Part shown: one piece after another, positions 1-64,000 of the stretch
Layout: each line of letters starts with the position of its first letter
How positions within the stretch are numbered: the first letter of the stretch is position 1
NCBI GenBank assembly: GCA_963727625.1
Contig: CAVSHR010000008.1
Span: 224,001-288,000, forward strand
Direction of reading: 5' to 3'
DNA from: an uncultured delta proteobacterium
GTDB taxonomy: Bacteria; Desulfobacterota; Binatia; UBA9968
DNA length: 64,000 bases
Program-made: the position numbers and the translations under genes
The notes under the pieces: model-generated
What the model was told of the DNA's origin: nothing
Seen by the model: the letters and a program-made list of their open reading frames with translations, nothing else
The model's database searches: none

Positions 1-299
1 GAGGTCGGGCTCTGAAAACGATAGACCACTTCGCCGGGCCGGACCATGTTGAGCTCTTCGCGGGCGAGTTTTTCCAGATAATCGTCGTCGTTGCGGATGC
101 GAAATATGCGCTGGCGCAGGTTTTCGTTTTCCCGCTGGAGAAGGAAATTCTGCTCGTCGAGCCGGCTTTTTTCGCCGTGCAAGCGCCATAGATACAAGGC
201 GCCGCGCTCGCCGACGATGGTGACCAAAGACAGCGATATAATCAGCATGCCGAGTAAATAGATCGGCCAGCGTTGGGGTAGGCTTACGCGTAGAGGCAT
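1..299 (-). CDS. ftsB: Septum formation initiator FtsB/DivIC family protein (3' end runs off window)
   Basis: Manual translation from ATG 299: MPLRVSLPQRWPIYLLGMLIISLSLVTIVGERG...coiled coil...YLEKLAREELNMVRPGEVVYRF; N-terminal TM plus E-x-x-AR-x-x-L-x-M-V-x-P-G-E DivIC motif. Confidence 0.85.
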   Translation of the reverse strand, partial: MPLRVSLPQRWPIYLLGMLIISLSLVTIVGERGALYLWRLHGEKSRLDEQNFLLQRENENLRQRIFRIRNDDDYLEKLAREELNMVRPGEVVYRFQSPT

Positions 300-352
300 G
301 GTTTGGACACTTGGCAATATAGCATATTTTATGGTTTTGTCTTGGTGAATAA

Positions 353-2357
<2,005 letters not shown>

Positions 2358-2668
2358 GGCCATGCGCGTCGACGAGCAATCGGTTCAGTTCTGATGACCG
2401 GAGACGATGCAATTGCCGATAATTTCTTATGTTTGCGCGTTTGTGGTTCTGGGAAGGTCAGGGGATCTCGGCATAGAACACAGCTCGCAGCTCATCTCTG
2501 TACGGCGAGCATTAGCCGGATGAAGTTTAGGCGCTGTATGGGTCTTGTTTGCCGCGCTTGACAGTTCTAGGTCTAAATTGTTCAATTATTGCCAGAATAG
2601 TGTGCTTGATTTCCGCCAAGCGGCGGTTTGCACGACGTATTTATTAAGTTTTTAGCAGTGCTGTCTAG

Positions 2669-2684
2669 TGGCACATAATTGGCT
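2669..2684 (+). promoter_or_regulatory. Candidate sigma54 (-24/-12) promoter
   Basis: TGGCACATAATTGGCT: GG-N10-GC spacing with perfect TGGCAC, ~270 bp upstream of the KaiC-like gene. Confidence 0.5.
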
Positions 2685-2957
2685 AGTAACAGCAGCGGAC
2701 TGATACAAATGAGGTGCAGGCAGACAAAAGTTTGCGGCGAAGAGCTGGAGAACCCGTCGGAGCAGAAGTTAGACGGCGCCCTTCATATGGAAAAACAGCC
2801 TCTAGGTTCGCCGGCTTGTCTCCGCCTGTTCGCCGCCGATAGCTCTCCGACCCGTGCGTCTTGTTCCGAAATTGGCTGTTGATCAAGAATTGACGGCTCA
2901 TCGGATAGGGTGCGGGGGGTCTCGTTATTTTCTAGTTTGTTTGTAAGCTCGTAGTCC

Positions 2958-3677
2958 ATGAAGACAGATCGGATATCGACCGGAATTACCGGGCTCGACG
3001 GATTGATCGAAGGGGGGTTGATCGAAGGAAAAACCTACTTGGTGGTCGGTGCACCGGGCACGGGCAAGACCATTTTGGGATTGCAGTTTCTGATGGGCGG
3101 CCTTCTGCAGAAGGAAAAGGGGCTGTATGTTACCATCGACGAAAAACCCGCCGAAGTCATCGAACAGGCGGCTTCGTTGGGCTGGGACCTCGGTCCCTAT
3201 GTCGAAGCCAAGGAATTTCTCATTCTTGATGCCTCCGCCTATTTTAACACAAGGATGACGGATAACCCGGGAAGGCATGTTGATGTTCAACGGGTGCTCA
3301 CCGACCTCAACACCTACATCACGAGGCTCGGTGCGTCCCGATTGGTGATCGATCCGATCGGTCCGCTGATCTTTAGCGGCGACGCGACCTCGCGCATGAT
3401 CGATCAAGCGCGCATGTTATTTTACGGCCTTCAAGCCAACGGTAAGACGACCAATCTGCTGACCACCTACGCGGTCGAGAGACAGGTGAGAGGAATCGAG
3501 GAATATTTCGTATCGGGGACCCTGGTTCTGGAAATGGAGCGGGTAAATAGCCGCTTTATGCGGACTCTGACAATCGAGAAAATGCGCAGCACGGCGCTCG
3601 AACCGGCCCAGTACAACTTCAACATTCAACCTGATTGTGGCATCGTACTGCAGGGGCTGGCCGATATTGCCGGTTGA
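2958..3677 (+). CDS. Single-domain KaiC/RAD55-family RecA-superfamily ATPase
   Basis: STGITGLDGLIEGG, Walker A GAPGTGKT, RLVIDP Walker B, IEKMRST. Confidence 0.88.
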   Translation: MKTDRISTGITGLDGLIEGGLIEGKTYLVVGAPGTGKTILGLQFLMGGLLQKEKGLYVTIDEKPAEVIEQAASLGWDLGPYVEAKEFLILDASAYFNTRMTDNPGRHVDVQRVLTDLNTYITRLGASRLVIDPIGPLIFSGDATSRMIDQARMLFYGLQANGKTTNLLTTYAVERQVRGIEEYFVSGTLVLEMERVNSRFMRTLTIEKMRSTALEPAQYNFNIQPDCGIVLQGLADIAG

Positions 3678-3765
3678 CATGAATCCACGCTGAACTTTAG
3701 CGGTACGATCCGCTGGGTCGCTTTTATTTCGCCGGACAAATTGCCTATAAAAGATTGCCGCTGCT

Positions 3766-4101
3766 TTAACTGCGCTGCATCCCAGCGTACGCGGCGATGC
3801 CGTGCGCCAAAACTTCAGCGACACCGGCGGTAATCTCGGTGGCGTCGTAGCGCACACCGATGACCGCGTTGGCGCCGAGTTGAGCGGCATGCTCGACCAT
3901 CAAGCGATGCGCGTCTTCGCGCGCCATCTCGCAGCGCTCGCTGTAATGTGTGATGTTGCCGCCGAACAGTGTCTGCACGCATGCACCGATGCTGCCAACG
4001 ATGCTGCGCGAATGCCCTACGATACCGCGTACTACCCCAAGACTTTGCCTCACTCGGTAGCCGGGAAGCTCTATCGCGGTGGTGATAAGATTAGCGTCGA
4101 T
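3766..4101 (-). CDS. YbjQ/UPF0145 family protein (start codon unclear)
   Basis: LITTAIELPGYRVRQSLGVVRG...AAQLGANAVIGVRYD...AEVLAHG; homology extends upstream of GTG 4053 with no canonical start. Confidence 0.75.
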   Translation of the reverse strand: MDANLITTAIELPGYRVRQSLGVVRGIVGHSRSIVGSIGACVQTLFGGNITHYSERCEMAREDAHRLMVEHAAQLGANAVIGVRYDATEITAGVAEVLAHGIAAYAGMQRS

Positions 4102-4238
4102 CCAAACAAACCGACTAAAATCATTAAGACAGTGAACAAGAATGTCCCCGTCATTTGTCTACCTCGTGAATTTGTTGTGCTAGTTCCCTATCATTACGAT
4201 TATGTAAAGCAAAGTGGGATAGACGATTTCTCGGCGTT

Positions 4239-4631
4239 TTAACGGCCTCGTTTGGTGAAGCGGGCGATCGCTCTGCGGTTCTTTTTCGTTGGGCGGGCGG
4301 GCGAGCCGAATTCCGGCGGGCGTTCGAGTTTGATCAGCGCGATGGCGGCTTCGCGTTGGCGCAGACTTTCCTCGGTTTCCTCGTAGAGTCGTTCTGCCTG
4401 CGCCGCCGGGCCGCGCAAACGTGTCACGGCTTTGATAATGACCGTCCATTGGTACGGGCCGCGCCGGACGGTCAAGCGCTCGCCGCCGCGAACGACGCGG
4501 CTGGGCTTGGGGCGTTCGCCATCGATCTCGATTTTGCCGCCGCTTACCGCGTCGGCGGCCAGAGACCGGGTCTTAAAAAAGCGCGCGGCCCAGAGCCATT
4601 TATCGAGCCTGATTTCTTTACAATCCTCCAT
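4239..4631 (-). CDS. hslR: Ribosome-associated heat shock protein Hsp15 (S4 domain)
   Basis: RLDKWLWAARFFKTRSLA, RPTKKNRR. Confidence 0.92.
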   Translation of the reverse strand: MEDCKEIRLDKWLWAARFFKTRSLAADAVSGGKIEIDGERPKPSRVVRGGERLTVRRGPYQWTVIIKAVTRLRGPAAQAERLYEETEESLRQREAAIALIKLERPPEFGSPARPTKKNRRAIARFTKRGR

Positions 4632-4643
4632 CGTCGCGCGCCG

Positions 4644-5405
4644 CTAACCCTTGCTTTGCGGCCAAGGAAATTCGGGTAGCGTGCTGTTCTGTAAAATTTT
4701 GTAGTCCGTCAAGTCTACCTGCAAGGGTGTTACCGAAACGTAGCCTTCGGCGACGGTTTTGCAGTCGGTTCCTTCTTCATCGGCAAAGCCGAGATCGTCG
4801 CCGCCGATCCAGTAGTACTTGCCGCCCCGCGGATCGACGCGCTCGACGATGTTTTCGCTGTAATGCCGCTTGCCCATACGCGTCACCCGCCAGCCTTTGA
4901 TCTCGTTTTTGGGGCAGGGTGGAATATTCACGTTGAGGAGCGTCTTCGGGGGAATGCCGCGCGCAGCGATGTGCTCGACCAAGGTAGCCGTGAATTCGGC
5001 GGCGGCGCGGAAATCGAAATCTTTGAAAGCCACCAGCGATACGGCGATTGCCGGTATGCCGAGCAGCGCCCCTTCGATGGCGGCGGAAACCGTGCCGGAA
5101 TAAATGATGTCATCGCCCAGGTTGGGTCCCTTGTTGATTCCGGAGACGACGAGATCGGGCTTCATCGGCAACAGGCCGGTCAGCGAAAGTTTCACGCAAT
5201 CCACAGGAGTTCCGTCGACGGCCAAACGGCGCGGCGCCAGTTCATGAACGCGCAACGGTCGGTGCAGCGTCAGCGCATGGCTCATGGAACTCTGCGCCCG
5301 GTCCGGAGCGACGGTAAAAATCTCGCCGACTTTACCGAGAATCGTTTCCAGCGCCGTGAGCCCTTCGGACTGGATGCCGTCATCGTTGGAAAGCAAAATA
5401 TTCAT
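4644..5405 (-). CDS. surE: 5'/3'-nucleotidase SurE
   Basis: MNILLSNDDG, GTPVDCV, SGINKGPNLG, YSGTVSAAIEG. Confidence 0.96.
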   Translation of the reverse strand: MNILLSNDDGIQSEGLTALETILGKVGEIFTVAPDRAQSSMSHALTLHRPLRVHELAPRRLAVDGTPVDCVKLSLTGLLPMKPDLVVSGINKGPNLGDDIIYSGTVSAAIEGALLGIPAIAVSLVAFKDFDFRAAAEFTATLVEHIAARGIPPKTLLNVNIPPCPKNEIKGWRVTRMGKRHYSENIVERVDPRGGKYYWIGGDDLGFADEEGTDCKTVAEGYVSVTPLQVDLTDYKILQNSTLPEFPWPQSKG

Positions 5406-5512
5406 GAAACCATTCTCGCAAAGTAGCCGCGAACGGACAAGCTCCCGGTGACTTGTATCGCGCGCCGCCGCTAAGCTATAAATTTGAGGCAAGTCTTAAG
5501 GAGAGATGTTCT

Positions 5513-6764
5513 ATGGCGACCGCGGAAATCGTGGCGATCGGTTCGGAATTGCTGCTCGGACAAATCGTCGACACCAATTCAGCGTGGATGGCGCAGCGGC
5601 TGACCGCGTTGGGCGTGAATTTATATTTTAAATCCGTGGTCGGCGACAATCCTGGGCGGATGAAAGAGGTGTTGTCCCGGGCGTTAGAGCGCGCCGACAT
5701 CGTCATCACCAGCGGCGGACTGGGACCAACGCAGGATGATTTGACTCGGGAAATCGTTGCCGAGGTGACCGGTCGCAAGCTGATTCAAAATGCCGCGATG
5801 CTGGAGCAGGTCGAAGAGCATTTTCGCCGGCGCGGCCGGACCATGACACCGAACAACATTCGGCAATCGTATATGCCGGAAGGAGCGATCCCGGTCAAAA
5901 ATCCCAACGGCACGGCGCCCTGTTTTATCGTCGAGGACCCGCGCGGGGTGATTTACTCTCTGCCAGGGGTCCCCGTTGAGCTCAAATGGTTGTTCGAAAA
6001 CGAGGTCGAACCTTACCTCCGACAAAAATTCAACCTGGCGGAAGTCATTCACTACCGTGTGCTCAAGATCGTCGGCATCGGCGAGAGCGCGGTGGACGAC
6101 AAGGTCGGCCACTTGATTGCTAACTCCAGCAATCCAACCGTCGGCGTATTGGCCTTGCCGGGTCAGGTCGATGTCCGGATTGCTGCCAAGGCGGCGAACA
6201 AAGACGAGGCGAAGCAAATGATCGCGCCGGTGGAGGCCGAAGTGCGCGAGCTGTTGGGCAGCGCCATTTTTGCCGCCGACGATGAAACCATGGAGCACGT
6301 CGTCGGCAAGCTCTTGCGCGGACAGAAAAAAACCGTGGCGGCGTGCGAGGATTTGACCTGTGGCCAATTGGCCGAACGTCTGCAAACGGCAAGCCTGGAG
6401 AGCTTCGGCGCGGGTTTTATCTGCAACAGCGAGAGTTCGCTGCGCACCCTGCTCAAAAATTCACAGGAGCGACAAAAGATCGACGCCCTGCTCAAAGACC
6501 CGGTAGCGCTGACGGACCAGCTCGCACGGGCGGCACGCGAGTTATCGGGCTGCGACTTTGGCCTGGCCTTGCACGCGATCGCGGACCCCGATAAGCAAAA
6601 TTCAAAATCTCGCCCGCGGTCAAACCTACGTCTCGCTTACCGACGGCCGCCATTTTCTGCGGCGCGAAAACACCAGTGCCGGGCGGGGCGCCTACGATCG
6701 CTCGCGTATGACGCTCAACGCCATCGATCTATTGCGCACGGCGCTGATCCAGGGAATGGAATAA
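5513..6764 (+). CDS. cinA: CinA-family competence/damage-inducible protein, frameshifted near 6600
   Basis: IGSELLLGQIVDTNS, GGLGPTQDDLTRE, NGTAP, LPGVP; plausible C-terminus lies in ORF 6558-6764 after an apparent extra base near the A-run at ~6597-6600. Confidence 0.85.
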
Positions 6765-6793
6765 CAATACTTCGGGTCTTCGGAGATGGGTTT

Positions 6794-8597
6794 CTAATGG
6801 GCGGGGAGCACTCTCGGGGCGAGTGTCTGCAATTGACTCAAAGGCTCTTCCAGGCTCTTGATTGCGGCAACCCAGAAATCCGGTTTCTCAAGATCTTCAC
6901 CGATCGTGCGTTTGACCACATTCTCGGCCGTGTCGCTCGCTGCGAGACGGAGAAACTCCTCATATTTGGGCAAAAAGCTCGAACCTTCTTTCTTTAGCCT
7001 GCCGTAAAGACCGCGGCTAAGCAGGTAGCCGAACATGTACGGGAAGTTATAAAAGGTCAGGCCGGTGATATAAAAGTGCAGTTTCGAAGCCCAGAAATAA
7101 GGGTCTTCGCCACCTGCCTCCAAGACTTCGCCGAGAATTTGTCGCTGAGTTTCGACCATCAATTCTTTCAACCGTGAGACGCTCAGCGGACCCGTGCTCC
7201 GTTCTTCATAAAGACGCTTCTCGAATTCATAGCGCACGGGAATATCCAAGAGATAAATCGCGCCGTGGCCGAGCTCGACATCGAGGATCAAAGCCTTTTG
7301 TTGGGCGCTGATATTGGGATCGTCGAGCAAGCCGTTCATCAAAACCTGCTCGCCGAAGGTCGAGGCGGTTTCCGCCAGGGTCATCGGGTATCCGCGCGCG
7401 TAAGGTCGCATATTCCTCATGATGAAACCGTGGAAAGCGTGGCCCGATTCGTGGGCCAGCGTCAGCACGTCGCCGAGGGATTCATTGTAGGTCATGAAAA
7501 TCCGCGATTCCTTGGTCAGCATCGAGCTGGTGCAAAAACCGCCGGGTCGTTTACTCGTGCGCGGTTCCCAGTCAATCCAGTTTTTAGCGACGATTTGCTC
7601 GCGGAAAAATGTTCCCAGTCTTTCATAGGCGCGAGCGAACGACCGGCCGACCAGCGATTGGGCAGACTCCCAGGTAAGTTTGTCTTGATCGGGGAAATCG
7701 ATCGGCGCGCCGAGATCGAACCAGGCGATCCCCTGACGGCCCATAATCTTTGCTTTCGATTGCAAAATCCGCCTCGGCACGTCCAGGTTGGCGAACAGCG
7801 CCTCGAACATGGCATCGAGAGTTTTGCGCTTAATCGCCGCTTGGAACAAGGCGATGTCGAGAAAGTGATTGACGCCGCGGTGGCGATTGAGGGTGAGCCG
7901 GGTGCCTGCGATGGCATTGAGCGCGCCGGCAGCCACGTCTTCGATCGATTGCCAGGCCAGATTGCCGCCGGTAAAAGCCGCTTGGCGAATGCGCCGGTCG
8001 GGATGCTCCAGCAACGAACGGCGCTGCGACATCGGTACGCGCTTGCGTGAGCCATCCGGGAAATCCATTTCGAATTCGAGCTTGGATGAAACCGTATCGT
8101 AGAGCCGGCCCCACGCTTGAATTCCGTCCACTCCGAGGTCGGTGGCCAACATTTCTTCATTGACAGACATGGCACGGTGAGCTTCCTCGCGCAGCCGGTT
8201 CAAGTAGTTTTGCGCGCCATCGAGAGCGGCTCTGCCGGCGAATCGACAAAACGAATCCTCCGGGCTGTCTTTGAAGGCGCGCAAGAGCTCGATGCGCACC
8301 TTGGCAAGCTCGGCGCGCGTGCGGATAAGCTCGGCTTCTTCCTTGAGGTAAGCTTCGTTATGCGCGTCGGCGGAGGTGAGGCAGGTGATGTACGAGCTTA
8401 GATGGGACATGCGCTGGGATAACTCCTCGTTGCGCAGCAGCAAGCTTTCCCAAGCTTGGGCGGATGCATCAGCTGAGGCTGGGAAGCGCCGCAGCGCTTT
8501 CACGTAACGCGGCGATGTCTTTTCGCAGCGATGCTTTGAAGCGCTGCATCTCCGCGCCGTTGAATTCTGCGAAATAACTCGTGAGATCCCAGGTCAT
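6794..8597 (-). CDS. pepF: M3 family oligoendopeptidase F, frameshifted near 8470
   Basis: HESGH zinc motif, AETASTF, FYNFPY; N-terminus MTWDLTSYF starts at 8597 in another frame. Confidence 0.85.
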
Positions 8598-8639
8598 TTT
8601 ACGGATCAGCGCAGGGTAGGTTAGAAACCCGCCCTGTGG

Positions 8640-9617
8640 CTAAATTTCCACATTCGTGCCGATTCCTTTCTCCAAGGCTTTGCGATAGACGAGATTTGCC
8701 GCAGCGACATCTTGAATCGCGATACCGACCGACTTGTAGAGCGTCAGCTCATCGCGCCGGGTCCGCCCCGGCTTGATCTTGGCGAGCACTTCGCCGATCT
8801 CGCCATGAATGTGATTTTCGCGGATCGACTTTTCTTTCAGGGCAAGCAGGATATCGCCGCACTCGGCCATGATCGCGGCACGGGAGTCGACGACGATTGT
8901 CGCGCGCGCCAACGTTTGCCCGTCGATCTCGCGCAGATCCGGGCGATGGGAACCCACCGCGTTGATATGGGCGCCGGCTTTGAGCCATTCGACTTTTAAT
9001 ATCGGTTCTTTGGCGGTGGTCGCGGTCACCACGATGTCTGCATCGCGAACCACTGCTTCCGCGCTCTGGGCGACTTCTATGGCGGCGTCTACCAGAGGGG
9101 TCAGCTCTTTCTGAACGGCGACGGCGCTGGTTCCCGACGGGCTGTAGAGCTTGATTTTCTCGATCTTGCGCACCCGGGTGAGCGCCTGGATATGCGCGCG
9201 CGCTTGCACCCCTGCGCCGAGAATTCCCAGCACCGGCGTCTCCGCATTGGCCAATATTTTTGTCGACAGGGCCGACGCACAGGCGGTGCGGATCGCGGTG
9301 ATGTAGCTGCCATCCATGGTCGCAATCATTCGGCCGGTCTCGGCGCTAAAAAGCATGATGGTGGCGAGAATCGCAGGCAGCCCTCGTTTGGAATTTTCTT
9401 GAAAGTAGGTGACGACCTTCATGCCGAGGGCTTGATCCTCAGACAAAAATCCCGGCATGCTGGTGATGCGTCCTTGAATCTGCGGCAGCGGCACGACTAA
9501 GCGCACCGGCATGACCGCCTTGCCGGTGGAATATTGGACATGGGCCTGCGCCAGAGCTGCGATCAAGTCGTCGATATTGATCAGACTCCGAACTTGTTTT
9601 TCTGAGAGCACCAGCAC
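8640..9617 (-). CDS. Ornithine cyclodeaminase/mu-crystallin family protein
   Basis: ITAIRTACAS, GAGVQA, HINAVGS, YKSVGIAIQDV. Confidence 0.9.
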   Translation of the reverse strand: MLVLSEKQVRSLINIDDLIAALAQAHVQYSTGKAVMPVRLVVPLPQIQGRITSMPGFLSEDQALGMKVVTYFQENSKRGLPAILATIMLFSAETGRMIATMDGSYITAIRTACASALSTKILANAETPVLGILGAGVQARAHIQALTRVRKIEKIKLYSPSGTSAVAVQKELTPLVDAAIEVAQSAEAVVRDADIVVTATTAKEPILKVEWLKAGAHINAVGSHRPDLREIDGQTLARATIVVDSRAAIMAECGDILLALKEKSIRENHIHGEIGEVLAKIKPGRTRRDELTLYKSVGIAIQDVAAANLVYRKALEKGIGTNVEI

Positions 9618-9679
9618 GATTATTTTGATAGCATAAAGAGCGCGGCGATGGGTAGTGGAATTAGCAGGGAGACGCCAGG

Positions 9680-10219
9680 ATGAAGCACAAACATCTTATT
9701 CAGTTGGACGAAGTCCAGGTGGACAAGATCAAGGCGCCGGAAAATTCCCGCTTCGGCGGCGAACGCCGGCGTGTCGGGGCGCATATCGGCGCAGAGAAAT
9801 TGGGCTACAGCTTTTGTGCCGTGCCGCCGGGGAAGGCGGCGTTTCCTTTTCACTCTCACAGCGGCAACGAGGAAATGATCTACATCATCGAAGGCGAGGG
9901 GACCCTGCGCTTCGGCGCGGAGGAACTGCCGATCGAGTCGCAAACGATCATCGCCTGTCCGCCGGGCAGCCACTGTCCGCATCAACTGATCAACACAGGG
10001 ACGGGCGAGCTGCGCTATCTGGTCGTCAGCACGATGGCTTATCCCGACCTGACCGAGTATCCAGATTCGAATAAAGTCGGTGCTCTAGGCGCAGCCGCCG
10101 TCGGTTCGCAGGCCGGCTTCCGGGCGTTTTTCGTTAAGGACAACAATGCCGATTACTACGCCGGCGAGGATGGCCAAGCCATCGAGCGCATCATCAAAGC
10201 GCCGCGCCGCGACGCATAG
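9680..10219 (+). CDS. Cupin domain protein
   Basis: PFHSHSGNEEMIYIIEGEG and HQLIN cupin motifs; EYPDSNK. Confidence 0.88.
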   Translation: MKHKHLIQLDEVQVDKIKAPENSRFGGERRRVGAHIGAEKLGYSFCAVPPGKAAFPFHSHSGNEEMIYIIEGEGTLRFGAEELPIESQTIIACPPGSHCPHQLINTGTGELRYLVVSTMAYPDLTEYPDSNKVGALGAAAVGSQAGFRAFFVKDNNADYYAGEDGQAIERIIKAPRRDA

Positions 10220-10226
10220 AACTTCG

Positions 10227-10448
10227 TTACTGCTTGGGTTCTTTGTCGGCTTCTTCCAGGGCGGCCTTGTTCTTGTCTTCGCTCTCCTTGAGCGAATCCT
10301 TGGCGCTATCCAGTGCGTTGAAGGGCTGGGTTACGACTTCCTTGACGGCTTCGCGGCCCTTGGACACGGTTTCCTTTTTCGCGTCGCAGCCGTAGAAAAT
10401 CAACGATCCGGCACTCACCAAAAGCATAACGAAGAACCATCTTTTCAT
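10227..10448 (-). CDS. Small putative lipoprotein
   Basis: Signal peptide with lipobox-like FYGC, charged helical body. Confidence 0.6.
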   Translation of the reverse strand: MKRWFFVMLLVSAGSLIFYGCDAKKETVSKGREAVKEVVTQPFNALDSAKDSLKESEDKNKAALEEADKEPKQ

Positions 10449-10547
10449 AGCGCGGCCTGATCCTTACCGGCGACCTCTTGCAGAGCCTTCGGCTGTTGTC
10501 AGGTCCATTGAGCAAATAATCAAAGCCCGACACTGAGCTTTCTCTCG

Positions 10548-10697
10548 GATGATGCAGGTGACGAGGGCGGCATTTCAAGCCGTGGCGAACCTGAATGAAC
10601 AGGCCACTGACTCTAAGAGCCACACCCGCGTCTAAATTTCTTTGCAGAATTCTTTCTAAATCCCGCTACCTGCTAAATTCCTATGGTAGACCCTATT
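10548..10697 (-). repeat. ~150-bp repeat, copy A (probable end of a second related element)
   Basis: Highly similar to 12775-12924; terminates in GACCCTATT, the same motif as the transposase element end. Confidence 0.8.
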
Positions 10698-10749
10698 CCC
10701 TCTCGATCAGATGGTAGAAGGCACCGTCAAACTCCGAACTGCTTCTATG

Positions 10750-11563
10750 TTATTTTTCATTAAAAACTTTACCAATTTGGTTCAAATTGATTTTTCGAAT
10801 GATCGCATGCTTGCGAATCTTCGATAACCACTCCTTGTAAGCTGGGTCGATCCGTCGTTCAACAATACAGGTAAGGACCACTTGGGTATTCTTTACTTTC
10901 CCAATCGTTTGGATCGTGAAGATATAACATATATGAGATTACGCGACTTTTGTCCTTCAATCAATACGTAAGTTCCTGGATAATCCAGATTGAAATCTGC
11001 GACGACAATATCAACCATGTCCGTATAAGATGGACTCCCTGAAGCTTAACGCTGTCTTTCAATAACCATTAAACTGTTTTGAAAACCGTCTCAATTATTT
11101 TTTCCTTCGTCGGAAGTCGAGCGGTGCTAGAAGTGACGATCCGGGCAGGTCGAAGTGCAATGTCAAAACGTTCGGCCATGACTTACGGTGTTTGGTGGAA
11201 ATTTACCCAAAAATCTGGCGGTTGTATGTTCAAGCGGTCGTTAGGCGCTGTTACGAATTGTGACAAAAGCCGTCAGAATTCTCAAGTAAGCCTTTATAGT
11301 AATATGAAAGCGGTTCTCCTTGAAAGTTTCGGAGGTGTTTACGAAGCGCAACAAAGTCCGGCCATTATAGAACTTAACATGGATAGGCAATGACTTTCCC
11401 AACTGATATTAGGACGTTTATGCCAGAAAACATCGCGGCAAATATCACGCACAATAGCATTTTTCACGGAGCCCAAGAGGACATTGATAGGTTCAGCCGC
11501 GAGAACAGAGCGAAGTAAACAAAATGCAGCAAAAAGCAGAACCATGTAAAATTGCCGATTCAC
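10750..11563 (-). pseudogene. Degenerate secreted putative immunity protein
   Basis: Signal-peptide-like N-terminus (ORF 11339-11563) directly after the toxin fragment; AT-rich, several frame breaks; 3' end approximate. Confidence 0.4.
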
Positions 11564-11575
11564 GTTTCCCTCGCG

Positions 11576-11719
11576 TTAACGTAATTGCCGATAAAAATAA
11601 GCGTTGCCAATCCGCTCCGTAAACTCAAGTTTCCCTTGATTAATAAGAGGTCTAAAACTTTCCGGTATTCTCTTTCCATGATGGTACATTATCGCTCCTC
11701 CGGTCGGATCAGGTGACTG
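11576..11719 (-). pseudogene. Orphan C-terminal fragment of a SleB/CwlJ-like cell wall hydrolase domain
   Basis: Manual translation QSPDPTGGAIMYHH...FTERIGNAYFYRQLR*; matches the DPTGGA-x-x-Y/H...T-x-x-IG-x-x-x-FY pattern; begins at the element end. Confidence 0.6.
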
Positions 11720-11746
11720 GAATCTGGTGTCAGGCCTGAGTATTGA

Positions 11747-12679
11747 CTATTTAGCCAACATTCGTGCGAGTTTCTTCTCGGTCGGCTCGTCCCGATGCGT
11801 CTCGTACCAAGCATAGAGACGGCTGATCATGGACGGATCGCGATTAAGCCGCCGCCCTAGTTCCTTCGTCGTCAGTCCACACTGTTGCCGTGCCAGGTAC
11901 ACCAGCTGCGCTCTCATGGCCACCCATCGACGCTGCCGCCCGACGTGCAGCAATACCTCGCTTTTCACATCATGGGCTTGTGCAATCGTTTCGAGCAGCC
12001 GGGCAAAGCTCACTTTATTTCCCCTTATCTCAACTTCTCGGGCTTCGCTACGCTCGGCCACCTTGCTTAAAAATCGCTCTTCACCCAAAAAGCGCTGGTC
12101 GATGGTTTCATAGTACTTCTCGTCGTGCCCCTGTTTGAACCCGTCTTCGATAAACCCCTGGTATCCCCGCCGGGCGGCTCCCAGGGTCGAGCCAAACTGG
12201 CCAAGCGTTGCTTCGGTGTCGACTTTGACGGCAGCCGGTTTGCCCAGATACGCCCCGTGGCTGCTCCAGCGATAGCGCCACGGATTCTCGGGGACTTTCA
12301 ATCGAGCCGGATTGAGATGGATATAGCGCACCAGTTCAAGCAGGTAGGCGTCGCGGTCGCAGAGGATCGCCTTGTAGCGGCCTTGAAACAGGTGGCCGAC
12401 CTTGCCGTGGCGGCGGTTGAATATCTGGGTATAGCTTCCTTGAATCCCTTGCATGATCTTGGATAGTCCAACGCGCTTGGTCTCGATCAGGATGTGGACG
12501 TGGTTGGCCATCAAGACATAAGCATGGAGCCGAAAGCCGTAGCGCTGGCGATAGTGCTCGATGCGTTGGAGGTAGCTCTGGCGGTCGTGCTCGTCGTGGA
12601 AGGTCTTCTGGCGCTGGTTGCCGCGCACGATGACATGGTACAAGGCACCGTCAAACTCGACTCGGGGCTTTCGTGCCAT
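11747..12679 (-). CDS. RAYT-like Y1 (HUH) transposase with C-terminal DnaA-C-like HTH
   Basis: YHVIVRGN, MANHVH (HUH), LFQGRY, RYIHLNP (catalytic Tyr), YRWSS; tail AQLVYLARQQCGLTTKELGRRLNRDPSMIS. Confidence 0.93.
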   Translation of the reverse strand: MARKPRVEFDGALYHVIVRGNQRQKTFHDEHDRQSYLQRIEHYRQRYGFRLHAYVLMANHVHILIETKRVGLSKIMQGIQGSYTQIFNRRHGKVGHLFQGRYKAILCDRDAYLLELVRYIHLNPARLKVPENPWRYRWSSHGAYLGKPAAVKVDTEATLGQFGSTLGAARRGYQGFIEDGFKQGHDEKYYETIDQRFLGEERFLSKVAERSEAREVEIRGNKVSFARLLETIAQAHDVKSEVLLHVGRQRRWVAMRAQLVYLARQQCGLTTKELGRRLNRDPSMISRLYAWYETHRDEPTEKKLARMLAK

Positions 12680-12687
12680 GCCGGCAC

Positions 12688-12715
12688 AGTATCAGTGGAG
12701 AAGACTGAATGTCAA
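12688..12715 (-). promoter_or_regulatory. Sigma70-like transposase promoter, probably leaderless
   Basis: TTGACA-16 nt-GATACT, 8 nt before the ATG, no Shine-Dalgarno; similar in copies 2-4. Confidence 0.55.
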
Positions 12716-12774
12716 ATAAATCAATACTCAGGCCTGACCCTATTTCCTATTTCTCTGCTGCGGTCGACCCCTCA

Positions 12775-12924
12775 GATGATGCAGGTGACGAGGGCGGCAT
12801 TTCAAGCCGTTGCGAACCTGAATGAACAGGCCACTGACCCCAAGAGCCACACCCTCGTCAAAATCTCTTTACAGGATTCTTTTAAATCCTGCTACCTGCT
12901 AAATTCCTATGGTAGACCCCAATT
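12775..12924 (-). repeat. ~150-bp repeat, copy B
   Basis: Similar to 10548-10697; terminates in GACCCCAATT. Confidence 0.8.
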
Positions 12925-12943
12925 CCTGACGCGTATTTGCTGG

Positions 12944-13363
12944 TTACGCCTGTCTGTCACGATCAACCCTCGCGCACATACCGTAGGCGATCATTGCGAC
13001 TATGGTGGAAAACAAATATATCCATAGAAACAAGGCAGCTCCTTGAGCAAACAGCAGAAGACTGGCCGGAATTACTGGCGTGACGGCCAGAGCAGCAAGA
13101 CGTGGATACCTTTCAACAAAACCGTAAGGCAAGAGGAGCGAGGCAAGACTATAAACAAGCGAGGCCAACACCATTGCGACCACTAGTAAAAGGTACGTGT
13201 ACGCCGCGCTATCCAAGAAATCTATAAGATTAGTGCTTCCGGGCTCACCTCGGAGCCTGAGTTCAAACTCCAGCGCAACCAAAAACACTGGCAAAAACAT
13301 CGCCGCCGCTATGAAGGCGTTCCAAAGAAACATCGATATGAGTTTCCGCCAATTCATCATCAC
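12944..13363 (-). CDS. Multi-TM membrane protein, putative immunity protein
   Basis: About four hydrophobic helices; overlaps the stop of the upstream toxin-like fragment (GTGA). Confidence 0.6.
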   Translation of the reverse strand: MMMNWRKLISMFLWNAFIAAAMFLPVFLVALEFELRLRGEPGSTNLIDFLDSAAYTYLLLVVAMVLASLVYSLASLLLPYGFVERYPRLAALAVTPVIPASLLLFAQGAALFLWIYLFSTIVAMIAYGMCARVDRDRQA

Positions 13364-13831
13364 GGCGATCCAACCGTTACACTACCGCAAATTCCTGTTA
13401 GGCATATGGCACGCGATTCCCGGCTCCGAAACAAGAACTGAGTTGATCCGCCTACGGTCCGCGTAAGCTCAAACGAAGGGAACGGGTCTATGACGCCTCG
13501 GGCGAGAATGCCCCCCGAATTTGCCGTAATAGAGAGATTAAAGTCTATTGCCGGTCCAATGCCGAACAGATCAAAAGAGTTTCGAACCGCACCGCTCAAA
13601 CCCACCGTGTTTCCCCTTACCCCAACGTTTACTATATTACCTTGGCCAATTGTCAAAGCAGACCTGCAGACTTGAACTGCTGCGGCACATGTAGGGTTGA
13701 CCTGAAAACTACCGGTTCCCGTCTCAAAATCGAGGTTGAAAAACGCGCGGGACCGAGTGGGATTTGGAGCAGGATCAAAATCGCGTGCATCTCCCCGAAG
13801 ACCAAGGGCGGCTCGGGATCCAATGGTGGGG
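13360..13831 (-). pseudogene. Orphan Rhs-CT-like toxin domain (DUF3238-like), 5'-truncated
   Basis: Frame stays open upstream of ORF 13360-13656 to the element end: ...LRGDARDFDP...SRAFF...GPAIDFNL...DPFPSFE... Confidence 0.55.
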
Positions 13832-14845
13832 ATCTGGTGTCAGGCCTGAGTATTGACTATTTGGCCAACATTCGTGCGAGTTTCTTCTCGGTCGGCTCGT
13901 CCCGATGCGTCTCGTACCAAGCATAGAGACGGCTGATCATGGACGCATCGCGATTAAGCCGCCGCCCTAGTTCCTTCGTCGTCAGTCCACACTGTTGCCG
14001 TGCCAGGTACACCAGCTGCGCTCTCATGGCCACCCATCGACGCTGCCGCCCGACGTGCAGCAATACCTCGCTTTTCACATCATGGGCTTGTGCAATCGTT
14101 TCGAGCAGCCGGGCAAAGCTCACTTTATTTCCCCTTATCTCAACTTCTCGGGCTTCGCTACGCTCGGCCACCTTGCTTAAAAATCGCTCTTCACCCAAAA
14201 AGCGCTGGTCGATGGTTTCATAGTACTTCTCGTCGTGCCCCTGTTTGAAACCGTCTTCGATAAACCCCTGGTATCTCCGCCGGGCGGCTCCCAGGGTCGA
14301 GCCAAACTGGCCAAGCGTTGCTTCGGTGTCGACTTTGACGGCAGCCGGTTTGCCCAGATACGCCCCGTGGCTGCTCCAGCGATAGCGCCACGGATTCTCG
14401 GGGACTTTCAATCGAGCCGGATTGAGATGGATATAGCGCACCAGTTCAAGCAGGTAGGCGTCGCGGTCGCAGAGGATCGCCTTGTAGCGGCCTTGAAACA
14501 GGTGGCCGACCTTGCCGTGGCGGCGGTTGAATATCTGGGTATAGCTTCCTTGGATGCCCTGCATGATCTTGGACAGTCCAACACGCTTGGTCTCGATCAG
14601 GATGTGGACGTGGTTGGCCATCAAGACATAAGCATGGAGCCGAAAGCCGTAGCGCTGGCGATAGTGCTCGATGCGTTGGAGGTAGCTCTGGCGGTCGTGA
14701 TCGTCGTGGAAGGTCTTCTGGCGCTGGTTGCCGCGCACGATGACGTGGTACAAGGCACCGTCAAACTCGACTCGGGGCTTTCGCGCCATGCCGGGCACAG
14801 TATCAGTGGAGAAGACTGAATGTCAAATAAATCAATACTCAGGCC
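13832..14845 (-). mobile_element. HUH/Y1 transposase element, copy 2 (upstream IR shortened)
   Basis: ATCTGGTGTCAGGCCTGAGTATTGA at 13832; TCAATACTCAGGCC at 14832-14845. Confidence 0.88.
13857..14789 (-). CDS. RAYT-like Y1 transposase, copy 2
   Basis: Nearly identical to 11747-12679. Confidence 0.93.
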   Translation of the reverse strand: MARKPRVEFDGALYHVIVRGNQRQKTFHDDHDRQSYLQRIEHYRQRYGFRLHAYVLMANHVHILIETKRVGLSKIMQGIQGSYTQIFNRRHGKVGHLFQGRYKAILCDRDAYLLELVRYIHLNPARLKVPENPWRYRWSSHGAYLGKPAAVKVDTEATLGQFGSTLGAARRRYQGFIEDGFKQGHDEKYYETIDQRFLGEERFLSKVAERSEAREVEIRGNKVSFARLLETIAQAHDVKSEVLLHVGRQRRWVAMRAQLVYLARQQCGLTTKELGRRLNRDASMISRLYAWYETHRDEPTEKKLARMLAK

Positions 14846-14865
14846 CTAACGCATGACCGAAAAGC

Positions 14866-15283
14866 TTAGCTGTCGATCCTTAGATACACTAACTTATTAT
14901 CTACGAAAACTATTTTATCCTGGCGATTTTTAACCTCTTTTGTCAAAATGCACGCCCGGGATTGTCCATCAACGTCAACATCTTGAGGTGGAATACCGGA
15001 TTGTTCAAAAGTGCCAGGTTCAAAGCCAGGAGGACATGTAGTCGTGAAATTATTTCTGATATTTGTCGGCAACGAAAAAATGGTCAAGGTGGCTCCCTGG
15101 CCAAAAAAAGCATCGTGCTGGTCTCGCTGCCATGTCACACGCAGGCCGTCGGGCAGAGGAAACCCTATAATCCCTTCAACAATACGAACTGGCGACAAAA
15201 GCCATGAATAGACCTCGCGCCATGAACCCACGCACGGAACAATTACCGAGAAAGGAAATTGTGATCAACCAAGACTTGCGCAT
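14866..15283 (-). CDS. Putative immunity protein (N-terminal frameshift near 15247)
   Basis: ORF 14866-15231 directly downstream of the Rhs CT; ATG at 15283 gives a hydrophobic leader if one G is removed. Confidence 0.5.
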
Positions 15284-15289
15284 GTTTTT

Positions 15290-16868
15290 TCACCTCGGTT
15301 TCACATACTGCCCATAGGTTATGTCGAATGGGGCACAATTGCCTCCAATCGCACATGTTGCTTGGATAATTAAACTAATACCGTTACGGTGAGTAAGCAA
15401 CTTGCTCTGTTGTATGTTAAAGTTGTAATTATCGTAAAATCCAATTGCTTGACCGTTTGTATTGTAAAAAACACTTGCGGTACCGAAAAGCAAAGTCGAA
15501 ATTTGAATTCGGACCAAAATCGAACTGCTTTCGTATAAGAATCTGACCGCTCAACTTAATTACGTAATACTAAGTGGACTTCGATTCGACACCCAGTCCG
15601 TTACTTCGTTGAACTGAGATGGGGACAATCGTACGCCGTTGTTCTGTCCTAACCAGTATTTTTCAAAAAGCGATTTTTCGAATTCTGTGTTTAATCTAGA
15701 ATGATTTCGTATTACATTCCCTATGAGCCCCAAGTCCGGATGTGAAGATCGTCCTCCGCGTCCGCCAGGATAGTCGTTTCCTGCTGAAGCCAGAAGGACG
15801 GGACTAAAGAACCCTCCTCCGCCTGCATTGCTAACCCAGGAATCTGCGGATCGCCGGTATCAGGAACAAATCCTCCCTGATTTGTTCAACCCAACTGAAA
15901 ACTGGTTGCGATATCCCGAATCAATCCCGCTGTCCCCAAGACGTGCTGAACCCCACACCGGCCTCCGCTAAAGTCGAAAATCCTCCTGGCGGCAAACCAG
16001 TCGCGATCGAGACAAAATCAAGTATGACGCTAAAGATCTTTCCGAAGATACTATTAAAAAACCCGCCCTTTTTCTTATGCCTGTGGAAATACCCGCTGGG
16101 ATCGGTGTAATTTTGCGGGCTGTTTAAGACGTAGCTGTAGCGGTTGAGGTTCTGGGGATCGAAGGGCGTTTGGACAAATGGATCGGCGGAGATGAATCTC
16201 CCAATCTCGGCGTCGTAATACCGGCCACCGTAATAGTAGAGTCCGGTCTCCGGATCCAGCTCTTTGCCCGTGAACCGATGGGTTGGATCGATGGTGCCTT
16301 CTGAACGCGAAATCGTTCCCCAAGGATCGTATTCGACGAGCTGGACTCTCGTCCCGTTGATGTCGGTGACGACATTGACGCTGCCCAGATGATCGTTGTG
16401 GTAGAAGTATTTGTTGGCCCCCCGCTTTGAGGCAACGTTTTCATCGCCGATGCGGATGTATTTGATCACCACTCCGTTCGGATCGATCTCGTAGCCCGAA
16501 AAGGGGTAAATCGTAATACCGGTCGGAGCGTTCTTCTTCACCCGCACACCGCCATAGTCGTACTCCATCGAAGTGCTGCCGCCGCCGGAGATGGCAATAC
16601 TGCTGACCCGGTTGTCGATGTCCCAGGTGAGGGTCTGGTTGCCCCTCGTCAGCATGTTGCCGTTGGCGTCGTAGGTGTAGCTCTTGCTCGAGACCCGCGT
16701 GATTGGTGACCGCCGAGGGGTGCATCGAATCGCCGTAGCTTAAGGTCGATCCGCACTTGTCGGTGAGATTGCCGATGGAGTTGTAGGTATAGGAACAGTT
16801 CTGCTGGGACTGACCGGCGCCGAAGGTCCCTGCGCCGGTGATCATGCGGTTCAGATCGTCGTAGGCAG
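15290..16868 (-). pseudogene. 5'-truncated Rhs/YD-repeat gene with distinct C-terminal toxin region
   Basis: YD repeats, FTGKELDPETGLYYYGGRYYD, NRYSYVLNSPQNYTDPSG core; CT fragment ends FYDNYNFN...FDITYGQYVKPR; frameshifts. Confidence 0.85.
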
Positions 16869-17893
16869 AATCTGGTGTCAGGCCTGAGTATTGACTATTT
16901 AGCCAACAATCGTGCGAGTCTCTTTTCGGTCGGCTCGTCCCGATGCGTCTCGTACCAAGCATAGAGACGGCTGATCATGGACGCATCGCGATGAAGCCGC
17001 CGCCCTAGTTCCTTCGTCGTCAGTCCACACTGTTGCCGTGCCAGGTACACCAGCTGCGCTCTCATGGCCACCCATCGACGCTGCCGCCCGACGCGCAGCA
17101 ATACCTCGCTTTTCATATCATGGGCTTGTGAAATCGTTTCGAGCAGCCGGGCAAAGCTCACTTTATTTCCCCTTATCTCAACTTCTCGGGCTTCGCTACG
17201 CTCGGCCACCTTGCTTAAAAATCGTTCTTCACCCAAAAAGCGCTGGTCGATGGTTTCATAGTACTTCTCGTCGTGCCCCTGTTTGAACCCGTCTTCGATA
17301 AACCTCTGGTATCCCCGCCGGGCGGCTCCCAGGGTCGAGCCAAACTGGCCAAGCATTGCTTCGGTGTCGACTTTGACGGCACTCGGTTTGCCCAGATACG
17401 CCCCGTGGCTGCTCCAGCGATAGCGCCACGGATTCTCGGGGACTTTCAATCGAGCCGGATTGAGATGGATATAGCGCACCAGTTCAAGCAGGTAGGCGTC
17501 GCGGTCACAGAGGATCGCCCGGTAGCGGCCTTGAAACAGGTGGCCGACCTTGCCGTGGCGGCGGTTGAATATCTGGGTGTAGCTTCCTTGGATGCCCTGC
17601 ATGATCTTGGACAGTCCAACACGCTTGGTCTCGATCAGGATGTGGACGTGGTTGGCCATCAAGACATAAGCATGGAGCCGAAAGCCGTGGCGCTGGCGAT
17701 AGTATTCGATCCGTTGGAGGTAGCTCTGGCGGTCGTGATCGTCGTGGAAGGTCTTCTGGCGCTGGTTGCCGCGCACGATAACGTGGTAGAAGGCGCCGTC
17801 AAACTCGACTCGGGGCTTTCGCGCCATGCAGCCACAGTATCAGTGGGGAAGACTGCAACGTCAAATAAATCAATACTCAGGCCTGACCCTATT
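16869..17893 (-). mobile_element. HUH/Y1 transposase element, copy 3 (complete IR)
   Basis: IR at 16877-16894 and 17870-17887. Confidence 0.88.
16895..17827 (-). CDS. RAYT-like Y1 transposase, copy 3
   Basis: 310 aa, a few substitutions relative to copies 1 and 2. Confidence 0.93.
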   Translation of the reverse strand: MARKPRVEFDGAFYHVIVRGNQRQKTFHDDHDRQSYLQRIEYYRQRHGFRLHAYVLMANHVHILIETKRVGLSKIMQGIQGSYTQIFNRRHGKVGHLFQGRYRAILCDRDAYLLELVRYIHLNPARLKVPENPWRYRWSSHGAYLGKPSAVKVDTEAMLGQFGSTLGAARRGYQRFIEDGFKQGHDEKYYETIDQRFLGEERFLSKVAERSEAREVEIRGNKVSFARLLETISQAHDMKSEVLLRVGRQRRWVAMRAQLVYLARQQCGLTTKELGRRLHRDASMISRLYAWYETHRDEPTEKRLARLLAK

Positions 17894-17915
17894 CCCTCTC
17901 CCTATTCCCTCTCCC

Positions 17916-18350
17916 CAATCGAGCCGGATTGAGATGGATGTAGCGCACCAGTTCGAGCAGGTAGGCGTCGCGGTCGCAGAGGATCGCCTTGTAGCGTCCT
18001 TGAAATAGGTGGCCGACCTTGCGGTGGCGGCGGTTGAATATCTGGGTGTAGCTTCCTTGGATCCCCTGCATGATCTTGGATAGCCCAACGCTCTTGGTCT
18101 CGATCAGGATGTGGACGTGGTTGGCCATCAAGACGTAAGCGTAGAGCCGAAAGCCGTAGCGCTGGCGATAGTGCTCGATGCGTTGGAAATAGCTCTGGCG
18201 GTCGTGATCGTCGTGAAAGGTCTTCTGGCGCTGGTTACCGCGCACTATGACATGGTAGAAGGCACCGTCAAACTCGACTCGGGCTTTCGTGCCATGCCGC
18301 CACCGTATCAGTGGAGAAGACTCAATGTCAAATAAATCAATACTCAGGCC
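17916..18350 (-). mobile_element. Partial element copy 4 (5' part of transposase plus upstream end)
   Basis: Transposase from ATG 18295 (1-bp deletion near 18281) to RYIHLNPARL, cut by the end of copy 3; TCAATACTCAGGCC at 18337-18350. Confidence 0.85.
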
Positions 18351-18371
18351 CCAATTCCTGACGCTTGGACC

Positions 18372-18878
18372 CTATTCTTCTCTACTCTGGATTTCCTCCT
18401 CGTAAAATGCCACCTCAAATCCACATTCAAGATTTAGTTCGGCGAGAAGACTCATTTGCTCGGGCCAAAGGGTTGGCCCACCATCCCCCGCAGCGGACCA
18501 CCACACACAAGTAACTGCCATGACTACATCTTCGGCTTCCTGAATCGCGCGTAGCTTATCTTTCACAGGAAAAAGCCGCGCGAGCAACCAATCGAGATGC
18601 CTTCTAACATCTTTCGATTGAACGTGACCTTCTGAGGAAAGAAACCATCCTCCGATTTTGGCCTCTCTCCCGACACCACGAGAGTTTTTTTTGATTTCGC
18701 CTTTCGACTGGCTATTGGTTGCTTCGATCCCGAGGAGGGTTGTAATTGAGCCCGGATCGAGCCTATGTCCGTAGATTCGTAGTTTAGCCAACGTTCTTTC
18801 GCATGTTTCATAGGCATCATTGATCGGGGTTAGCCGTGAAGCTTCTATTCGCATAAAATCCTCATCGAACGAATTCAC
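18372..18878 (-). CDS. DUF4279-like putative immunity protein
   Basis: LRIYGHRLDPGSITTLLGIEAT...GWFLSSE...HLDWLL pattern; overlaps the Rhs CT stop. Confidence 0.7.
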   Translation of the reverse strand: MNSFDEDFMRIEASRLTPINDAYETCERTLAKLRIYGHRLDPGSITTLLGIEATNSQSKGEIKKNSRGVGREAKIGGWFLSSEGHVQSKDVRRHLDWLLARLFPVKDKLRAIQEAEDVVMAVTCVWWSAAGDGGPTLWPEQMSLLAELNLECGFEVAFYEEEIQSREE

Positions 18879-21028
18879 TAATATTCCCTATAATATTTCC
18901 AGCCTTGTCGAGGTAATTACCAATAGCATCTATTTTGCCATGAAAATCTGAGCCTTTTCCATAGAAATCCTTTAGCTCCTCAACGGCACGCCCCCATTCT
19001 CGCGGAGTGCGGTCAATGTCAAAAAACTTGTTAAGAGCTTTCGCGGTACTCGACCGAATTGTGTTGCCTCCGCTTTGCAGGATACGTACACGAGCGGCAC
19101 CCACGGTACCTTCTGCAAAGCTACCGCTAAGCCGGGGAAGTATGACCTTCGGAGCCTGCTGTAGTGCTTTTAAAATTCCGACGCGCGCAATGCCCACCAG
19201 ACCTGTGAGGATATCGATTGGGTCGATGAGCGGCTGATCCAATCCCGGTTCATCCATCCACGGTGGGCGCGAACGGATTCCGAAATCTGATCTAGCGTCA
19301 CTCACTACGGTTCCCCCTGTGACGTCGGCTTGCGCTACCTGTATCCCCGGCGCGAATCCGCTTGCGAAGACCCCTGCGTGACTCGCCGCCACTGCGGAAG
19401 CCAGAAGAGCTGGAGATTCAAGCCCTGGCGGAGCCAACCCTCCCAACAGGCCCGCAGTAAATCCCCCAGATGAGCCCGCCGAGAAACGGATTCCCGCCAT
19501 TCAGCGCGGCATTGACCGCACCACCAACTGCGCCGCCTACCGCTCCTGCAACCAGCGCCGGATAACCAGCGCCGTAGGTTACCACTGTGATGATGGCACC
19601 GATGAAAAACCCAAAGAAACTCCTGAAAAACCCGCCCTTCTTTTTCTTATGCCTGATGAAAATACCCACTCGGGTCGGTGTAGTTCTGCGGGCTGTTGAG
19701 GACGTAGCTGTAGCGGTTGAGATTCTGGGGATCGAAGAGCGTTCATGAACAAACGGATCGGCGGAGATGAATCTCCCGACCTCGGCGTCGTAATACCGGC
19801 CACCGTAATAGTAGAGGCCGGTCTCCGGATCTAGCTCTTTGCCGGTAAACCGATGGGTGGGATCGACGGTGCCTTCCGAGCGCGAGATGGTGCCCCACGG
19901 GTCGTATTCGACGAGCTGGACCCTCGTCCCGTTGATGTCGGTGACGACATTGACACTGCCCAGATGATCGTTGTGATAGAAGTATTTGTTGGTCCCCCGT
20001 TTTGCGGCAACGTTTTCATCGCCGATGCGGATGTATTTGATCACCACTCCGTTGGGATCGATCTCGTAGCCCGAAAAGGGATAGATGAAGGTACCGGCCG
20101 GAGCGTTCTTCTTCACCCGCACACCGCCATAGTCGTACTCCATCGAAGTGCTGCCGCCGCCGGAGATGGCAATACTGCTGACCCGGTTGTCGATGTCCCA
20201 GGTGAGGGTCTGGTTGCCCCTCGTCAGCATGTTGCCGTTGGCGTCGTACGTGTAGTTCTTGCTCAGGCCCGCATGATTGGTGACCGCGGAGGGGTGCATC
20301 GAATCGCCGTAGCTTAAGGTCGATCCGCACTTGTCGGTGAGATTGCCGATGGCGTTGTAGGTATAGGAACAGTTCTGCTGGGACTGACCGGCGCCGAAGG
20401 TCCCTGCGCCGGTGATCATGCGGTTCAGATCGTCGTAGGTAAACGTCCGGCTCGCGGTAAAGAGACTGTCGGTGATGGACGTGACGTTGCCGTTGTTGTC
20501 GTAGCCGTAGGATAAATTCTGCTGGTTGCCTGAGGTGGCCTTGTTGGTCACCCGGAAGTTGTTAACGTTATACGTCCAGGTGGTGGTGAGATTATTGGCG
20601 TAGGTAAGCTGGGTTTTCTGGCCGCGGGCATTGTAGGTGATGCCGTTGATGTAGCCGGGCGCGGTGTTTAACCAGCCGGCTTCGTTGTACGTATACGTGA
20701 CCGTTTCACTGTCGGGGAATGTCTCGCTGGTGATGCGGTTGAGGGCGTCGTAGCTTTGCGCCATGGTTTGCCACACGCCCAAGAGCAGGCGCTGGGTCTG
20801 GGTCGTCCTGCCCAACTGATCGTAGGCAAATTTGGTCGTGGTCGCCTGATCGACGATTTGTGTCACCCGGCCCTTCGAATAGGGCACCGCGGCATCGTCA
20901 TAGGTCCAGGTAATGAGCGTCGTCGCGCAGGTCGATCCCTGCTTTTTGGTAGTGGGGCGGCCTAAGGAATCGTAATCGAAACAGAGCGTCTGGCCATTGG
21001 CGTCTTTCTGGGTGACGAGATCGCCGGC
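18862..21028 (-). pseudogene. 5'-truncated Rhs/YD-repeat polymorphic toxin with C-terminal toxin domain
   Basis: YD repeats open from 21028 (AGDLVTQKDANGQ...), Rhs core, Gly-rich hydrophobic linker, CT ...QSGGNTIRSSTAKALN...DFHGKID...; several frameshifts at ~19470-19750. Confidence 0.88.
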
Positions 21029-21243
21029 AATCTGGTGTCAGGCCTGAGTATTGACTATTTGGCTAACAATCGTACGAGTCTCTTCTCGGTCGGCTCGTCC
21101 TGATGCGTGTCGTTCCATGCCTAGAGACGGCTGATCATGGATGCATCGCGATGCATCCGCCGCCCTAGTTCCTTCGTCGTTAGTCGATACCGTTGCCGTG
21201 CCAGGTGCACCAGCTGCGCTCTCACGGCCACCCAACGACGCTG
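21029..21243 (-). mobile_element. Partial, decayed element copy 5 (downstream end plus HTH-coding tail)
   Basis: AATCTGGTGTCAGGCCTGAGTATTGA at 21029 followed by diverged transposase 3' sequence. Confidence 0.85.
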
Positions 21244-21339
21244 TCCGATTAGTGGTTGAAGAGAGCGTGGCACAATTTCGCCATGATGGTACATAACTGC
21301 TCCCTCCGTTGGGTCCGGAATGGCTCCGAAGTCATTTAT

Positions 21340-21996
21340 TCATCGTGTGACTTTGTTTTTTCCAACAATCCGTTGCAATTCTTCCCGCCTGACATCGCCT
21401 TCACGAATGATCCGAACCCGATCTCCGCAGATTTCCGCGACGGTGGAACCGGTCCGCGAAGTCAATTCACCGCCGGCAACGAAAATTTCGATCTTTCCTG
21501 AAAAATAATTTCTTGCTTGTTCCACGGTCCGCGCGGCGGGTTGTCCGGAGGGATTGGCACTGGTCGCGGTTATTGGCCGGCCGAGTGTTTTGACCAACTC
21601 GGCCGCGATCGGTTGGCTGGAAATGCGCACGCCGATGTTACCGGCGGAATTGAGCAACGGCTTCGGCAAATCGTCGCGCGCGGGTAAAACCAATGTCAGG
21701 GGACCGGGCCAGAACTCGGCGATCAATCGTTCGGCAAGCGGAGAAACTTCTGTCACCAAAGTGTCGAGCATGGCGCGGTCGGCGACAAGCACGGGAATCG
21801 GATTGGCGATATCGCGGCCTTTGAGTTGAAAAACTTTTTCCACCGCCGTGTTGTCGAGCGCATCCGCGCCCAAGCCGTAGAGCGTTTCGGTTGGAAACGC
21901 GATGACCTCGCCGCTTTTGAGCGCGGCTAGAGCGGCGGCAAAAACCTCAGCTTTTGTTTCGCTCACTTTGAAGCTTGCGGTCCCGCTCTTCGACAC
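21340..21996 (-). CDS. tsaC: L-threonylcarbamoyladenylate synthase (Sua5/YrdC)
   Basis: FPTETLYGLGAD, KGRD, WPGPLTLV, TSANPSG; start may be GTG 21966. Confidence 0.93.
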   Translation of the reverse strand: MSKSGTASFKVSETKAEVFAAALAALKSGEVIAFPTETLYGLGADALDNTAVEKVFQLKGRDIANPIPVLVADRAMLDTLVTEVSPLAERLIAEFWPGPLTLVLPARDDLPKPLLNSAGNIGVRISSQPIAAELVKTLGRPITATSANPSGQPAARTVEQARNYFSGKIEIFVAGGELTSRTGSTVAEICGDRVRIIREGDVRREELQRIVGKNKVTR

Positions 21997-22462
21997 CCGC
22001 CGCCATCTCCTTCTTGGACTGGATCAATTTGGCTGCGACCGCTTTGTCGGTGCGCGCGACGATCTGCGCAGCGAAGATGCCGGCATTGGCGGCGCCGGCC
22101 TTGCCGATCGCCATGGTCGCCACCGGGATGCCCGCGGGCATCTGCACGGTGGCCAGCAGAGCATCCAAGCCTTTGAGACTCGATGAATCGATCGGAATGC
22201 CGATCACGGGCAGGGTGGTGTTGGCGGCGATGGCGCCGGCCAAGTGAGCTGCCGCGCCGGCGCCGCAGATGATCGCGTGCAAACCTCGTTGCTCGGCGCT
22301 AGCGGCATATTGCGCCGCCCGCTCCGGAGTGCGGTGCGCCGACATAATGTGGGTTTCGTAAGCGATACCGAATGATTCGAGGCGTTTTTCCGCCTCACGC
22401 ATGACTTCGAGATCCGAGTCGCTGCCCATGAGAATGCCGACCTTCGGATGTGTGTTTGCCAC
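21947..22462 (-). CDS. purE: N5-CAIR mutase
   Basis: MGSDSD, SAHRTP, AGAAAHLAG, VQMPAGIPVAT. Confidence 0.96.
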   Translation of the reverse strand: MANTHPKVGILMGSDSDLEVMREAEKRLESFGIAYETHIMSAHRTPERAAQYAASAEQRGLHAIICGAGAAAHLAGAIAANTTLPVIGIPIDSSSLKGLDALLATVQMPAGIPVATMAIGKAGAANAGIFAAQIVARTDKAVAAKLIQSKKEMAAGVEERDRKLQSERNKS

Positions 22463-22517
22463 AATGAATTCCTCCTGGGCGATCAGTCTAGAGTTTTGCG
22501 TCTCAAAACACGAGACT

Positions 22518-23804
22518 CTAGACTTTAGACTCTAAACTTTTTAACGCCCTTTGGGCGATGTCTTTACGGTAGTGCATGCCGTCCCAGGAAATTTTATCAA
22601 CCGCGCGATACGCTTCATTCATCGCAGCGGCGATCGTGTCCCCACGCGCGGTCACGCCGAGAACGCGCCCTCCCGAGGTCAGCCAACGGCTGTCCTGCTT
22701 CGTCGTGCCGGCGTGGAAGACAGAACCGTTTTGCCAATTAGTAAGTTTATCCAGGCCGTGTATCTCTTTGCCCTTGTCGTACGCGTTGGGATAACCCGCA
22801 GCGCTCAAGACCACGCAAACGGCCGGTTGTTCGAACCATTCGGCTTCTATCCGATCCAGTTTTCCGTCAATGGTCGCTTCCAATAACGGAATCAGATCGC
22901 TCTTGAGCCGCATCATGATCGGCTGGCATTCGGGATCGCCGAAGCGAGCATTGAACTCCAAAACTTTGGGCCCCTCGCCGGTGATCATGAGTCCGACATA
23001 GATCACGCCGCGATAACGAATGCCGGCTTTCTTTAATCCCGCAAGCAGCGGCTCAAGGATATCCCGCTGAATTCGGTCGTGAATCTCGGCGGTGACCACC
23101 GGAGCGGGAGAGTATGCGCCCATGCCGCCGGTATTGGGTCCTTGATCGTCGTCGAACACGCGCTTGTGATCCTGGGTCGATGCCAGCGGCAAAACATGCT
23201 CGCCGTCCGTCAAGGCCATGAACGAGGCTTCTTCACCGTCCAAGAACTCTTCGATGACGAGCTTGTCGCCGGCTGCTCCGAACGCTTTGCGCACGAGAAT
23301 CTCTTCGATGGCGACTTCCGCCTCCTGGCGGTTCGGGCAGATCAACACCCCTTTGCCGGCGGCCAGCCCATCGGCTTTGATTACGTAGGGTGGCTTTTGT
23401 TGGGCAAGGTACGCCCGGGCCGAGACGGCATCCGTAAAAGTTCCAAAAGATGCAGTCGGAATTCTGTTTGCGTGGAGGATCTCTTTGGCAAAGGCTTTAC
23501 TGCCTTCCAACTGCGCTGCCGCTTTATTGGGCGCGAATATGCGCAAGCCCCGCGCTTCGAAGAGGTCGGCAATGCCAAGCGTGAGCGGCAGCTCCGGGCC
23601 GACGACGGTGATATCGATATTTTGCTTAGCCGCAAAGTCGGCCAGCTGTTCGATTTGCTCGACGCCGATGGCGACCAGCTCGGCGAGCTCGCCGATGCCG
23701 GCGCTGCCCGGCGCGCAGTAGATTTTCGCGACGCGCGGGCTTTGGCTGATTTTCCAAACCAGAGCGTGCTCGCGGCCGCCGCTGCCGATGACCAGGACTT
23801 TCAT
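22518..23804 (-). CDS. purD: Phosphoribosylamine-glycine ligase
   Basis: GSGGREHA, KADGLAAGKGV, GPNTGGMGAYSP, EFNARFGDPE. Confidence 0.97.
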   Translation of the reverse strand: MKVLVIGSGGREHALVWKISQSPRVAKIYCAPGSAGIGELAELVAIGVEQIEQLADFAAKQNIDITVVGPELPLTLGIADLFEARGLRIFAPNKAAAQLEGSKAFAKEILHANRIPTASFGTFTDAVSARAYLAQQKPPYVIKADGLAAGKGVLICPNRQEAEVAIEEILVRKAFGAAGDKLVIEEFLDGEEASFMALTDGEHVLPLASTQDHKRVFDDDQGPNTGGMGAYSPAPVVTAEIHDRIQRDILEPLLAGLKKAGIRYRGVIYVGLMITGEGPKVLEFNARFGDPECQPIMMRLKSDLIPLLEATIDGKLDRIEAEWFEQPAVCVVLSAAGYPNAYDKGKEIHGLDKLTNWQNGSVFHAGTTKQDSRWLTSGGRVLGVTARGDTIAAAMNEAYRAVDKISWDGMHYRKDIAQRALKSLESKV

Positions 23805-23891
23805 AAAATGGGTTAGAGCAGTCAGTTTTCGGCGGATAGCTGCCGGCAAAAGATTACGCGCCGCGTTTAGGCCTGATCCCGGGCAACGGCT

Positions 23892-25466
23892 CTAATGCCG
23901 AAAGTGTCTCATGCCGGTGAAGATCATGGCGATGCCATGTTCGTTCGCCGCCGCGATAACTTCTTCGTCTTTGATCGAGCCACCAGGTTGAATCACCGAC
24001 TTGGCGCCGGCGTTGGCCGCTTCGTCCAGGCCGTCGCGGAAGGGATAGAAAGCGTCCGATGCCACAGCCGAGCCTTTCAAGTCCAAGCCGTGGGTGGCGG
24101 CGCGCATCACCGCGATCTTGGTCGAATCGATGCGGCTCATCTGGCCGGCGCCGACGCCGAGAACTTGGTCCGGTGAGGCGAAAACGATGGTGTTCGATTT
24201 CACATGGCGGCAGACGCGCCAGGCGAAATCGAGGGCCTGATATTCTGCGTCCGTCGGCTTCCTTTCGGTCACCACCTTGCACGCGCGCACATCGACCTTG
24301 CCCATGTCCCAGTCTTGGATCAGCATGCCGCCGCGCACCCGGCGCAGGTCATAGCCGCCGCCCTGGGGCTCGCCCATGTCGAGTTCGAGCAAGCGGATGT
24401 TCAATAACCGCTTGGCTGACGACAGCACCGCCTTGGCTTCCGGCGTGAAGTTTGGCGCGATGACGATTTCTAAAAAGATGTCTTTGAGCTCTTTGGCGGT
24501 TTCTTCGTCCACCGGGCGGTTCAACGCAATCACGCCGCCGAAAATCGATACCGGGTCGCCGGCTTTGGCTTTGCGAAACGAGTCTGCCAAAGATGTTTTT
24601 GACAGCGCGACGCCGCAAGGATTGCTGTGCTTGATCGCGACGGTGGCGATGTCAGAAAATTCCAACACCGTGCTGAGTGCCGCGTCGGCGTCGAGAATAT
24701 TGTTGAAGGAAAGCTCCTTGCCCTGAAACTGCCGCGCGTGCGCGATGGACGGCCCGGTGTCACCGCTGGTGCCGTAAAAAGCTGCGCTCTGGTGCGGATT
24801 CTCGCCGTAGCGCATATCTTGAATCTTCGCCACTTGAATATTGACCGTCTGCCCCCAGCGCTGCGGTTTTTTATTCTCGTCGAGGGAGGAAAAATAATTG
24901 GAAATTGCGCCGTCGTAGCGCGCGGTGTGCTGAAAAGCTTTGCAGAAGAGACGGAAGTGGGTGGCCGGCGACAGCGAGCGGCCGTCTCCGCGCAATTCAG
25001 TCAAGATCGGCTCATAGTCTTCGGGATCGACCACCACGCCGACCTCTTGATGATTCTTCGCCGCGGCGCGCACCATGCTCGGCCCGCCGATGTCGATGTT
25101 CTCGACGATCTCCTCAAAGGCGGCGCCACGCGCCACCGTTGCCTCAAACGGATAAAGATTTACAACCACGAGATCTATAGGTACGATCCCATGCTCTTTC
25201 ATCTTGGCGACATGTTCCGGATTGTTTCGGAGAGCGAGAATGCCGCCGTGAATTTTCGGATGGAGAGTCTTGACCCTGCCATCCATCATTTCCGGAAAGC
25301 CGGTAAGCTCGGCTACGTCCTTGACGGGTATTTTGTTTTCGCGCAGCAAAGCCGCGGTACCGCCGGTGGAGATGAGCTCGATGCCCAGTTGCGCCAAGGC
25401 ACGAGAAAACTCAACGACGCCTTGCTTGTCGGAAACGCTGATGAGGGCCCTTTCGATCCTGGCCAC
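23892..25466 (-). CDS. purH: Bifunctional AICAR transformylase/IMP cyclohydrolase
   Basis: [31 protein letters not shown]. Confidence 0.98.
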
Positions 25467-25480
25467 TTTTGGTAATCCTC

Positions 25481-26614
25481 CTAAAGATTGATGTGAATTC
25501 GGGGAACGCGCGCGCTGACGGAGGTGAGCATCTCGTACGAGATTGTGTCGGCCCAGGCGGCCATCTCATCGGCGGAAATTTCCCCGGCGCCTTGCCGTCC
25601 GAGGAGAACAACCTCATCTCCCTGCCTGACATTTTTAATATCGGTAACATCGATCAGAGTCAAATCCATGCACACTCTGCCAACCACCGGCGCGCGGCAC
25701 GTGCGAACCAGCACCTCGCCGCGGTTCGATAACAGTCGTTGATAACCGTCTGCGTAACCGACAGGCAGCGTGGCGATGAGACTCTGACGCTGGGTGACGA
25801 AGGTTTGCCCATAGCTGATGCTGGTTCCCGCGGGCACTTTTTTGAGCTGTAGGATCTTAGTTTTCCAGGAGAGGGCCGGTTTCAGCGTGATTTGGTCCGC
25901 CATGGAGGGCGAAGGGTAGACACCATAAAGCATGATGCCCGGCCTGACCATGTCGAAGTACGCCGCCGGCAAGGTGATCGTCGCCGCGCTATTGGCGAAA
26001 TGAACCAACGGCGGTGCCACGCCCGCCGAACGCAGCCGCGCAATCACGCGATTAAATATTTCCAGTTGTTTCCTCGTGTATTCGCCCTCGACGTTTTCCG
26101 CGTGGGAAAAGTGCGAAAACACGCCGGCGATTCTGAGCGCCGTAAGCTTTTTGATTTCCGGAAGCCAATCCTCCGTTTCGGCGGCAACCAGTCCTAACCG
26201 GCCCATGCCGGTGTCGACCTTAAGGTGTACGTCAAGCGTCGCCCCGCGGCGCAGGACCACCGCTTCGAGCTGCTTCAATTGGCGGAGCTCATGGGCGACC
26301 GGGATCAATGCGTAGGCGAAAAACTGTTCGAGTTGATCTTCATAGGCGCCGGCGAGAACGAGAATCGGCTCGCGGATTTCCGCTTGGCGCAGCTCAATGC
26401 CTTCTTCAAGCGTCGCTACGCCGAAGGCGTCACCGCCCGTGGCGGAGAGAGTCTGCGCGATCGCCGCAGCGCCATGGCCGTAGGCGTTTGCCTTCACCAT
26501 GGAAAGAATTTTGACGTTGGCGCCGACCTTGGCCCGGATCTGACGCAGATTCCAACGCAGCGCGTCGTGATCGATGAAGCAAACCGTCGGGCGTCCTGGA
26601 GGGAAATCCGCCAT
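25481..26614 (-). CDS. alr: Alanine racemase
   Basis: VKANAYGHG PLP lysine motif, DTGMGRLG, GYADG, GRVCMD. Confidence 0.96.
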   Translation of the reverse strand: MADFPPGRPTVCFIDHDALRWNLRQIRAKVGANVKILSMVKANAYGHGAAAIAQTLSATGGDAFGVATLEEGIELRQAEIREPILVLAGAYEDQLEQFFAYALIPVAHELRQLKQLEAVVLRRGATLDVHLKVDTGMGRLGLVAAETEDWLPEIKKLTALRIAGVFSHFSHAENVEGEYTRKQLEIFNRVIARLRSAGVAPPLVHFANSAATITLPAAYFDMVRPGIMLYGVYPSPSMADQITLKPALSWKTKILQLKKVPAGTSISYGQTFVTQRQSLIATLPVGYADGYQRLLSNRGEVLVRTCRAPVVGRVCMDLTLIDVTDIKNVRQGDEVVLLGRQGAGEISADEMAAWADTISYEMLTSVSARVPRIHINL

Positions 26615-26643
26615 GTAAATTTAACGTTTGCTAGCCGTAACGC

Positions 26644-26964
26644 TCATGAGACTTTTGAGCCCGGCGTTACGGATGTCGCCGGCGTTAGAACGATCACTCG
26701 CCCCTCGTCGGAGGCGGCCAATAGCATCCCTTGACTCTCCAAGCCGCGGAGCTTGGCGGTTTCCAAGTTTGCTACCACGACAACTTGTTTGCCTACCAAA
26801 TCTTCCGGCGCGTATTGATTTCTGATGCCGGCGCAGATCTGGCGCTGTTCGGAACCGAGGTCGACTTGCAGAACCATCAGGCGGTCGGCGTTGGGGTGAG
26901 GCTCGGCGGCTTTCACCGTGGCGATCTTGAGTTCGACTTTACGGAAATCTTCGATGGAGATCAT
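26644..26964 (-). CDS. Stand-alone tRNA-binding OB-fold protein (MetRS C-terminal/Trbp111/CsaA-like)
   Basis: ISIEDFRKVELK, HPNADRL, RQICAGI, SQGMLLAA. Confidence 0.88.
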   Translation of the reverse strand: MISIEDFRKVELKIATVKAAEPHPNADRLMVLQVDLGSEQRQICAGIRNQYAPEDLVGKQVVVVANLETAKLRGLESQGMLLAASDEGRVIVLTPATSVTPGSKVS

Positions 26965-27045
26965 AAATTTCCTTGTCTTAGCAGGAGCTTTAGCTAGAAA
27001 CGAAAATAACAGAAGCCTCGGAGCAAAAAAAGCTAGCGGCCCGGC

Positions 27046-27088
27046 TTGACTCGGCTGGGGCTTTTAATTAGTAGTAATTATTACTAAT
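27046..27088 (+). promoter_or_regulatory. Rubrerythrin promoter with AT-rich palindrome (candidate Fur/PerR box)
   Basis: TTGACT -35; near-perfect palindrome ATTAGTAGTAATTATTACTAAT at 27067-27088; AGGAGG RBS; Fur-family gene downstream. Confidence 0.6.
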
Positions 27089-27102
27089 AAGAAGGAGGTT
27101 TT

Positions 27103-27528
27103 ATGGCGAAAAGTATTGCTAACACGAAGAGTCACGAGAACCTGAAAAACGCCTTCGCGGGCGAGTCTCAGGCCAACCGGCGTTACCTTTATTTTGCACG
27201 GGTTGCGGACATCGAAGGTTATCCGGATGTCGGCGGTTTATTCCGCGACACCTCGGAAGCTGAAACCGGACATGCCTTTGGTCACTTGGATTTTCTCAAG
27301 GAAGTCGGTGATCCCTGCACCGGCGTGCCGATCGGCACGACCTCGAAAAATCTCAAGTCGGCGGTCGAAGGCGAAACCTACGAATACACCGAAATGTATC
27401 CCGGATTTGCTAAGACCGCGCGCGACGAGGGTCTTTCGGAATTGGCTGAATGGTTTGAGACCTTGGCCAAGGCGGAGAAATCGCACGCCGGCAGATTTAC
27501 CAAAGGGCTCGATACTCTCGGCAGCTGA
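27103..27528 (+). CDS. Short rubrerythrin (no rubredoxin domain)
   Basis: [39 protein letters not shown]. Confidence 0.93.
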
Positions 27529-27550
27529 TTGTCGGTTGAAACAAACTCAA

Positions 27551-27590
27551 GTCGGCGGATAGGGGGATTCGCTTCGTTCTATCCGCCGGC
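27551..27590 (+). terminator. Hairpin downstream of rubrerythrin
   Basis: GGCGGATAG...CTATCCGCC stem, weak U tract. Confidence 0.4.
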
Positions 27591-27697
27591 CTTGAGGATT
27601 TAACATCGTACGGCGACCTCGGGTCTGGTTCTCCGCCTGGATCTGCAAAACGCGCGACGTTCTCGATGTGAGGGGACTCCGGCGATTAAAGGTAAGA

Positions 27698-28273
27698 ATG
27701 AAAAAAGTTATTCTCGACGATATCCTCGGCTTTACGGCTTACGAAAAAATTCGCCAGCAGTTTCGCGACGAGATTATCGAAAAAAAGAAGATGCGGCGGG
27801 TTTCGGTAGGAGACAATGTCTCAATCGTTTTCGAGAACCGCGATACCGTGATCTTCCAGATTCAAGAAATGCTTCGGGCCGAGCGGATCGCTGATCTTGA
27901 CAAGATCCGCGAGGAGATTGCGGTTTACAATGAGCTCATTCCTAGTCCTGGTGAGCTCAGCGCCACGTTGTTTTTGGAGATCGAAGACCAGTCTCATCTG
28001 CGCGAGGATCTGTTAAAATTTCTCGGCATTGATGAAGCTGTTTCCCTCAAAGTCGGCAACCATGTTGTTCCCGGACGTTTCGAGGAAGGGCGCAGCAAAG
28101 ATGACAAGATCAGCGCGGTGCAATATGTGAAGTTTCCGTTTGACGCCGCGGCCCGGCAGGCGTTCCTGGGTGGAGCAAAGGTCGAGTTGGTGATCAACCA
28201 TCTCAACTACCAGGCCACGACGGTGCTGCGCCCCGAAGCGCAGAAATCACTGGCACAAGATTTGGTGGATTGA
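27698..28273 (+). CDS. DUF3501 family protein
   Basis: FENRDTVIFQIQEMLRAE, YNELIP, SAVQYVKF; typical rubrerythrin neighbour. Confidence 0.85.
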   Translation: MKKVILDDILGFTAYEKIRQQFRDEIIEKKKMRRVSVGDNVSIVFENRDTVIFQIQEMLRAERIADLDKIREEIAVYNELIPSPGELSATLFLEIEDQSHLREDLLKFLGIDEAVSLKVGNHVVPGRFEEGRSKDDKISAVQYVKFPFDAAARQAFLGGAKVELVINHLNYQATTVLRPEAQKSLAQDLVD

Positions 28274-28275
28274 GT

Positions 28276-28668
28276 ATGGCAAAGGCCCGAAAACAGCCCC
28301 GCAGTACCAAGCAACTGCAAATAATTTGGGATGTGATTAAAGACGACAAGTCGCATCCAACGGCTGATCAAATTTACGATCGGGTGCGCAAGAAATTGCC
28401 TAATATCAGTCTCGGAACGGTTTACCGTAACCTGCAGAAACTGGTTTCCAATCAGCAACTCCAGGTGCTGATGCGCGGGCGATCGCAACATTTCGACCCG
28501 CTGGTGGAACGGCATCAGCATTTTATTTGTGAGCTTTGCGATCGGGTTTACGACGTCCTGCTCGACAATCACCGGGAGATCGAGCCGGTAAAGCTTCCCC
28601 ACGAGGGATTTAAAGTGACCTCCCATCAACTCGCCTTTTACGGCACCTGTAAACACTGCTTGTCGTAG
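28276..28668 (+). CDS. Fur/PerR family transcriptional repressor
   Basis: HPTADQIY, SLGTVYRNL, HQHFICELC, CKHC. Confidence 0.92.
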   Translation: MAKARKQPRSTKQLQIIWDVIKDDKSHPTADQIYDRVRKKLPNISLGTVYRNLQKLVSNQQLQVLMRGRSQHFDPLVERHQHFICELCDRVYDVLLDNHREIEPVKLPHEGFKVTSHQLAFYGTCKHCLS

Positions 28669-28730
28669 CTGCTGCGCTTCAAGTGTTCTTGTAATCCACC
28701 CGGCCGAGCGCTAGACTTTCGCCTGTTTCG

Positions 28731-29300
28731 GTGGTGGTCATGGCCGAAGTAAAGCTTCCAGTCGATTCGCAGAGACGGTTGATCGAAATCGCCCGGCAAA
28801 CTCTCGAACATGTCGTGGGCCGCCGCCCTCTCGACTACACTCGTCCCGCCGATCCCTTCCTCGACCGCGCCAGTTACGGCGCTTTCGTGACTCTCTTTAA
28901 TCAAGACAAGCTGCGCGGCTGTATTGGCACCTGTACGCCATCCGAGCCGTTGGGCGAGATGGTGGCGCATATGACTGAAGCTGCTGCGACACGCGACCGT
29001 CGCATGAAACCCGTATGCGGCGCCGAGCTCGAACAGATTTGCATCGACATCTCCGTACTGTCGCCTTTGGAACGAAGCGAAAATCCGCTTTCCCTGGAAG
29101 TCGGTAAACACGGACTCCACATCGCGCGAGATCGCAAACGCGGTGTGTTGCTGCCCCAGGTGGCAACCGAATACGGCTGGGACATGGTGACCTTTTTAGA
29201 GCAGACTTGTCTGAAGGCGAATCTTCCCAAGGACGCGTGGCGGCGCCGGAAAACATCGGTGTCCAGCTTTACGGCGTTGGTCATCGAGGAGGAAAAATGA
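28731..29300 (+). CDS. AMMECR1-domain (AmmeMemoRadiSam protein A)
   Basis: GAFVTL, LRGCIG, ISVLSP, GVLLPQVA, CLKA. Confidence 0.9.
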   Translation: MVVMAEVKLPVDSQRRLIEIARQTLEHVVGRRPLDYTRPADPFLDRASYGAFVTLFNQDKLRGCIGTCTPSEPLGEMVAHMTEAAATRDRRMKPVCGAELEQICIDISVLSPLERSENPLSLEVGKHGLHIARDRKRGVLLPQVATEYGWDMVTFLEQTCLKANLPKDAWRRRKTSVSSFTALVIEEEK

Positions 29301-30118
29301 ACCGGCGTGGCTTTCTCGGCTTGGTCGGCGCAGCGCTATTCTTGCCGCTCCGAGGCATCGCCGACGCCATCTGTAATCCTTCCTTGGTGCATTTGTTTCA
29401 TCACGGGCGCCAGCTCGTCCAAGCGCGCGGCAAAGGAATCATGTCGCCGTCTCTGGGCTCCTACTTTCTGCAATGGTACGGCCATTCGAGTTTTTTAATC
29501 CAGTCCGGCAGTCGGACCAAGGTGGTCGCCGATCCGAATTTCAACGTGACGCCGGGTATTCAAGCGGATGCCGTGACGGTCAGCAACGACCACTTTACGC
29601 ATAACAACACGGGGGCGGTGACCGGCAATCCGGTAATACTCCGCGGCATCACGTTTAAACAGACTTGGAACCCGATCCGCACCGCCATCAAAGACATCAC
29701 GATCGTCAATATCCCGAGCCAACGCAGCCAGAGCTGGGGTGCCATTGCCAATTCCATTTTCGTGTATGAGATGGGCAGTTTATGCCTGGCGCATCTGGGG
29801 AATATCGGCCATCTGTTAACACCGAAGCAGGTCAAAGTGCTGCAGCATGTCGACGTGATGATGATTCCCATCGATGCCAGGACCAACCTCGGTTTCGATG
29901 ACATTATGAAGGTGATCGACCAGGTCAAGCCGCCGATCGTGATCCCGATGCATTACGACGTCACCCGTCAAGCCGAGCTCTTTGCGGCGTTTGCCAAAGA
30001 GCATTTTCCGGTCAAGCGCATCGCGCAGTCACAATTACTCTTAAACCGCACGATGTTGCCGAAATCCACCGAAGTCTTGGTCCTTGCCCATCCGCATCCG
30101 GTATCCTTCGGCGACTGA
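29297..30118 (+). CDS. Tat-exported MBL-fold metallo-hydrolase-like protein
   Basis: MNRRGFLG twin-arginine signal; WYGHSSF, degenerate SNDHFTHN, IPMHY. Confidence 0.8.
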   Translation: MNRRGFLGLVGAALFLPLRGIADAICNPSLVHLFHHGRQLVQARGKGIMSPSLGSYFLQWYGHSSFLIQSGSRTKVVADPNFNVTPGIQADAVTVSNDHFTHNNTGAVTGNPVILRGITFKQTWNPIRTAIKDITIVNIPSQRSQSWGAIANSIFVYEMGSLCLAHLGNIGHLLTPKQVKVLQHVDVMMIPIDARTNLGFDDIMKVIDQVKPPIVIPMHYDVTRQAELFAAFAKEHFPVKRIAQSQLLLNRTMLPKSTEVLVLAHPHPVSFGD

Positions 30119-30209
30119 AGGTGCAATTCAGCTTGATAGGCTTCGGTTGATGTTTGTTCGCATTCCCATATAATGACACGGATAAAGCCGTGGCGACCGA
30201 AGGTGTACC

Positions 30210-30575
30210 GTGAATCCAAAAGATGTCGATTATTTTCGTAACCTACTAAACCAGCGCATCGCCGAGTTGCGCTTAGAGGCCGGTAAGACCGTTGAGACCA
30301 TGGATGAAGATGGGAACTTTCCCGATCCGACAGACCGTGCTTCGATGGAGTCAAACCGAAATTCGATGCTGCGCATGCGCGACCGCGAACGCAAGCTGAT
30401 ATTCAAGATTCAAGAAGCCTTGCAGCGTCTCGAAGACGGTGAATACGGCAATTGCGAGGAATGCGGTGAGGATATAGCCATCGATCGGTTAAAAGCGCGC
30501 CCGGTTACGACGCTGTGCATCGACTGCAAATCTAGCCAGGAAATCGCTGAACGAAAGGCGAAGAAGGTCGTTTAG
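30210..30575 (+). CDS. dksA: RNA polymerase-binding factor DksA
   Basis: DPTDRA tip, CEEC...CIDC zinc finger. Confidence 0.93.
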   Translation: MNPKDVDYFRNLLNQRIAELRLEAGKTVETMDEDGNFPDPTDRASMESNRNSMLRMRDRERKLIFKIQEALQRLEDGEYGNCEECGEDIAIDRLKARPVTTLCIDCKSSQEIAERKAKKVV

Positions 30576-30590
30576 ATTGTCAAATACGCC

Positions 30591-31454
30591 ATGAAGTTAA
30601 AAAAAGCAGTCATTCCCGTGGCGGGTCTGGGGACGCGTTTTTTGCCGGCTACCAAGACCGTGCCTAAGGAGCTTTTGCCGATCGTCGATATCCCATCGAT
30701 CCAATATGTCGTGCAGGAAGCGATGGATGCCGGCATCGAAGAAATCATTTTTGTCACCGGGCGCGGCAAAGATGGCATCGAAGATCACTTTGACGATGCG
30801 CCGGAATTGGAGCAAGTGCTGGCCGACCGCGGTCAGACGGAAATGGTCCAGATGCTTCGGCGCATCGCCGAAATGACGGAAGTAGTGTCGGTGCGACAGA
30901 AAAAGCCGCTCGGGCTCGGCCACGCGGTGCTCTGCGCACGCGATCTTGTCGGCGACGAGCCCTTCGCCGTCATGTTGGCCGATGATTTGATCGACAGCGA
31001 AACCCCTTGTATTCGCCAGCTGTTGGAAATTTTCCAAGAAACCAAAGAGTCGGTGGTTGCGCTGATGAAGGTGCCACTCTCGGAGGTGCACCAATACGGC
31101 GTCATCAAGGGTACGCTTCTCAAGCCGCGGCTCTACCAAGTCGATGCGACCGTGGAAAAACCGCCGGCGAAAGAGGCGCCGTCGAGAATGGCTATTATCG
31201 GGCGCTATATCCTGCGGCCGGAAATTTTTACGATTCTGCAAAAGCTCCCGACCGGCAAGGGTGGCGAGATTCAGCTGACCGACGGTTTGGCGCAACTGGT
31301 GCGCGAACGCAAAGTGTTCGGCTGTGAGTTTCTCGGCGATCGTTACGATATTGGCGACAAGTTCGGCTTTGTCCGGGCCACGGTTGCGTACGCGTTGAAA
31401 AGACCCGACTTAAAAGATAAAGTTCTTCAATATTTGAAAACGACTTTTAGCTAA
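30591..31454 (+). CDS. galU: UTP-glucose-1-phosphate uridylyltransferase
   Basis: KAVIPVAGLGTRFLPATK, GLGHAVLCA, EIQLTD. Confidence 0.96.
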   Translation: MKLKKAVIPVAGLGTRFLPATKTVPKELLPIVDIPSIQYVVQEAMDAGIEEIIFVTGRGKDGIEDHFDDAPELEQVLADRGQTEMVQMLRRIAEMTEVVSVRQKKPLGLGHAVLCARDLVGDEPFAVMLADDLIDSETPCIRQLLEIFQETKESVVALMKVPLSEVHQYGVIKGTLLKPRLYQVDATVEKPPAKEAPSRMAIIGRYILRPEIFTILQKLPTGKGGEIQLTDGLAQLVRERKVFGCEFLGDRYDIGDKFGFVRATVAYALKRPDLKDKVLQYLKTTFS

Positions 31455-31456
31455 AC

Positions 31457-31532
<76 letters not shown>

Positions 31533-31536
31533 ATTT

Positions 31537-31568
31537 AAAAAAGGCGGGTGAATCACCCGCCTTTTTTA
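31537..31568 (+). terminator. Rho-independent (bidirectional-type) terminator
   Basis: AAAAAAGGCGGGTGA-A-TCACCCGCCTTTTTTT. Confidence 0.9.
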
Positions 31569-31654
31569 TTATTCGTCATTGACATCGATAGTCCGCTATG
31601 GAAATAGGGACGAAATGAGCACCTTCAAGTTTGAGGCCGTCGGGAGGAGATCGG

Positions 31655-32848
31655 ATGGCAAGTTGGCTCTGGATCAGCTCATCAATCCTGCTTTGTCTTC
31701 AGTGGATAGTGATCCATTTTGCCGGGGTTCCTCTCGCGCCGGAACTCCAGGCCCTTAGCTCGGGTGTTGCGATCTTCGGCGCCGCGTTCGCCTTATCTTG
31801 GGCAGCGGAACTGGCGCAGAAAGATATCCCCCAGGCCCTAGCCATCGCGCTTCTCGCCCTCATTGCAGTGCTGCCGGAATATGCCGTCGATATGTATTTC
31901 GCATGGACTGCCGGCAAAGATCCCCAATACACTGCGTTTGCGACGGCCAATATGACCGGCGCAAATCGGCTTTTGATCGGGGTCGGCTGGGCCGCCGTTG
32001 TGTTGACGGTTTGGCTCAAGAGCGGCAAACGCGCCGTGGAATTGGAAGCAGGGCACAAGATTGAAATCTTTTACCTTGGTTTGGCGACTGTTTATTCGTT
32101 CATGATTCCAATCAAAGGCCGGCTCGATTTGGTCGACGCGGCTGTGCTGATCGTAATTTTTATTTTCTATATGCGCGCCGCCTCGAAGGCGGCGCATGTC
32201 GAGTCGGAGCTCGAAGGACCGGCGCAAATGATCGAAAGCTGGGGCAACGGCTTGCGCCGTTTGGCCACGGTAGTGTTTTTTCTATTATCCGCTTTTACCA
32301 TCTTCATCGCCGCCGAGCCATTTGCCGAGGGGCTGTTGGCCAGCGGGCGCGACTTTGGCATCGAAGAATTCATCCTAGTTCAATGGCTGGCGCCGTTAGC
32401 GTCGGAATCGCCGGAATTCATTGTTGCAATACTCTTTGCATTGAAAGGCCAGCCCGGGATCAGCATGGGCGCGTTGTTGTCGTCCAAGGTCAATCAATGG
32501 ACGTTGTTGGTCGGCATGCTGCCGGTGGTTTATGCCGTGTCCGCGGGCAATCCGACCGGCATGCCTATGGATAGCCGGCAGGTGGAAGAAATGTTTTTGA
32601 CCTCGGCGCAATCGCTTTTCGCCGTAGCGATCTTGGCCAACCTATCCTTTTCACTCTTGGAAGCCCTCGTGATTTTCTTGCTATTCTCCACCCAATTGCT
32701 TTTTCCCGATCCGGAATTTCGTCTTTACTATTCGATGTTCTATGTCGTTTTGGCGGTAGCGTTGATCGTTCTCAAAAAAGATGTCAGGAGCGGGGTCTGC
32801 GGCCTTTTTTCGCGGCCATCGGTGTCGCCGGCCATCGAGAAGCATTGA
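31655..32848 (+). CDS. Na+/Ca2+ (cation:proton) antiporter family protein
   Basis: [30 protein letters not shown] alpha-repeat motifs; many TMs. Confidence 0.85.
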
Positions 32849-32931
32849 CCCATTCGCTGCAGCGGTTTCCGCGTAAGCTTTTACGCGGGGCGGTGTCGCG
32901 GTCTCCGTCGAAGAAGTTCTAATCTCTGGGG

Positions 32932-33249
32932 ATGGCAAAGAAAGTAAACCACATAGCCAAACGGCTCAGCTGGGGCGGGTTTTTCCGGCTGCTGATTCAT
33001 CTGCCGAGTTTTTTAAAACTATTTTTTCGCCTAGCGGTGGATGCGCGGGTTTCACTCGCGCCAAAAGTGCTACTTATCGGCATGCTTACCTACGTCATTT
33101 TGCCGGCGGATCTGTTACCCGATTTTTTGCTTGGTGTCGGTCAGTTGGATGACCTCGCGGTTATCCTCGCGGGCGCAAAAATCTTCTTGCACCTCTGTCC
33201 GGCTGAAGTCGTGCAGGAACATGTCGAAGCTATCGCGACCGGGATTTAA
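32932..33249 (+). CDS. YkvA/DUF1232 family membrane protein
   Basis: YVILPADLLPDFLLGVGQLDD. Confidence 0.85.
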   Translation: MAKKVNHIAKRLSWGGFFRLLIHLPSFLKLFFRLAVDARVSLAPKVLLIGMLTYVILPADLLPDFLLGVGQLDDLAVILAGAKIFLHLCPAEVVQEHVEAIATGI

Positions 33250-33361
33250 AAACCCGGTGCCGCGATCAGACCCCGCGTGATTTAGCATCCTCTAGCGGGA
33301 GAATCAATCTGCCGACGCGTGAGGAGACCGCGTCGGATTAGGATGTTACGATCGGTTCGAA

Positions 33362-33571
33362 CTAGTGCTTGGCGGCGGCCTTTTCTTCCTTGATGTTTTC
33401 GTGGATCAGGCGCGGTACTCCGCCGCAATTAAAACAGCGCGGCGGTTGGTATTGGGTCTCGCCTTCCGGATAGCGCATGAAGCGCCTGTAGAAAGGTTTC
33501 TCGGTACCGACGAAGTCGTCGTAATAGAAGGCTAGTTTGCCGCACTCGCTGCAATGGAGATATTTCGCCAT
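33362..33571 (-). CDS. Small putative zinc-ribbon protein
   Basis: CSEC...CFNC pairs, upstream AAGGGG RBS. Confidence 0.6.
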   Translation of the reverse strand: MAKYLHCSECGKLAFYYDDFVGTEKPFYRRFMRYPEGETQYQPPRCFNCGGVPRLIHENIKEEKAAAKH

Positions 33572-33844
33572 GGTTTTCCCCTTAGAAACATTCGCGCTCT
33601 TTTATTAACGGCGGAATCTTTGTGAAGTGCGGCGCGACGGCCGCCTCAGCTAAAACAGTCCGATTCTTGCTCAAGCGCGTGAGAGAAAGCATACTTGCGA
33701 AGCCCGGCGAGGTCAATAACGCCCTTCCCGATCGGGGTTGAGAATTTGGCGATTTTGTTGCATGGGTAACAGACAACAGTGATGGCGGGTTTGTACCTGC
33801 CGGGCGGCGTGGGCGGCGTTAATCTGTTTAGGGAGGACAAATCG

Positions 33845-34444
33845 ATGGCGATAAAATTATTTCAATCCCAAACCTCGATGTTCTGCGAGAAGGTAAGGAT
33901 CGTCTTTGCGATGAAGAACGTCCCCTACGAGATCGTGGACGTTCGCAAAGACGACCGTAAGTCACTGCTCGAATACACCAACCAGCGAAAAGTGCCGACG
34001 CTCAACTACAACGGCGAGTGCGTGATCGATTCCACGATTATCTCCGCCCGTCTCGAGAAAGATTGCCCGGCGAACGGCATCTATCCGGACGGCGCCGCTA
34101 ACAAGGGACTTTGCCTGGCCCTGGAAGATTGGTCCGACGAAGTGCTGATTCATGCCAACCATGCGATGCGGCGCGCCGACACCCCGGAAGCGCGCAAAAA
34201 AGCAGAGGAGCAGTGGGACGGGCATTTCAATATATTGGACCAAATCTATTCCGGGAAGAAATTCATCTTCGATCGCATGACCATCGCCGACATGGCGATT
34301 TTTTCCCAGCTTCACTACCTTTACACAACGGTGAAGTACGAGATCCCGGCCAAGTATAAAAACGTCAACGCTTTCATGGAGAACATGCGCCAGACCTTGA
34401 AGCTCAATTCGCTGGCCGATAGTTTCGACGCGCGGTCGCTTTAG
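33845..34444 (+). CDS. Glutathione S-transferase family protein
   Basis: SMFCEKVR, KVPTL, DSTII, MTIADMA. Confidence 0.85.
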   Translation: MAIKLFQSQTSMFCEKVRIVFAMKNVPYEIVDVRKDDRKSLLEYTNQRKVPTLNYNGECVIDSTIISARLEKDCPANGIYPDGAANKGLCLALEDWSDEVLIHANHAMRRADTPEARKKAEEQWDGHFNILDQIYSGKKFIFDRMTIADMAIFSQLHYLYTTVKYEIPAKYKNVNAFMENMRQTLKLNSLADSFDARSL

Positions 34445-34455
34445 GCCTGACTGCC

Positions 34456-34704
34456 ATGGCTAAAGACGTGGTCGTTCCTCGCTTGGGGTCGAGCGATGAA
34501 AGCGATGAGGTGCGAATCCTTCGCTGGCTCAAGGAGCGGGGCGCGAAGGTGCAGAAGGGTGACGCGCTTCTGGAGGTGGAAACCGACAAAGTCAACGTCG
34601 AGATCGAAGCGCCCGAGGACGGAGAATTGAGCGAAATCAACGCGCGAGAAGGTGACTTCGTAAAGTTTGGCGCGGTGGTCGCCGTCATCGACAAATCCGA
34701 TTGA
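34456..34704 (+). CDS. Stand-alone lipoyl/biotinyl carrier domain
   Basis: LLEVETDKVNVEIEAP lipoyl-lysine motif. Confidence 0.88.
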   Translation: MAKDVVVPRLGSSDESDEVRILRWLKERGAKVQKGDALLEVETDKVNVEIEAPEDGELSEINAREGDFVKFGAVVAVIDKSD

Positions 34705-34937
34705 CTCCATTCAATCTGTATTTCCGCTAGCGCTGGCGTTGTCGTGGAACGGGCCGGCGCAAGAGCAGTCAGGGTGTGCACGCATTCCTTGGCTGACACG
34801 ATGTTCAAAATCTCCATTTTAATCCCCACTTCGAAGCCATCGACATGTCGGCGCGTCGAATTGATGTGCGCCGGCGACAGTTGTCCGTGGCCGGTTCGGC
34901 GGCAAGCTCGATCCGGCGAGCTGGCCCATGAAGGCTA

Positions 34938-36719
34938 ATGGAAGAACGTTTTTCGGTTCTTTTGTCGCGGGTCGGTTGGGTCGGCTGCCTTTTAGGCGTC
35001 ACCGCGACGAATTATTTCGTCCTTGGGCTGGCCGGTTTCGTCCATAACCCCTTGCTGAATTTTAGCGTTGTCGCCGCCCTAACCTTTGCGGCGCTATTTT
35101 TTCTCGGCATTTTTTTCGCCATTCCGCGCCATACCAACAGGGTTGGCCGAGGTATTTGGTCGGCCATACTGGTTTTCTTCCTAGTCGAAATTATTCTCGG
35201 CCTTTTGCCGCCCGCCGCCCGTGACGAGCTCACTCATCACTTGGCAATACCGCGCCTCTATGCCAAGGCGGGACGGATCATCGAGGTGCCGATAGCACCC
35301 TACAGCTACTACCCGATGCTGCTCGATATGCTCTATACGCCGTGGATCTATTGGGGCTACGATTTCGTCCCGAAGTTGATCCACGCGTTGTTCGCTTATC
35401 TCACGGGTCTTCTGATCTATGCTTACCTGGGCCGGCGCATGAACGCGATTTATGGTTTGCTTGGGTTTTTTCTGTTCATTTCTACGCCGGTGATCGCGCG
35501 CTTGAGCCATTGGGGATACATCGATCTAGGTCTCACTTTTTATACGACCGCGTCGTTGTTGGCTTTACTACGCTGGCGAGAAGCGCGCGAATCGCTTGTC
35601 TGGCTCGCGCTCGCCGCGCTGTCCCTGGGCTTTGCCCTCGCCACTAAACCGAACGGTTTGTTGGCGGCCCTGCTGATTGCATTCCTATTCTTGCTCGTGA
35701 TCGTTAAGCCGCCGCGCAAAAGCGTCGCAATCATCGCTCGGGAGTTGGCCCTGTTTGGTACCGCGGCAGCCTTACCTTTTTTGCCCTGGCTAGCGAAAAA
35801 TTGGTTTCAGACCGGCAACCCATTCTACCCCTTGCTCGGCAATCTATTTTCATCACACGCCGGCAATACGGCCGCATCGGTTGGATTTTCGGGACTGGGC
35901 ATATTTGACAAGCGCGAATTGCTGTACGGCGAGGGCTTCTGGCAGCTCCTCGGGCTGCCTTTGCGAGTTTTCATTTTCGGTCAAGACGACAATCCACAAT
36001 TTTTCGACGGCGTGCTGACGCCCGTCCTGATAATTTTTCTGCCATGGGCTTTCAAGGGAAAATGGTCTGAAGAAAAAAAATTGCTCGGCGGGTTTGTCTT
36101 GTTATTCTTGTTCTATGCTCTGGTTCTCGTCGACTTGCGCATCCGTTATATTCTCTCGATCGTTCCGCCGTTGGTCATTTTGGCGGTTTACGGCGTACAC
36201 AACGTCTACCTCGGGATCAAGCGGCCGGTGTTTTTGTTTGCGGTGATGATCGTCTTTGCCCTGTGGCACGGCGTTTATCTGTGGCGTTATTTCCGCGAGG
36301 CGGAACCGATCGCTTACCTGAGCGGCAATGAAAGCCGGGACGCTTATCTCACCCAGATGCTGCCGGAGTATGCGACCTTTCGATATATCAATCAAAACAC
36401 CGCGCCGGCGGCGAAAATTTACCTTCTCTTTATCGGCCGGAGAGCGTATTATTGCGAGCGGGAATATTTTCATGACGGCGGCGACTTGCCGGGGTATCTG
36501 CTGGCGGTGATCCGCGCTGCGAAAAACCCTGAGCAGATCGACCAAGCCCTAAAGCGACAAGGAATCACCCATCTCATCGTTCGCGAGGATCTTTTGAGCA
36601 AGTTTTTGACCCAGAACCTGACGCCGGATCAAGCGGTCGTTTGGAATCAGTTCGCCCAAAGCCGGCTCACATTAAACTTCCGTGACCGCGGCCATGCGGT
36701 CTATCAGCTCCATGGCTAG
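34938..36719 (+). CDS. GT-C fold (ArnT/PMT-like) membrane glycosyltransferase
   Basis: DELTHHL, YIDLG, LATK, TGNPFYP, many TMs. Confidence 0.75.
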   Translation: MEERFSVLLSRVGWVGCLLGVTATNYFVLGLAGFVHNPLLNFSVVAALTFAALFFLGIFFAIPRHTNRVGRGIWSAILVFFLVEIILGLLPPAARDELTHHLAIPRLYAKAGRIIEVPIAPYSYYPMLLDMLYTPWIYWGYDFVPKLIHALFAYLTGLLIYAYLGRRMNAIYGLLGFFLFISTPVIARLSHWGYIDLGLTFYTTASLLALLRWREARESLVWLALAALSLGFALATKPNGLLAALLIAFLFLLVIVKPPRKSVAIIARELALFGTAAALPFLPWLAKNWFQTGNPFYPLLGNLFSSHAGNTAASVGFSGLGIFDKRELLYGEGFWQLLGLPLRVFIFGQDDNPQFFDGVLTPVLIIFLPWAFKGKWSEEKKLLGGFVLLFLFYALVLVDLRIRYILSIVPPLVILAVYGVHNVYLGIKRPVFLFAVMIVFALWHGVYLWRYFREAEPIAYLSGNESRDAYLTQMLPEYATFRYINQNTAPAAKIYLLFIGRRAYYCEREYFHDGGDLPGYLLAVIRAAKNPEQIDQALKRQGITHLIVREDLLSKFLTQNLTPDQAVVWNQFAQSRLTLNFRDRGHAVYQLHG

Positions 36720-37599
36720 CGGCTGCGAGATTTCCATAGTCATCCCGGTTTTCAACGAGGCGCCGAGCTTGGCCAAATTGCTCGGTGAGATTCAAGATCT
36801 CGGCCTCGCTCGGACGGAGATCCTCGTCGTCGATGACGGCTCCAGCGACGGCAGTCCTGAAGTGGCGTTGCAAAGCGGCGCCAACGTGATCCGCCATCCG
36901 TACAACATCGGCAACGGCGCCGCGGTGAAGAGCGGCATCCGGGCGGCGCGCGGCAGGCTCATCCTCTTGATGGACGGGGACGGCCAGCACAAGCCCGAAG
37001 ACATTCCGAAATTGCTCGCCAAAGCATCCGATTTTCATATGGTCGTGGGCGCCCGCGCCAAGGGATCAAAGCTGCGGCTGCACCGTAACGCGGCCAACGC
37101 CATCTATAATCTCCTCGCTTCCTACGTGACGAAGTTTAAAGTGCAGGACCTCACTTCCGGCTTTCGCGTTCTCACGCGGCGCGACGCATTGCGCTTTATT
37201 GACTTGCTGCCCAATACTTTTTCCTACCCGACGACGTTGACGCTGGCGTTTTTGCGCTCTGGGTTGACGGTCAAGTATGTGCCGATTCAAACGCTTTATC
37301 GCGCCGGTCAAAGCAAAATCAGTCTGATCACCGATGGCGTTCGGTTTTTCCTGATTATCTCAAAAATCGCCACCTTGTTTTCACCGTTCCGCGTGTTCTT
37401 GCCGGTAAGCATTCTTTTTTTTCTCGCCGGCATGTCTAACTACGCCTACACCTATTACACCGAATACCGCTTCACCAACATGTCCGCGCTTATGTTTACC
37501 GCTGCCGTGATTGTCTTTATGCTTGGATTGATTTCCGAACAGATCGCCCTGCTGCGGATGGAGCGGCAACAGAGCGGACGGCGGGAAGATGATAGGTAG
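36712..37599 (+). CDS. GT2 (polyprenol-phosphate glycosyltransferase-like)
   Basis: VIPVFNEA, VDDGSSD, MDGDGQH, DLTSGFR, two C-terminal TMs. Confidence 0.9.
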   Translation: MASGCEISIVIPVFNEAPSLAKLLGEIQDLGLARTEILVVDDGSSDGSPEVALQSGANVIRHPYNIGNGAAVKSGIRAARGRLILLMDGDGQHKPEDIPKLLAKASDFHMVVGARAKGSKLRLHRNAANAIYNLLASYVTKFKVQDLTSGFRVLTRRDALRFIDLLPNTFSYPTTLTLAFLRSGLTVKYVPIQTLYRAGQSKISLITDGVRFFLIISKIATLFSPFRVFLPVSILFFLAGMSNYAYTYYTEYRFTNMSALMFTAAVIVFMLGLISEQIALLRMERQQSGRREDDR

Positions 37600-37626
37600 C
37601 GCCATCCAAGGCCAAAGTTTCGATCA

Positions 37627-38877
37627 TCACCGAACGGGATCGACGATTTCGTCGTAAAGAGTTCTGAATTCACTGGCGATATGTGTCCAACTATATCGCG
37701 CGCGAACTTCAGCGAAGGCGTTAACCGCGAGTCGTTGACGAAGAGACGGGTCATTGAGCAGTTGTTCCAAGGTGGTGGCCAGCGCATTTGGATTACCGGG
37801 TTCGACGAGCACTCCGGTGGCGTGATCACGCACCATTGAAGTGATGCCGCCGATCGAAGTCGCTATCACGCACGCGCGCGCTGCGAAGGCTTCCAAGGCA
37901 ACGATACCTTGACCCTCCGTTTCTCCGGACGAGCCGAGTCTGGACGGTATAGCCACCAGGTCGGCCGCCGCATAAAACTCGGGAAGTCGCTGCTGATTCA
38001 CCGTGCCGAAAAATCGGACTTTCTCACCGAACCCAAAATTTCGAGCAGTATGCTCTAGTTGCTCTCTCTGATCTCCATCGCCAACTACCCAGAGCGTGGT
38101 CCGCGCACGGGTTTTAGCAGATAAAAGGGTAAACGCCTGTAGCAAGTCGTGGCAACCTTTGTTTTCGATCAGTCTGCCGACAAACAGCACGAGGTATTCC
38201 CCTTCCGGGAGCTCGCGCCGGAGCGTGGCGGGGTCGCCGCTCGAGAAAAGAGCAATATCGACACCCATGGGAATGATACGCGCTTGCGGCAGGCGAGAGT
38301 TGCGCGCCACGGCGGAGGTGCTCGCCGTGTTCGCCGTCCATGCTGCGCTGCGGCTGAGGATCAGAAGCTTTAGACTTGTGCTCATTCGTCCGCCGAGCGC
38401 GAAGGCGTCGGTGCCGTGGACGCTGACGACCAGCGGTACACGAAAAAGAAAAGTTCCGATAAACCCGACCAGACCTTGGGGTAGAACCCAATGAGCGTGG
38501 ATCACATCGAATCGTTGCTTGGCAAGCAAACGCAGAAGCGAGTACGTCATCACCGTCAAAAGGAACGGCACTTGGAGCCAGAGGGAAGGTGAACGCTTGA
38601 GATTTGGCATCATCCCGGAGCCGTAGGCCAGCTTTTGTAGCGGAGCGGGAAAATATTGAAAGCGATGGACCGTAATCTTGCCTTCGACAACGGTTTCTCC
38701 CTTACCGTCGGCAGGAACAAGGAGATGGACATCAGCTCCTTCGTCCGCCAAATGCTCGGCCAGATAGCGCAAGAATACCGAAGCCGTGTCATCGCGACTA
38801 CGGGGATAGCTCGACGCAATGAAGAGGACTTTGACGGGTTGACGCGGATTCATCAGTGCCTTGTGGCGGTTGCACAT
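37627..38877 (-). CDS. GT4 glycosyltransferase
   Basis: HAHW, FVGRLIENKG, EGQGIVALEA. Confidence 0.9.
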   Translation of the reverse strand: MCNRHKALMNPRQPVKVLFIASSYPRSRDDTASVFLRYLAEHLADEGADVHLLVPADGKGETVVEGKITVHRFQYFPAPLQKLAYGSGMMPNLKRSPSLWLQVPFLLTVMTYSLLRLLAKQRFDVIHAHWVLPQGLVGFIGTFLFRVPLVVSVHGTDAFALGGRMSTSLKLLILSRSAAWTANTASTSAVARNSRLPQARIIPMGVDIALFSSGDPATLRRELPEGEYLVLFVGRLIENKGCHDLLQAFTLLSAKTRARTTLWVVGDGDQREQLEHTARNFGFGEKVRFFGTVNQQRLPEFYAAADLVAIPSRLGSSGETEGQGIVALEAFAARACVIATSIGGITSMVRDHATGVLVEPGNPNALATTLEQLLNDPSLRQRLAVNAFAEVRARYSWTHIASEFRTLYDEIVDPVR

Positions 38878-39225
38878 GGTCTCAGCGTTTTAACGACTGG
38901 CGCAAGAAATGTTGCCAAACTATTGATGTTTGCAAAATTTCGTGACGAGTTGAAGCAATTGTTTCACTGCACAATCCGGCTAAAAACAAGTCACTATAAT
39001 TCACAAAGGTCAATAGTTTCGAATTACATCGGGCAAATCATATCGCCATTCTAGTTAGATAGTGGCGTACGGTTTCTTATTCGACCAATACATGGGTTGG
39101 TGCAGGGCTTTGTTATTATAGGTTTGAGAAAGCCGATCGCGCAGAACAGAATCATAACCTAGGTAAACATTTATCTTGAATAGCGCTTTCTGCGCAAGTA
39201 AAATAACCTTCTCATTTGCAAGATC

Positions 39226-40095
39226 ATGACCACGTCCACTGGCGCAAAATCGCGACCTGTTTTAGTCTATACGCCCGCTTCGCAACTAATAGACCCGGCT
39301 GGGCTCATCCAAAAAATGTTCAGAGACCTGGCGCTTTCCCGCGAACTGGCCTGGCGGCTCTTTGTCCGAAATATCAGCTCCCGCTACCGTCAAACCCTAT
39401 TAGGTTATGCGTGGGCGATTGCGACGCCGATCGCTACCACGTCGGTTTTCGTTTTTTTGCAGAAATCTGGTTACTTCACGGTGGGTGAGACCCAAGTCCC
39501 GTACGCTGTCTTTCTCCTCACAGGCTTGATTCTGTGGCAGGTGTTCGCCGACGCCGTTCATGCGCCCCTGCGGATGGTTCAGCAATCCTATTCGATTCTC
39601 ACCAAAGTAAATTTTCCGCGCGAAGCGCTGATTATTGCGGGCGTCGGCGAGGTGTTGTTTACGTTTCTGATACGTCTGGGTTTGATTCTATTTGCTCTTT
39701 TTTGGTTTGACGTTCGCATTCCGTGGACCGCGGTGTGGTTTCCGTTCGGCGCGCTGCTGTTGATCGGGCTAGGGGTCGCTCTAGGACTACTGATCACGCC
39801 GGTAGCGGCTTTGTACCACGACGTCGGCCAAGCACTGCCGTTTGCGCTCTATCTATGGATGTTTCTAACACCCGTAATTTATCCGGCTCCGGCCTCACCG
39901 CCCGGATCAATATTAGTGCGGCTCAACCCAGTGAGCCCGATTCTCGATACGACGCGAGGGTGGCTCTTATCCGGCGCGCCGCGCGATATGTCGGCGTTCT
40001 TCATTATCTCCGTTGCCACCCTGTGTACGCTTCTCGCCGGTTGGCTGTTATATCGTCTCGCATTGCCGATCCTAATCGAACGGGTCAGCGCCTAG
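39226..40095 (+). CDS. wzm: ABC-2 polysaccharide export permease (Wzm)
   Basis: RYRQTLLGYAWA, KVNFPRE, TPVIYP, LNP. Confidence 0.9.
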   Translation: MTTSTGAKSRPVLVYTPASQLIDPAGLIQKMFRDLALSRELAWRLFVRNISSRYRQTLLGYAWAIATPIATTSVFVFLQKSGYFTVGETQVPYAVFLLTGLILWQVFADAVHAPLRMVQQSYSILTKVNFPREALIIAGVGEVLFTFLIRLGLILFALFWFDVRIPWTAVWFPFGALLLIGLGVALGLLITPVAALYHDVGQALPFALYLWMFLTPVIYPAPASPPGSILVRLNPVSPILDTTRGWLLSGAPRDMSAFFIISVATLCTLLAGWLLYRLALPILIERVSA

Positions 40096-40097
40096 CC

Positions 40098-41361
40098 ATG
40101 GACGAAGCACCGGTCATCAAAGTTGAAGGAGTCTCAAAGAAGTTTTGCCGGCGATTACGGTATTCGCTGTGGTACGGCCTTACCGATTTAGCGGCAGAGC
40201 TGACAGCGCACAACGGTAACGCCGAGTTGAAGCTGCGCCTCGCCGAGTTTCTTGCGGTCGATAATGTGTCCTTCGACGTGCGACCGGGAGAATGCCTCGG
40301 CTTGATCGGACATAACGGCGCAGGCAAGAGCACCCTCCTCAAGATGCTCAACGGGCTTGTTCGCCCCGACAAAGGGCGGATCACGATGCATGGGCGAGTG
40401 GGCGCGTTAATCGAGCTCGGCGCGGGTTTCAGCCCCATTCTCACCGGCCGCGAGAATATCTACATCAACGGCGCGGTCCTGGGATTTTCCAAGCGGGAAA
40501 TCGACGCCAAGTTCGACGAGATCGTCGACTTCGCCGAGTTAGGCGATGAGATCGATGCGCCCGTGCAAACGTACAGTTCGGGCATGTACGTTCGACTCGG
40601 GTTTCGCCGTGGCGGCGCAACTTGATCCGGATATTCTGCTGATAGACGAGATCCTCGCGGTTGGGGATGCCTCCTTTCGACTTAAGTGTATGCATGCAAT
40701 TCGCAAGAAAGTGGATTCGGGCACCTCTATCATTCTAGTCTCACACCAGATTGGATACGTTAGAAATATTTGTACGCAAGCTATTTGGCTTGAGAGAGGC
40801 GTACTTCGCAAGACCGGCGATGCGAACGAGGTTTGTTCACTTTACGAATACGAGCTCTACCAACGAGACAACTTGGGCGCGCCATCGCGGAGGAGTGGAT
40901 TTTTGGAGGCGGGTGGGGACGCCGAGATCGTTAATGCGTGGTTCCGTCGCGAGGGAGACCGTGACGATTCGATTTTCACAAATGCTGAAGAGGTTTGTAT
41001 TATTGTGATGATCAAGTATTCGCGTTTCGTGCCGTCACTGTTTTTTACATTCGGGCTTCGCATGCCAAACGAGACACTGGTGTATGGAAATCAGCAGGAT
41101 ATTAGTAGTTGGGTTTCTGCACCAGGCTATTGGGAGATAGAGATTCGATTTCCGAAAGAATCACTTATAGACGGTCATTTCTATTTTTCTTGTGGCTTGA
41201 CGCGCGATTCCGAATGGGGACATACCATACACAACCTCCCTCGATGTCTTGAATTTTATGTGGCTTCCTCATTTCAACATGCGAATGGAATTGTGAATCT
41301 AAAACCATCGCTTTCCGTTCGTTGCCCGGAGCGCGTTCCCGATGTTCTGGCTGCGTCGTAA
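40098..41361 (+). CDS. wzt: Polysaccharide export ATPase (Wzt) with C-terminal domain, frameshifted near 40600
   Basis: GHNGAGKST, YSSGMYVRLG then AVAAQLDPDILLIDE in the next frame. Confidence 0.88.
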
Positions 41362-42145
41362 AAACAGCTTGTGTCAGCCGTTCATTTACGTTGCAGCTAT
41401 GCCACGGTCCGGCTCAACGATGCTCGCGGGCATTCTAAGTGAGGCTCCGATTTCTCATATCTTTTCGGAACTCGGTCTAAACCGAGGGCTTACGCATGGT
41501 TTAGAGCAACTGGCCAAGTTCGATAGAAACTTCCCCTCAATGCTTTCTGCTTACGAGGGTAATCCCGACATGATGCTGCGGGTTTTTGGAGACGAAATTC
41601 TACCAAAACTCGCCGCGTCGGTTTCTCATCTTGGCGTGAAGGAATGTTTCCATGAAAATTGGGAGCTGTATCAGAAAATTCTCGGGGGGGTTCGGTTTGT
41701 GGTTTTGGCCCGTGACCCAAGAGACGTGATGCTATCAACTCTAGATTATGGCGACCAAGTTGAATGGCACAAGCGTCTTTGGGCCGATATCGGAGATGAG
41801 TTCATTGCTATCCGGCACAATGAGATTTGGGCGCTCCAACGAGCAATGCTCGAAAATTCTAACTCTATAGCCGTGCGCTACGAGGACCTCTGTCTTGATC
41901 CCGAAACGTTCGTGCGACTTTGCCAATTTTGTGAATTACCTCTGAATAAGCCTGCGTCCGCCAGCCGAGCGATCCAAGCGTATCCTTGGAGAAGTTGGGA
42001 AATTGAGAAGCACGGGTTCGATGTCGTAGGTGATCGATCTGTCTACCGTTGGAAACGTGAGTCGGATCCCGCGCGCCGGCGCCGAGCACTTCATGTTGGA
42101 GAGCTGATGCAAGAGTATTGCCGTTTTTGGGGTTATGAAAGCTAG
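41342..42145 (+). CDS. Sulfotransferase family protein
   Basis: MPRSGSTML PAPS-binding loop, RDPRDVMLS, VRYEDL. Confidence 0.85.
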   Translation: MFWLRRKNSLCQPFIYVAAMPRSGSTMLAGILSEAPISHIFSELGLNRGLTHGLEQLAKFDRNFPSMLSAYEGNPDMMLRVFGDEILPKLAASVSHLGVKECFHENWELYQKILGGVRFVVLARDPRDVMLSTLDYGDQVEWHKRLWADIGDEFIAIRHNEIWALQRAMLENSNSIAVRYEDLCLDPETFVRLCQFCELPLNKPASASRAIQAYPWRSWEIEKHGFDVVGDRSVYRWKRESDPARRRRALHVGELMQEYCRFWGYES

Positions 42146-42243
42146 TCATGGACGACAAAATGGAATATCGAGCCCCAGATGCGTAGACCGAGGCAAAATT
42201 TGCGAGCCGGGATAAATAAGCCAGCTCTCCGAAGGATACGCCT

Positions 42244-44214
42244 TTGGACACCATGAAAGTGTTGCACATCGCAATTACGCCACTTGCAGGGGCGCCTATC
42301 AGGATTGTAAACGCGCTAAACCGCCATACGAGCGTGTGCGCGCGCTTGGTTCTTCTAAACCCGGACGCGTATGGCCGGCGTACATTCGACAGCGATCTCG
42401 TTTGGGAGGCAGATAAGGGCCAAATTCTCGATCTACTCCGTGAATCTGACTTAGTTCATTTTCATCACTTTTTTGATTTGAAGAACAATCCGTTCGGGAT
42501 CGATTTCGCGGAGACATGTCCTCGCGCAAAATTCGCGCGGCAATTTCATACTCATCCGCTGACGGTCGCTTTAGGTGACAGAGCCAGGGCGCGGCAAATG
42601 GTCGACTCAGTCATTCCACAGCTCGTTGTCGGACAATACCAGGAGAGGTTTTATCCACGGGCACGTGTCGTTCCCAATATCGTCCCCCTTGCCGATGAAC
42701 TTTATCGGCCCGTGCGACGGGGTGAGGCTGATCCAGTCGTGTTCTTCGCCCCGACAGTTGACCATCCCGCGGCGAGTATGACTCAGAGCACTACGCGATG
42801 GGAAACAAAGGGAGCAAGCGAAACTGAAGTACTACTACATCACGTCGTCAAAGCATGCGGTAAGGGGCGTGTCCATGTGCGAAGAAATCTCCCGCACAAC
42901 GAATGTCTCCGTGAAAAGCAGCTGAGTGATATCGCGATCGACGAGATGGTCACGGGCAGCTTTCATCTCACCAGCCTAGAGGCGCTTGCGCAAGGACTGC
43001 CTACGTTTGCCTATCTCGATAGTCGTTCATTGGAAACTCTCGCAGAACTGACTGGTGCCTACACGCACCCGTGGCTCAACTTCCGACTCGAAGAAGCGGA
43101 AAAACCCTTGGTCGAATTGATACAAGACGGCGAATTGCGTAGAGAGATGGGCGCCTTCGCTCGCGACTGGATGGAGAAATATTACAACGATCGAGAAATG
43201 GTAAGCCACTATGTACGTGCTTATGAGGATCTGCTCGGGCGCCCCGAAGCCTTTAATAAGCCGAGGTTTGATACTGGTAATCGTCGTCAACTTTTCCAGG
43301 CGCAACGGCGTGACGATCTGATTTGGGAAAGAAGAAACACAAGAATCGCCGCTGACAATGCCATTTTGGAAATAAGACCGAACAACTCGCACACCGTAAT
43401 ACACAATAAAACAGGGCGCATGCCTGACTGGATCAAAGCGCCTATTCACGAGCTTCTGAAAGAATATACTTCAGTCCGTGTCGATGAAATTCAATTTTTA
43501 GAAACACGGCTTGCCGCCGCGGAAAAACTTTTGGAGTTTGCGACTGCAAATGAGGCCAATCGTTGGCTCTACCAGAATAGGCTTGAACGCATGGACGCGA
43601 CTCTCGATATCTTCGACGCGAAACGTCGGGAGTTTCATCTCGATCGGTACCGGTTTGCCGCTGGAAGAGTCAGGGGAAAACAAGTGCTCGACTGTGCTTG
43701 CGGTACGGGCTATGGCGTTCGCCTGCTGCGAGAAATTGGGGGAGCGGCAATCGTTGTTGGCGTCGACATCGGGAAAAAGGCCATCGAGTACGCGTGCCAG
43801 AAACATCGAATTGATTCGACCAGTTTCATTTGCTCCTCAGGAGCCTGTTTGCCGCTAGCCGACAACTCTAGCGATATCGTTACGTCGTTCGAGACCATCG
43901 AGCACGTGTCGGACGACGTCGCCCTAGTTGAAGAGTTTTATCGCGTTCTGAGACCCGATGGAATTCTGATCATATCGACGCCCAATCAGTGGCCGTTGGC
44001 TACTGCACCTAACCATGTCAGAGAATATGATAGGGCTTCGTTCTTAAAAGTGCTTGAGCCTGGATTCCACTGCATAGAACTCTATAATCAAAATTCGGGC
44101 TCTGATACACCATTGAATCATGCTCAAACCCGGGGCATTGTCGCAACAACGGCCGAGAATGACCAGATTGCCGAATGCTATATTGCCGTCTGCCGGCGCA
44201 AAGCGCTTAAATAG
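42244..44214 (+). CDS. GT-B-like domain fused to class I SAM methyltransferase
   Basis: SLEALAQGLP; LDCACGTGYG, SFETIEH, STPN. Confidence 0.75.
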   Translation: MDTMKVLHIAITPLAGAPIRIVNALNRHTSVCARLVLLNPDAYGRRTFDSDLVWEADKGQILDLLRESDLVHFHHFFDLKNNPFGIDFAETCPRAKFARQFHTHPLTVALGDRARARQMVDSVIPQLVVGQYQERFYPRARVVPNIVPLADELYRPVRRGEADPVVFFAPTVDHPAASMTQSTTRWETKGASETEVLLHHVVKACGKGRVHVRRNLPHNECLREKQLSDIAIDEMVTGSFHLTSLEALAQGLPTFAYLDSRSLETLAELTGAYTHPWLNFRLEEAEKPLVELIQDGELRREMGAFARDWMEKYYNDREMVSHYVRAYEDLLGRPEAFNKPRFDTGNRRQLFQAQRRDDLIWERRNTRIAADNAILEIRPNNSHTVIHNKTGRMPDWIKAPIHELLKEYTSVRVDEIQFLETRLAAAEKLLEFATANEANRWLYQNRLERMDATLDIFDAKRREFHLDRYRFAAGRVRGKQVLDCACGTGYGVRLLREIGGAAIVVGVDIGKKAIEYACQKHRIDSTSFICSSGACLPLADNSSDIVTSFETIEHVSDDVALVEEFYRVLRPDGILIISTPNQWPLATAPNHVREYDRASFLKVLEPGFHCIELYNQNSGSDTPLNHAQTRGIVATTAENDQIAECYIAVCRRKALK

Positions 44215-44291
44215 GCCCGCTCCTAAGTGGGAACATGCCTAACCGCTAATAACTTTAGTGTTCTGTAGCGTTAATTTCAATTTCTTCGAAA

Positions 44292-47200
44292 CTATCTGCT
44301 CTTGAGACCTTGCCCTACGCCGTAAATCGACCCGATCCTTAACCCCGCACTGTTTCTGTATGAATTGTTCAATACCTCAGTCGTAACAAAGAATTTGTTT
44401 AAAAGCGTGCGCAAAGAAGTCTCGCTGAAGAAATGCAGATGATCCGTGTTCTCGTATTCTTCTTCGCCGCAAGGGACCTCCAGCAAGAGTGCGCCGTCTG
44501 GACGGAGAATACTCGCAACTTTGGCGAGCACGGCCGCAGGATCTCTTAGGTGCTCCAGCGTGTGGAATGACATGACGAGGTCAAAGTTCTTTGCCGGCAA
44601 TTCGATTTTCTCGAATGGAGAGGTGAGGATATCGACCCCTAATGCTTTCACACCTTCGGCGGCGACCGCCCGGTTCATTTCGCATCCCATGACCTCCATG
44701 CCTCTTTTGCGAAGCTCATGCAGCAGCATCCCTTCGGCGCATCCGATCTCAAAAATTTGTCTCGTTAGACGGGCCGGGTTATCCAGCAGTTTCAGTTTCT
44801 GCAAAATGCCGATTCTTGAATCCAGATAGACTCGCCATTGTTCACTGTCTTGAACGGCGGTGATGCCCTGATGATGGCGGTCTCTTTCCCAGTAACCAAA
44901 ATCGCCGTAAAGCGCATTCAACGTCTGGTCATCGGGCAAATTACGGGCCCAGACATGGCCGCAGTCGCGACACCGGAAAAGAGGCGTCAGCTTGTTCTGA
45001 TATTCAAACTTCCCCCGTGCGCTACAAATCGGACAATAGATAACGCGATCGCCGCCCGAGGGAAACGGGGATGGCAGAAAAGATCGTATTCTATAAAACA
45101 GTTGACGGACCTTTGACGACTCGAAGCGCAGCCTGCGGACAAAATGGCTCGCGACAAAGAACCAAACAAGAATAACCGCGGTTATTGAAGTATGGAGATC
45201 ACGAAGTCCCGATTTCACCAGTCTGCCGAAGAACCAGCCAGACATACACAGCAACAGCGTAAGCGGTTTTACTATACTTTTTGGCGATGCCGGCCAATAG
45301 GGCGCCAGCCTGGCGGTACCGGCGGGGGAGAATATCTTTTCGATGATTGCGCGGGGCGCGTTCGGTATTCCAGCGATGGTAAAAAGACATCGGAAGGCTT
45401 GGCGAAGATGTTTCTGCTTCAAGGCCAACAGGCTTATTCGGTAGTGAAACCAATGAGCCGTGGAATCCACTTCTAGGGCCGACGAGTAGCATGTCTCTGC
45501 TAGGAGATAGTCTTCGATCATCTCCCGCTTCTCGCCGAGTTCGCCCAACTGCTGGCAAATAGGATGCTGCGCCGGTGCATGCGAACGGGCTAGCTCCACT
45601 AACCGAGCCAGACATCCCAATAAGCCCGCAGAATCGTTCGCTTCTGCGTGTCTTCCCGCGAGAACGAGGTATTGTCTTACGGCCCGTTCTGTAATTTGGT
45701 TGTCTACCGCCGGGTCGACCGGATAGAGTTTTAGTTGGTCGAAGGCTTTCTCCAGGCATCGTTTTGCTACGTCAAACTGACTATCGAAGGAACAATGCTG
45801 TGCGGCTGCCTCGATGAGCAGCTCCGGCACAACTTCGATCAAACCTCGCTCTTCGAGAGCTTTAAGTTCCGTGCTCGCCGCCGTTAGATCTCCCTTGCCT
45901 CGCAATGACGCCATCATTACCACGCGCATGGGTATCTCGTGCCAAAGGGAGTGGAAAGGTGGATGCAATTCAATAGCATTTCGCGCATGCGCGATCGCCT
46001 GGTCGAACTGTCCGGTCGCTTGATAAGCGTGCGCTAGTTCGTAGTGGGGAAAGTACCATTTGGGATCGAGCGCGGTGCATTGGAGCCAACAGGAAATAGT
46101 TTCCGATATGCGCTGCTCGAAGTGCGTCTGTAAAGCGAGGCGCACAAGCTCCTGCCACCGTGATCGGGATGGTTGCATTTCACACAACGCCAAGGCGCGA
46201 TCATGGCGCCCCACGAACAAAAAGCTTTTTATAAGCCAATTCCAAGAGCATTCGTCTGCGGCCCTGGGGCTCTGGGAAAGTTTGGCTATTTCGCCGGCGA
46301 TGTAATTCGCCACGCCATTTGGGGGAAGATGAAAGTGTTTTGATTTCACTCTTGCGACATCTGGAGTACCGCGATTCAGGGCGGTTTCAATGGTACTAGA
46401 CAAGGCGCTGATGGCTTCGACAACGTAGGCACCACCGTCGTCGTGGAATAGAGTTTTCAGGCCACAGGCGGTGACGACGGTTGGAATGCCGCGTAGAACC
46501 GCTTCGAGGCAAGTTTGCGAGTTGCCGCGGTTGACCAAGACGCCGGTAATGGGAAAAAGGTCGTCCATGCTGATCTCGCGTCCAACCACTATGGCGTCGG
46601 GGATAATGTTTTGAATGACATGCCGGTTGGTCTCGGTATTCTCGTTGGGATGGAGTTTTACGACGATTCTACACTCGATCCTTCGGCTGGCGTCGGCTAA
46701 TTGAGCTAGGACTTTTTCGCGAAATCCTTGATCGTCTTTGTTATGTAGTGAAAGCCGAGTTCGAAGTGGAGACGTCGTGTATACGATGGGCTTCTTGCCG
46801 TCGGCGATGCCAAGGATATCGAAGGCCGATTTATTCCGGCCCAAATCGATATCGTTGACACGGTCGTTCGCAAGCAAACCGCCAACGCAGAGCATTTCTG
46901 CCGGATAGCCCAGAGTTAAAAATTGCCGTTGCTCTTCCTGCGAAGCGACAAAGAGGCGGTCAAACGGGGCGTCATAGTTATTAATGTCGAATTGATTCAA
47001 TGCGAGCTGCGCGACTTCCTGGATTGCGATCACAGGGATTTGCCGGAGCTTGGCCCAGGCGAGCAATTCTAGAGCAAACGGTTCAAAGACTGCGCCAAGC
47101 GCCAATACGGTAGTATCCGCGGCTAACTTGGTTTCCAACGCGCTATTCCGTTCGAGTTCGACGCCGCTCATCTTCTGACAATGCTGGATCGAAATATCGA

Positions 47201-47360
47201 TGCCGGGAGCGACCTTTTCTAAAGGTCGGTAGTCGATTGCGGTACAACGCCAGCCGGGCAACTGGTCCAGCACCAGTTGCATGTCCCTGATATGGACCGG
47301 GCTCGTCGGATAAAAAAGCAGAAGCGGCGAATTGTTATTGTCAGCCATCGATCGATGCAA
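44292..47360 (-). CDS. Large multidomain protein: GT-B/capsule-like N-terminus, TPR repeats, Zn-finger plus class I SAM methyltransferase
   Basis: KLHPNE, SQTCLEAVLRGIP; TPR helices; CPIC...CRDC; EIGCAEG, FHTLEH. Confidence 0.7.
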   Translation of the reverse strand: MHRSMADNNNSPLLLFYPTSPVHIRDMQLVLDQLPGWRCTAIDYRPLEKVAPGIDISIQHCQKMSGVELERNSALETKLAADTTVLALGAVFEPFALELLAWAKLRQIPVIAIQEVAQLALNQFDINNYDAPFDRLFVASQEEQRQFLTLGYPAEMLCVGGLLANDRVNDIDLGRNKSAFDILGIADGKKPIVYTTSPLRTRLSLHNKDDQGFREKVLAQLADASRRIECRIVVKLHPNENTETNRHVIQNIIPDAIVVGREISMDDLFPITGVLVNRGNSQTCLEAVLRGIPTVVTACGLKTLFHDDGGAYVVEAISALSSTIETALNRGTPDVARVKSKHFHLPPNGVANYIAGEIAKLSQSPRAADECSWNWLIKSFLFVGRHDRALALCEMQPSRSRWQELVRLALQTHFEQRISETISCWLQCTALDPKWYFPHYELAHAYQATGQFDQAIAHARNAIELHPPFHSLWHEIPMRVVMMASLRGKGDLTAASTELKALEERGLIEVVPELLIEAAAQHCSFDSQFDVAKRCLEKAFDQLKLYPVDPAVDNQITERAVRQYLVLAGRHAEANDSAGLLGCLARLVELARSHAPAQHPICQQLGELGEKREMIEDYLLAETCYSSALEVDSTAHWFHYRISLLALKQKHLRQAFRCLFTIAGIPNAPRAIIEKIFSPAGTARLAPYWPASPKSIVKPLTLLLCMSGWFFGRLVKSGLRDLHTSITAVILVWFFVASHFVRRLRFESSKVRQLFYRIRSFLPSPFPSGGDRVIYCPICSARGKFEYQNKLTPLFRCRDCGHVWARNLPDDQTLNALYGDFGYWERDRHHQGITAVQDSEQWRVYLDSRIGILQKLKLLDNPARLTRQIFEIGCAEGMLLHELRKRGMEVMGCEMNRAVAAEGVKALGVDILTSPFEKIELPAKNFDLVMSFHTLEHLRDPAAVLAKVASILRPDGALLLEVPCGEEEYENTDHLHFFSETSLRTLLNKFFVTTEVLNNSYRNSAGLRIGSIYGVGQGLKSR

Positions 47361-47692
47361 TTCCGATTTTAGTGGGGAAATCGTGACGCCGTCCTGTGGT
47401 AATTAAAAGCCGTGCGAAATCGCATTTTAAGTAGCTGTAGATAAGAGCAATCTTCGCGCCGATGGTTTCGAATGAGCCAAACATGCTGGAGCTTATCCAA
47501 TCGGAAAACACCGCCAATTCGATTTCCTTTGGTTTTTTAACCTGTCGGTTGACTATTGGCATTGCTATCTCTACGCCCAATCTGAATACCCCGTTCCAGA
47601 TGTAATGTCCATTTTTGTCCGAAGAATGCTCAAGATTGACAATCAAACGCCGTCAACTGATACTAATTACGGTTAAAAGGGCTCACTGCGAA

Positions 47693-47708
47693 TGGTATGG
47701 CTTTTGCG
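47693..47708 (+). promoter_or_regulatory. Candidate sigma54 promoter
   Basis: TGGTATGGCTTTTGCG, GG-N10-GC, upstream of the radical SAM operon. Confidence 0.5.
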
Positions 47709-47882
47709 GAATATTCGTCCCAACGGCTGAAATCTGTTGCGAGATGTCATTTCGCACACTAAACGTTGGTGCCTTGTCAAAACACGGCAACATTATTGAA
47801 GTTTCAGAGTTGAGCGGGCCGTTAGTTTTAAATACCGCGGCGGCATAGCGGACTGCGAACGTTATTTAGATGGGGAGAACTT

Positions 47883-49229
47883 ATGTGGGCTACTGAGTCC
47901 GTGAATAACGAACCATTAGGATCAGAGCAGACTCCGGACTTCGTGAAGTCCAATAACCGCGTAATCACTCGCCGCGGCGTCATGTGGCTTGGGCAGACTT
48001 GTAACATCCGATGCCACTTTTGCTATTTTCTCGATCGTATCAACTCCACCGATCATCCCGAGCACCCGTTCATGAGCTTGGAAAAAGCCAAACACATCTG
48101 TTCGACGTTGGTGGATTTTTACGGTAACAACGCCATTGATATTCAGGGCGGCGAGCCGACCCTGTTTCGCCACATCAACGAATTAGTTCACCATTGCCGG
48201 ACGATCGGCCTGATGCCGACATTGATAACCAACGCAATCTCGCTTCAGAGCGCGCGCCGCTGCATGGAACTGAAAGATGCCGGCATTCGCGATTTGCTGG
48301 TTAGCGTGCAGGGGCTCGATGACACGTATGACGCGATCGTCGGTGTCAAGGGTGCGGCGGTTAAGCAGCGCGAAGCTCTCGATAACATCATGGACGCCGG
48401 TATTCCGATTCGCTTCAACAGCGTATTATCCAAACCGGTGTTGCCTCAGTTGGAACGGATCGCCAAACTCGCCGTCGACGTCAATGCCCGTGCCGTAAAC
48501 TTTCTCGCTTTCAATCCGTTTGAAGATCAGCAAATCGCCGGGAAACGCAACGCCACCAACGTGCCGCAATATGGCGAGGTCTCGCCATTTTTGAATGCCG
48601 CGATGGATATTTTGGCGGAGGGCGGAGTCGAGTGTAACGTGCGCTACTTTCCGATCTGTATGGTCGAGCCGCGGCATCGCAAGTCTATGTATAATTTCCA
48701 GCAGCTCCCCTACGATACCCACGAATGGGACTACGCGTCGTGGTCATGGACCGGTCAACAGCCGCAGCGCATGAAGTGGGGAGACTGTTCGCCGGTCACC
48801 GATCTGGCCAAGGAAACCTATACGCCTGTGCAATATACGGGAGCGGCGAAGCCCATCGCCGACGCCGGGCGCTGGCTCGTGACCAAGTATCCCCGTTTGC
48901 GCGCCCCGGCTCGGGCAGTGCATCGATCAGTCAGCAAGGTTCTGCAGAGCAAACCTGCTCCTTCCGCCGAGCTTTCGCCAAGGGAAAATTTGTACCGGGA
49001 CAACGCCCGACTGAGGAGCGCGCAACACTGCCGTTATGAATATGGCCAGGCGTGCAACACCTGCGACGTCAGAAACATTTGCGACGGTTTCCACGGCGAT
49101 TACGCCTCGCTCTTCGGCACTGACGAGGCCAAGGGCGTGCAGCTCGGCAAACAAATAGACAACCCGAAATATTTCATCGGCGAACAGGAAAAAGTTGTCG
49201 AAAATGAGGATTTCGGGTGGGCTCTGTAA
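47883..49229 (+). CDS. Radical SAM protein with C-terminal Cys cluster
   Basis: CNIRCHFC, GGEPT, C-terminal C-x6-CNTC-x5-CDG. Confidence 0.9.
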   Translation: MWATESVNNEPLGSEQTPDFVKSNNRVITRRGVMWLGQTCNIRCHFCYFLDRINSTDHPEHPFMSLEKAKHICSTLVDFYGNNAIDIQGGEPTLFRHINELVHHCRTIGLMPTLITNAISLQSARRCMELKDAGIRDLLVSVQGLDDTYDAIVGVKGAAVKQREALDNIMDAGIPIRFNSVLSKPVLPQLERIAKLAVDVNARAVNFLAFNPFEDQQIAGKRNATNVPQYGEVSPFLNAAMDILAEGGVECNVRYFPICMVEPRHRKSMYNFQQLPYDTHEWDYASWSWTGQQPQRMKWGDCSPVTDLAKETYTPVQYTGAAKPIADAGRWLVTKYPRLRAPARAVHRSVSKVLQSKPAPSAELSPRENLYRDNARLRSAQHCRYEYGQACNTCDVRNICDGFHGDYASLFGTDEAKGVQLGKQIDNPKYFIGEQEKVVENEDFGWAL

Positions 49230-50344
49230 AGAGCTACGTTGAAACCTTGGACTCGCGGTTAAGCCAGATCAACACGGTTTCACCGAAAGTATCCATCGTT
49301 GTCACCAATTACAATTATTCAGAATACATCCAAGATTGTCTCCAGTCGGTGAGCTGTCAGACCTACCCGGAGCTTGAATGTATCATCGTGGACGACCACT
49401 CCTCCGACGATTCCGTGGAAAAGATCCGGCAGTTCATCAACGGCGACCAATCCCATATCGACTTCAAACTGATTCGGCACGAATTAACGCGCGGCCAATA
49501 TGCGGCGTTTCGAACCGGTATTGAGCACGCCACCGGCCCTTTCGTATCTTTCTTAGACGCCGACGACTTGCTGTTGCCTGACTTTGTTAGTGAGCATGTG
49601 CGCGTGCATGTGAATGGACCCCCGGTCGCGTTTACCAGCTCCAATCAATACCAGATCGATTCAAAGGGACAGCTTGTCGGGGGCAGTCATCCCGACCTGC
49701 ACACACAAGGTACCTACAGAAGTGTGGGCACAGTTTCCTTGCGGCGTTCCTTTTGGGTTTGGGCGACCACCAGCTCGATGATGTTTCGGCGCACGGTGCT
49801 CGACTATATCTTATCCAATACCGACGATGCCTTTAAAAAGTGCGCCGATAACTACGTCTGTCATTTTGCCGACCTTCTCGGTGGTTCCATTTTGATTCCC
49901 ACCGTGTTGGGTTGTTACCGGCGCCATCAACGCAATACCTTCAGCACCAACCCCTTGATCGGGGGTCGACTGCCCACCGGGGATATGCGTCATCATCCGG
50001 CCCACGATTCGGTGTTGCACTCCATCCGTTCTTGCTTGTTCGAGCGCAACCAGCAATTCATTGCGCTTTTGGGCCTGGATGGATTTTTTCATGTTTTGGC
50101 GAAAGTGACGCCGCTCGCGCAGCTGTGGCGGACTGGACGCTCGATTCGTCGGATTGCCGGCGTTGGTTTTAGAGATTCGATCCAGTTCTGTGTGATATTC
50201 GGCTGGCTTAACCTCAGGACTTTTGCGAGAGCACTCAGGGGAGGTCGCTCAAGCTACACCATGCACGATCTCGAGGGAATAAAACGTGTCGCAAACATTG
50301 CCAGCTACACCGATTATCAGCGTCATCGTCGCGACGCGAAATAG
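49217..50344 (+). CDS. GT2 glycosyltransferase
   Basis: VVTNYNY, VDDHSSD, FLDADD. Confidence 0.9.
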   Translation: MGSVKSYVETLDSRLSQINTVSPKVSIVVTNYNYSEYIQDCLQSVSCQTYPELECIIVDDHSSDDSVEKIRQFINGDQSHIDFKLIRHELTRGQYAAFRTGIEHATGPFVSFLDADDLLLPDFVSEHVRVHVNGPPVAFTSSNQYQIDSKGQLVGGSHPDLHTQGTYRSVGTVSLRRSFWVWATTSSMMFRRTVLDYILSNTDDAFKKCADNYVCHFADLLGGSILIPTVLGCYRRHQRNTFSTNPLIGGRLPTGDMRHHPAHDSVLHSIRSCLFERNQQFIALLGLDGFFHVLAKVTPLAQLWRTGRSIRRIAGVGFRDSIQFCVIFGWLNLRTFARALRGGRSSYTMHDLEGIKRVANIASYTDYQRHRRDAK

Positions 50345-51209
50345 ACGGGAATCGCTCCGGCAGTTCATCGGTGGGCTACGTGTACTGCCCGATCAGCCGG
50401 CGTGGGAGCTGATTGTCGTCGACAACGGCAGCTCGGACGGCACGGACAAATTGCTCTCGGCGATCACGGCGGATTTGCCGGTGATTGTCGTCAACGAAAA
50501 ACAGCCGGGCAAAAGCAGAGCGCTCAATAAGGCACTGAAGCACGCGCGCGGCGACATGCTACTTTTCACCGATGACGATGTCGTTCCCGATCCGGACTGG
50601 TTGGCGGCCTTGCACAAGGCGTCGTCGGAATATCCAAACGCCAACGTCTTTGGTGGCCGTGTTCTCGTTAATCACGAGCGTATTCCAACTTGGATTATGA
50701 AATCGACCAACCTAAAAACAATTTTGGTGTCTGAACAGGACTTCGGCGATGAAATTTGTTGGTTTGCCAGGGATCACTATCCTATAGGGCCGAACTTGGC
50801 GGTGCGCCGGCAATTGCTCGACCAGAGCTCATTCGGTTGGCCGGTTAATCTCGGACCCGGGACTAAGATTCCGCTCGGCGACGAGCGTGCATTTCTCATG
50901 CGATTAAGCCCTTCTGACTCACGCGATAGACTTTACGTTCCGGGCAGCGTCGTGCGTCACAATATCCGCGGCCGGCAGCTGAGTGTCGGCAAAGCTCTCG
51001 CGCGTTGCTACCTTGGCGGTTATGCTGCCGGCCTTATGGGCCGGATGCGCAACCATTCAAGCGTAAACACGGACGAGAACGCATTGCGCGTTGTGCGGCA
51101 GCGGTTGTGTGGTTTATCTAGCGGCCGAGAATTTATTTGCATTCTGGCCCGGGCGCTCGGTGTTATCGCGGGATCTGCTAGCCCCTTTGCCCGTGTTCTT
51201 TACGGCTAG
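50286..51209 (+). CDS. GT2 glycosyltransferase
   Basis: VATRNR, VDNGSSD, FTDDD. Confidence 0.9.
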   Translation: MSQTLPATPIISVIVATRNRRESLRQFIGGLRVLPDQPAWELIVVDNGSSDGTDKLLSAITADLPVIVVNEKQPGKSRALNKALKHARGDMLLFTDDDVVPDPDWLAALHKASSEYPNANVFGGRVLVNHERIPTWIMKSTNLKTILVSEQDFGDEICWFARDHYPIGPNLAVRRQLLDQSSFGWPVNLGPGTKIPLGDERAFLMRLSPSDSRDRLYVPGSVVRHNIRGRQLSVGKALARCYLGGYAAGLMGRMRNHSSVNTDENALRVVRQRLCGLSSGREFICILARALGVIAGSASPFARVLYG

Positions 51210-51212
51210 AAC

Positions 51213-52382
51213 ATGCGGATTCTATTCCTCACTAAGCAACAGTACATGGGCAAGGATCTTTTGTGTGACCGATTCGGCCGTTTCTATGAGTTGCCTAAAA
51301 CGCTTGCTGGTCATGGCAATCACGTTTGCGGCGTTTGCATAAGCTACTGGAAGCAAGCAGATCGCTCGCCAACAGTCCGACAGTGCGTCGATGGCGTGGA
51401 GTGGCGCTCTTTCCAGCTCGGATGGAATTGGCCGGTGGCATTTCTCCGTCATTTTCGGCGGCTGAAAGCAATCGCTCAGGAGTTCAAGCCTGACATCGTC
51501 GTCGGAGCTTCCGATGCCGCGCACGTTATGATGGCAGATTATTTGGCGGCGAAACTTGGAGTCCCTCTGGCAGTGGATTTGTATGACGACTTTGAAAGTT
51601 ATCGAGCGACGCAGTTGCCGGGTATGAAAAAGGGACTCAAGCGGGGAATTTTGAATGCAGCCGCAATTTCGACTGTATCTGATAACCTCTCTACAAAAGT
51701 CAAAACAGAATACCGCGCACTCGGGCTCGTCCGCACGATCACCAACGCCGTTTGCCCGGAAAGTTTTCATGCTGGCGACAAGATCTCAGCAAGACGTAAA
51801 TTGGGCTTGCCGGAATCGGGATTGCTCGTTGGCACTGCCGGTGCTTTGAGCTCCGACCGCGGGACCAACATTTTAATTGACGCCTTCGATAAGTTGTCGC
51901 GCGGCAAGTGTCACTTGTCTTTGGTATTGGCTGGTCCAGTAGATCGCAGCTTGCATATTCCGAAAAACGATCGGATTCGCTATTTCGGAGAACTGCCGCA
52001 TGTCGACGTAGGCTATTTGTTTAACGCGCTCGATGTGGGAGTCGTCTGCAATCGACTCAATCAGTTTGCCGAGTACTGTTTTCCGCAAAAATTCTACGAG
52101 ATGGTCGCATGCCGTTTGCCCGTCGTGGCGGCCGATGTCGGAGTCATGCGCACACTTCTCGCGGGCTATGAAGATTGTCTCTATGAGCCCGAGCAGGCTG
52201 AGTCTTTGACCCAAGCGATAGAAAAACAGCTGAATGCGCCGCGCGTTGCCGAGCTTGTGGCACCGTCATGGAAAGATCGAGGCGGAGATTTCGACGAATT
52301 GTTGAAGCAAGCCCTAACCGGGGCGCGCATGGCTCAAGATGGAGCTCCCGGCGATCGCCTCTTTCATCAAAGCCTCTTGTAA
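51213..52382 (+). CDS. GT4 glycosyltransferase
   Basis: PQKFYEMVACRLPVVAADVG. Confidence 0.85.
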   Translation: MRILFLTKQQYMGKDLLCDRFGRFYELPKTLAGHGNHVCGVCISYWKQADRSPTVRQCVDGVEWRSFQLGWNWPVAFLRHFRRLKAIAQEFKPDIVVGASDAAHVMMADYLAAKLGVPLAVDLYDDFESYRATQLPGMKKGLKRGILNAAAISTVSDNLSTKVKTEYRALGLVRTITNAVCPESFHAGDKISARRKLGLPESGLLVGTAGALSSDRGTNILIDAFDKLSRGKCHLSLVLAGPVDRSLHIPKNDRIRYFGELPHVDVGYLFNALDVGVVCNRLNQFAEYCFPQKFYEMVACRLPVVAADVGVMRTLLAGYEDCLYEPEQAESLTQAIEKQLNAPRVAELVAPSWKDRGGDFDELLKQALTGARMAQDGAPGDRLFHQSLL

Positions 52383-52422
52383 CGATGAATCGACATCAAG
52401 GATCGATTTAGAAGGTTCTGGA

Positions 52423-53217
52423 ATGGAATCAACGATGTTTCATCTGCTCGCGTTTATCCTTGGAACTATGGTCGGCAGTTTTCTTAACGTCTGTATCGGG
52501 CGGATACCTAATGGCGAGTCTATTGTTCTGCCTTCGTCGCGCTGTCCGAAATGCCGCACGCCGATCGCGTTTTACGATAATATTCCACTGATCAGTTATC
52601 TGTTGCTCCGCGGCCGCTGCCGTTCCTGCGGAGAGACGATCTCGCCGCGCTATTTCGTCGTCGAGCTGCTTATGGCCGGGCTCTCGCTCGCGTTGTTTTA
52701 TCGCTTTGGATTTGGCTTTGTTTATTTCGCAAGCTTCCTCCTGGTCGCGGCCTTAATTGTGATATCCTTCATCGATCTGGATGTCCGGATCGTGCCTGAC
52801 GTCATCAGTCTGCCGGGAATTATCGTCGGCTTGTCCCTATCGGTCATCGGGTATTTCGTCGTCGGGGAGTCGATCGTCGTTCCTTCGCCGCTGAGTTCGG
52901 TGATCGGAATTATAACCGGCGGGGGATTTCTCCTGGCGACGGCATGGATTTACGAGAAAATTACCGGCGTTGAAGGCATGGGCGGTGGTGACATCAAGCT
53001 GCTGGCGATGATCGGGGCATTCTTAGGGTGGCCGGCGATCCCGATCACGCTGTTTTTTGCCTCGCTGGTCGGATCAATCGTCGGTCTAGGCTGCATGCTT
53101 CTTACCGGTGCGGGCCGAAGGCTCGCCTTGCCTTTTGCTCCGTTCCTTTGCTCCGGTGCCCTCCTCTTCATTTTCTTTGGGGAAGATCTCATCCGTTTTT
53201 ACTTGCCTCCCGGCTGA
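52423..53217 (+). CDS. pilD: Prepilin peptidase
   Basis: GSFLNVCI, SRCPKC...CRSC, MGGGDIKL, PFAPFL. Confidence 0.95.
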   Translation: MESTMFHLLAFILGTMVGSFLNVCIGRIPNGESIVLPSSRCPKCRTPIAFYDNIPLISYLLLRGRCRSCGETISPRYFVVELLMAGLSLALFYRFGFGFVYFASFLLVAALIVISFIDLDVRIVPDVISLPGIIVGLSLSVIGYFVVGESIVVPSPLSSVIGIITGGGFLLATAWIYEKITGVEGMGGGDIKLLAMIGAFLGWPAIPITLFFASLVGSIVGLGCMLLTGAGRRLALPFAPFLCSGALLFIFFGEDLIRFYLPPG

Positions 53218-53363
53218 TCACTCGTGCCGCCCGCCCGACAAATTCCGTCAATGTGACGCGCTTTGGCAGAGCCGCGAATTGGCCGGTTCACAATTCTAGG
53301 CAATTTAACTCTAATTCCCTGCCAAAACATGACATCTACGCAGCGACCAGACGGCCGGTTAAT

Positions 53364-53379
53364 TGGTGTGCGAATTGCA
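53364..53379 (+). promoter_or_regulatory. Candidate sigma54 promoter of the pilin operon
   Basis: TGGTGTGCGAATTGCA, GG-N10-GC, ~80 bp before the first pilin ATG. Confidence 0.55.
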
Positions 53380-53456
53380 CATCTATCGGGGTGCGTCGGA
53401 GATGCCGGTTACCCTGCATCGCGCCATTTCGGGAAGTTCTGGGAAGAGCAGAGATA

Positions 53457-53906
53457 ATGGTTAAGTTGAAGCGTCGTAGTCGACAAGTTTTAGCGGATCA
53501 CCGCGGATTCAGTCTTGCGGAAATGCTAGTTGCGATTTCCGTATTCGCCATTCTCGCGGCGATCGCAGTGCCTCAATACCTGGCGTTTCGCCCGCTAAAT
53601 CGCCTCAATGGCGCGGCCCGCCAGATCTATAGCGAGCTAATGTGGGCGCGCTCGAAAGCAGTCAACGAAAACAATTCTTACGTGGTCACTTTTCCAACCA
53701 ATCAAACAATGTTGATTTCCGGTTCGACCAGCAAAACCGTGAATATTCAGACCGAATATTCGGATGTGACCGTGAGCTCCACGGCATCGACGATCACATT
53801 TACTTCTCGAGGGACCGCCGATGCGAGTCCAACGATCACGTTGACGAACTCCGGCGGAACCAAGACGGTCACTGTAAGGATTACCGGGACGGTTAGCATC
53901 AGCTGA
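53457..53906 (+). CDS. FimT/GspH-like minor pilin (set 1)
   Basis: G|FSLAEML prepilin motif, ARSKAV. Confidence 0.85.
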   Translation: MVKLKRRSRQVLADHRGFSLAEMLVAISVFAILAAIAVPQYLAFRPLNRLNGAARQIYSELMWARSKAVNENNSYVVTFPTNQTMLISGSTSKTVNIQTEYSDVTVSSTASTITFTSRGTADASPTITLTNSGGTKTVTVRITGTVSIS

Positions 53907-54340
53907 TGGCCGCGCTCATGACAACTTTGCTGAAATCACGGTTTGCTACCAACCAAGACGGATTCACTCTCATTGAAATCTTTATCGCGACCGTGTTGCT
54001 GACGATCGGTTTGTTAGGGACGGCGGCGCTCACGACTGGGGTCGTGCGTGGCAATCTCGCGAGTAGAAACATCACCTCCGCCACGGCGATTGCGCAATCA
54101 TGTTTTGAGGAGAATCGACGCGTGGGTTATGCGAGCGTCGGGGCGGTGCCAGCCGGAGGCTCTAATAGCTGCGTCTCCGGAACCGCGACGGTTGCGGCAG
54201 GCGGGGTTTCCTTTACCCGCACCTTAGCCATCGATGCCACGGTAGCAAACATAAAGACTCTGGCGGTAACGGTCAGTTGGTCGGAAGGGGCGGCGGGCCC
54301 GAAGTCTATTGTCTTGAGAACCGTCATGGCGGCAACATGA
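53906..54340 (+). CDS. PilV-like minor pilin (set 1)
   Basis: G|FTLIE, VTVSW. Confidence 0.82.
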   Translation: MAALMTTLLKSRFATNQDGFTLIEIFIATVLLTIGLLGTAALTTGVVRGNLASRNITSATAIAQSCFEENRRVGYASVGAVPAGGSNSCVSGTATVAAGGVSFTRTLAIDATVANIKTLAVTVSWSEGAAGPKSIVLRTVMAAT

Positions 54341-54969
54341 ACGGGCGCTTGTCCCGATATTCCAGCAGAGCCGACGGCTTCACGCTGATCGAAATAATGG
54401 TGTCCATGGCCATCAGTTTGATTATTTTGGCCGGGATCGCACGGACTTTTACGGTTCAAACCCGGCAGAATAGCGCCGAGGAGCAGGTCGGCCAGATGCA
54501 ACAAAACGTTCGCGGCGCGCTAGATCTGATGATTCGTGAAATCCAGATGGCAAAATACGATCCGGCTGGCTCAGCCTTTCCGGCGGGGACTTATGGTGTG
54601 ACCTACAGCGCGTCGCAGTTGGAAATCAAGTCGGACGTTTCCGATGGCAACGGGACCATCAACGTGTCGAGCGGCAGCGTTGAAGACATTATCTACGCTT
54701 ACGACAGCGCCAATGAGCGTATCACGCGGCAACTCGGTTCGGGCGGCACGGCGCAGATACTTGCCGACAACGTTACCGCATTCGCGTTTGCTTATTATGA
54801 TGCCAATGGCGACGCGGTAACTTCATCCGGTAATAGCGGGAATATCAGGAAAGTGACAATTGCGATCACGGCGAAGACCGCAAAGCCTGACCCGAGTTAC
54901 GCAAGCAACGGGGGCTATCGGACTTACCAACTGAGTACCGCTGTTACGCCGCCAAACTTGGCCTTGTAG
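54337..54969 (+). CDS. PilW-like minor pilin (set 1)
   Basis: G|FTLIE, MQQNVRGALDLMIREIQMA. Confidence 0.85.
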   Translation: MNGRLSRYSSRADGFTLIEIMVSMAISLIILAGIARTFTVQTRQNSAEEQVGQMQQNVRGALDLMIREIQMAKYDPAGSAFPAGTYGVTYSASQLEIKSDVSDGNGTINVSSGSVEDIIYAYDSANERITRQLGSGGTAQILADNVTAFAFAYYDANGDAVTSSGNSGNIRKVTIAITAKTAKPDPSYASNGGYRTYQLSTAVTPPNLAL

Positions 54970-54990
54970 CAAGGAGTTTGAAAAATAAAC

Positions 54991-56148
54991 ATGATGCCCG
55001 CTCGAAAAATACTGTGTTGCCTGGAAAGCCGGTACACGAATAATCAAAACGGTATAATTCTGATCGTCGCCCTCACTCTCTTGACGGCGTTGATACTGGC
55101 CGGCGCTACGGCGTTTATCGTCGCGTCGACGGACGTCAAAGTCGGCGGCAACTTTCGAACCAATCAAACCGCATTGCAGGTCGCGATGGCCGGCGCGGAG
55201 CAGGCGCGCCAAACATTACGAGCGTCAAACACCGCCAGTTTGGTTACGACAGATTTCAGCGAAGAACTTGCCGCTCGCGTCGGCGCCAATGCTGCGCTCG
55301 ATGGATATACATCCTCCACTGATGATTCGCCCATCGCCTCTTCAAGCGGCTTGGTGCCCGGCTACCTCTACAACGCCTATCTGACGAACGACTCGAGCGA
55401 GGGTGCTTCGAACACTACCGACAGTAATGGCAAGGTCATGATCACCTCGGTGGCGACCGGGCCGAACAACTCCAAGGCGATGGTGCAGACTATCGTTCAG
55501 CTCTATTCCTTTTCTACGAGCAGTCCGGCGGTCATCTACTCTAAAGACAATGTCACTCTGAACGGCAGCGCCATCAGCGTCGAGGGGAGCGATCACGGCA
55601 GTTGCGGCGGCAGCAACCTTGCTCCGGTATATACGAAAGACCCGGCCACGACGACTCTAAACGGCGGCCCTTCGCTGTCCGGCAGCCCCTCTACGCCACA
55701 GAGCGGCACCACGAATATCGACTTACAAGCTATGGTGGACCAAATGAAGGGGGCCGCCGATTACACGCTGACCGCCGACGTTTCGGGCGCGACCTACGGC
55801 AGCTCGTCGAGCTACGTAACGGTTTACGCCGATGCCCTGGCCACCCAAGCCGATCAGGAACTGAGGCTCAATAATGTTACGGGGTACGGTGTTCTCATCG
55901 TCAAGGGCGATCTGCAATTAGCCGGTAATATAAACTGGCATGGCATCATTATCGTGACCGGAGTCACGACCTCGTCCGGCGGTGGATCAAATTCCAAAAA
56001 CATTGAGGGTCAGATTTACACGGGAAGCTCATCGCTCGGGGACACCGCCATAAGCGGCAACATTGATGTCGAATACAATAGCTGCGCTGTCAAAAAAGCG
56101 CTTTCCAGCCAGCCGCTGAAACTGGTTAATTGGAGGCAGAACTATTGA
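54991..56148 (+). CDS. PilX-like minor pilin (set 1)
   Basis: G|IILIV (no Glu5), ALQVAMAGAE, terminal WRQ. Confidence 0.8.
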   Translation: MMPARKILCCLESRYTNNQNGIILIVALTLLTALILAGATAFIVASTDVKVGGNFRTNQTALQVAMAGAEQARQTLRASNTASLVTTDFSEELAARVGANAALDGYTSSTDDSPIASSSGLVPGYLYNAYLTNDSSEGASNTTDSNGKVMITSVATGPNNSKAMVQTIVQLYSFSTSSPAVIYSKDNVTLNGSAISVEGSDHGSCGGSNLAPVYTKDPATTTLNGGPSLSGSPSTPQSGTTNIDLQAMVDQMKGAADYTLTADVSGATYGSSSSYVTVYADALATQADQELRLNNVTGYGVLIVKGDLQLAGNINWHGIIIVTGVTTSSGGGSNSKNIEGQIYTGSSSLGDTAISGNIDVEYNSCAVKKALSSQPLKLVNWRQNY

Positions 56149-56708
56149 GTTCTCTGATCGAGGGCGGTTTCGACGGCGTTGGCGATTTCATTAGCGCCGT
56201 TGAATTCGCGTCCGTACTTGACAAACAGTTTGCTATCTCTGGAAAGTTTATTTTTAAAAGCGGTAATTTGATTCAACAGCTCGCGGATTTCGCTGGTAAG
56301 CATTCCATCGACTTCCTTCGACTTTTCTTTCAACCGATTAAACTCTCCAACGATAGGATCGTCGGCTTCCCGTTTGGTCTCGATCTTCTTTGCCGCGGCC
56401 GGCTGCTTGCCAGCGGAATCGTTGTTCTGCCTTGATAAATCAGGCGTGTTCCTGTCTGCCGGGTCACGGTCGCCGACGGCGGCAATCCGACCGGTCTGGT
56501 CCGCCTTCTCAATTTTTAAGACGAAGGATTTTTCGACACCGAATACCCCGCCGTAGGTGTCAAAAAGCACCTGGCCGCCTTCATGCCAATAGCGCGCCGT
56601 GACATATTCATTGCCGTTCTTGAGCCTGATGACATAGGCGGCGTGGGCGCTTTCAATCCCGCCAACCAATGCCATCGCTACCGCAACGTATATCAATCTC
56701 TTGCCCAT
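56142..56708 (-). CDS. Hypothetical secreted protein
   Basis: Signal peptide ending AHA, IRLKNG motif, C-terminal coiled coil. Confidence 0.65.
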   Translation of the reverse strand: MGKRLIYVAVAMALVGGIESAHAAYVIRLKNGNEYVTARYWHEGGQVLFDTYGGVFGVEKSFVLKIEKADQTGRIAAVGDRDPADRNTPDLSRQNNDSAGKQPAAAKKIETKREADDPIVGEFNRLKEKSKEVDGMLTSEIRELLNQITAFKNKLSRDSKLFVKYGREFNGANEIANAVETALDQRTQ

Positions 56709-56852
56709 CCCGGCTCCCAAGGTAAAATATAAAGTCATTTTAACATTGATGGCAGCCATCGCGAAAGTGTATTCCGATGGTTGCAAGAACGTTATTTTCG
56801 CTTGACACTCCTATCGCCGCGGCAGTATTTTCCGCCAATCTCGGAGGGGGCC

Positions 56853-57302
56853 ATGAAGAGGTCGATTCGAGGCAGTGGGTTCTCGACTATCGAGTTGGCG
56901 GTCGTCTTGGCGATCGTGGCAATTGTCACAGCTATAGCACTACCCGGCTGGAAGAGCTGGTCCCACAGCGCTGCCTTAAACAGCTCCATGCGGCAAATCC
57001 AATCGGAGCTTCACGCGATCAAAATGCGCGCCGCCGCCGAAAACATTGGATTTCAGTTCACCTATCTACAAGACGCCGGTGAATACACCATCCAGCGAGA
57101 TTCAAAGCCGCTGCAAACCAAGCCGATAACCCAGGGGACTATTATAACCAAAGCCGGCACGATTTCGTTTTCTCCGCGGGGAACCGCAGGCGGGAATCGG
57201 GTGCGGCTGCGCAACGCAGCCGGCGCCTGCCGGCAAATCGTCGTCAGCGCGACGGGGCGGGTTAGAGTTTGCACGCCGAGCAGCTGCACGGAAAATTGTT
57301 AA
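56853..57302 (+). CDS. FimT/GspH-like minor pilin (set 2)
   Basis: G|FSTIE, FSPRG, TGRVR. Confidence 0.82.
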   Translation: MKRSIRGSGFSTIELAVVLAIVAIVTAIALPGWKSWSHSAALNSSMRQIQSELHAIKMRAAAENIGFQFTYLQDAGEYTIQRDSKPLQTKPITQGTIITKAGTISFSPRGTAGGNRVRLRNAAGACRQIVVSATGRVRVCTPSSCTENC

Positions 57303-57321
57303 CCGGGTGGGAGTTCGTCGA

Positions 57322-57717
57322 ATGGCTCACAGAAGAGAAGACGGTTTCACCTTCAACGAACTGCTCGCGGCGATGGGCATCGTGGTCGTGGTCATCATGG
57401 GGTATTCGCTCGCCAGCGTTAATCTGATTCGTCGGCAGATTGTTAGTGATCATTCGAGCGTGGCGATTCATCTGGCACAGGACAAGATAGAAGAGTTGCA
57501 AGCCCGCCAAACGCTCGGCGATAGCGACTCTTGTCCCGATGCTGGAGACATTGGCCTTTCACCCAAGACCGGCGTAACGGGAATATTCGATCGCTGTTGG
57601 AGAATCGCCACGTCATCCCTCGGATCAGCGCTGAAGCAAATCGATGTGACCGTTTCATGGCGCGATCATGAAGCCCATAAATTGACGCTCTCAACGCTTT
57701 ACTTTACCGGAGAGTAA
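57322..57717 (+). CDS. PilV-like minor pilin (set 2)
   Basis: G|FTFNE, LAQDKIEEL, VTVSW. Confidence 0.82.
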   Translation: MAHRREDGFTFNELLAAMGIVVVVIMGYSLASVNLIRRQIVSDHSSVAIHLAQDKIEELQARQTLGDSDSCPDAGDIGLSPKTGVTGIFDRCWRIATSSLGSALKQIDVTVSWRDHEAHKLTLSTLYFTGE

Positions 57718-57719
57718 GC

Positions 57720-58370
57720 ATGACGCGCATCACCGCCGGCGAGCGCGGCGCGACCTTGATCGAACAGATAATGGCGTTGTTGATCGGCGCGGTGATGATC
57801 ACGTCACTCTACGGATACTTTCGCAACGAACTTTACAATACTCTGGTCCTGGAGGTGAAAACCGGCGCGCTCGAGGACGCCCGCGGGGCGATGGATATCA
57901 TGATTGGCGATTTGAAGAACGCCGGTTCGTGGGGCAGCGGCAGCGCGCCGTTGGAGACCGGCATCGCCGACGACCCGGGCAACGACGCGGACAACCTCTG
58001 TAACCGAATCTACGCCGCCAACGCCGGGTTATTGCATGTGCAGATGGACCTGAATGGAAACGGCAACTGCGCCGACACCGAACCGCGCGAGAATGTTCGC
58101 TACGAGTTAACCGGGCCGACTTCTACTTGTTCCGGCAATTACATCATTCGGCGTAACGGCGATTGCCTGGTAGCCAACGTCGCGCCGGCGTCGGCGGGTA
58201 AGATTTTCTCATTTTACGACGCCGATGGAGTCGATCTTGGCGATACACCGGCCCTCGATGCCGTCAAGCGGGTCAAGATCACTTTCGCTGTTCGAGTAAA
58301 AAATCCCGACCCAAAACAGACGAACAAGCTGACCGCGGCATTTTCGAGCAGCGTCGAATTTCGCAACTGA
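57720..58370 (+). CDS. PilW-like minor pilin (set 2)
   Basis: G|ATLIE, DARGAMDIMIGDLKNAG, terminal FRN. Confidence 0.8.
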   Translation: MTRITAGERGATLIEQIMALLIGAVMITSLYGYFRNELYNTLVLEVKTGALEDARGAMDIMIGDLKNAGSWGSGSAPLETGIADDPGNDADNLCNRIYAANAGLLHVQMDLNGNGNCADTEPRENVRYELTGPTSTCSGNYIIRRNGDCLVANVAPASAGKIFSFYDADGVDLGDTPALDAVKRVKITFAVRVKNPDPKQTNKLTAAFSSSVEFRN

Positions 58371-58380
58371 ATCGATTCAT

Positions 58381-59550
58381 ATGAAAGCAAACCGCACGGG
58401 ATTGTGGCATGAGCGCGGAATGGTTCTGATGAGCTCCCTGGCCATTCTGTTCGTGCTGATGGTCGTCGGGATCGGTATCAGGACCATGTTGCAGAATGAT
58501 TACCGGGTGTTGGCCAATCTGCGCGAGAGCACAGAAGCGTTCTATTTCTCGGTAGCCGGCATGGAATGGAGCAAGACTGAAATCGCCCGGGTGACAGACT
58601 TCCCGCCGCTTCCGACTAATCAGACGAAGAATTTTTCCACCGGCGAGTTTGCCGTTTCATTTGTTTCTTCAAATATCGCCGGACCTTTTGCGGCGAAGAT
58701 CGTGGTGCGATCGGTCGGCGCCAGAGGGACGTCCCAGCATGTCCTTCAAGCCCAATTGACCAAGTCCTATGATCTGAGCGACGCGGCGCTGGGACTTAGG
58801 GGAAACGGCTATCGAGTCAATCTTAGCGGTGATTCAATCTTCATCTCGGGCGCCGATCACGATCCGAGCAACGGAAATCTTGTTTCCGCGGCTAAGTCGC
58901 GGATCTCGGTTTCGACTTCCGATGATGCGCTGCAGGGGTTGGTGCAACAAGGCCTTGGGGACCCGCCGCAACCCGGAATTATCGATAATAGCGGTGGCAT
59001 CCAGGCTATTGCGACCAGCAGCTACTTACCCGCTGCCTTTGTTTCTCAACTGGCCAACCAACTTTGCTCTTCTCCAGAGGCGACCGCGCATGCGATCCCA
59101 GGCAGCGGCAGCCTGACCATCGAAAACCAATCCTGGGGTGCCCAGGTTTCGCCTCAGCTACACTGCGTCGAAGGTTTATCGGCATCGGGCGACGCCGTTA
59201 GCTTGGCGGGTGTTAGGGGTGCAGGCATTGTGGTGGTCAAAGATGCGGACTTGATTTTGACCGGCGCCGTTCGCTGGGAGGGGCTTATTTTAGTAACCGG
59301 AAATGATGTCAGTCTAAAGGCGACTGGTACAAGCAGCAAAGATTTGCTTGGCGCTGTGATTGTAAACGAGACTGGTGTTCCTGGAGCAAACCGTGCAGTT
59401 TTTGATGTCGAAGGTAACCTGCGCGTACTATTTAGCCGCACAGCCCTTAACCGGGCCGCGCCTTTGGTTCCCGCGGCATCGCTTAGCTCTGCCTACGCAT
59501 CCTTACCTTGTGTCATTTCGCAGGACTACTGGCGCTCCGTTACGCCGTAA
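58381..59550 (+). CDS. PilX-like minor pilin (set 2)
   Basis: G|MVLMS, AFYFSVAGME. Confidence 0.78.
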   Translation: MKANRTGLWHERGMVLMSSLAILFVLMVVGIGIRTMLQNDYRVLANLRESTEAFYFSVAGMEWSKTEIARVTDFPPLPTNQTKNFSTGEFAVSFVSSNIAGPFAAKIVVRSVGARGTSQHVLQAQLTKSYDLSDAALGLRGNGYRVNLSGDSIFISGADHDPSNGNLVSAAKSRISVSTSDDALQGLVQQGLGDPPQPGIIDNSGGIQAIATSSYLPAAFVSQLANQLCSSPEATAHAIPGSGSLTIENQSWGAQVSPQLHCVEGLSASGDAVSLAGVRGAGIVVVKDADLILTGAVRWEGLILVTGNDVSLKATGTSSKDLLGAVIVNETGVPGANRAVFDVEGNLRVLFSRTALNRAAPLVPAASLSSAYASLPCVISQDYWRSVTP

Positions 59551-59748
59551 AGCAGAAGACCTAAAACTCCAATTTACAACCGGACCGCAAGATGGTAAAT
59601 TCTCAATCTACAACACTTTGGAAGCCCTGATATGGCCAGCGGCGGGTTTCCTTGCCTTGGTCACAGCCGAGTTTTGGATTATTCTATGCGTTCCTCGGGG
59701 CCGGTTGCTGACCATTTGAATAAGGACGGGGCGCGAGAGGGAGCAAGC

Positions 59749-60132
59749 ATGGATACAAAAAAAACCATTATGGTGGTTGACGATAACCCCGATATCATCA
59801 CGATCGTCAAAACCATTTTGGAAGGGCGCGGCTATACTGTTTTCAGCGCTGCCAGCGGTCCGGAACTGTTAAATATGTTGCCGAATCAGAAGCCGGACTT
59901 GATCATTTTAGATATCATGATGCCGGAGATGGACGGTCTCGAAGTGCTAACTCGGCTGAAGGGCAAGAATGAGACGGCGACGATCCCGGTTATTTTGCTG
60001 ACGGCCAAAGTTCAGTACGAGGACGTTCTCGGTGGCTACAAGCTGGGCGCCGATTATTACATTACTAAACCGTTCACCAGCACCCAGCTGGTCAATGGCA
60101 TCAATCTGCTCTTGGGTGAGGCCAAGGCATAA
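59749..60132 (+). CDS. Single-domain response regulator
   Basis: VVDD, LDIMMPEMDG, LTAK, YITKPF. Confidence 0.93.
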   Translation: MDTKKTIMVVDDNPDIITIVKTILEGRGYTVFSAASGPELLNMLPNQKPDLIILDIMMPEMDGLEVLTRLKGKNETATIPVILLTAKVQYEDVLGGYKLGADYYITKPFTSTQLVNGINLLLGEAKA

Positions 60133-60229
60133 CCGGCCCGCCGGGTTTAATCTATCATCCTAAGGCCTCCGTTTCCGCTTTTCATTGCCGGTTTGCATCT
60201 TCCGGTCGTTTTATTCATTGTGCTTGTGC

Positions 60230-60874
60230 ATGATCCGATTCATCACGTTCGAAGGGGGCGATGGAACCGGCAAAACCACGCAAATCCAGACCCTTGAGAA
60301 GTATTTGCATGAGCTGAAGCGGGCCTGCGTGGTCACCCGCGAGCCCGGCGGCACGGCGCTCGGCAGGCTGATCCGGAAGGTGTTGCTGGAAGTCGGCGAG
60401 AGCGAGATTGCCGCGTCGACCGAGCTCTTCTTATACTTGGCGGACCGGGCACAGCATGTCAATGAAATTGTCCGGCCGGCGATCGAATCGGGGATAACAG
60501 TGCTTTGCGATCGCTTCACCGATTCGACGCTGGCCTATCAAGGTTATGGGCGCGGTCTCGATTTAATCTGGTTGCGCCGCCTGAACGAAACGGCCGGCGG
60601 GGGAATGAGTCCCGACTTGACACTTTTATTCGATTGTCCGGTGGAAATTGGCTTGGCGCGCACGGCCCAGCGACGTGCACAGTCTAAAAGCGACCGGCCC
60701 CAAGAGGATCGATTTGAGCGGGAGAAGCTCGAATTTCACGAGAGAGTGCGGCAGGGCTTTCTTGAACTCGCCAGGGCTGAGCCGGGCCGCTTTCGAGTCA
60801 TTGACGCGTCCGGTTCCATCGAGCAGGTGACTGAACAGGTTCGCGAATTGATCGATCGGGAAGTTGTGCAATGA
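60230..60874 (+). CDS. tmk: Thymidylate kinase
   Basis: FEGGDGTGKTTQ, TREPGGT, CDRFTDSTLAYQGYGRG. Confidence 0.96.
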   Translation: MIRFITFEGGDGTGKTTQIQTLEKYLHELKRACVVTREPGGTALGRLIRKVLLEVGESEIAASTELFLYLADRAQHVNEIVRPAIESGITVLCDRFTDSTLAYQGYGRGLDLIWLRRLNETAGGGMSPDLTLLFDCPVEIGLARTAQRRAQSKSDRPQEDRFEREKLEFHERVRQGFLELARAEPGRFRVIDASGSIEQVTEQVRELIDREVVQ

Positions 60875-61857
60875 GTTTCGCTGATGTGGTCGGACATGCA
60901 AAGCAGCTGGAAACCTTGCGCGCCGCATTGGCAAGCCAACGGCTGCACCATGCCTATCTCTTCCTTGGCTCCGAGGGAGTCGGTAAACGGACTGTTGCCC
61001 TGGCTCTGGCGAAGGCTATTCACTGCGACGAGTCGAACGGCGACTCTTGCGGCCGTTGCGTCAACTGCGCCAGAATCGACGACGCTAACCACCCCGATGT
61101 CCGGGTCATCGAGCCTTCGGCAGGGAAGAAAGAGATCAGTATTCAACAGATCCGCGAGCTCGAGCGCGAATTGCGTTATTGCTCGTTTGGCGGCGAGCGT
61201 AAAATCGCTATCGTCGATCCGGCTACTTTGATGAACGCGTCGGCGCAAAACGCGCTGCTCAAGACTCTTGAAGAGCCGCCGGAAAACTCCCTCATTATTC
61301 TCATCGCGCCCAACGGCGGCAGGCTCTTGCCGACCTTGCGATCGCGTTGCCTGCGGCTGTCCTTCGCCCCTTTGCCGCGCGCAGAAGTGGCGGCATTCTT
61401 GAAGAACAATCGCGGCGTCAAAGCGGGCGACGCCGAATTTCTTGCGGCGATGAGCATGGGCAGCATCGGCGTGGCAGCCAATCTCGATCAAGCAACCTTG
61501 ATCGAGAAACGGCGCATTTGGTCGGGCACGCTCAGCGCGTTAAAATCCGGCGATTATCGCTCTGCCAGTGCGGCGGCGGAGGCGCTCGGCGCAGGTCGCG
61601 ATGAAGCGCTGGAATTTCTCCGATGGGCGGAAAGTTGGTACCGGGATTTGATCGTTCATGGGGTGACGCATAACGCGGATGAGCTGGTGAACTTAGACAT
61701 GCTGGAGCAGATCGAACAGCAGGGGGCGGCGGTCGGCGCGGAGCGCGCGCTCGACGCGATGGCGCGGATCGCCGACGCCACTGGCGGGATTCATCGAAAC
61801 TTAAATCGGCGGATGGTGCTGGAGAGATTTTTATTCGGCGTGGTCGGGGAACGTTGA
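60871..61857 (+). CDS. holB: DNA polymerase III delta-prime subunit
   Basis: HAYLF, C4 zinc motif, NALLKTLEEPP, LPTLRSRC. Confidence 0.94.
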   Translation: MSFADVVGHAKQLETLRAALASQRLHHAYLFLGSEGVGKRTVALALAKAIHCDESNGDSCGRCVNCARIDDANHPDVRVIEPSAGKKEISIQQIRELERELRYCSFGGERKIAIVDPATLMNASAQNALLKTLEEPPENSLIILIAPNGGRLLPTLRSRCLRLSFAPLPRAEVAAFLKNNRGVKAGDAEFLAAMSMGSIGVAANLDQATLIEKRRIWSGTLSALKSGDYRSASAAAEALGAGRDEALEFLRWAESWYRDLIVHGVTHNADELVNLDMLEQIEQQGAAVGAERALDAMARIADATGGIHRNLNRRMVLERFLFGVVGER

Positions 61858-63389
61858 TGGAACGGATTTACATCACCACGCCGCTTTATTACGTCAACGC
61901 CGAGCCGCACCTGGGTCACACTTATACGACCGTCGTGGCAGATACATTGAAGCGTTATTACCAATCGCTGGGCTACGAGACTTTTTTACTGACCGGCACC
62001 GACGAGCATGGCGACAAGATCGCGCAAGCCGCCGCCGCCAATGGCACGACCCCCAAGGAATACTCCGACCGGATCAGCGAACTGTTTCGCTCGACTTGGG
62101 ACACTTGCGGCATAGGCTACGATCACTTCATTCGCACGACCGACGATTACCATCAACAATTCGTGCAGAAGGTCTTGCAAAAAATCTACGACGCCGGTGA
62201 CATCTATTTCGGCGAGTATGGTGGATTTTATTGCTACGGTTGCGAACGTTTTTACACGGAAAAAGAACTGGTCGATGGGAAATGCCCGGACCACCAGACG
62301 GTCCCGGACTACATTAGCGAGAAGAATTATTTCTTCCGCATGAGCAAGTATCAGCAGCAATTGATCGAGGCGATACACACCAAGCCTGAGCTTATTCGGC
62401 CGGAGCGTTACCGCAGCGAAGTTTTGGCGTTTTTACGGGAGCCGCTCGAAGATCTGTGCATTTCGCGCCCAGTCAGCCGTTTGCAGTGGGGCGTTCCGCT
62501 GCCCTTCGATGTCAAGTACGTGACTTACGTCTGGTTCGATGCGTTGCTCAACTACGTGAGTGCTCTGGAGCATCGGGGCGGAGATTCCGTGTCTTCTCTT
62601 TGGCCCAAAGCTAATCATCTCATCGCCAAGGATATCTTGAAGCCGCACGCGATTTATTGGCCGACCATGCTGATGGCCGCGGGACTGCCGCTCTACGATC
62701 ATCTAAACGTGCACGGTTACTGGGTGATGGATTCCGGCAAGATGTCCAAAAGCTTGGGCAACGTCATTCGCCCGCTGGAAATGAAAGCACGCTTCGGCAT
62801 GGATGCGTTCCGCTATTTTCTATTGCGCGAGATGGCGTTCGGTCAGGACGCAAAATTTTCCGAAGAGGCGCTGGTGACAAGAATCAACGCCGACCTGGCC
62901 AACAATCTCGGTAACCTGGTCAGCCGCGTGCTCGCCATGCAGCAGAAGTATTTCGCCGGCGTGGTCCAGCCGTTGAGCTCGGAGTGGGCAGAAGAGGACG
63001 TCAAATTGCGGGATGCTTTTGCCGCCGCGGAATTCGAGCTCAAGAGCCAAATGGAAGAGCTGCAGTTTCACCGAGGTCTGGAAGCTGTTTGGGGGGCGCT
63101 CGATCACGCAAATCGCTATATCGTGCAAACCGCGCCTTTTACGTTGATCAAAGATCCGAGCCAGCAAGCCCGGGTCGGCGAAGTGCTGCACCAGTCGCTC
63201 GAAGTGGTGAGAACTCTATCCCGCTTGCTGGCGCCGTTCTTGCCCGATACCGCTCAGGAATTACGCAAATTGCTCGCTATTGATGAAAGCGGATTGACGG
63301 CTCCGTGGGGTTACGGGTTTGCCGCGGGACATCAAATCAAACCACCAAAAAATCTTTTTCCGCGCATCGAAACCGAAACCAAGAAGTAG
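61857..63389 (+). CDS. metG: Methionine-tRNA ligase (short form, no C-terminal OB domain)
   Basis: PHLGH, GTDEHG, KMSKS, terminal LFPRIE. Confidence 0.96.
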   Translation: MERIYITTPLYYVNAEPHLGHTYTTVVADTLKRYYQSLGYETFLLTGTDEHGDKIAQAAAANGTTPKEYSDRISELFRSTWDTCGIGYDHFIRTTDDYHQQFVQKVLQKIYDAGDIYFGEYGGFYCYGCERFYTEKELVDGKCPDHQTVPDYISEKNYFFRMSKYQQQLIEAIHTKPELIRPERYRSEVLAFLREPLEDLCISRPVSRLQWGVPLPFDVKYVTYVWFDALLNYVSALEHRGGDSVSSLWPKANHLIAKDILKPHAIYWPTMLMAAGLPLYDHLNVHGYWVMDSGKMSKSLGNVIRPLEMKARFGMDAFRYFLLREMAFGQDAKFSEEALVTRINADLANNLGNLVSRVLAMQQKYFAGVVQPLSSEWAEEDVKLRDAFAAAEFELKSQMEELQFHRGLEAVWGALDHANRYIVQTAPFTLIKDPSQQARVGEVLHQSLEVVRTLSRLLAPFLPDTAQELRKLLAIDESGLTAPWGYGFAAGHQIKPPKNLFPRIETETKK

Positions 63390-63404
63390 TTCTCCGCCGC
63401 AACA

Positions 63405-64000
63405 ATGTTGATCGACAGCCACGCCCACATCCAGGGCAAGGAGTACGCCGGCGAAGCGGCGGATGTCATCGCGCGCGCGCGCGCAGCGGGTGTCGACACG
63501 ATCATCGCCGTTGGCGGCGCCGGCGACATGTCGAGCAACACCGAGGCGGTTGCGCTCGCGGATGCCTTTCCGAATATTTACGCCACTGTCGGAATGCATC
63601 CGCACGATGCGAAAGATGTCGGCGCGGATGAACTTGTTGCCCTTTGTGAGCTGGCGTCCCGTCCCAAAGTGATTGCCGTGGGCGAGACCGGGCTCGATTA
63701 TTATTACAACCATTCACCGCACGACGTGCAACGCCGGGTGTTCACGCAGTTCATCCAGATGGCGCGCGAGACCCGTCTGCCGATTGTGGTGCACGAACGC
63801 GACGCGGCCCAAGAAACGGCGGAGTTACTCCGCAGCGAAGGCATGGGAATGTTACGCGGCGTGATTCACTGCTTCACGGGCAACTACGAAGCGGCCTGCG
63901 CGTATTTGGATCTGGGTTTCTATCTCTCTTTCACCGGCATCATCACGTTCAAGAACGCCGATTCGTTGAGAGAAGTTGTCCGGAAAGTGCCGCTGGAACG
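63405..64000 (+). CDS. TatD family hydrolase (runs off window)
   Basis: MLIDSHAH, GMHPHDA, GETGLDY, VHERDA, IHCFTG; usual tmk-holB-metG-tatD synteny. Confidence 0.92.
   Translation, partial: MLIDSHAHIQGKEYAGEAADVIARARAAGVDTIIAVGGAGDMSSNTEAVALADAFPNIYATVGMHPHDAKDVGADELVALCELASRPKVIAVGETGLDYYYNHSPHDVQRRVFTQFIQMARETRLPIVVHERDAAQETAELLRSEGMGMLRGVIHCFTGNYEAACAYLDLGFYLSFTGIITFKNADSLREVVRKVPLE

Follow-up and report, generated by a model that had tools for sequence, protein, structure and literature searches.

A strain-specific island in which TIRtron copies alternate with Rhs toxin/immunity modules in an uncultured delta proteobacterium

The window, the whole stretch of 64,000 nucleotides that was analysed, holds a strain-specific island of 10.9 kb at about 10449-21339, flanked by Sua5 and by a gene for a small lipoprotein. 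These two genes are direct neighbours in 13 of 14 congeners, and the site is free of TIRYT and Rhs matches in all 14. Both island edges join conserved syntenic genes. The left edge is a decayed duplicate of the Sua5 3' end, directly upstream of the lipoprotein gene start (10448). The island is a headless orphan Rhs array, lacking a full-length rhs gene; three of its modules are recognisable as Rhs-3'/toxin-tip/immunity and the fourth is unidentifiable. The alternation of elements and modules described in the sequence-only reading, with all parts co-oriented on the minus strand, was found again, as three full and two partial copies of an element of ~1.03 kb. From left to right the features are as follows.

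10449-10529, minus strand: decayed ~80-bp duplicate of the Sua5 3' end (by alignment to the intact copy of this genome and to five congeners' Sua5 3' ends)
10544-10701, minus strand: X', a copy of the ~160-bp repeat X, 91% identical to 12771-12927
10704-10734, minus strand: 31-bp remnant of a transposase N-terminal coding region, similar to the array copies
10735-11718, minus strand: module 4, a lower-GC stretch with short broken ORFs only in the ORF list
11722-12751, minus strand: full-length TIRtron copy 1, its 310-aa TIRYT gene (11747-12679) intact
12761-12927, minus strand: X repeat, between the module 3 immunity gene and the left end of copy 1
12944-13363, minus strand: putative immunity gene of module 3, an intact ORF for a membrane protein of 139 aa
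13360-13825, minus strand: module 3 toxin-tip remnant, the terminal 3' part of an orphan Rhs gene that copy 2 truncates at 13825
13832-14862, minus strand: TIRtron copy 2, full length (TIRYT ORF 13857-14798)
14866-15231, minus strand: putative immunity gene of module 2, an intact ORF of 121 aa whose stop codon and the left end of copy 2 are 17 bp apart
15232-16865, minus strand: module 2 Rhs 3' fragment and Rhs core, then toxin tip 2 (TIGR03696, E=3.5e-24)
16870-17915, minus strand: TIRtron copy 3, full length (TIRYT ORF 16895-17827)
17916-18371, minus strand: TIRtron copy 4, a left-end fragment (436 bp at 17916-18350) with the first ~127 transposase codons
18372-18878, minus strand: intact DUF4279 gene of 168 aa, the immunity-type member of module 1 (Pfam E=3.7e-20, whole profile covered)
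18862-19500, minus strand: toxin tip 1, the CT1 ORF, 212 aa, in a frame differing from that of the upstream Rhs fragment
19418-21028, minus strand: module 1 Rhs 3' fragment, a 489-aa ORF plus upstream homology (RHS_repeat, E=4.6e-25)
21029-21243, minus strand: TIRtron copy 5, a 215-bp right-end fragment with the last ~63 codons, the right TIR and ACCAGAT
21244-21339, minus strand: unique 96-bp spacer, the right island edge, adjoining the intact Sua5 stop codon
21340-21996: intact Sua5 gene, right of the island

Rhs repeats and the Rhs core are present in modules 1 and 2, and the DUF4279 gene in module 1. The Rhs fragment of module 1 lacks its N-terminal part, the break coinciding exactly with the right end of copy 5, and is 80.5% identical, up to base 21028, to C5:1078658-1080060, within a 1772-aa Rhs gene on another contig. 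CT1 has no match in Pfam or NCBIfam; its homologues lie directly upstream of DUF4279 homologues and once behind an Rhs core (L213), and on metagenome contigs 11 of 27 loci have the DUF4279 homologue paired with one of CT1. The DUF4279 stop codon lies inside the left-end extension of copy 4. Module 2, 92.8% identical to 19611-20439, is split over several reading frames, with three 1-base indels relative to the contigs of run X2; its Rhs homology begins at 16865, abutting copy 3, and its putative immunity protein matches no family. Module 3 is a 5'-truncated copy of an orphan Rhs tip and membrane protein that the genome also has elsewhere: window positions 12932-13825 are 89% identical to C5:1074208-1075101, inside a 538-aa orphan Rhs gene, and the full-length paralogue of the immunity gene (C5:1074220-1074639) has 75.5% amino acid identity and a dN/dS of 0.30. 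This bears out the proposed pairing of a toxin tip with a membrane protein. The label DUF3238-like for that tip goes back to a single match, to the full-length paralogue, at E=0.064 and 13.5 bits, below the cut-off of 21.1. A SleB-like tip with a secreted protein, proposed for 10735-11718, was not recovered; the four ORF pieces of module 4 have no Pfam match at E<=0.1, and Hydrolase_2 has no match anywhere in the genome at that threshold, stops read through included. Truncation or frame breaks affect the toxin genes, whereas every immunity ORF is intact, in keeping with the suggested immunity archive. Apart from the element, the Rhs core and X, the island has no repeats.

The element is a TIRtron, an IS-like unit of ~1.03 kb bounded by terminal inverted repeats (TIRs) and encoding a TIRYT, by its predicted domains a Y1 HUH transposase with a helix-turn-helix resembling DnaA domain IV. 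The 310-aa ORF matches Y1_Tnp (Pfam, E=9e-18), has a Bac_DnaA_C-like tail (1.1e-5), and falls to REP_Tyr_transpos in NCBIfam (74 bits). A profile of 11 paralogues matches DnaA domain IV (E=3e-9) and TnpA-REP 4er8 (E=0.002); the two HUH histidines, H60 and H62, never vary, and Y119 hardly varies. The 18-bp inverted repeat reported earlier, GTCAGGCCTGAGTATTGA, occurs in the 6.6 Mb genome eight times exactly and 28 times at <=3 mismatches, too rarely for a REP family; the earlier RAYT-like label must be amended, the element being no REP-associated RAYT. Its tip, GGGGTCA, agrees with the published TIRYT motif GGGGWSAS. TIR-associated tyrosine transposases and their TIRtrons were described by Di Nocera et al. 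(2013; PMC3733652) and correspond to subclass 2.1 of Quentin et al. (2018; PMC6006769). As in the available text of these papers, the elements here have a RAYT-related Y1 HUH core, a C-terminal Bac_DnaA_C/HTH domain, TIRs in place of REPs, a GGGGWSAS-type tip and low copy number. The same text mentions no Rhs or toxin/immunity link, arrays or cargo, whereas the present elements delimit toxin/immunity modules and, unlike the TIRtrons described there, all right ends in this genome bear a non-canonical ACCAGAT extension.

All five right ends in the genome share CCTGAC+ACCAGAT and diverge beyond it; the copied unit therefore has a fixed, non-canonical right boundary that adjoins varying cargo. Six of seven complete relatives of the same subfamily terminate in CCTGACCC(C/T). 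On the left the copies likewise share a 13-nt extension that reads GAGAGGGAATAGG or nearly so. In copy 1 the TIRs lie at 11729-11746 and 12721-12738, and the range given takes in ACCAGAT at the right end and the left-end extension. The left TIR of copy 2 has a mutated tip (TTAGGG replacing GTCAGG), copy 3 has a 28-nt tandem-repeat leader and is joined to the truncated copy 4, and the TIR tip of copy 4 is degenerate. The three full array copies, alternatively delimited as 11719-12748, 13829-14845 and 16868-17897, are 96-99% identical, and with a divergence of 1.4-10% the array copies do not represent a recent local burst. As claimed for the rest of the window, element matches on contig C8 are confined to 11700-21243 (genome-wide blastn). 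The sole other full copy in the genome, C4:223281-224290, lies ~25 bp from an Rhs core fragment, and in the four full copies a coarse look at variable sites revealed no clear mosaic of recombination. A 92-bp mini-element at C5:844823, and 5.9 kb of non-toxin genes between two direct element copies on contig C9, represent generic IS-like behaviour.

The repeat X begins GGGGTC followed by TACCATAGG, and the other copies in the genome all open with the same tip; X looks like a solo left end of a second TIRtron family. It is present with other flanks in metagenome contigs, and the copy at 12761-12927 folds (z=-2.9). The stretch 10544-10734, where the earlier finding starts, is no element copy; it contains ~160 bp of X and the 31-bp piece of transposase N-terminus, which is 90% identical to 12628-12658 and 100% identical over 24 bp to 18252-18275.

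At the junctions, a right end with ACCAGAT and 0-6 further nucleotides adjoins Rhs sequence cut at three differing positions (21028, 16865 and 13825), and left ends lie 17-18 bp past immunity stop codons. In the window, in line with the earlier reading, and at C5a, the element ends fall on the cassette boundaries at either side. No target-site duplication was seen at the element copies, and left and right flanks are never contiguous for the five array copies and the C4 copy. On its two sides each element borders unrelated sequence and so marks a joint of recombination, not a simple insertion. The same architecture, with a 35%-identical TIRYT, recurs at C5:1072940-1083237. Reciprocal recombination products are few; in two examples, at C4 and at C5:1073888-1074137, an Rhs core end meets a left end. 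At C4 the element has taken 174 bp of the Rhs core end along into a non-toxin locus, where a 79%-identical 677-bp duplication flanks them. Tandem copies of flank plus TIR tip and stacked left-end fragments also occur.

Enrichment of the elements beside Rhs genes was also borne out. All ten Rhs core matches (five loci) in the genome carrying the array lie within 3.2 kb of a Y1 gene, and the Rhs-adjacent Y1 genes belong to at least three subfamilies (34-47% identity). Among relatives, 9 of 23 Rhs cores have a nearby Y1 gene (7 of 19 without the unpublished genome G005). The TIRYT-Rhs link is limited to one bacterial family, within which it is far above chance; outside it, 53 Rhs loci gave one weak match. 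TIRYT and Rhs share their orientation in 17 of 20 loci, the TIRYT typically ~1-2 kb behind the Rhs core. Replication-strand bias is known for IS200/IS605 elements, and a bias of that kind could account for the common orientation. Rhs association recurs in at least eight TIRYT lineages.

In known orphan Rhs-CT/immunity arrays, formed by C-terminal displacement, core fragments, variable toxin tips and small immunity genes stand in tandem and co-oriented, the toxins without a delivery part, and so they do here. Unlike those arrays, the present one lacks a heading full-length rhs and lies as an island between housekeeping genes; its module boundaries are element ends rather than bare core-homology breakpoints, and the truncation points of its Rhs fragments vary and lie far upstream of the core. 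Directly repeated copies of IS26, which has a DDE transposase, scaffold resistance-gene arrays as translocatable units. The present array shares with them directly oriented ~1-kb copies alternating with cargo, missing target duplications and partial copies at the edges, but has an HUH Y1 enzyme of no known activity and toxin/immunity rather than resistance cargo. IS91/ISCR elements, rolling-circle, with Y2-type HUH enzymes and without TIRs, carry adjacent DNA by one-end read-through. HUH chemistry is common to both, and such read-through would fit a fixed right boundary and varying cargo, but here TIRs are present and the transposase matches Y1_Tnp only. The Bacteroidales rAID systems are recombinase-associated immunity islands. 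As in these and in integrons, ordered, co-oriented immunity-type genes lie beside a recombination enzyme; there is, however, no tyrosine recombinase, attC or attI, and one transposase gene accompanies each cassette, not each array. The integron-like label given in the sequence-only reading is not supported, and the layout is closer to IS26-type arrays than to an integron. XerC/D genes adjoin polyimmunity loci according to PMC3482391.

A more active role for the enzyme, close to the earlier proposal, is possible but rather doubtful. The TIRYT would itself mobilise units of a TIRtron and adjacent Rhs tip and immunity gene, as a dedicated cassette-shuffling system for Rhs toxin tips, through circular translocatable units integrating at a resident element tip or through IS91/ISCR-like one-ended read-through at a defective right end. 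The fixed right boundary and common left extension would fit this, the Rhs core end and duplication at C4 are as expected from circle integration, and the tandem tips and stacked left ends suggest repeated cutting and rejoining at GGGGTC. Small TIRYT clades wholly adjacent to Rhs across genera (e.g. L201/L093/C5a and C5b/L156), like the number of associated lineages, point the same way. Yet the available text of PMC3733652 and PMC6006769 documents no TIRYT activity, the low-share metagenome contigs gave no evidence of circles or alternative junctions, Rhs cargo starts share no common motif, and the tips of two array left ends are mutated. Most TIRYTs lie away from Rhs (77 of 80 in a broad sample; 26 of 35 Y1 matches in this genome), and the nearest relatives of the element (57-82% amino acid identity, eight loci) have no Rhs in the available flanks. 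Site-specific capture by the transposase, as first proposed, also meets the lack of an attC-like site and of a single integrase, and the enrichment of other IS near Rhs.

That enrichment could instead suggest that TIRtrons inserted independently into a pre-existing orphan array whose neighbours were later trimmed by deletions, with no building role, Rhs loci being dispensable, fast-changing places in which mobile elements of any kind can survive. In this genome 9 of 35 Y1 matches have an Rhs core within 5 kb, versus 3 of 28 matches to three further transposase families, and another IS is present at three of the five Rhs loci. On the family tree the TIRYTs beside Rhs are dispersed (10 changes among 114 proteins) with no one specialised clade. 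Orphan arrays without TIRYT, with Rhs cores ~1.5 kb apart, are common in the class (e.g. G069:C15), and the same toxin-tip family occurs in one (L213). This explanation is nonetheless improbable: the missing contiguous flanks and target duplications, the element ends serving as cassette boundaries, and the shared orientation and spacing behind the core all speak against it, and in other genera of the family four of seven Rhs loci have a TIRYT whereas 20 other-IS queries matched none. That the alternation arose from mis-joined repeats in a metagenome-derived assembly is very improbable. The assembly has 15 contigs with 6.3% estimated contamination, and the single-base frame breaks in several toxin genes could be assembly errors; but the copies differ, flanks are unique at each junction, the edges are syntenic, and the architecture recurs at C5a and C2a with unrelated element sequences, and in other genomes.

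The earlier observation is thus partly confirmed and its interpretation partly supported. We infer, with about equal chances for and against, that the array was assembled by recombination at or between TIRtron copies; the scarcity of reciprocal products, the lack of a clear mosaic, the other IS near Rhs and the TIRYT-free orphan arrays weigh against it. On this recombination model TIRtrons would repeatedly have entered rhs loci, and units of one TIRtron and the adjacent Rhs-3'/tip/immunity segment would have been joined head to tail, by the TIRYT enzyme or by host homologous recombination between the 1-kb direct repeats. These and the Rhs core repeats would provide portable joints for module excision, import and re-integration, and the outcome would be an archive with intact immunity ORFs and truncated or frame-broken toxin genes.

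Comparison of window positions 10000-22000 with themselves reveals a single repeated unit, present as three full copies with 96.3-98.6% mutual identity and as two fragments. The alternation of these copies with modules, noticed in the sequence-only reading, holds, and so does the co-orientation of the parts, all ORFs of the array being on the minus strand.

Repeats and modules of the array and copies of repeat X (window coordinates unless a contig of the source genome is named; array ORFs on the minus strand)
10544-10701, copy X' of repeat X
10735-11718, module 4
11719-12748, copy 1 of the element, full
12761-12927, repeat X
12932-13825, module 3
13829-14845, copy 2 of the element, full
16868-17897, copy 3 of the element, full
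17916-18350, copy 4, left (5') part fragment of 436 bp, from self-comparison
21029-21243, copy 5, right (3') end fragment of 215 bp, from self-comparison
C5:957775-957944, copy of X
C5:958001-958033, copy of X
C9:176410-176477, copy of X
C2:218822-218890, copy of X
C6:137903-137937, copy of X

The limits originally proposed for the array, 10548-21243, are correct in general, except at the left end: no element copy occupies 10544-10734, which instead contains 31 bp from the transposase N-terminus and a copy of X. In a genome search the matches on contig C8, which carries the window, were confined to 11700-21243, and the element is indeed absent from the rest of the window. The source genome contains six copies or fragments of the transposase gene, with 90-99% identity.

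The full copies contain an intact transposase ORF of 310-313 aa. It matches Pfam Y1_Tnp (PF01797) with E=9.2e-18 and 65 bits, exceeding the cut-off of 23, and matches Bac_DnaA_C (PF08299; E=1.1e-5, 25.8 bits, cut-off 31.5) and the NCBIfam model NF047646, 'REP-associated tyrosine transposase' (74.2 bits, cut-off 80), below threshold. A PDB search with the single protein gave no match; a profile of 11 paralogues from the source genome matched structures of DnaA domain IV (E=3.4e-9) and TnpA-REP 4er8 (E=0.002). Among these paralogues H60 and H62 of the HUH motif are invariant, and Y119, the tyrosine of the RYIHLNP motif, which we take to be the catalytic residue of the window's enzyme, is at least 90% conserved. 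Two paralogues with F for Y in the conserved GRYK motif (C5:955327-956148 and positions 6424-7275 of sampled locus L011) keep the RY(I/V)xLNP tyrosine.

Perfect 18-bp terminal inverted repeats (TIRs), GTCAGGCCTGAGTATTGA, border the three full copies and the only other full copy of the element, at C4:223281-224290 (96% identity). The left tip of the element is GAGAGGGAATAGG-GTCAGG... and the right tip ...CCTGAC-ACCAGAT, compared with a canonical right tip ...GACCCC in relatives. Left tips read (A/G)GGGTCAG in the array versus GGGGTCAGG in relatives; left ends of relatives of the window's element read GGGGTCAGGCCTGAGTATTGA, and their right ends ...CTCAGGCCTGACCC(C/T). The 12-bp palindrome GTCAGGCCTGAC was rejected as an element end, since this string occurs once in the genome, elsewhere.

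In the accessible parts of the two papers that catalogue them, TIRYTs, found in 'TIRtrons', have a RAYT-like Y1 core, a DnaA_C/HTH tail and TIRs with a GGGGWSAS tip (Di Nocera et al., 2013, PMC3733652), and form subclass 2.1 (Quentin et al., 2018, PMC6006769); function, cargo and activity are not reported in those parts. The element described here has all three defining features and is a member of the TIRYT/TIRtron class. Its earlier description as RAYT-like has to be amended: the Y1 core is of the RAYT type, but there are TIRs in place of a REP family. The inverted repeat has 8 exact occurrences in the 6.6-Mb genome and 28 at up to three mismatches, and therefore does not constitute a REP family. 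In RAYT/REPtrons a single-copy gene is flanked by REPs dispersed in many copies, whereas this gene is multicopy and accompanied by no dispersed repeat family. IS200/IS605 elements have a short TnpA (~130-150 aa), subterminal hairpins and no TIRs, in contrast to the 310 aa, extra domain and TIRs found here; the absence of target duplications is common to both, and the IS200 model NF033573 gives 26 bits against a cut-off of 55. IS91/ISCR elements differ in their Y2 HUH transposase, distinct ori and ter ends and lack of TIRs, the present element having Y1_Tnp only, and TIRs.

Two further structures of this kind lie elsewhere in the genome. At C5:844823-844914 a 92-bp miniature retains nothing but the left and right ends of the window's element; a TIRYT paralogue of 45% identity lies ~2 kb away. 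At C9:287873-295713 (positions 5861-13768 of locus L008) two direct 997-bp TIRtron copies of another subfamily, 98.2% identical, enclose ~5.9 kb of ordinary genes, none of them for toxins; one copy adjoins, with its right end, a CRISPR array beside cas genes.

The cargo of the array lies in four modules. As had been read from the sequence, module 1 comprises an Rhs fragment (RHS_repeat, E=4.6e-25; Rhs core TIGR03696, E=8e-17), a 212-aa tip ORF (CT1) in a frame other than that of the fragment, and an intact DUF4279 gene (E=3.7e-20). CT1 and the DUF4279 gene are a genuine pair of toxin-tip/immunity type, because in 11 of 27 metagenome loci a CT1 homologue immediately precedes a DUF4279 homologue, in one case (L213) right behind an Rhs core. 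No CT1 relatives were found among proteins of 372-2000 aa, which is weak evidence, and a protein atlas gave MafB-type polymorphic toxins (0.87) as a lead only. Module 2 has an Rhs core match (TIGR03696, E=3.5e-24), a tip region disrupted into several frames and an intact 121-aa ORF. Its frame breaks may represent real decay or assembly error, because the tip differs by three single-base indels from contigs of one public run. An Rhs repeat links 16042-16865 with 19611-20439 (92.8% identity).

Module 3 shares 89% identity with C5:1074208-1075101, a segment made up of the 3' end of an orphan Rhs gene (538 aa) and the gene for its 139-aa membrane protein; copy 2 truncates the toxin gene in the window. 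The membrane protein proposed for this module is thereby upheld, but the 'DUF3238-like' toxin is not, the match in the paralogue being below threshold at E=0.064; across the genome the DUF3238 profile gave no match, and its control likewise matched nowhere. Compared with the C5 paralogue, the toxin remnant has 95% amino acid identity, omega 0.17 and dS 0.17, and the immunity gene 75.5%, 0.30 and 0.48. The remnant, more conserved than the immunity gene, thus shows no sign of relaxed selection by dN/dS against the paralogue, and the figures suggest a mosaic history with a recombination breakpoint between the two genes. Module 4 consists of short broken ORFs without a family match, and the 'SleB-like' toxin once assigned to it is unsupported, Hydrolase_2 having no match genome-wide at E<=0.1 with stops read through. 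The Rhs core, variable tip and small immunity gene of an orphan array are thus found in modules 1-3, in module 3 through its identity to the C5 orphan, and are lacking in module 4. No Rfam family matches within 10000-22000 at E<=0.1.

The array forms an island specific to this strain. Thirteen of 14 congeners have, a few bases behind the Sua5 gene, a small lipoprotein gene (start at window 10448), which in most of them precedes a cupin gene and the next two genes. No TIRYT or Rhs match is present at the syntenic site in any of the 14 (12 kb examined). In the window 10.9 kb separate the two genes, and the left edge of the island carries ~80 bp of decayed sequence duplicated from the Sua5 3' end. 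The island, whose neighbours are the Sua5 and lipoprotein genes, contains no full-length rhs gene; the nearest ones, on C5 and C2, are only ~80% identical to its Rhs fragments in the core region.

The ends of the copies are unusual. Every right end continues for the same 7 nt past the repeat (…CCTGAC-ACCAGAT), followed by 0-6 variable bases and then unrelated sequence. Homology to the intact paralogue ends exactly at the Rhs cut points 21028, 16865 and 13825, the last inside the tip gene, and no common target motif is seen at these points. Two left ends lie 17-18 bp past immunity-gene stops, one behind X and one inside a truncated sister copy. The joints of the array are read as recombinant rather than as simple insertions, since no copy has a target duplication and in none were the left and right flanks once contiguous.

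Comparable arrangements occur at other loci. At C5:1072940-1083237 a full Rhs gene (1772 aa) is followed by an immunity-type gene and a TIRYT of only 35% identity; then come an orphan Rhs, whose homology starts 14 nt past the right end of this element, an immunity gene, a short Rhs core end and a second TIRYT. At the non-toxin locus of the C4 copy, 174 bp of an Rhs core end lie ~25 bp from the left end of the element; a 677-bp segment, present twice with 79% identity, flanks the core end and full TIRtron on both sides (C4:222417-224974), a layout that an integrating circle with a homeologous segment would give. This segment presumably encodes a dioxygenase-like protein and the beginning of a phosphoesterase-like one, judged by sequence impression alone.

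Most members of the family are bordered at both ends by 2-4 tandem copies of a unit formed by 10-17 nt of flank and the TIR tip GGGGTCA, or GACCCC at the right end (loci L102, L103, L104, L105, L106, L098 and L151; C7:164870-165872; C5:1077228-1077360; window 17888-17915). These may be the scar of repeated cutting and rejoining. They go unmentioned in the accessible parts of PMC3733652 and PMC6006769. Stacked left-end fragments also precede intact copies, as copy 4 precedes copy 3 in the window, and likewise at L101, L096 and X. The pattern of variable sites among element copies shows no clear recombination mosaic.

Repeat X, of ~160 bp, begins with GGGGTC followed directly by TACCATAGGAATTTAGCAGGTAGC in every copy, and resembles a solo left end belonging to a second TIRtron family. 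At two Rhs loci it follows immunity genes; its folding is better than that of shuffled sequences (z=-2.9), and metagenome contigs carry it with other flanks. The possibility that it is part of an IS110-like element (C5:956368-957681) was discarded, the latter having one copy in the genome and X several.

The enrichment beside Rhs genes anticipated from the window was borne out in the source genome, in which all 10 Rhs core matches, at five loci, are within 3.2 kb of a Y1_Tnp match. The Rhs-adjacent Y1 genes fall into three or more subfamilies, with 34-47% identity to the gene of the window. From the Y1 side, 9 of 35 matches are within 5 kb of an Rhs core and the other 26 are not; eight paralogue loci inspected have unrelated contexts. 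In 40 relatives a TIRYT is within 2.5 kb of 9/23 Rhs cores, co-oriented in 7 of the 9 cases; two of the nine come from an unpublished genome, G005, without which the count is 7/19. A class-wide sample consisted of the first 60 distinct contigs listed with Rhs cores, leaving out the source genome, its genus and unpublished genomes; 8 of the 60 regions were shorter than 3 kb owing to contig ends. A TIRYT was present within 5 kb downstream in 5/60. Four of these were strong matches, all among the 7 loci that represent further genera of the family to which the window belongs; outside the family there was one weak match (23% identity) in 53 loci. Conversely, Rhs was within 8 kb of 3 of 80 TIRYT loci drawn from all bacteria. 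In one of the three, L037, the Rhs tblastn match starts ~10 bp past the end of the TIRYT ORF. In 17 of 20 loci the two genes share orientation.

In a tree built from 114 TIRYTs, adjacency to Rhs, found in 19, requires 10 state changes, of which well-supported branches force at least 8; the sample is biased towards Rhs-adjacent cases. Adjacency is thus spread over many TIRYT lineages, with a few small all-Rhs clades spanning genera. A lineage-restricted association of TIRYTs with Rhs is well supported.

The preferred reading of how the array was assembled, to which we give about an even chance, is a history of repeated TIRtron entry and recombination at or between copies. TIRtrons would have entered rhs loci repeatedly; recombination at or between direct 1-kb copies, by the host or by the TIRYT enzyme, would have joined units of element plus Rhs 3' end, tip and immunity gene in head-to-tail order at a place remote from rhs genes, leaving immunity ORFs intact and toxins disabled. 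IS26 copies scaffold resistance arrays by such joining, and the present element behaves like an IS, with several diverged copies, a 92-bp mini-derivative and the C9 pair bracketing 5.9 kb. That the TIRYT enzyme itself made the joints is possible, if doubtful: the fixed non-canonical right boundary, the 13-nt left extension common to the copies, the arrangement at C4 and the scars at the tips are in its favor, but the Rhs cut points lack a target motif, many TIRYTs have no Rhs neighbor, and the accessible literature on the class contains no demonstrated activity.

Pure passive accumulation of elements at Rhs loci is improbable. It fits a control in the source genome, where 3 of 28 matches of three other transposase families are within 5 kb of an Rhs core, so that Rhs loci draw IS elements of various kinds. 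When 20 queries from other IS elements were run against the 60 sampled loci, 2 loci matched, neither in the window's family. Passive accumulation does not fit the joints. Misassembly of repeats is very unlikely indeed, because the copies diverge by 1.4-10%, the flanks are unique and the same architecture recurs elsewhere. Junction-spanning or circle-junction pieces were absent from the short, scattered contigs of four DNA datasets, each with only 0.06-0.07 of the sampled words, and no RNA dataset was found; joints such as 16680 to 20336, which connect the two Rhs core repeats and whose short sides span 23-26 letters, were not used.

The array, built as we suppose by entry and recombination, resembles known systems in part. 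The term 'integron-like' proved inappropriate: integrons have IntI with attI and an attC per cassette, whereas the array has one transposase gene per cassette, no tyrosine recombinase and no attC. None of 10 minus-strand ORFs scanned matched an integrase, Y1_Tnp being the only recombination-enzyme family matched, and the element, Rhs core and X are the only repeats in the island. Its direct copies alternating with cargo are laid out as in IS26-type translocatable-unit arrays, but the enzyme class differs (DDE in the IS26 type, Y1 here). Its content is that of the usual orphan Rhs array, without the full-length rhs gene that defines the usual setting. Such orphan toxin/immunity arrays are usually attributed to homologous recombination in the conserved core. 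The accessible part of one paper reports that XerC/D genes adjoin polyimmunity loci (PMC3482391), and that of a 2026 preprint mentions IS and Xer sites beside poly-immunity clusters (10.64898/2026.07.13.738213). No link of HUH, RAYT or TIRYT elements to Rhs or polymorphic-toxin cassettes was found in open-access full text.

It is a tentative and rather unlikely proposal that TIRYTs act as Rhs-toxin cassette shufflers in this family, cutting at the GGGGTC tip and moving units of element plus Rhs tip and immunity gene between loci and strains. If true, shuffling would build immunity archives and supply new toxin tips, an HUH equivalent, for genes of interbacterial warfare, to integrons and IS26 units. 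The analysis identifies Rhs toxin/immunity modules as a reproducible partner of TIRYTs in the genomes of one bacterial family, and it provides defined joints, the candidate cleavage tip GGGGTC and a testable model. Should the enzyme make the joints, this would be a new route of cassette assembly and the first function for the TIRYT class; should it not, the array would still show that a 1-kb IS-like repeat is able to scaffold a toxin/immunity archive away from any rhs gene.
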